19,938 nucleotides of DNA, from the NCBI GenBank assembly GCA_038874215.1, contig JAVZCV010000007.1, positions 18,893 through 38,830 on the forward strand, written 5' to 3'. Position numbers and translations under genes: made by a program. Below, piece by piece: positions 1 through 19,938 of this stretch. The notes beneath the pieces are model-generated. The model saw only the letters and a list, made by a program, of their open reading frames with translations. It made no database searches and was not told the origin of the DNA. Numbering within the stretch: position 1 is the first letter of the stretch; each line of letters begins with the position of its first letter. Source of the DNA: Candidatus Micrarchaeia archaeon (GTDB taxonomy: Archaea > Micrarchaeota > Micrarchaeia > Burarchaeales > JAVZCV01).

Positions 1-158
1 GCATCATAAACAGGGAGATTAGCGATAAACCACTGCGCGTAAAGTACTCTTTAACTGATGCGGGGAAAGCCTTGAAGCCTATCGCAGAAGCGATGAAGGC
101 TTGGTGCGAAGAGTGGCTTACAATATCTGAACCAACTCAGGAAAGCCCACAGCAATGA
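1..158 (+). CDS. HxlR-family winged helix-turn-helix regulator, 5'-truncated by the window edge
   Basis: Not in the ORF track. Reading from position 3 gives IINREISDKPLRVKYSLTDAGKALKPIAEAMKAWCEEWL...QQ* (TGA 156-158). This is the HxlR C-terminal pattern (P.rV.YsLT..G..L......W) and is paralogous to 174..500. Confidence 0.85.
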   Translation, partial: IINREISDKPLRVKYSLTDAGKALKPIAEAMKAWCEEWLTISEPTQESPQQ

Positions 159-173
159 GATGGGGGTAGGAAT

Positions 174-500
174 ATGCTTACTGAAAAAGCGATATACGGA
201 ACTCTCTTGCTTGGGAATCGCTGGACTTTGAGGATTATATGCACGCTCCTATACGAGCAGGAGAAAGTAGGCTTCAACGAATTACAAAGAAAATTGAAGG
301 GAATAAGCCCAAAAACATTATCCACAAGATTGCAAGAGCTTGAAGAGGCTGGCATCATAAACAGGGAGATTAGCGATAAACCGCTCTGTGTGAGGTATTC
401 CCTTACAGAGGCTGGGAAAGAGCTAAAAGAAGTCGCGGAAGTAATGGAAAGATGGTGCGAAAAATGGATACACCTCGAGGAAGCCCAATCAAGTAGTTAA
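174..500 (+). CDS. HxlR-family winged helix-turn-helix transcriptional regulator
   Basis: LGNRWTLRII...FNELQRKLKGISPKTLSTRLQELEEAGII.R......VRYSLTEAGKEL matches the HxlR/DUF24 pattern; 108 aa. Confidence 0.92.
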   Translation: MLTEKAIYGTLLLGNRWTLRIICTLLYEQEKVGFNELQRKLKGISPKTLSTRLQELEEAGIINREISDKPLCVRYSLTEAGKELKEVAEVMERWCEKWIHLEEAQSSS

Positions 501-502
501 CT

Positions 503-531
503 TTTTAAATATCGGTGGAGAAATTATAAAA
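503..531 (+). promoter_or_regulatory. Candidate archaeal TATA boxes for the ilv leader/operon (TTTTAAATA 503-511; TTATAAAA 524-531)
   Basis: Two TATA-like AT-rich motifs lie between the HxlR stop and the leader ORF. The T-run could also act as the HxlR terminator. Confidence 0.4.
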
Positions 532-545
532 GTGGTTGGATGTAC

Positions 546-594
546 GCATACGCTTTTGCATGGGACAGCATGCCCATTTGGGGCGAGCGTATGC
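546..594 (+). promoter_or_regulatory. Leader stem-loop 1 (GCATACGCT 546-554 / AGCGTATGC 586-594; inner ATGGG 560-564 / CCCAT 573-577)
   Basis: Perfect 9-bp inverted repeat whose 3' arm contains the ATG at 591. Confidence 0.55.
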
Positions 595-656
595 AAGAAT
601 CACTAATTTTATTAACTTCACTTTTGCTAATCTCGCTTATTCTCGTAGTATTGTGA
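591..656 (+). CDS. Putative ilv leader peptide MQESLILLTSLLLISLILVVL (in-frame alternative ATGs at 540 and 570)
   Basis: Hand-translated short ORF with 9 Leu, 3 Ile and 2 Val in 21 codons. It ends TGA TAA, 42 nt before the ilvB ATG, and is flanked by hairpins. Confidence 0.6.
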   Translation: MQESLILLTSLLLISLILVVL

Positions 657-659
657 TAA

Positions 660-687
660 GACCCTCCAATTTTGAAGAGGGAGGGTC
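660..687 (+). promoter_or_regulatory. Leader stem-loop 2 (GACCCTCC 660-667 / GGAGGGTC 680-687), next to the ilvB RBS GGTGAT (690-695)
   Basis: Perfect 8-bp GC-rich inverted repeat with a 12-nt loop, between the leader ORF stop and the ilvB RBS. No U-tract follows it. Confidence 0.55.
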
Positions 688-698
688 TGGGTGATGAT

Positions 699-2396
699 AT
701 GAAGATGAGTGGGGCAAAGGCACTGGTTGAATGCCTGAAAAAGGAGAAAGTAAAGCATATATTCGGCTACCCTGGCGGGGCGATAATGCCAGTTTATGAC
801 GAGCTTTACAAAGACAAAAGCATAACCCATATACTAACGAGGCATGAGCAGGGAGCTGCGCATGCAGCAGAAGGATATGCGAAGGCAAGCGGTGAAGTTG
901 GCGTTGCAATGTCAACGAGCGGGCCAGGCGGGACTAACCTAATCACGGGAATCGCAGATGCATACATGGATTCAGTGCCCATAGTTGCATTCTCTGGGCA
1001 GGTTGTAACGCCCCAGATAGGAAATGATGCTTTTCAAGAGGCAGACATGTTTGGACTAACCATGCCTATGACAAAACACAACTTCAAGGTTACGGACCCA
1101 AAGGAGCTAGTGCATACTGTTCGCTCGGCATTTTACATAGCGAGAACGGGCAGGCCGGGTCCAGTGCATGTTGATTTACCAAAGGATATACAGACAGCGG
1201 AGATAGAATTTGACTACCCAAAAGAGATCAATCTTCGCGGCTATTCAATTAAGATAGAACCGCATCCCCTTCAGATAAGCCGTGCCGTTGATATGTTGCT
1301 CGCAGCCGAAAAACCTCTTCTGCTCGCAGGCGGAGGCACGATAATAGCGAATGCAAGCGATGAAGTGGTTGCGCTTGCCGAGATGCTCCTGATACCCGTG
1401 GTTACAACTACGATGGCGAAAGGGATAATACCAGAGACGCATCCGCTCTCACTTGGCGTTGGAGGAATGCACGGAAGAAAAATAAGCAACTATGCGCTCG
1501 TTAACTGCGACCTCCTGCTTGCGGTTGGAACAAGGTTCAGCGACAGGCTTACCTTTGATTTAAGATATTTCGCTCCTAATGCAAAAATCATACACATAGA
1601 CATAGACTCTGCGGAGATAGGAAAAAATGTGAACGTTGACCTTCCGATAGTGGGCGATGCAAAGAAAGCGCTATCTGCGATAATAAGAGAAGTTAAGAAA
1701 AGAAAGGCGAAGATATGCGAGAACGAGTGGAGGCAGACTGTGGCTAAACTGAAAGAAATGTGCGAGTGTTCTATTGCGTATGACGAAGTGCCCATAAAAC
1801 CACAGAGGGTCATATACGAACTCAACAAAAACATGCCAGAAAACACGATATTCGTAACGGAGGTGGGGCAAAACCAGATGTGGGCTTCCCACTTCCTTAA
1901 AGTGAAAAAGCCACGCCACTATATAACGAGCGGGGGTCTTGGGACCATGGGCTTCGGGCTTCCCGCCTCAATAGGCGCAAAGGCAGCCCGCCCAGACCAG
2001 CCCGTGCTTGACATAGGTGGTGATGGAAGCGTGTTGATGGTCATACAGGAACTAGCTACATCGGTGGAAGAAAACCTGCCAATTATAGTTTGCATACTCA
2101 ACAACAACTGGCTTGGAATGGTGAAGCAGTGGCAGAAGCTATTCATGGAAAAGCGATACTCTGAAACCCACCTTGGCAAGATGCCAGACTTCGTGAAGCT
2201 TGCGCATGCATTCCACTGTGATGGGGAGAGGGTTTCCAGGCCTGGCGAACTTAAAGGCGCGCTTCAGCGGGCGCTTAAATCCGATGTAACATATATAATA
2301 GACGTAGCAATAGACCCTGAGGAGGATGTCCTGCCCATGGTACCGCCAGGGGGGAGAATTGACCAGATGATACCATCAAAGGTATGTAAATTCTAG
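699..2396 (+). CDS. ilvB: Acetolactate synthase (AHAS) large catalytic subunit, biosynthetic type
   Basis: IFGYPGGAIMPVYD, RHEQGAAHAAEGYA, TSGPGGTN, GRPGPVHVDLPKD and the ThDP motif GDGS...NNNWLGMVKQWQ. Start moved to ATG 699 (MKMSGAKALV) behind RBS GGTGAT. Confidence 0.97.
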   Translation: MKMSGAKALVECLKKEKVKHIFGYPGGAIMPVYDELYKDKSITHILTRHEQGAAHAAEGYAKASGEVGVAMSTSGPGGTNLITGIADAYMDSVPIVAFSGQVVTPQIGNDAFQEADMFGLTMPMTKHNFKVTDPKELVHTVRSAFYIARTGRPGPVHVDLPKDIQTAEIEFDYPKEINLRGYSIKIEPHPLQISRAVDMLLAAEKPLLLAGGGTIIANASDEVVALAEMLLIPVVTTTMAKGIIPETHPLSLGVGGMHGRKISNYALVNCDLLLAVGTRFSDRLTFDLRYFAPNAKIIHIDIDSAEIGKNVNVDLPIVGDAKKALSAIIREVKKRKAKICENEWRQTVAKLKEMCECSIAYDEVPIKPQRVIYELNKNMPENTIFVTEVGQNQMWASHFLKVKKPRHYITSGGLGTMGFGLPASIGAKAARPDQPVLDIGGDGSVLMVIQELATSVEENLPIIVCILNNNWLGMVKQWQKLFMEKRYSETHLGKMPDFVKLAHAFHCDGERVSRPGELKGALQRALKSDVTYIIDVAIDPEEDVLPMVPPGGRIDQMIPSKVCKF

Positions 2397-2405
2397 GTGG
2401 TTAAT

Positions 2406-2909
2406 ATGGCAAGGAATAAAGGTGGGAAAGAAGATGAGCACATAATTTCAATGCTTGTTGAGGATAGAATGGGCACGCTCCAGCGGATAGCGTGCGTTTT
2501 CTCAAAGCGAAACTTCAACATGGATACGATAACGGTTGGTAAAACTGAGATGCCAGGGCTTTCCAGAGTAACGATAACAACGCGTGGGGATGAGAAAACG
2601 GTTGAGCAGATAGTGAAGCAACTGAACAAACTCGTAGATGTTATAAAGGTTAGTGAAATGGATGAAAGCACAGCAGTCATCCGAGAAATAGCAATGGTTA
2701 AAGTGCATGTGAAGGACTTCGCAGCGAGAAGCGAGATAATGAACTACTCAAACATATTCAGGGGCAGGGTGGTGGATGTTAGCCCCAAGTCAATAACTAT
2801 AGAGGTTACGGGTACCCCAAGCAAGATTGAGGCATTCGTTGATTTGATAAAGCCCTTTGGGATAAAGGAATTCGTTAGGACGGGCGTCACTGCGCTTGCC
2901 CGAGATTGA
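2406..2909 (+). CDS. ilvN: Acetolactate synthase small regulatory subunit (ACT domain)
   Basis: LVEDRMGTLQRIACVFSKRNFNMDTITVG, EQIVKQLNKLVDVIKV, RE+A+VKV and GIKEFVRTGVTAL.R; directly follows ilvB. ATG 2406 lies behind AGGTGG. Confidence 0.95.
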   Translation: MARNKGGKEDEHIISMLVEDRMGTLQRIACVFSKRNFNMDTITVGKTEMPGLSRVTITTRGDEKTVEQIVKQLNKLVDVIKVSEMDESTAVIREIAMVKVHVKDFAARSEIMNYSNIFRGRVVDVSPKSITIEVTGTPSKIEAFVDLIKPFGIKEFVRTGVTALARD

Positions 2910-2918
2910 GGTAGGAAT

Positions 2919-3338
2919 ATGCGCATAAAAGAAACAAAAACTCTCCTCTTCATTAAAGTTGAGCAGGGTGAAGAGGTTATAGAAACCCTAACTCGTGCAT
3001 GCGCAGAAAGAAACATACACGGAGGAGTTATAACAGGGATAGGTGCTTTAAAAAGTGCTACACTAATAGCGGGCGGCAGCACTGAAAAACTCCAACCTGT
3101 GGAGAAAGACTTTTCAGGCCCAATAGAGATAGCGAGCGCTCTTGGAAACGTTTCCGAGAAAGATGGAAAAGCGTATATCCACCTGCACGCATGTCTTGGG
3201 CTCGGCGACCATACCGCAGTGGCGGGCCATCTCGTGCGCGGCGTAGTCTCGCTCGTGGGCGAGTTCGCAATATATAAGTCTGACAAGATTTCAAGAAGGT
3301 TTGATGAAAGAATAAGCATGTGGGTTTGGGACATCTGA
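2919..3338 (+). CDS. PPC/DUF296 domain protein (putative Zn-binding HxH...GH)
   Basis: GEEVIETL...ITGIGAL...EIASALGNV...YIHLHACLG...AGHL is the DUF296/AF0104-like pattern; starts 9 nt after the ilvN stop. Confidence 0.88.
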   Translation: MRIKETKTLLFIKVEQGEEVIETLTRACAERNIHGGVITGIGALKSATLIAGGSTEKLQPVEKDFSGPIEIASALGNVSEKDGKAYIHLHACLGLGDHTAVAGHLVRGVVSLVGEFAIYKSDKISRRFDERISMWVWDI

Positions 3339-3342
3339 TATT

Positions 3343-4320
3343 TTATGCAAAAACGAGCCTATACCTCCCTTCCGATACTTCTACTATTTTTGCAAGCTTT
3401 GGTAGATCTACTCCAAGTACTTTGAGGGCGTACTCATGAGCCCTAAAACCTGGCCATAGTACCTGCCACACGTGGGCATTACCTTCCAACCTGAATTTCC
3501 CAAGTTGCCTCAGTACAGAGAAAAAGAGCGCAGGGCCTATCATAACTCCTCTTAACCCGGCGTCACGCACATCTCCCGCCTTAAAACCAAGCCCTTTTGC
3601 TCTTCCAATCGTGGTCTGCCAGTATCCCATATAACTACCAGTAATGCATTTCGGTTTCCAATCGCTTTCCCATGCCGCAATGGCTACAAACATTCGCAAC
3701 AATAAATCCATAGCCTTTTCATCCAAAGATATCCCATAAACGCGCGCCATCTTGTTAATGGCTATCTCAAGATTATTGACAAAAGCGCGTGCAAATCTCT
3801 CGTCGCACTTTCTTCTGCCCATCGCACCAGAAGTCATCGCCCTTACAGCTATCTCCTTCGTTTCATCGCTCGCATGCACAAATCTCCTGGAAAGCGGCGA
3901 AAGTGCTGGCTGTTGCGGCATTCGTTCGTATCTCCTCGCTTCCCCATTCCACCTAACATCCAAGAGAGGCTGGCGCCCAACGCCCTTTAACCTGTCCTCA
4001 TGAGGTGAAACCTCATATACTTTCCCATCGGCACCTTTTATATAAAATCTTACAGTGCCATCAACAAGTATGCACTTGGCCCCCAGCCTACCAGCGCATT
4101 CCCCCTCTCTTATTCTAAATATATGGATCTCTAGTACCGGCTTTCCAGTATTATCAGTCATTTGCGCATTGGGCAGCTCAATCTTCCCGCCTTTTGACAA
4201 GACATCAAACGCAACATGCTGGAAGAAATAGTCAAATCTTCTTTTCTGTTGCTCGTTCAGTTTATCCCAAGGTTGCGGCAGAATTACCGCCTTCGGGCTT
4301 GGAGCTACCATCTGTGGCAT
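3343..4320 (-). CDS. Hypothetical protein with a lysozyme-like / lytic transglycosylase (SLT-like) motif
   Basis: 325-aa ORF, convergent with DUF296. AIAAWESDWKPKCITGSYMGYWQ resembles SLT motifs I (ES) and II (GxxQ). The gene call is more certain than the function. Confidence 0.6.
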   Translation of the reverse strand: MPQMVAPSPKAVILPQPWDKLNEQQKRRFDYFFQHVAFDVLSKGGKIELPNAQMTDNTGKPVLEIHIFRIREGECAGRLGAKCILVDGTVRFYIKGADGKVYEVSPHEDRLKGVGRQPLLDVRWNGEARRYERMPQQPALSPLSRRFVHASDETKEIAVRAMTSGAMGRRKCDERFARAFVNNLEIAINKMARVYGISLDEKAMDLLLRMFVAIAAWESDWKPKCITGSYMGYWQTTIGRAKGLGFKAGDVRDAGLRGVMIGPALFFSVLRQLGKFRLEGNAHVWQVLWPGFRAHEYALKVLGVDLPKLAKIVEVSEGRYRLVFA

Positions 4321-4537
4321 TTTCTCACATAAATAACACTCTTTTTTCCAATTTTAAATCTTTATTCGGCATTTGTCCACCGCCAATTATTACTCACTTG
4401 TGCGCATCCCTCCGGCTTTCTATAAACATGACAGGCCATCACATTAAGCAAAATCAGAAGTGTTGCCCCTGCTACCACAATCCCATCTCGACAATCGTCA
4501 AACAAAATCATAAATAATCAGGGTCCCCAATAATCAC

Positions 4538-7500
4538 ATGAGTTCTCAACATTGCCAACAAAAATCCAGAAATGAGCCAAACAAACGCACGCGACTATAC
4601 AGAATGATGCAAAATGTTAGCTCCACGCTTCGTTATTGGAGTCTGGGGAAGTCACAAAGGAAGAGAATTGAAAGCGTTCTTAAAGAATATGGGCTTGAGC
4701 CAAGCAGGGAGAACATCCAGGTACTTGCAGAGTTGGATAGGAGAGTCATTAATGAAAGGTTGTGCCACCAACTGTATCATGGCGATTGCGGAATTATGTC
4801 CAATCCCTGTAAGGACGTGCGCGATATAAATACATTGGTTGAAGTTGCAAGTGCGACATTTGAACTTGTGAGCTTAATTGAGAAGCATAGCTACACCATT
4901 GGCATTAATATTGACAATATATGTTCAACTGCATTGAAGATTGCGGCGGGCAGAAGTGCAGAGGAAAGAACAAGGATAAAAATTGCGCTTGAACGTTTTT
5001 TCAATGACGACAGCTGCGTACAAGCAAGCGTGCTTTTTGAAATCATGAGACCGGGAATAGGAAATGCACGCGAATTTGAAACTGCACTGGAATGTTGCGC
5101 AGAGAATGCAGGCAGAGCGCTTAAAAATGGAGGAAAACTCCCCCAGTGGATTGTGCCTGAAGCTTATCAAAACTTAGAACTTGGTGACTTTGCTGAGAGA
5201 CAGGAGTTTGTAAAAGTTTGCTGCGAAGCTGTGCGGTTTGCGCCATTCCAAGGACATGGGTTGTATAATTTCTTTTCCGCCGCTACGAGCATAGCACAAC
5301 TAAAGGGAGAAAGCATTGTTAATGCTGGGAACATGCTGCTTTCTCTGATGCGTTTGCATAATGACGATATTACTAGAGAAGGTATCGCTTACATGGCAGC
5401 CAATGCACCTTATCTTCTTGACAAAACCCCAGAAGCAGTGGGCGTTATTGCAGAATATATAGGGCAACGGATTTCTCATAAAAGCAGTATGTTGGGATCA
5501 AGCGTTTTGAGCGATGATGAATTTCGTAAGCTCAACAACATGGCTGAGAAATATGCTTCTGATCCCAACATGCTTAAAGCAAGCCTAATTCTGAGCCAGA
5601 GATTGAAAAAGTTTTACAGCGTCATGCCTTTAGATGCCGCTTCATACAACCTTGGCTTAGAACATCAACCTGTTACGTTCCAGCATATTGCACAAAGAGG
5701 AAACATCAGCCCCGCCCATCTTGCAGAAATGATTTGTAATGCAATTGAAAAAGTAGAAAGCAAAACGGATTACGTGAGTTATGGCATAGGACATTTTGAA
5801 TCTCTATTCACTGACGAGAAAACTACTGAGGAGTTACTTAGCCTCACGTGCTCTATATGCCAAAGGATGGGACAGCATGGGATTAATAGCATGAAGGATA
5901 TTCTTTCTGGCCCATCAGGAGAGATATTTTTTCCACCGAAAATAAACCTAAGGGCAAGTTGGCTTGAAAATTTTGCAGGTATTTCCTTAACTCCATCCGA
6001 AGTTTTGGGATATCTTAGGTGTGTTAAACATGCGCTTGATGCCGCCATAGACGCGCGCCCCCTTGTTAATTTGCTCTTCTCAACCCATTGGGGGTCTTAC
6101 TTACCTTACCGTGATGTAAATGGCCAAGTGCGTATTGCGCTGGACTCGTGTGCGCTGCCATTCGTTATGTCGCCTGAAGACTTGGACTGGGTGGTGCAAA
6201 CTGTTGAGCAAACCTCTCAACTTGTGTTACTCAATCCATTTGATTATTTTTTTGATAATGCAGCACCTCTCAGGGAAGTGCATCAGGAGCTTTCAAAAAT
6301 AACTTCCATGCTCTACACTTTTACGCATCTGCACGTTAAGGACGGGGAGGTAATAATAGCACGTGTGGCACCAACAAGCGAATATGTTAGGATAGGGGAG
6401 TGCGACCAAATTTCGCGCATTGCTGATGAAATAGGGAAACATAGGATGACTATCAGACAACGCGAGTGGTTTGAAAAGATGCGGAAAGATATAGATGAAC
6501 ACAGGAGACGTATTCTGGATATAGCAAGACATACTCTGGATAGTGAGGAGTGCAAGCAGGCAATATCTAATGAAATCGATGAGCTTTTAATCACAATGAA
6601 CGGGCTTTGCATTCTTGTAAAAGAGATTAGAGCACCTGCGCTAAAGGAGTCCTTCAAGAAGTATGCAGAGTTGTTAGGAAAATTGCAAAAAACAGCCATC
6701 GCTTGTGGCATTAGTGAAGATCACCTTAGGGCTGCGATGGCGGAAATCCGCTACAGTAACATATGGGGTGATGAAAGGGCAAACCTTGAATATCTGGTTG
6801 CTGCCACAAATTCTGTTATACACATGGCTAGTCATTTGCAGAAGCTAGGGGTAGAGCCAAAAGATGCGATAGGACTTAGCCTTAAATTTATAGAAGCGTC
6901 AATCCCCCAGGCATTATCTACTAATTCTGGATCTATTCACATGGTAGCCAAATTTGCCAGAATAACTGAAGATTTTGATGCCTTCTTTGGGATGTTATCA
7001 AGCCATGATTGGGTAAAGCAGTACTATCATACTAGGTATGACCTCATATTTGACCTAACACTGAAAGTATACAAAATTAACGGAAACCTGCTAGATTCTG
7101 GAAAGACGATTCTCTCTATAGGAGATTACCTTATTGGGCACGGAATAGGTATCTTCTATATTCACAGTATGGTTGATATATGCTTGGATAGAGGGTTAGG
7201 CGATGCTGCAGCTGTTATAGACTCATTAACAAGGGTTGAAAGGGTCGCAAGTGTAAAGGGCTTGGATGTACGTGCAACCTTGGAGTATACAATTTATTTT
7301 GCACATTGCATGAAAAGCTTCAGCGTTGGAGACATAGGAATGGCGATTGTTGATGCTATTGACATTTGCAAGCAGTATGGGCGCAACCCAGCCACTGTCA
7401 TGTCTGCCTGCAAACGTTTTGTTGAAGTAGCGAACGCAGGAAGGAGTATAACTGACCTCGCGGCAGACGTGTGCAGGGCGATGAGCTACGCTGAAAAACA

Positions 7501-9958
7501 TGGTGTAGATTTTGAACAGGCCGCGGTTTTTGCAACGAGGCATGTTAAAGGCTACATGATGCGTGAAGACGTTGACATTTCAAGAGCGGTTGAAACTGTT
7601 ATACAGGAAAGTGTTGACCTATTGATAGCCTGTCGTGGAAAACAGTACTACTCAGCTGTTATTTCGCTCGCAGGTAAACACGCATATGGCAATATAGCTG
7701 CCACTGGCGAGAATTTACTTTTTGCTTTTGAAAAAGCATCCGAGGCGGGCATGCAAACTGCTCAAACCGTAAATCTTGTTAATGCGATTTCAAACGTTTA
7801 TCGTGTAGGAAGCACAGATTTTAAAAGAATTTTTGGCTGGTGCATTGAGGAATGCAAGACGGATATAACACTACGAAATGGCCATGTTTTAAGTGGCACA
7901 TCCCTTATTGAGAACGGTGTGTTGGTCGCTGCCGTGGTATATTCAGCGAGGAACGGAAATGAAGATTCTTTCAAAGAGGTAACTGAGACGGTGCGCAAGC
8001 ACTTGCAAAAGCAATGCCTTACCCCAGATGCATGTAGAGATTTCATGCAGGTTGCGTCAAAGATATACTGGTCCGAAGAGCCGATAAAGAGAGATATACG
8101 GCTAATGCTTCATGCACGTATTTCGGCTCTTTTTCAAGGCCAAAACTGTATGGAAGCACATTTAATGGTGGGCAATTTCGTTTCTAAAACACCCAACCCG
8201 CACAATCTTATTGAACGTTATGCAGCACCTGTGGAAATAAACTGGAGAGGAGATACTCCAACAAGGCCTTTTGCACCAGAAGCACTTGCTGCAGCATACC
8301 TTCTTACACGGGGAAATGTTGATACTCTAGATAGGATTGCGGCAATTTTGGCAGGAAAGAAAACCAATGCTGGGCGCCCCAGTGCAGAACGTGATGTAAT
8401 AAGGAGTATAAATTTAGGTCTTATACATGCGGCAACGACAAACGGGAGCCAGAGAGAAATGATGAAGAATATTTTGACAAATTTTGCGAAAGCAGCAACA
8501 AAGGAAGAAAATGGGCGCTACCAAACGAGGATTCCAAAAGACGAGAGGCGCAGGCGATGCCTTCAATTCTTTAGAATGCTTTCCATGGTTTCGCTAATTG
8601 CGGACAATGAACTCACACGATCTGTTTCAGGTGAGATGGAGACGGCTGCGCTTAGGGCGCAAGGGGATGCATGGGCTGAAGCAATAGATGCCGCGGAGAA
8701 CCTGTGCATCTTCAAAGCATGCGAAAAAATTGGAATAAGCGACCCAAGTAGCTTGGGTTCTAGCATTGGCTTGACGTATGATGAAACAAAGGGGAGATTT
8801 ATCAGTTTCTTACAATCACCTGAATTTAAGATACTTATTAAACTTGGCGCCCGCTACTCTTCAAAATATCCCGAACTCATGCCGCTGCTCAGAGAGTTTG
8901 CGCTAAAGATTGCTGAAGAGTATCTCGTTGCGGCTGGCGGGCGTCCCACATGGGAACGTTTCCGAGAATGGAGGAACAGTGGTATAGGCGGGCAACAGCT
9001 CGCAATCCTTGGATCAGACGAGGCACGTGCAGCTTGGGCAAAGAGCGATGAGCGGCGCTTGCAAGGCAACAATTTGAAGCTTCCAGAGGAGGCGAAGCAT
9101 AGTTCAGTCGTTGGAACCCTGGAGCTCGCCGAAAGATATATTCAGGAACAACTCTCTTCAATCATCAAATTAGATACACATTTTGTTGAGTATGGGAAGA
9201 AATCAGGTGTTCCTCGCTATCGGATGCTTGCAAGCGAAATCGCAGAAGGAATGATGAATGTGAGAGAAATAGTGGGCAAAATAAATCCAACGGGCACAAC
9301 ATCAGATTTCGTAGAAGATTACAAAAAAGCAATTGAAATCTGTGAGAAAGTTGCTTCTGCAATAGCAGAATACAAGCAGGAAACCGCGGATGAGAATGCG
9401 TTAGGGGACCTATCGTACCTCGTACACAACCTTGCCGATGTTATGAGACGCCCCAAGCAGTCATTCGTTAGGGAAGACCTTATAGTGCGCGACACAGACA
9501 TACCATATGAGGTGCTGTCTATGGGCGTAGTGCCTGTTTCCACCTGCCAATCCTACGAAGGAGGCAGTTACAACCATGGATTATTGGCGTTTGCTGTTGA
9601 TGCAGACAAGCGTAATGTTCTGATAACAGACAACGATGGTACGGTGCTTGTGCGCTCAACACTAAAACTCGTGAATACGGATTTTGGCCCTGCATTGATG
9701 TTCGTCAACTTTTATACAAAGATGCCAGATTTGTCTAACGAATTCTGGCAAATTCTGCGGGATTATGCGATAGACAAGGCGCGCAGAATGGGTGTTATAT
9801 TCCTAGACCAAAATGCTAATGTAGCGAAACGATCTATATCTGTGTATTGTTCCCCGAGCAGGTCCGCCTATGAGTACCTTGATGCATTCGGTGGCCTCAT
9901 TAGAGCATCGGGAGGGTATTCTAGGAAAGTGGACGCTGCTGTCATCAAACCTTCGTAG
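4538..9958 (+). CDS. Giant hypothetical protein (1806 aa) with probable helical repeats and a C-terminal alpha/beta domain
   Basis: Uninterrupted 5.4-kb ORF. No signal peptide or transmembrane segment is evident and no family can be named with confidence. Confidence 0.85.
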   Translation: MSSQHCQQKSRNEPNKRTRLYRMMQNVSSTLRYWSLGKSQRKRIESVLKEYGLEPSRENIQVLAELDRRVINERLCHQLYHGDCGIMSNPCKDVRDINTLVEVASATFELVSLIEKHSYTIGINIDNICSTALKIAAGRSAEERTRIKIALERFFNDDSCVQASVLFEIMRPGIGNAREFETALECCAENAGRALKNGGKLPQWIVPEAYQNLELGDFAERQEFVKVCCEAVRFAPFQGHGLYNFFSAATSIAQLKGESIVNAGNMLLSLMRLHNDDITREGIAYMAANAPYLLDKTPEAVGVIAEYIGQRISHKSSMLGSSVLSDDEFRKLNNMAEKYASDPNMLKASLILSQRLKKFYSVMPLDAASYNLGLEHQPVTFQHIAQRGNISPAHLAEMICNAIEKVESKTDYVSYGIGHFESLFTDEKTTEELLSLTCSICQRMGQHGINSMKDILSGPSGEIFFPPKINLRASWLENFAGISLTPSEVLGYLRCVKHALDAAIDARPLVNLLFSTHWGSYLPYRDVNGQVRIALDSCALPFVMSPEDLDWVVQTVEQTSQLVLLNPFDYFFDNAAPLREVHQELSKITSMLYTFTHLHVKDGEVIIARVAPTSEYVRIGECDQISRIADEIGKHRMTIRQREWFEKMRKDIDEHRRRILDIARHTLDSEECKQAISNEIDELLITMNGLCILVKEIRAPALKESFKKYAELLGKLQKTAIACGISEDHLRAAMAEIRYSNIWGDERANLEYLVAATNSVIHMASHLQKLGVEPKDAIGLSLKFIEASIPQALSTNSGSIHMVAKFARITEDFDAFFGMLSSHDWVKQYYHTRYDLIFDLTLKVYKINGNLLDSGKTILSIGDYLIGHGIGIFYIHSMVDICLDRGLGDAAAVIDSLTRVERVASVKGLDVRATLEYTIYFAHCMKSFSVGDIGMAIVDAIDICKQYGRNPATVMSACKRFVEVANAGRSITDLAADVCRAMSYAEKHGVDFEQAAVFATRHVKGYMMREDVDISRAVETVIQESVDLLIACRGKQYYSAVISLAGKHAYGNIAATGENLLFAFEKASEAGMQTAQTVNLVNAISNVYRVGSTDFKRIFGWCIEECKTDITLRNGHVLSGTSLIENGVLVAAVVYSARNGNEDSFKEVTETVRKHLQKQCLTPDACRDFMQVASKIYWSEEPIKRDIRLMLHARISALFQGQNCMEAHLMVGNFVSKTPNPHNLIERYAAPVEINWRGDTPTRPFAPEALAAAYLLTRGNVDTLDRIAAILAGKKTNAGRPSAERDVIRSINLGLIHAATTNGSQREMMKNILTNFAKAATKEENGRYQTRIPKDERRRRCLQFFRMLSMVSLIADNELTRSVSGEMETAALRAQGDAWAEAIDAAENLCIFKACEKIGISDPSSLGSSIGLTYDETKGRFISFLQSPEFKILIKLGARYSSKYPELMPLLREFALKIAEEYLVAAGGRPTWERFREWRNSGIGGQQLAILGSDEARAAWAKSDERRLQGNNLKLPEEAKHSSVVGTLELAERYIQEQLSSIIKLDTHFVEYGKKSGVPRYRMLASEIAEGMMNVREIVGKINPTGTTSDFVEDYKKAIEICEKVASAIAEYKQETADENALGDLSYLVHNLADVMRRPKQSFVREDLIVRDTDIPYEVLSMGVVPVSTCQSYEGGSYNHGLLAFAVDADKRNVLITDNDGTVLVRSTLKLVNTDFGPALMFVNFYTKMPDLSNEFWQILRDYAIDKARRMGVIFLDQNANVAKRSISVYCSPSRSAYEYLDAFGGLIRASGGYSRKVDAAVIKPS

Positions 9959-10034
9959 TTTACAGTTCATTTGTTAACACTCGCCAAGGGAAAGTTTCAA
10001 AAGTTTAAGCGGAAAATAGAGAATAGGTGAGCTT

Positions 10035-11054
10035 ATGGCACTAAAAATATACCACGACGAAGACGCAGATGAAACCCTCCTGAAAGGAAAAACCGTTGCA
10101 GTTATAGGGTACGGAATTCAGGGGAGGGCCCAGGCTCTCTGCCTGAAAGACTCAGGCGTTAAAGTAGTTGCGGGCATCTCCAAAGAATATGCATTTAGGA
10201 AAGGGCCAGAAAACACATGGACGCAGGCGGAGAAAGACGGCGTTCAGCCGATGGAAATAGCGGATGCGGCAAAGGCAGCAGACATAATAATGATGCTTTT
10301 ACCAGACATGGTTCAGAAGAAGGTTTATGAGGATTTCATCAAGCCGAACCTCACTTCTGGGAAAACCCTCTACTTCTCGCACGGTTTCAACATAACCTTC
10401 AAGAGGATAAAGCCCCCGAAAAACATAGATGTGATAATGCTTGCACCAAAGGGACCTGGCGCAAAGGTTCGTGAGACATACCTTGCGGGCTTTGGGGTTC
10501 CTGCCCTTCTTGCAATCCACCAGAATGCAACGGGAAAAGCAAAGGAAACGGCGCTTGCGCTTGCGAAGGCAATGCACTTCACCCGTGCGGGTGTTTTTGA
10601 ATGCACTTTTGACCAAGAAACGATATCTGACCTTTTCGGAGAGCAAACGGTCCTCTGTGGCGGCTGCGTTGAACTGATAAAGGCAGGCTTTGATACGCTC
10701 GTTGAGGACGGTTTTCCTCCCGAAGTAGCCTATTTTGAATGCCTGCACGAGCTTAAGCTTATAACAGACCTCATACAGCAGGGAGGGCTTGAATACATGT
10801 GGGAGCGCGTCTCTGAGACGGCTCGCTACGGGGGAAGAACGCGCGGCAAGAGAGTAATAGACGCACGGGTGCGCAAAACGATGAAGAAGATATTGAAAGA
10901 AATAAAGAGCGGTAAGTTCGCAAAAGAGTGGATAGCAGAATACGAGGCAGGCATGCCCAAGTTCAAGCAGATGAAAGAGGAAGAAAGCAAGCTCCTCATA
11001 GAGCAAGTCGGTGCTGAAATAAGGAAGATGTTCAGGATAGGGGAACAGAAGTAG
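10035..11054 (+). CDS. ilvC: Ketol-acid reductoisomerase (class I, short)
   Basis: VAVIGYGIQGRAQA, LLPD, FSHGFNI, APKGPG, DLFGEQTVLCGG, AYFECLHELKLI and VSETARYG; RBS GGTGA at 10026-10030. Confidence 0.97.
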   Translation: MALKIYHDEDADETLLKGKTVAVIGYGIQGRAQALCLKDSGVKVVAGISKEYAFRKGPENTWTQAEKDGVQPMEIADAAKAADIIMMLLPDMVQKKVYEDFIKPNLTSGKTLYFSHGFNITFKRIKPPKNIDVIMLAPKGPGAKVRETYLAGFGVPALLAIHQNATGKAKETALALAKAMHFTRAGVFECTFDQETISDLFGEQTVLCGGCVELIKAGFDTLVEDGFPPEVAYFECLHELKLITDLIQQGGLEYMWERVSETARYGGRTRGKRVIDARVRKTMKKILKEIKSGKFAKEWIAEYEAGMPKFKQMKEEESKLLIEQVGAEIRKMFRIGEQK

Positions 11055-11138
11055 ATAGACATTAATACTGGTAGGGCAAAAGTGGAAAGTTAGTTCCAGA
11101 ATATTTAAAATTTTTAATTGCATCACATATCTGATTTG

Positions 11139-11894
11139 ATGCGCTTGCTTGTTAAACTTGAGGCTGCAAAAGACTGCTCTTCGGATTTGCTCTATCATCA
11201 CAAATTACAAGGCTTCATTTATTCTCTTCTTAGGAATACGGAACACGAGAAACTTCATGATAAGAAGGGATATAAGTTCTTCTGCTTCTCAAACATCTTC
11301 CCAACAAGAGATATGAAGAAAGGTGAAAAGGCGCATCTGATAGTTTCTTCCCCTAATGATGAATTTGTAAAAACCCTATGGAAGCAAATACTGCAAAGAA
11401 TTAGGACAACAATACACATAGGTGATAATTCCTACAACATTCTTTCTGCTCGTATGCTCCAACCACATCTTCCGCGCTCCTTCTCGTTTATAACTGGCAC
11501 GCCCATAATAATCCGAATACCAAACTACCGCTATGGCAACTACGGGATAAAGGCTGAAAAGCCTTACAAATACGTTTATTGGAAGCCTAAGCATTCATTT
11601 GAGGCATTCATAAAGCAACTTGAAGAAAATTTAATAAAGAAATACAACGAATTTAACAACACCTGTATGGAGCGCATGCCCATCTTTGAGAGATTCATTT
11701 TCAAGAAAACAGTTTGCAACCATATTATAATTAACGGAAAGGAAGTGAAGGTGTTCGGCTCCGTATGGCAGTTCATGTTTGATGGCGCAAGTCGCAATCC
11801 GGAAAAGCGGAAACTTCTAAGGTTCGCTCTTGATACAGGTTTAGGGGAACTCAATAGTCTTGGATTTGGGTTTGTGAATGTGATCCGATGCTAA
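11139..11894 (+). CDS. cas6: CRISPR-associated endoribonuclease Cas6
   Basis: MRLLVKL..., YHHKLQGFIY, KFFCFSNIFP, TPIIIR and the C-terminal G-loop GLGELNSLGFGFV. ATG 11139 is preferred over TTG 11118; TATA-like TTTAAAA at about 11104-11110. Confidence 0.95.
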   Translation: MRLLVKLEAAKDCSSDLLYHHKLQGFIYSLLRNTEHEKLHDKKGYKFFCFSNIFPTRDMKKGEKAHLIVSSPNDEFVKTLWKQILQRIRTTIHIGDNSYNILSARMLQPHLPRSFSFITGTPIIIRIPNYRYGNYGIKAEKPYKYVYWKPKHSFEAFIKQLEENLIKKYNEFNNTCMERMPIFERFIFKKTVCNHIIINGKEVKVFGSVWQFMFDGASRNPEKRKLLRFALDTGLGELNSLGFGFVNVIRC

Positions 11895-13747
11895 GTGAGA
11901 TGTGCTTTTTCATGGATTGTTATGCCAAACATGTGTTACGTGATAAATTCAACGAGAAATGGCCCAAAAATGCCGAATTAAGAAATACGGTGTACTTAGC
12001 GAGTGTGCTGGAGTCCGATAATAGAAATAGGGAGAATGTCAGGTTCTTAACTTACGATGCTAACACCAGAAAATTTGAAATTTTGGACAGAATTGAAACA
12101 ATGAATAAACTAGATCAAGAACAACGCGATGTATTAGGTAGATTTATTGACAATCCGTATATAAGTGGCAAATTTTATGATAGCAACAACAAACGGCTGG
12201 CCAGTACATGCGGCATAGGTTCGTTTTTTCCATTCATTTTTAAGTTGCCTGAAAAAGAAAATAAAATCGAAGAAAAAATAGAAAAGACACGGAGAGCATT
12301 AGAAGATTATGGTGTCGAGGAGTTCATAAAAATATTTGATGACCAAGAATTCCGTAAGGGCTTAGAAAAAGAAATTTTGAGCCTTAAGAAAGAGAAACCT
12401 AACAAAGATGAGAGAGAAGAAAAAACTCAGACATATGTCCTTATTTTATTTAAAAATGATGTTGAGCCGTATTATAAGTTTTTAGAACACGAGAAGTTAT
12501 TAGATATGGCGATATCGGATCCGAAGGAAGGTCGTTGTCAGATTTGCAATGAACACGGTTTAAGAGTAGGGTATCCTGTAGTTGGAAGTAATTATGACTC
12601 AAAAAAACTGTTCTTGACAAGCCCTACAAAAGGAAAAAGCAGGATAGGTGTCTGCCCCCTCTGCGGATTTAAAATCAATGCTTTTTACAAATTACTAAAT
12701 TTTTCAAAAATCATGCCTGTTTTTATTGATCCGATGGTGACTGAGATTGCTGCTAAAAATGTGAGAACCTTTATTAGAGGCGAAGAATCATATGGGAAGT
12801 TCATGACAAGGATTTACTACGAGCTCGGAAGAGACGAAAACCGAATGGCACATTATCTTATTATACTTACAAAACTTACAAAAAATGGGCTATGGGTGGA
12901 TTACGTCTCTTCGCTTAAGTGGGAGCTTGGATGGAAAAAGGTCCATGATAACAAAGAAGGTTTAAAAACGCGACACAACAGGAAAGAAATAGAAGAAATA
13001 TTTGTGAAAGCATTAATGGGGAATTCTGAAGATCAAAATGTTCCTTCTTGGTACTTTGGTGATGTGCGCGATGAAAAAGGCTTGGCGAAGAAAGTTGGGA
13101 GATACTCACTCTACCTAATATATAAGTATCGGGATCACCTCTATAGATTTACATATAAAAACGAACAACCTTTCGCTAAGCAGGATATTATTGAATTCGT
13201 CAATTTTTCTATAGCAGAAAGATATTACGATCTTCTCCAGAACAGAAGGAGCAAAAAAAACCTATTTTTACTATTTGGAGATTCTATTAAAAGCTCGCTC
13301 GAGATATTTTTCAATATGCCGGTATTAATGGGAGGTGAACCTATGAAAGATCTTGTAGATTTAAGAAGAAGCCTTGATAAGATAATCACTGATAAAAGTG
13401 AAGAAATCGGCGATGAAGAATGGGCATACTCTGCTGGTGCATTTTATAGATACTTGGTAGGCTTAACAAAAGCCAAAGAACCACAACTCCAATTAGAACC
13501 AATCATAAATGCGTCTACAGTAAAAGAGGTGATTGACCTACTTGCAATAACATTTGAAAGATACCAGCATGCTATTCGTATTCCATATCTAATGAAATGG
13601 GGTGGGATAAGTGCTTGCAGCTTTGTAAGAGAAGATTTAAACAAGAGTTTTTTGCCTTTAAAACCATATTTTTATGCGGGATTTACTGACCCGTATGCGC
13701 AGAATAAGTTTTATGGTCAAACGAATGGAGGTGTAAAAAATGACTAG
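11888..13747 (+). CDS. cas8b: Type I-B Cascade large subunit Cas8b (divergent)
   Basis: Sits between cas6 and cas7; 619 aa; CQIC...CPLC zinc-finger pairs; C-terminal helical AYSAGAFYRYL...YFYAGF region typical of the Cas8b/Cas11 part. Start codon uncertain. Confidence 0.82.
   Translation: MLSEMCFFMDCYAKHVLRDKFNEKWPKNAELRNTVYLASVLESDNRNRENVRFLTYDANTRKFEILDRIETMNKLDQEQRDVLGRFIDNPYISGKFYDSNNKRLASTCGIGSFFPFIFKLPEKENKIEEKIEKTRRALEDYGVEEFIKIFDDQEFRKGLEKEILSLKKEKPNKDEREEKTQTYVLILFKNDVEPYYKFLEHEKLLDMAISDPKEGRCQICNEHGLRVGYPVVGSNYDSKKLFLTSPTKGKSRIGVCPLCGFKINAFYKLLNFSKIMPVFIDPMVTEIAAKNVRTFIRGEESYGKFMTRIYYELGRDENRMAHYLIILTKLTKNGLWVDYVSSLKWELGWKKVHDNKEGLKTRHNRKEIEEIFVKALMGNSEDQNVPSWYFGDVRDEKGLAKKVGRYSLYLIYKYRDHLYRFTYKNEQPFAKQDIIEFVNFSIAERYYDLLQNRRSKKNLFLLFGDSIKSSLEIFFNMPVLMGGEPMKDLVDLRRSLDKIITDKSEEIGDEEWAYSAGAFYRYLVGLTKAKEPQLQLEPIINASTVKEVIDLLAITFERYQHAIRIPYLMKWGGISACSFVREDLNKSFLPLKPYFYAGFTDPYAQNKFYGQTNGGVKND
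13343..13747 (+). CDS. cas11: Putative Cas11 small subunit translated from an internal in-frame start in cas8b (134 aa)
   Basis: GGAGGTGA (13331-13338) lies 4 nt before the in-frame ATG 13343 (MKDLVDLRRSLDKII...). Confidence 0.7.
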   Translation: MKDLVDLRRSLDKIITDKSEEIGDEEWAYSAGAFYRYLVGLTKAKEPQLQLEPIINASTVKEVIDLLAITFERYQHAIRIPYLMKWGGISACSFVREDLNKSFLPLKPYFYAGFTDPYAQNKFYGQTNGGVKND

Positions 13748-14705
13748 CAAAAGTGGAGAATTGTATAGGAAGTTTGCATCTGGAGTTGTTGTTATTAGAG
13801 CCCAGGATGCTAACTGGAATGCCGATTTTTCGGGATGGCCACGAAAACTTCCTGACGGTAGGTTCTATTCTACAGATAAAGCTTTGAAATATGCCATAAG
13901 AAAGTACTTAAAGGAAGTAAAAAACCAATCAATACTTTTTTGGAGAGTTTATAATGAAAATGGAGATGTTGGAAACCTGCCTGCAATGCTGGAGAAAAAC
14001 GGAATCAAATTTGATGTTGAACAACAAGTACTTGTAAAGAATGTTCTGCAAAAAGGAACGGATGTTAGATTTTTTGGTGGCACGTTTACATTAAAAGACC
14101 ATAATTTCTCAATAACAGGACCTATTCAGATAACCTATGGGGTAGATGTATATGGTAAAGGGACAGCGTACGTAAGCCAGATACAATCACCCAAATCTGA
14201 ATCCAAAAAGAGAACCGAGGAAAGTAAAGTAGGTTATGAGCCCCAAAGCACACTTGGGTCTGAGGTAAGAGTAACGGAAGCGCATTACGCATTTGATTTT
14301 ACAATAAACCCAAATAATCTTGAGAAAGATGATTATATTGAACTTATAAAGGATAAACAGGATAACGCCGTACTGCTTTCAAAAAACGATGTTGAAATGT
14401 TCAAGGACGCATTGAAATTCGCCCCCAATTACATAACGAGCACTACAAAAGCAGGTGTCTTCACAGAATTAGTAATATTTGCAGAATTCGAAATGACGGG
14501 AGACAAAGTTCCATTAGTTCCAATACTAAGAGATGGAATAAAAATAGGCAAAACTGACAATAGTCTAAAACGAAAAATAGACATTTCTCAAACACTCAGG
14601 ATACTAAAAAAACTCGGAGCGCAAACCATTGAGTTATTTTATAATAAAGATTTATGTGATGTAGAATATGAATCTGATAAAAGCATTAATGTCCTAGAGA
14701 TATAA
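13740..14705 (+). CDS. cas7: Type I-B Cascade backbone Cas7 (Csh2-like)
   Basis: ANWNADFSGWPR, TDKALKYAIRKYL, DVRFFGGTF and SITGPIQITYG; RBS GGAGGTG upstream. Confidence 0.93.
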   Translation: MTSKSGELYRKFASGVVVIRAQDANWNADFSGWPRKLPDGRFYSTDKALKYAIRKYLKEVKNQSILFWRVYNENGDVGNLPAMLEKNGIKFDVEQQVLVKNVLQKGTDVRFFGGTFTLKDHNFSITGPIQITYGVDVYGKGTAYVSQIQSPKSESKKRTEESKVGYEPQSTLGSEVRVTEAHYAFDFTINPNNLEKDDYIELIKDKQDNAVLLSKNDVEMFKDALKFAPNYITSTTKAGVFTELVIFAEFEMTGDKVPLVPILRDGIKIGKTDNSLKRKIDISQTLRILKKLGAQTIELFYNKDLCDVEYESDKSINVLEI

Positions 14706-14727
14706 ACAACAAAGCAATAGGGAGAAC

Positions 14728-15516
14728 ATGAACAATAAAGAAAGCAAAGAAATATTCTCTTTTGTTATTTCATCAGATTTCGCGTCTTTCAGAAAATTTG
14801 ACACTGCGGACACCCTCTATCTTACATATTATTTTATACCAAGGCCTGTTGTTCTTGGAATTATCGGGGCTATTATGGGGTTAAAGAAATCAACTTCTGC
14901 CACATTACCTTGGTGGGAGAAACTGAAGACAGTAAAGATTGCGGTTGAGCCATTAGAAATTTCATCCTTAAAGCACCTCGTCATTTATAACAATAGCACA
15001 GGAGCGGCGTCCTATAGTGAGGAAAAAGGCTTGCGCTCAGGACAGAATTTAGTTGTGAGAGAGCAAATTTTGATCAATCCGAGATATAGAATTTATGTTG
15101 AGCTCAATGATATAACTAAAGACGCATTTGACTTACTTACTAAAAATAAAACTGTTTTTACACCGTATATGGGAAAAAATGAATTTATGGCAAAAATAAC
15201 TGAAATTGAGAAACATAAAATAGAGAGGTTTGAAGGGATATGTAGAGTCAGCTCTATATATCCTTCGTATCTGGCAGGATTAAGCAATCGTCACACTAAT
15301 TACTGGATAGAGGGTTTGGATTTGGTAGAAATATTGGAAAGCTATCCGTATGACTATGATGATCAATATAAATACATCCAGGATGTCTTCATCTTTTCCA
15401 ATAGAGAAATAGATACAAGGACGCTGGGCAATACGTGTGGTTGTTTTGTTAAACTCAAAAATGGAAAAGTTATTTATCTAATTGGTGGGAGGGGAAATGA
15501 AACTTCTTTGGGATGA
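14728..15516 (+). CDS. cas5: Type I-B Cas5
   Basis: FASFRK...LTYYFIPRPVVLGIIGAIMGL, EQILINPRYRIYV and PYMGKNEF. Confidence 0.92.
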   Translation: MNNKESKEIFSFVISSDFASFRKFDTADTLYLTYYFIPRPVVLGIIGAIMGLKKSTSATLPWWEKLKTVKIAVEPLEISSLKHLVIYNNSTGAASYSEEKGLRSGQNLVVREQILINPRYRIYVELNDITKDAFDLLTKNKTVFTPYMGKNEFMAKITEIEKHKIERFEGICRVSSIYPSYLAGLSNRHTNYWIEGLDLVEILESYPYDYDDQYKYIQDVFIFSNREIDTRTLGNTCGCFVKLKNGKVIYLIGGRGNETSLG

Positions 15517-17878
15517 CTATTCAAAAGCGGTGGGAACAAATAAAGTGTATTATGCTCATTGTAACGAGACTGTGGATGAACATGGGAGAAATTCGCTTAT
15601 TCAACTTGATAATATACTGCGATACTTAGGAGATATTCAAATACTTCGTGAGCTATTAAATAAAGAGGATACAATTAGCATCATCAAGGAGTTAACGTAT
15701 TTTCACGATCTTGGGAAATGTGACGATGAATTTCAGAGGGGTCTTAACTCTCTGTGCAACGCTAATATCCAGGGAAATTTGCCATCCCATTCAGAAAAAG
15801 GTTTTAAAATGATTTCAAAACATATTTTCACGTGTGGTAAAAGTTATGCAGAGAATAACATATATCTTCTTGGGCTCTTGCTATCAACAATCATAGACAG
15901 GCATCATTCCGATCTAAGGGATTTGGAAGAATTTGAGTTAGTCTCGTCTTTTTTACCCTCTCTACTCGTTTGGTCAAGCAGGAAAAATAGGGAATATGCC
16001 CTGTATTTTTTGTACAGGTTGGCGTATTCATGTTTGAAGACTGCCGATATATTGGCATCTATACATGGTAGTCATTCTGCAGATATAGAAAAAAATATCA
16101 TAACGCCGAGCAAAATAGAAGAATATGAAAAAAATCTTGAGGAATATATTGGTTCAAAAAAAGCGAACGTAATTAATAACTACAGGGAACTGTTTCGAAA
16201 AAAAGCAATAGAAAGGATAACAGATATAATACGAAAAAATCAAAAAGCGAGAGTATTTTTTCTTTATCTTCCTACTGGTGGCGGAAAAACTCTTACTTCT
16301 GTTTCTATTGCATTAAAACTTGCTAAAGAAAAAAATCTAAAGCGTATCATTTACGTTTTCCCCTACATCAATATAATAGAACAGAACACACTAGTACTTG
16401 AAAATATATTTGAAAATGACGTAAAGGCGATACACACATATTCAGATATTATGGATGTTGAAATTGAAAAGATTGACAATGAAACTAACGATTACAAGCG
16501 TAAGCTTGCTTTTGAAACTTTTGATTCACCTGTGGTTCTAATAAGCTCTGTTAGATTTTTTGATATTCTTTTCTCAAATAAAAAAAGAGCCGCAATGAAA
16601 TTGTGGGCTTTCGCAAATTCTGTAGTAATCTTAGATGAAGTTCAGTATTTTCCGAAGAGATACTGGGAAGCATTGATAGTAAGCCTTACTGAGTTTAGTA
16701 GTTCTTTCAACATATACTTTATTTTAATGTCTGCCACACTTCCCAATCTTAAGATATTTCTTTCAGAAGATAGGAAGGAGCTAATTGTAAAAATAATAGA
16801 TGAGGGGGATTTTACTGAGGAGTTTAGGAAGTTTGAATTAAGAACGGATATAAAACTTCTGAAAACGAATAAAGAGCAGTGGGATACAGATGTAGCTAAC
16901 AAAGTAAAAGAACTTGTGGAATTTAACAGGAAAATACTTGTAGTTCTGAATACTATCCGCATGAGTAGAGTGATGTACAGGAAGTTGCAAGAAGAAATAA
17001 AGGATGCAGAGATCTATCTACTAAACAGCACTATTATTTATCCAAGAAGGCTTGAAATTTTGGATGCTTTTAGCAATGATGCAGAAAGCAAAAAGATTCT
17101 TGTTTCTACGCAGTCTATAGAAGCTGGCGTAGATTTAGATTTTGATGTTGGCATAAGAGAATATGCACCTCCCGAGGCAATACTACAAATTGCGGGGAGA
17201 GTTAACAGAGAATTTACTAAAAACAAGGCAGTGTTGTACGTAACAAGCTCAAGCGAAACTGTTAGCAAGGTATATGGTGATTATCGTTATAGTAATAGCC
17301 TACGAGCTGACGAAGTAAACGATCGACAAAAAATCAGAGAATATTTTGAAAGGGAGGTAGAGCGACTCAGAAGAATTGACACAGAAAGTCCAAAACTTTT
17401 AGCCGATATGACAGATTTAAGATTCGGAGCGGTTGGACAAAATAGAATTATTAGCGAGATTGGTGTCGTTGATTTATTCCTGGAGGGTAATATAAAAATA
17501 GATTATGAGTATTCCATCGGTAATAATAAAATTCTGGTTGCGAGGAAAATCAGAAGCATACTTGAGAATTGCGGTATCAAAAAATGTTGGAAAGATGTAG
17601 GTGATGGTATTAGTTTAGACACATACAAGTTTAGCAACGAGTATGATGCGTTTCTTCTAGACAAAAGTAATCTACCATATGATAAGAGGTTTAATTTAAT
17701 ACCAACACTAAAAAAATTGAACGCGTTATGGAGAATGTTTAGTTTTCCATTACGTGACTGGGAGGCAATGAGTATTAACTATCGGGAAGATGACCGTGGT
17801 AGAAAATGGATAAAAGAAGGTGAGTTTTATTATATAGATGGGGGTTTAGATATAGAAAAAAGTAGTAATATTGTCTAA
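15497..17878 (+). CDS. cas3: Cas3 HD nuclease-helicase
   Basis: YYAH...EH, HDLGK, HHS and KTAD (HD domain); LPTGGGKT, ILDEVQ, MSAT, STQSIEAGVDLDFD and QIAGRVNR (SF2 helicase). ATG 15497 lies behind GGAGG. Confidence 0.96.
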   Translation: MKLLWDDYSKAVGTNKVYYAHCNETVDEHGRNSLIQLDNILRYLGDIQILRELLNKEDTISIIKELTYFHDLGKCDDEFQRGLNSLCNANIQGNLPSHSEKGFKMISKHIFTCGKSYAENNIYLLGLLLSTIIDRHHSDLRDLEEFELVSSFLPSLLVWSSRKNREYALYFLYRLAYSCLKTADILASIHGSHSADIEKNIITPSKIEEYEKNLEEYIGSKKANVINNYRELFRKKAIERITDIIRKNQKARVFFLYLPTGGGKTLTSVSIALKLAKEKNLKRIIYVFPYINIIEQNTLVLENIFENDVKAIHTYSDIMDVEIEKIDNETNDYKRKLAFETFDSPVVLISSVRFFDILFSNKKRAAMKLWAFANSVVILDEVQYFPKRYWEALIVSLTEFSSSFNIYFILMSATLPNLKIFLSEDRKELIVKIIDEGDFTEEFRKFELRTDIKLLKTNKEQWDTDVANKVKELVEFNRKILVVLNTIRMSRVMYRKLQEEIKDAEIYLLNSTIIYPRRLEILDAFSNDAESKKILVSTQSIEAGVDLDFDVGIREYAPPEAILQIAGRVNREFTKNKAVLYVTSSSETVSKVYGDYRYSNSLRADEVNDRQKIREYFEREVERLRRIDTESPKLLADMTDLRFGAVGQNRIISEIGVVDLFLEGNIKIDYEYSIGNNKILVARKIRSILENCGIKKCWKDVGDGISLDTYKFSNEYDAFLLDKSNLPYDKRFNLIPTLKKLNALWRMFSFPLRDWEAMSINYREDDRGRKWIKEGEFYYIDGGLDIEKSSNIV

Positions 17879-17887
17879 TCAAACGAT

Positions 17888-18397
17888 ATGAAAAGCCATT
17901 TCAAAGATACCATAATCTCGGGAACGGAGGTAAATTACTATTTTATCTGCCATCGTAAGCTCTGGCTTTTTTCGCACGGAATCCAGATGGAGCAGGAGTC
18001 AGATCTTGTTTCTCTTGGCAAATTTATTCATGAGAGGAGTTATAGACGAAAGAAGGAGGACATACGATTAAATGGGATAAAAATTGATTTTATCGAGAAT
18101 GGGAAAGCACTCATAGTTCATGAAGTGAAGAAATCGCAAAAAATGGAAAGGGCACACGAATTTCAACTTTTGTACTACCTTTATTATTTGCGCAAAATGG
18201 GGGTGGATGCAGAAGGAATCCTTAACTATCCACTCCAGAGGCAATCCGTGAAGGTTAGCTTAACGCCTGAAAAAATAGCCGAACTTGAAGCTGCCATTAA
18301 CGAAATAAAAAGGATAATACAAGAAAAAACGCCGCCACAAGCAACCAAACAGCCGATATGCCGCAGGTGTAGCTATTACGAGTTTTGCTGGAGTTAG
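17888..18397 (+). CDS. cas4: CRISPR-associated exonuclease Cas4
   Basis: YYFICHRKLWLF, KIDF, HEVKKS, QLLYYLYYL and C-terminal CRRCSYYEFC (Fe-S cysteines). Confidence 0.96.
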   Translation: MKSHFKDTIISGTEVNYYFICHRKLWLFSHGIQMEQESDLVSLGKFIHERSYRRKKEDIRLNGIKIDFIENGKALIVHEVKKSQKMERAHEFQLLYYLYYLRKMGVDAEGILNYPLQRQSVKVSLTPEKIAELEAAINEIKRIIQEKTPPQATKQPICRRCSYYEFCWS

Positions 18398-18454
18398 AAG
18401 CCAAGTTAACCCGTACCTAAGTTTTTATAGTAGCAGATTGAAAAATACGTAGCC

Positions 18455-19441
18455 ATGAAGCAAAACTACTACATATTCAGGGGAGGACGCTTAAGAAAAA
18501 AAGGGAATACCTTATATGTTATTAGGGAGGAAGAAAAAAAGCCGATACCCGTGAAAAATGTAGATGCACTTTTTATTTTTGGGGAAATTGATTTAAATTC
18601 AAAATTGCTTGTTTTTCTGGCAAAAAATAATATCCCGCTGCATGTTTTTAACTACTATGGCTTCTACTCTGGAACGTTTTACCCTCGCGAATATCTAAAA
18701 TCCGGTTTTCTCATAGTAAAACAAGTAGAACATTACCTTGACTCAGAAAAGCGACTTAAACTCGCAAAACATTTTGTTGAAGGGGCTACGTATAATATCA
18801 TTCAGAATCTACTGCACTATCAAAAAATCGGTAAAAATGTTGGGGACGCTATATCTTCCATCAAGTATGAAAAAGGAATGCTAGAAACGATGGGTAGCAT
18901 CCCTGAGCTTATGGGTTGTGAGGGAAGAATAAGAGATGCATACTACTCAACTTTTAACGAAATATTGCGTACATTTGATTTCACAGAAAGAGAGAGAAAA
19001 CCGCCAACAAACGAGATAAACTCGTTGATATCTTTTGGTAATTCAATGTTGTACACAGAAATATTATCTGAGATATATAAAACACAACTAAACCCCATGA
19101 TCAGTTATTTGCACGAACCTGGAGAGAGAAGGTTCTCGCTTTCGCTTGATTTGAGCGAAGTTTTCAAGCCGGTTCTTGTAGATAGATGCATTTTTAATCT
19201 CGTAAATAACAGGATAATCAAAGACGAGCACTTCAGAAAGGAATTGAATGCTTGTTATTTAACTGAGGAAGGAAGAAAAGTGTTCGTCCAAGACTTTGAT
19301 AACAGATTGCAAACCAAGGTAAAATTAAGGAAATTGGGCAGAACTGTCTCCTATAAGTACTTAATACGGATAGAATGTTACAAGCTTGTCAAACATCTTC
19401 TTGGAGAATCAGAATACGATCCCTTTAGAGCCGAGTGGTAG
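18455..19441 (+). CDS. cas1: CRISPR-associated integrase Cas1 (type I-B)
   Basis: FNYYGFYSGTFYPRE, LMGCEG, NSLISFGNSMLY and ISYLHEPGERRFSLSLDLSEVFKP. Confidence 0.97.
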   Translation: MKQNYYIFRGGRLRKKGNTLYVIREEEKKPIPVKNVDALFIFGEIDLNSKLLVFLAKNNIPLHVFNYYGFYSGTFYPREYLKSGFLIVKQVEHYLDSEKRLKLAKHFVEGATYNIIQNLLHYQKIGKNVGDAISSIKYEKGMLETMGSIPELMGCEGRIRDAYYSTFNEILRTFDFTERERKPPTNEINSLISFGNSMLYTEILSEIYKTQLNPMISYLHEPGERRFSLSLDLSEVFKPVLVDRCIFNLVNNRIIKDEHFRKELNACYLTEEGRKVFVQDFDNRLQTKVKLRKLGRTVSYKYLIRIECYKLVKHLLGESEYDPFRAEW

Positions 19442-19442
19442 C

Positions 19443-19709
19443 ATGGTATATGTGATAGTGGTGTATGATATCGCCCAAGAACGAGTCAATAAGGTTTGCA
19501 CATTCTTAAAGCAGTATCTCAATTGGGTACAGAATTCTGTTTTTGAGGGTGAAATAACTGATGCGAACCTTGAAAGAGTGAAGTTTGGTCTGAAAGAGAT
19601 AATCAATGAAGAGGAGGACTCTGTACTAATTTACCAAACATCAAACCAAAAATGGCTAACGAAGTATGTTGTTGGGAAGGAGAAAGTTGAGCTTTCAAAT
19701 ATCCTTTAA
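19443..19709 (+). CDS. cas2: CRISPR-associated Cas2
   Basis: MVYVIVVYDI...RVNKV...YLNWVQNSVFEGEIT...DSVLIY. Start moved to ATG 19443, just after the cas1 stop. Confidence 0.96.
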   Translation: MVYVIVVYDIAQERVNKVCTFLKQYLNWVQNSVFEGEITDANLERVKFGLKEIINEEEDSVLIYQTSNQKWLTKYVVGKEKVELSNIL

Positions 19710-19830
19710 CAGTCAACATTTAAAAATAAACAACAATATTAAAGCTTGACTGAATCATAAGAAACAAAATCCAAAAATAATTAAAAATATTACGACGAAA
19801 AGCATTACTGGAAACATGGATTTTAAGTGG
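19710..19830 (+). promoter_or_regulatory. CRISPR leader
   Basis: AT-rich 121-nt non-coding segment between cas2 and the first repeat. Confidence 0.8.
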
Positions 19831-19938
19831 GTTTGAATAGGGCTATAGTAGGATTGAAATTGTAATACCTTTTCAGCATTAGGTATGCTAAACCTGTTTG
19901 AATAGGGCTATAGTAGGATTGAAATCACAAATACATGT
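19831..19938 (+). CRISPR. Start of CRISPR array; 30-nt repeat GTTTGAATAGGGCTATAGTAGGATTGAAAT
   Basis: Identical repeats at 19831-19860 and 19896-19925, a 35-nt spacer at 19861-19895, and a presumed partial second spacer from 19926 to the window end. The ATTGAAA(N) 3' end is typical of type I-B/archaeal repeats. Confidence 0.93.

What the first reader, a model, noticed from the sequence alone, without database searches (positions are those of the whole stretch)
540..698. Candidate Leu/Ile/Val leader peptide (attenuator-like control) upstream of ilvB in an apparent archaeon
Seen: an unannotated ORF at 591-656 encodes MQESLILLTSLLLISLILVVL. Fourteen of its last 17 codons are Leu, Ile or Val, the end products of the downstream pathway; the other three are Ser, Ser and Thr. 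A GC-rich hairpin (660-687) starts 3 nt after the stop and ends 2 nt before the ilvB RBS. Established: bacterial ilv operons (E. coli ilvL and ivbL; actinobacterial ilvB leaders) use such peptides to sense charged tRNA, and archaea couple transcription and translation. To my knowledge ilv leader-peptide control is not well described in archaea. Inference: ribosome stalling on L/I/V codons controls ilvBN expression. There is no hairpin-plus-U-tract, so the output would be RBS accessibility or archaeal-type termination rather than classical attenuation. The alternative is a small membrane peptide, but the hydrophobic run has no Phe, Ala or Gly, which favours the leader reading.
Basis: partly seen in the sequence, partly recalled or inferred. 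Interest (0 to 1): 0.85.

Follow-up and report, generated by a model that had tools for sequence, protein, structure and literature searches.

The report
Archaeal branched-chain amino acid leader peptide
A tiny gene packed with leucine, isoleucine and valine codons opens the messenger RNA for the first enzyme that makes these amino acids in an archaeon, and the same layout recurs in other archaea, pointing to a ribosome-based nutrient sensor so far known only from bacteria.

Summary
The ORF at 591-656, its run of 14 Leu/Ile/Val codons in 17, and the 9-bp hairpin 3 nt after the stop are all as described. The run beats 300 of 300 shuffles.

Comparative evidence supports the leader-peptide reading. 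I collected 79 ilvB upstream regions, window included. Fourteen carry such a run on the sense strand and none on the reverse complement. All 11 members of a Thermoplasmatota-like ilvB clade and all 6 members of an Archaeoglobi-like clade have one; 28 Bathyarchaeia and the bacteria do not.

In 18 of the 19 uORF loci an in-frame start lies 18-30 nt behind a TATA-like box. The uORFs therefore look leaderless. In the window that start is ATG 540, giving 38 codons rather than 21.

The hairpin next to the stop codon covaries in relatives.

How the signal is passed on is unresolved. In the window the L/I/V codons pair with the ilvB start region, only on the sense strand. A modelled stalled ribosome frees the AUG. 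Null models and a test across the class do not confirm this.

There is no classical terminator, no Rfam family and no peptide homologue. Ten literature searches found no archaeal precedent.

The parts
503..513 (+). TATA-like A/T box, the presumed promoter of the leader-ilvBN transcript
   Evidence: An 11-nt A/T-only run ends 27 nt before ATG 540. The same spacing rule (18-30 nt) holds in 18 of the 19 uORF loci, against 353 of 6315 (5.6%) start-like triplets in the background. The transcription start itself has not been mapped.
540..656 (+). Leader ORF of 38 codons plus TGA, probably leaderless.
   Evidence: The choice of start rests on promoter spacing, by analogy with relatives.
603..653 (+). 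Run of 17 codons, 14 of them Leu, Ile or Val, reaching the last sense codon. This is the presumed sensing tract.
   Evidence: (0 of 300 shuffles).
546..594 (+). 5' stem-loop inside the leader ORF (10-bp stem, 546-555 with 585-594). It covers ATG 591 and starts 6 nt after ATG 540.
   Evidence: Folds at -23.3 kcal/mol, z -2.95, with 1 of 200 shuffles as stable. The opposite strand folds equally well, so the strand is not decided for this element.
659..688 (+). Hairpin next to the stop codon: 9 bp with a 12-nt loop
   Evidence: Hairpins in the equivalent position covary in the Methanomassiliicoccales-like group: 8 of 11 pairs changed on both sides and 0 of 500 shuffles reach the covariation score.
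621..720 (+). Outer helix. Leader codons 621-657 pair with the ilvB SD, AUG and first codons (691-720), closed at the tip by the 659-688 hairpin.
   Evidence: Region 600-725 folds at -40.1 kcal/mol, z -4.30, 0 of 200 shuffles. Its reverse complement folds at -21.2, z -0.73, 45 of 200. The ilvB AUG is unpaired with probability 0.04 in the free RNA.
689..694 (+). Shine-Dalgarno of ilvB (GGTGAT type)
   Evidence: Read. Similar motifs precede ilvC, cas7 and the PCC gene.
699..2909 (+). ilvB (699-2396) and ilvN (2397-2909), the genes under control. A PCC-domain gene (2919-3338) may belong to the same transcript.

Best explanation
Region 540-698 is the 5' leader of an archaeal ilvBN mRNA. It encodes a short, probably leaderless peptide whose last 17 codons are nearly all Leu, Ile or Val.

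Proposed mechanism:
- The ribosome translating this ORF serves as the sensor. When charged Leu-, Ile- or Val-tRNA is scarce, it dwells on the run.
- In the free RNA the second half of the run (621-657) pairs with the ilvB SD, AUG and first codons (691-720). The hairpin at 659-688 clamps this helix.
- A ribosome held on these codons keeps the helix open, so ilvB can be initiated.
- A ribosome that runs through and leaves lets the helix close again.

This is translational attenuation. It resembles the leaderless polycysteine sORFs of mycobacteria and, more loosely, ermC.

Shown here: the ORF, the codon bias, its recurrence upstream of ilvB in several archaeal lineages, the promoter spacing, the covarying hairpin beside the stop in relatives, and the strand-specific predicted helix.

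Inferred: that the ORF is translated, that ribosomes stall on it, and the sign and level of the output.

My odds: about 0.7 that this is a branched-chain-amino-acid-sensing leader peptide of some kind, and about 0.4 that the output is unmasking of the ilvB start.
For: 1. Codon bias beyond chance: 10 of 12 L/I/V, reached by 0 of 300 shuffles. It is the only such intergenic stretch in the window.

2. Recurrence. Fourteen of 79 ilvB upstream regions score 9 or more on the sense strand, and 0 of 79 on the reverse complement. On the ilvB tree, all 11 rows of the Thermoplasmatota-like clade and all 6 rows of the Archaeoglobi-like clade carry a uORF (scores 7-11). The window is sister to the first clade (SH-aLRT 93). 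The 28 Bathyarchaeia score 0-6.

3. The peptides differ between clades but keep their composition. The last 15 residues of the 19 uORFs, pooled (285 residues), hold V 75, L 73, I 36 (65%), F 6, A 7, G 12 and no M, W or Y.

4. Leaderless layout. In 18 of the 19 uORF loci a TATA-like run ends 18-30 nt before an in-frame start, against a background of 5.6%. The same rule applied to the best L/I/V segment of the other 59 loci is met in 13.

5. Coding signature. In the three closest relatives (L004, L010, L015), 5-8 of the 11-15 nucleotide differences per pair fall on third positions, and 3-7 changed codons are synonymous.

6. A hairpin starts between 10 nt before and about 7 nt after the stop in the window and in all 11 members of the Thermoplasmatota-like clade, at -11 to -29 kcal/mol. 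It covaries: 89.5% of cells are paired against 73.9% when shuffled, 0 of 500.

7. Structure in the window. Region 535-720 has z -4.17. The outer helix exists only on the sense strand. The ilvB AUG is unpaired with probability 0.04 when the RNA is free, and 0.51-0.71 with a ribosome whose A site sits on codons 636-651. With other transcript ends, the start region rises from 0.21 to 0.57.

8. The window's run pairs with its own ilvB start region at -24.1 kcal/mol. Against the 18 foreign start regions the mean is -15.0, and 0 of 18 are as low.

9. A working bacterial precedent with the same logic exists (abstract of 10.1101/834739).
Against: - Synonymous recoding of codons 600-653 (400 variants) pairs with the ilvB start about as well as the native sequence. 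MFE is as low in 91 of 400, AUG accessibility as low in 38 of 400, and start-region accessibility as low in 118 of 400. Any L/I/V tract tends to pair with a purine-rich start region, so selection for the helix is not shown.
- In the ribosome model the SD itself does not open. Its unpaired probability goes from 0.52 to 0.20-0.29, and to 0.03 with the ribosome on the stop codon.
- Across the class the model fails. A ribosome on the last codon opens the start region in only 8 of 19 loci, and one 6 codons earlier in 13 of 19 (Wilcoxon p 0.77 and 0.06). Cognate run/start duplexes are no stronger than random pairings: -18.2 against -17.6 kcal/mol, with 1003 of 5000 permutations as low.
- Foreign runs pair with the window's start region nearly as well as its own: mean -19.7, with 3 of 18 as low.
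- The codons in the run are not rare.
- No relative closer than 58% ilvB identity was available. The window's own helices therefore have no covariation support.
- The transcription start, translation of the ORF and any response to amino acids are all untested.
Confidence: 0.42

Rival explanations
1. Same sensor, different output. The stalled ribosome changes the amount of full-length transcript rather than ilvB initiation. It could do this by occluding the hairpin beside the stop, by affecting archaeal termination (oligo-T or factor-dependent, FttA/aCPSF1-type), or by shielding the mRNA from 5'-to-3' decay.
For: The hairpin beside the stop is the one structural feature shared and covarying across the Thermoplasmatota-like clade, whereas start-region masking is not class-wide. 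Some loci do carry a hairpin or stop followed by a T-run: L051, L063, L040 and L004 have T5 or longer between the stop and ilvB. My knowledge of archaeal oligo-T termination, FttA and RNase J is recalled and comes from no call.
Against: The window has no run of 5 or more T between the stop and ilvB. Such runs occur in 4 of the 19 uORF loci and in 10 of the other 59, so they are not enriched. As I recall, archaeal RNA polymerase is not known to terminate at hairpins alone. In the simplest single-hairpin version the sign of the response comes out wrong, because a ribosome stalled far upstream lets the hairpin form.
Confidence: 0.25
2. A constitutive uORF without amino-acid sensing. A leaderless mini-ORF loads ribosomes and unfolds or couples translation into ilvB. 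The L/I/V bias would be a by-product of needing a U-rich strand opposite the purine-rich start region.
For: Any synonymous L/I/V tract pairs with the start region. A terminating ribosome is also predicted to open the AUG, to 0.66.
Against: Pairing alone does not predict the strict period-3 pattern: T at codon position 2 in 14 of 17 codons, against 5 of 17 elsewhere. It does not explain the near absence of Phe and Met among NTN codons across 19 loci. It does not explain why the association is with the gene for the first enzyme shared by the branched-chain amino acid pathways in separate lineages. Runs of about 50 nt are longer than any start region.
Confidence: 0.12
3. A small hydrophobic or membrane peptide with its own function in trans.
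For: The 17-residue hydrophobic run is nearly long enough for a membrane helix. In three close relatives the C-terminal 17 residues are conserved through synonymous changes.
Against: The pooled composition is 65% L/I/V with F 2%, A 2.5%, G 4% and no M, W or Y. From recall, this is unlike membrane helices. Several relatives have Asp, Arg or Pro inside the run. The peptides cannot be aligned between clades, yet they always lie directly upstream of ilvB. There were no hits at E up to 0.001 among 1.84 billion representatives, though power is low for 38 residues.
Confidence: 0.08
4. A chance ORF within a noncoding leader. The palindromes would be protein operators, for instance for the adjacent HxlR-type regulators, or the leader would be a ligand- or protein-binding RNA.
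For: Both stem-loops are perfect inverted repeats that fold equally well on either strand. Two HxlR-family genes lie immediately upstream.
Against: The codon run is not explained (0 of 300 shuffles). The open frame, the TATA-spaced start and the stop placed at the hairpin recur in 18-19 loci. The stems in relatives use G-U pairs, and the window's outer helix is strand-specific. No Rfam family matches.
Confidence: 0.07

Closest known systems
Leaderless polycysteine sORF attenuators of mycobacteria (Canestrari et al., bioRxiv 10.1101/834739; abstract and passages read)
   Same: [quoted passage not shown] The stalled ribosome is proposed to block an mRNA structure that otherwise sequesters the downstream ribosome-binding site. 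The window shows all of these at the sequence and prediction level.
   Different: The domain of life and the transcription and translation machinery differ. The amino acids are Leu, Ile and Val rather than Cys. The window adds a clamp hairpin beside the stop. Nothing here has been tested experimentally.
ilvBNC attenuator of Corynebacterium glutamicum and other actinobacterial ilvB leaders (PMC11857589, abstract and passages; PMC1262725, listing and one passage)
   Same: Both have a leaderless leader peptide upstream of ilvB. Both have a 5'-proximal hairpin close to the start codon; that paper's H1 is said to block leaderless initiation, and the window has a stem at 546-594, 6 nt after ATG 540.
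   Different: The C. glutamicum element ends in a proven intrinsic terminator and works through terminator/antiterminator exchange. The window has no hairpin-plus-U terminator.
Classical enterobacterial leader peptides ilvL, ivbL and leuL
   Same: Short ORFs rich in Leu, Ile and Val codons lie upstream of acetohydroxyacid synthase or other branched-chain amino acid genes and sense charged tRNA through ribosome stalling.
   Different: Those start from an SD, use four-segment alternative pairing and end in a Rho-independent terminator. None of the Rfam leader families matches the window or 20 related loci.
Translational attenuation of ermC and cat (recalled; cited in the reference list of 10.1101/834739)
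   Same: A ribosome stalled in a leader ORF unmasks the start region of the downstream gene.
   Different: There the inducer is an antibiotic acting with a specific nascent peptide, not a shortage of aminoacyl-tRNA.

Membership tests
Classical ribosome-mediated transcription attenuator (trp / ilvL / ivbL type) | Short ORF directly upstream of the biosynthetic operon, enriched in codons of its end products | tested here: met
   14 of 17 codons are L/I/V, and 0 of 300 shuffles match the run. The downstream genes are ilvB and ilvN.
Classical ribosome-mediated transcription attenuator (trp / ilvL / ivbL type) | Intrinsic terminator (GC-rich hairpin followed by a U-tract) between the leader ORF and the structural gene | tested here: not met
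   No terminator-like site lies in 501-698. No run of 5 or more T lies between the stop and ilvB.
Classical ribosome-mediated transcription attenuator (trp / ilvL / ivbL type) | Mutually exclusive terminator and antiterminator pairings selected by ribosome position | tested here: inconclusive
   Constrained folds change with ribosome position. No terminator state exists, and there is no covariation for the window itself.
Classical ribosome-mediated transcription attenuator (trp / ilvL / ivbL type) | Expression responds to the charging of the cognate tRNAs | not testable with these tools
   This needs a reporter, Ribo-seq or an in vitro system.
Leaderless end-product-codon sORF with translational attenuation (mycobacterial Cys type) | The sORF begins at the transcription start | tested here: inconclusive
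   A TATA-like run ends 27 nt before ATG 540. The same spacing is seen in 18 of the 19 uORF loci, against a 5.6% background. Two other genes in the window (the giant ORF and cas1) show the same spacing. No 5' end has been mapped.
Leaderless end-product-codon sORF with translational attenuation (mycobacterial Cys type) | The codon run pairs with the RBS or start of the downstream gene | tested here: met
   The AUG is unpaired with probability 0.04. Region 600-725 folds at -40.1 kcal/mol, z -4.30, only on the sense strand. The cognate duplex is -24.1 kcal/mol against a mean of -15.0 for foreign start regions, 0 of 18 as low.
Leaderless end-product-codon sORF with translational attenuation (mycobacterial Cys type) | The pairing is selected beyond what the codon composition alone gives, and is conserved | tested here: not met
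   In the synonymous null, 38 to 118 of 400 variants are as closed as the native sequence. Across the class, cognate duplexes are no stronger than permuted ones, 1003 of 5000.
Leaderless end-product-codon sORF with translational attenuation (mycobacterial Cys type) | A ribosome held on the run frees the downstream start region | tested here: inconclusive
   In the window the AUG goes from 0.04 to 0.51-0.71, but the SD goes from 0.52 to 0.20-0.29. Across the class the start region opens in 8 of 19 and 13 of 19 loci.
Rfam leader or cis-regulatory families | Match to a curated covariance model | tested here: not met
   There were 0 matches at gathering score in the window and in 20 related loci. 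Only two chance-level hits (E 2.2 and 4) appeared in 480-760.
Small membrane protein | Composition like a membrane helix, and homologues independent of gene context | tested here: not met
   The runs are 65% L/I/V, with F, A and G at 2-4% and no M, W or Y. No homologues were found at E up to 0.001 (low power for so short a query).

The most novel reading that the evidence does not exclude
Archaea of at least three lineages place a leaderless mini-ORF ending in a run of Leu, Ile and Val codons at the 5' end of the ilvBN mRNA. These lineages are a Thermoplasmatota/Methanomassiliicoccales-like clade, an Archaeoglobi-like clade and the window's own lineage. Bathyarchaeia may carry a 16-codon version. 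The ORF would act as a ribosome-based sensor of aminoacyl-tRNA supply.

This would be the first ribosome-mediated, leader-peptide attenuation system in the archaeal domain. It is built without a bacterial-type terminator and around a conserved hairpin beside the stop codon. Its output mechanism may itself be new.
Probability: 0.55. Interest if true: 0.88.

Novelty: new variant of a known kind. Interest (0 to 1): 0.8.

Why it matters
Leader-peptide attenuation is a textbook bacterial mechanism. It relies on coupled transcription and translation and on hairpin-dependent termination. Ten full-text searches of the open library found no paper that describes it for an archaeon. None of five direct phrases, such as 'archaeal attenuator' or 'attenuation in archaea', occurs in any paper searched. 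Two archaeal Ribo-seq papers mention 5'-UTR sORFs only as possible uORFs (passages).

If it is real, this element shows that archaea sense amino-acid supply through the ribosome. It gives a concrete, mutable sequence for asking how a stalled archaeal ribosome talks to initiation, termination or decay. It also suggests a simple search rule for finding further archaeal sensory sORFs: a TATA box, a start about 25 nt later, and a run of end-product codons up to the stop.

Tried and rejected
1. Rfam found nothing in the window at gathering score, in 20 related loci, or in 480-760 at E up to 10, apart from two chance hits.

2. Peptide homology. The search for homologous proteins turned the 38-residue query away as too short. 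A phmmer search against 1.84 billion representatives gave 0 hits. The word-index database was not searched, so that remains unchecked.

3. Classical or oligo-T terminator. There is none in the window, and T-runs are not enriched in the class: 4 of 19 against 10 of 59.

4. Rare-codon bias. There is none. The Leu and Val codons used are of average frequency. Ile ATA makes up 54% of Ile codons in the window's genes and is used 0 of 4 times in the ORF, too few to interpret.

5. Selection for the run/start helix is not shown, either by the synonymous null or by the cognate-versus-permuted duplex test.

6. Start-region opening by a modelled ribosome across the class is not consistent. Start regions of uORF loci are somewhat less accessible than those of other ilvB loci: median 0.43 against 0.50, Mann-Whitney p 0.0006.

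7. A dispersed repeat or mobile palindrome is unlikely. The leader's stems are not repeated elsewhere in the window.

8. Choice of the 19 uORF loci. They are the 14 that scored 9 or more, plus 5 clade-mates scoring 7-8 (L012, L017, L036, L040, L058). L028, L059 and L064 also scored 8 but were left out. Their L/I/V stretch lies in stop-to-stop segments of 94, 32 and 42 residues with no TATA-spaced start. L052 has no ilvB start in the locus and was dropped throughout. L003 was dropped because it has under 230 nt of upstream sequence.

9. A first shuffle script timed out. One fold script stopped part-way and was completed.

The same positions were then found by rule.

No relative closer than 58% ilvB identity could be examined.
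Full report
OBSERVATION

One search confirms the ORF at 591-656, stop included. Fourteen of its last 17 codons are Leu, Ile or Val; the rest are Thr, Ser, Ser. A perfect 9-bp stem (659-667 with 680-688, 12-nt loop) starts 3 nt after the TGA. A GGTGAT-type Shine-Dalgarno follows at 689-694, then the ilvB ATG at 699. No T-tract follows the hairpin.

The run is not a composition effect. The best 12-residue window has 10 L/I/V. Dinucleotide shuffles of the 200 nt upstream of ilvB give 6.19 +/- 0.93, and 0 of 300 reach 10. In all six frames of the window only four stretches reach 9 of 12. This is the only intergenic one. T occupies codon position 2 in 14 of 17 codons and positions 1 and 3 in 5 of 17 each.

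SURROUNDINGS

The window holds, in order:
- two tandem HxlR-family genes: 1-116 resembles 352-467 at 72%, and the second gene is 174-500;
- the 198-nt intergenic leader;
- ilvB (699-2396; TIGR00118, 805.7 bits) and ilvN (2397-2909);
- a PCC-domain gene;
- a 325-residue ORF on the other strand and an 1806-residue ORF, neither with any family match;
- ilvC (10035-11054);
- a type I-B-like cas operon and the first two CRISPR repeats.

Other genes in the window use either GGTGA/GGAGG-type SDs or a TATA-like box 19-29 nt before the ATG, for example the 1806-residue ORF and cas1. This fits an archaeon. So do the closest ilvB relatives, which are Bathyarchaeia, Archaeoglobaceae, Methanocellales and Thermoplasmata at 50-58% identity.

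COMPARATIVE TEST

One scan of species-representative genomes with IlvB returned 79 loci. In 78 of them I could place the ilvB start.

Scoring the 200 nt upstream, stop to stop, gave 14 of 79 regions (window included) with 9 or more L/I/V in 12 on the sense strand. None of 79 reached that on the reverse complement.

On an IlvB tree the window is sister (SH-aLRT 93, not starred) to a clade of 11 Thermoplasmata/Methanomassiliicoccales-labelled rows. All 11 carry such a uORF, with scores 7-10. A clade of 6 Archaeoglobaceae-like rows all carry one too (scores 8-11), as does one DHVE2 row on a long branch. The 28 Bathyarchaeia rows score 0-6. Methanosarcinales, Methanomicrobiales and the bacterial rows are at background, apart from three rows scoring 8 (L028, L059, L064) that I left out because they lack a TATA-spaced start (see Tried and rejected).

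The peptides cannot be aligned between clades but share a design. A short mixed N-terminus is followed by an L/I/V run reaching the last one to three codons. The last 15 residues of the 19 uORFs, pooled, are 65% L/I/V, with F 2%, A 2.5%, G 4% and no M, W or Y. In the three closest relatives most differences fall on third codon positions.

START CODON

In 18 of the 19 loci an A/T-only run of at least 7 nt ends 18-30 nt upstream of an in-frame ATG or GTG. The background is 353 of 6315 start-like triplets. For the best L/I/V segment of the other 59 loci the rule is met in 13, mostly long ORFs with many candidate starts.

From recalled knowledge, an archaeal TATA box lies about 25 nt from the transcription start. 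On that basis these uORFs start at, or within a few nt of, the 5' end of the mRNA. In the window the start that fits is ATG 540, 27 nt after the box at 503-513. That gives 38 codons.

ATG 591 has no such box, has only a weak G-run before it, and lies in the 3' arm of the 546-594 stem. I therefore extend the feature to 540-656. ATG 570 and 591 remain possible.

STRUCTURE

Region 535-720 folds at -64.2 kcal/mol, z -4.17. It has three elements:
- the 5' stem-loop 546-594: -23.3 kcal/mol, z -2.95;
- the hairpin beside the stop: -16.4 kcal/mol, z -2.59;
- an outer helix that pairs leader codons 621-657 with 691-720, which holds the ilvB SD in part, the AUG and the first seven codons.

Region 600-725 folds at -40.1 kcal/mol, z -4.30, with 0 of 200 shuffles as stable. 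Its reverse complement folds at only -21.2, z -0.73, 45 of 200. The outer helix is therefore an RNA feature of the sense strand. The two perfect palindromes fold on either strand.

In relatives, a stable hairpin begins between 10 nt before and about 7 nt after the uORF stop in all 11 members of the Thermoplasmatota-like clade. In the seven Methanomassiliicoccales-like sequences, 8 of 11 pairs show changes on both sides. There, 89.5% of cells pair against 73.9% in shuffles (0 of 500) and 34-59% when the partner is slid. In the four Thermoplasmata-like sequences, 5 of 31 pairs covary, and the consensus also pairs late uORF codons with the ilvB SD. The Archaeoglobi-like loci have weaker local folds. 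Three of the 19 loci (L040, L051, L063) have T-runs after the stop, and one (L004) has a T-run in its hairpin loop.

MECHANISM TESTS

I modelled a ribosome as an unpaired block from 15 nt before the A site to 12 nt after it. That footprint size is recalled.

In the window:
- The ilvB AUG is unpaired with probability 0.04 in the free RNA. It rises to 0.51-0.71 with the A site on codons 636-651 and to 0.66 on the stop.
- The SD falls from 0.52 to 0.20-0.29, and to 0.03 on the stop. It finds other partners in 600-630.
- With transcript ends at -170 and +60, the start region goes from 0.21 to 0.57.
- The window's run pairs with its own start region better than with any of 18 foreign ones: -24.1 against a mean of -15.0 kcal/mol.

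Against this reading:
- 400 synonymous recodings of the run give similar masking.
- Foreign runs pair with the window's start region nearly as well: mean -19.7, with 3 of 18 as low.
- Across the 19 loci, neither ribosome-dependent opening (8 of 19 and 13 of 19) nor cognate complementarity (1003 of 5000 permutations) holds.
- Start regions of uORF loci are modestly less accessible than those of the other 59 loci: median 0.43 against 0.50, p 0.0006.

My reading is this. L/I/V codons are rich in U and C and pair with purine-rich start regions almost automatically. In this window that pairing is strong and well placed. That selection maintains it is not demonstrated.

CONCLUSION ON FUNCTION

The sensor part is well supported by recurrence, composition, frame conservation and promoter spacing. 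By the sensor I mean a translated, leaderless, L/I/V-rich leader ORF tied to ilvB. I give it about 0.7.

The output is open. For this window I favour unmasking of the ilvB start region, at about 0.4. An effect at the transcript level, centred on the conserved hairpin beside the stop, is the main rival at about 0.25.

A trans-acting hydrophobic peptide, a constitutive coupling uORF and a chance ORF in a protein-binding leader are less likely. The reasons are given under the rivals.

COMPARISON WITH KNOWN SYSTEMS

The element works like bacterial leader-peptide attenuators. It fails the defining terminator test of the classical family.

Its nearest described analogue is the leaderless polycysteine sORF of mycobacteria. 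There, stalled ribosomes block structures that sequester the downstream ribosome-binding site (abstract of 10.1101/834739). The C. glutamicum ilvBNC leader is also leaderless and has a 5'-proximal hairpin said to block initiation, but it ends in a proven terminator (PMC11857589, abstract and one Discussion passage).

LITERATURE

Ten searches found no archaeal leader-peptide attenuator.

I read only passages located by term search in these papers, and none describes one:
- PMC13158618
- PMC1262725
- PMC2965389 and PMC4833913, where the term appears in reference lists only
- PMC13675443
- PMC7261190
- PMC11456600
- PMC10117724

Subscription journals and supplementary tables were not searched, so a prior description cannot be excluded. 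Knowledge of ilvL, ivbL, leuL, ermC, archaeal termination and ribosome footprint size is recalled.

LIMITS

- No relative closer than 58% IlvB identity was available.
- Taxon labels are the submitters'.
- All structures are thermodynamic predictions.
- The 19 loci were chosen partly by clade membership; the details are under Tried and rejected.

Noticed in passing
L014, L035, L039, L042, L044, L046, L050, L055, L060, L067, L027, L032 and others: about 150 to 100 nt upstream of the ilvB start (in L014, roughly 2342-2393): Bathyarchaeia share a block upstream of ilvB that is conserved at the nucleotide level. It reads as a 16-codon ORF ending in three or four Val, Leu or Ile codons just before the stop, and it contains a 9-nt direct repeat. 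In L039, L050 and L029 its start lies 21-28 nt behind a TATA-like run. It could be a minimal leader peptide or a protein operator.
   Followed up: partly
window 1-116 and 352-467; gene at 174-500: Two tandem HxlR-family regulator genes sit directly upstream of the leader. The partial first copy is 72% identical to the second over 116 nt, with a 31-nt identical stretch. The second gene's reading frame is the same as the leader ORF's. Only its TAA at 498-500 and 13 sense codons (501-539) lie between them and ATG 540.
   Followed up: no
window 4538-9958 (+) and 3343-4320 (-): An 1806-residue ORF and a 325-residue ORF, neither with a Pfam or NCBIfam match, lie between ilvBN and ilvC. The large ORF has a TATA-like box 19 nt before its ATG.
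   Followed up: no
window 11118-19709 and 19831-19925: A type I-B-like cas operon is present, with cas6, a large subunit without a family match, cas7, cas5 (TIGR02592), cas3, cas4, cas1 and cas2. Two identical 30-nt CRISPR repeats, spaced 65 nt apart, lie at the window's end.
   Followed up: no
window 2919-3338: A PCC-domain (PF03479) gene follows ilvN after 9 nt and has its own SD. It may be co-transcribed with ilvBN and so come under the same leader.
   Followed up: no
window 600-630 with 680-715: When a modelled ribosome sits on the last codons or the stop of the leader ORF, the ilvB SD region is predicted to re-pair with an earlier part of the L/I/V run. The start region thus has two alternative partners within the leader.
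   Followed up: partly
L034, L040, L051, L058: the 45 nt before the uORF start: The Archaeoglobi-like loci share a nearly identical A/T-rich promoter block just upstream of their otherwise divergent uORFs.
   Followed up: no
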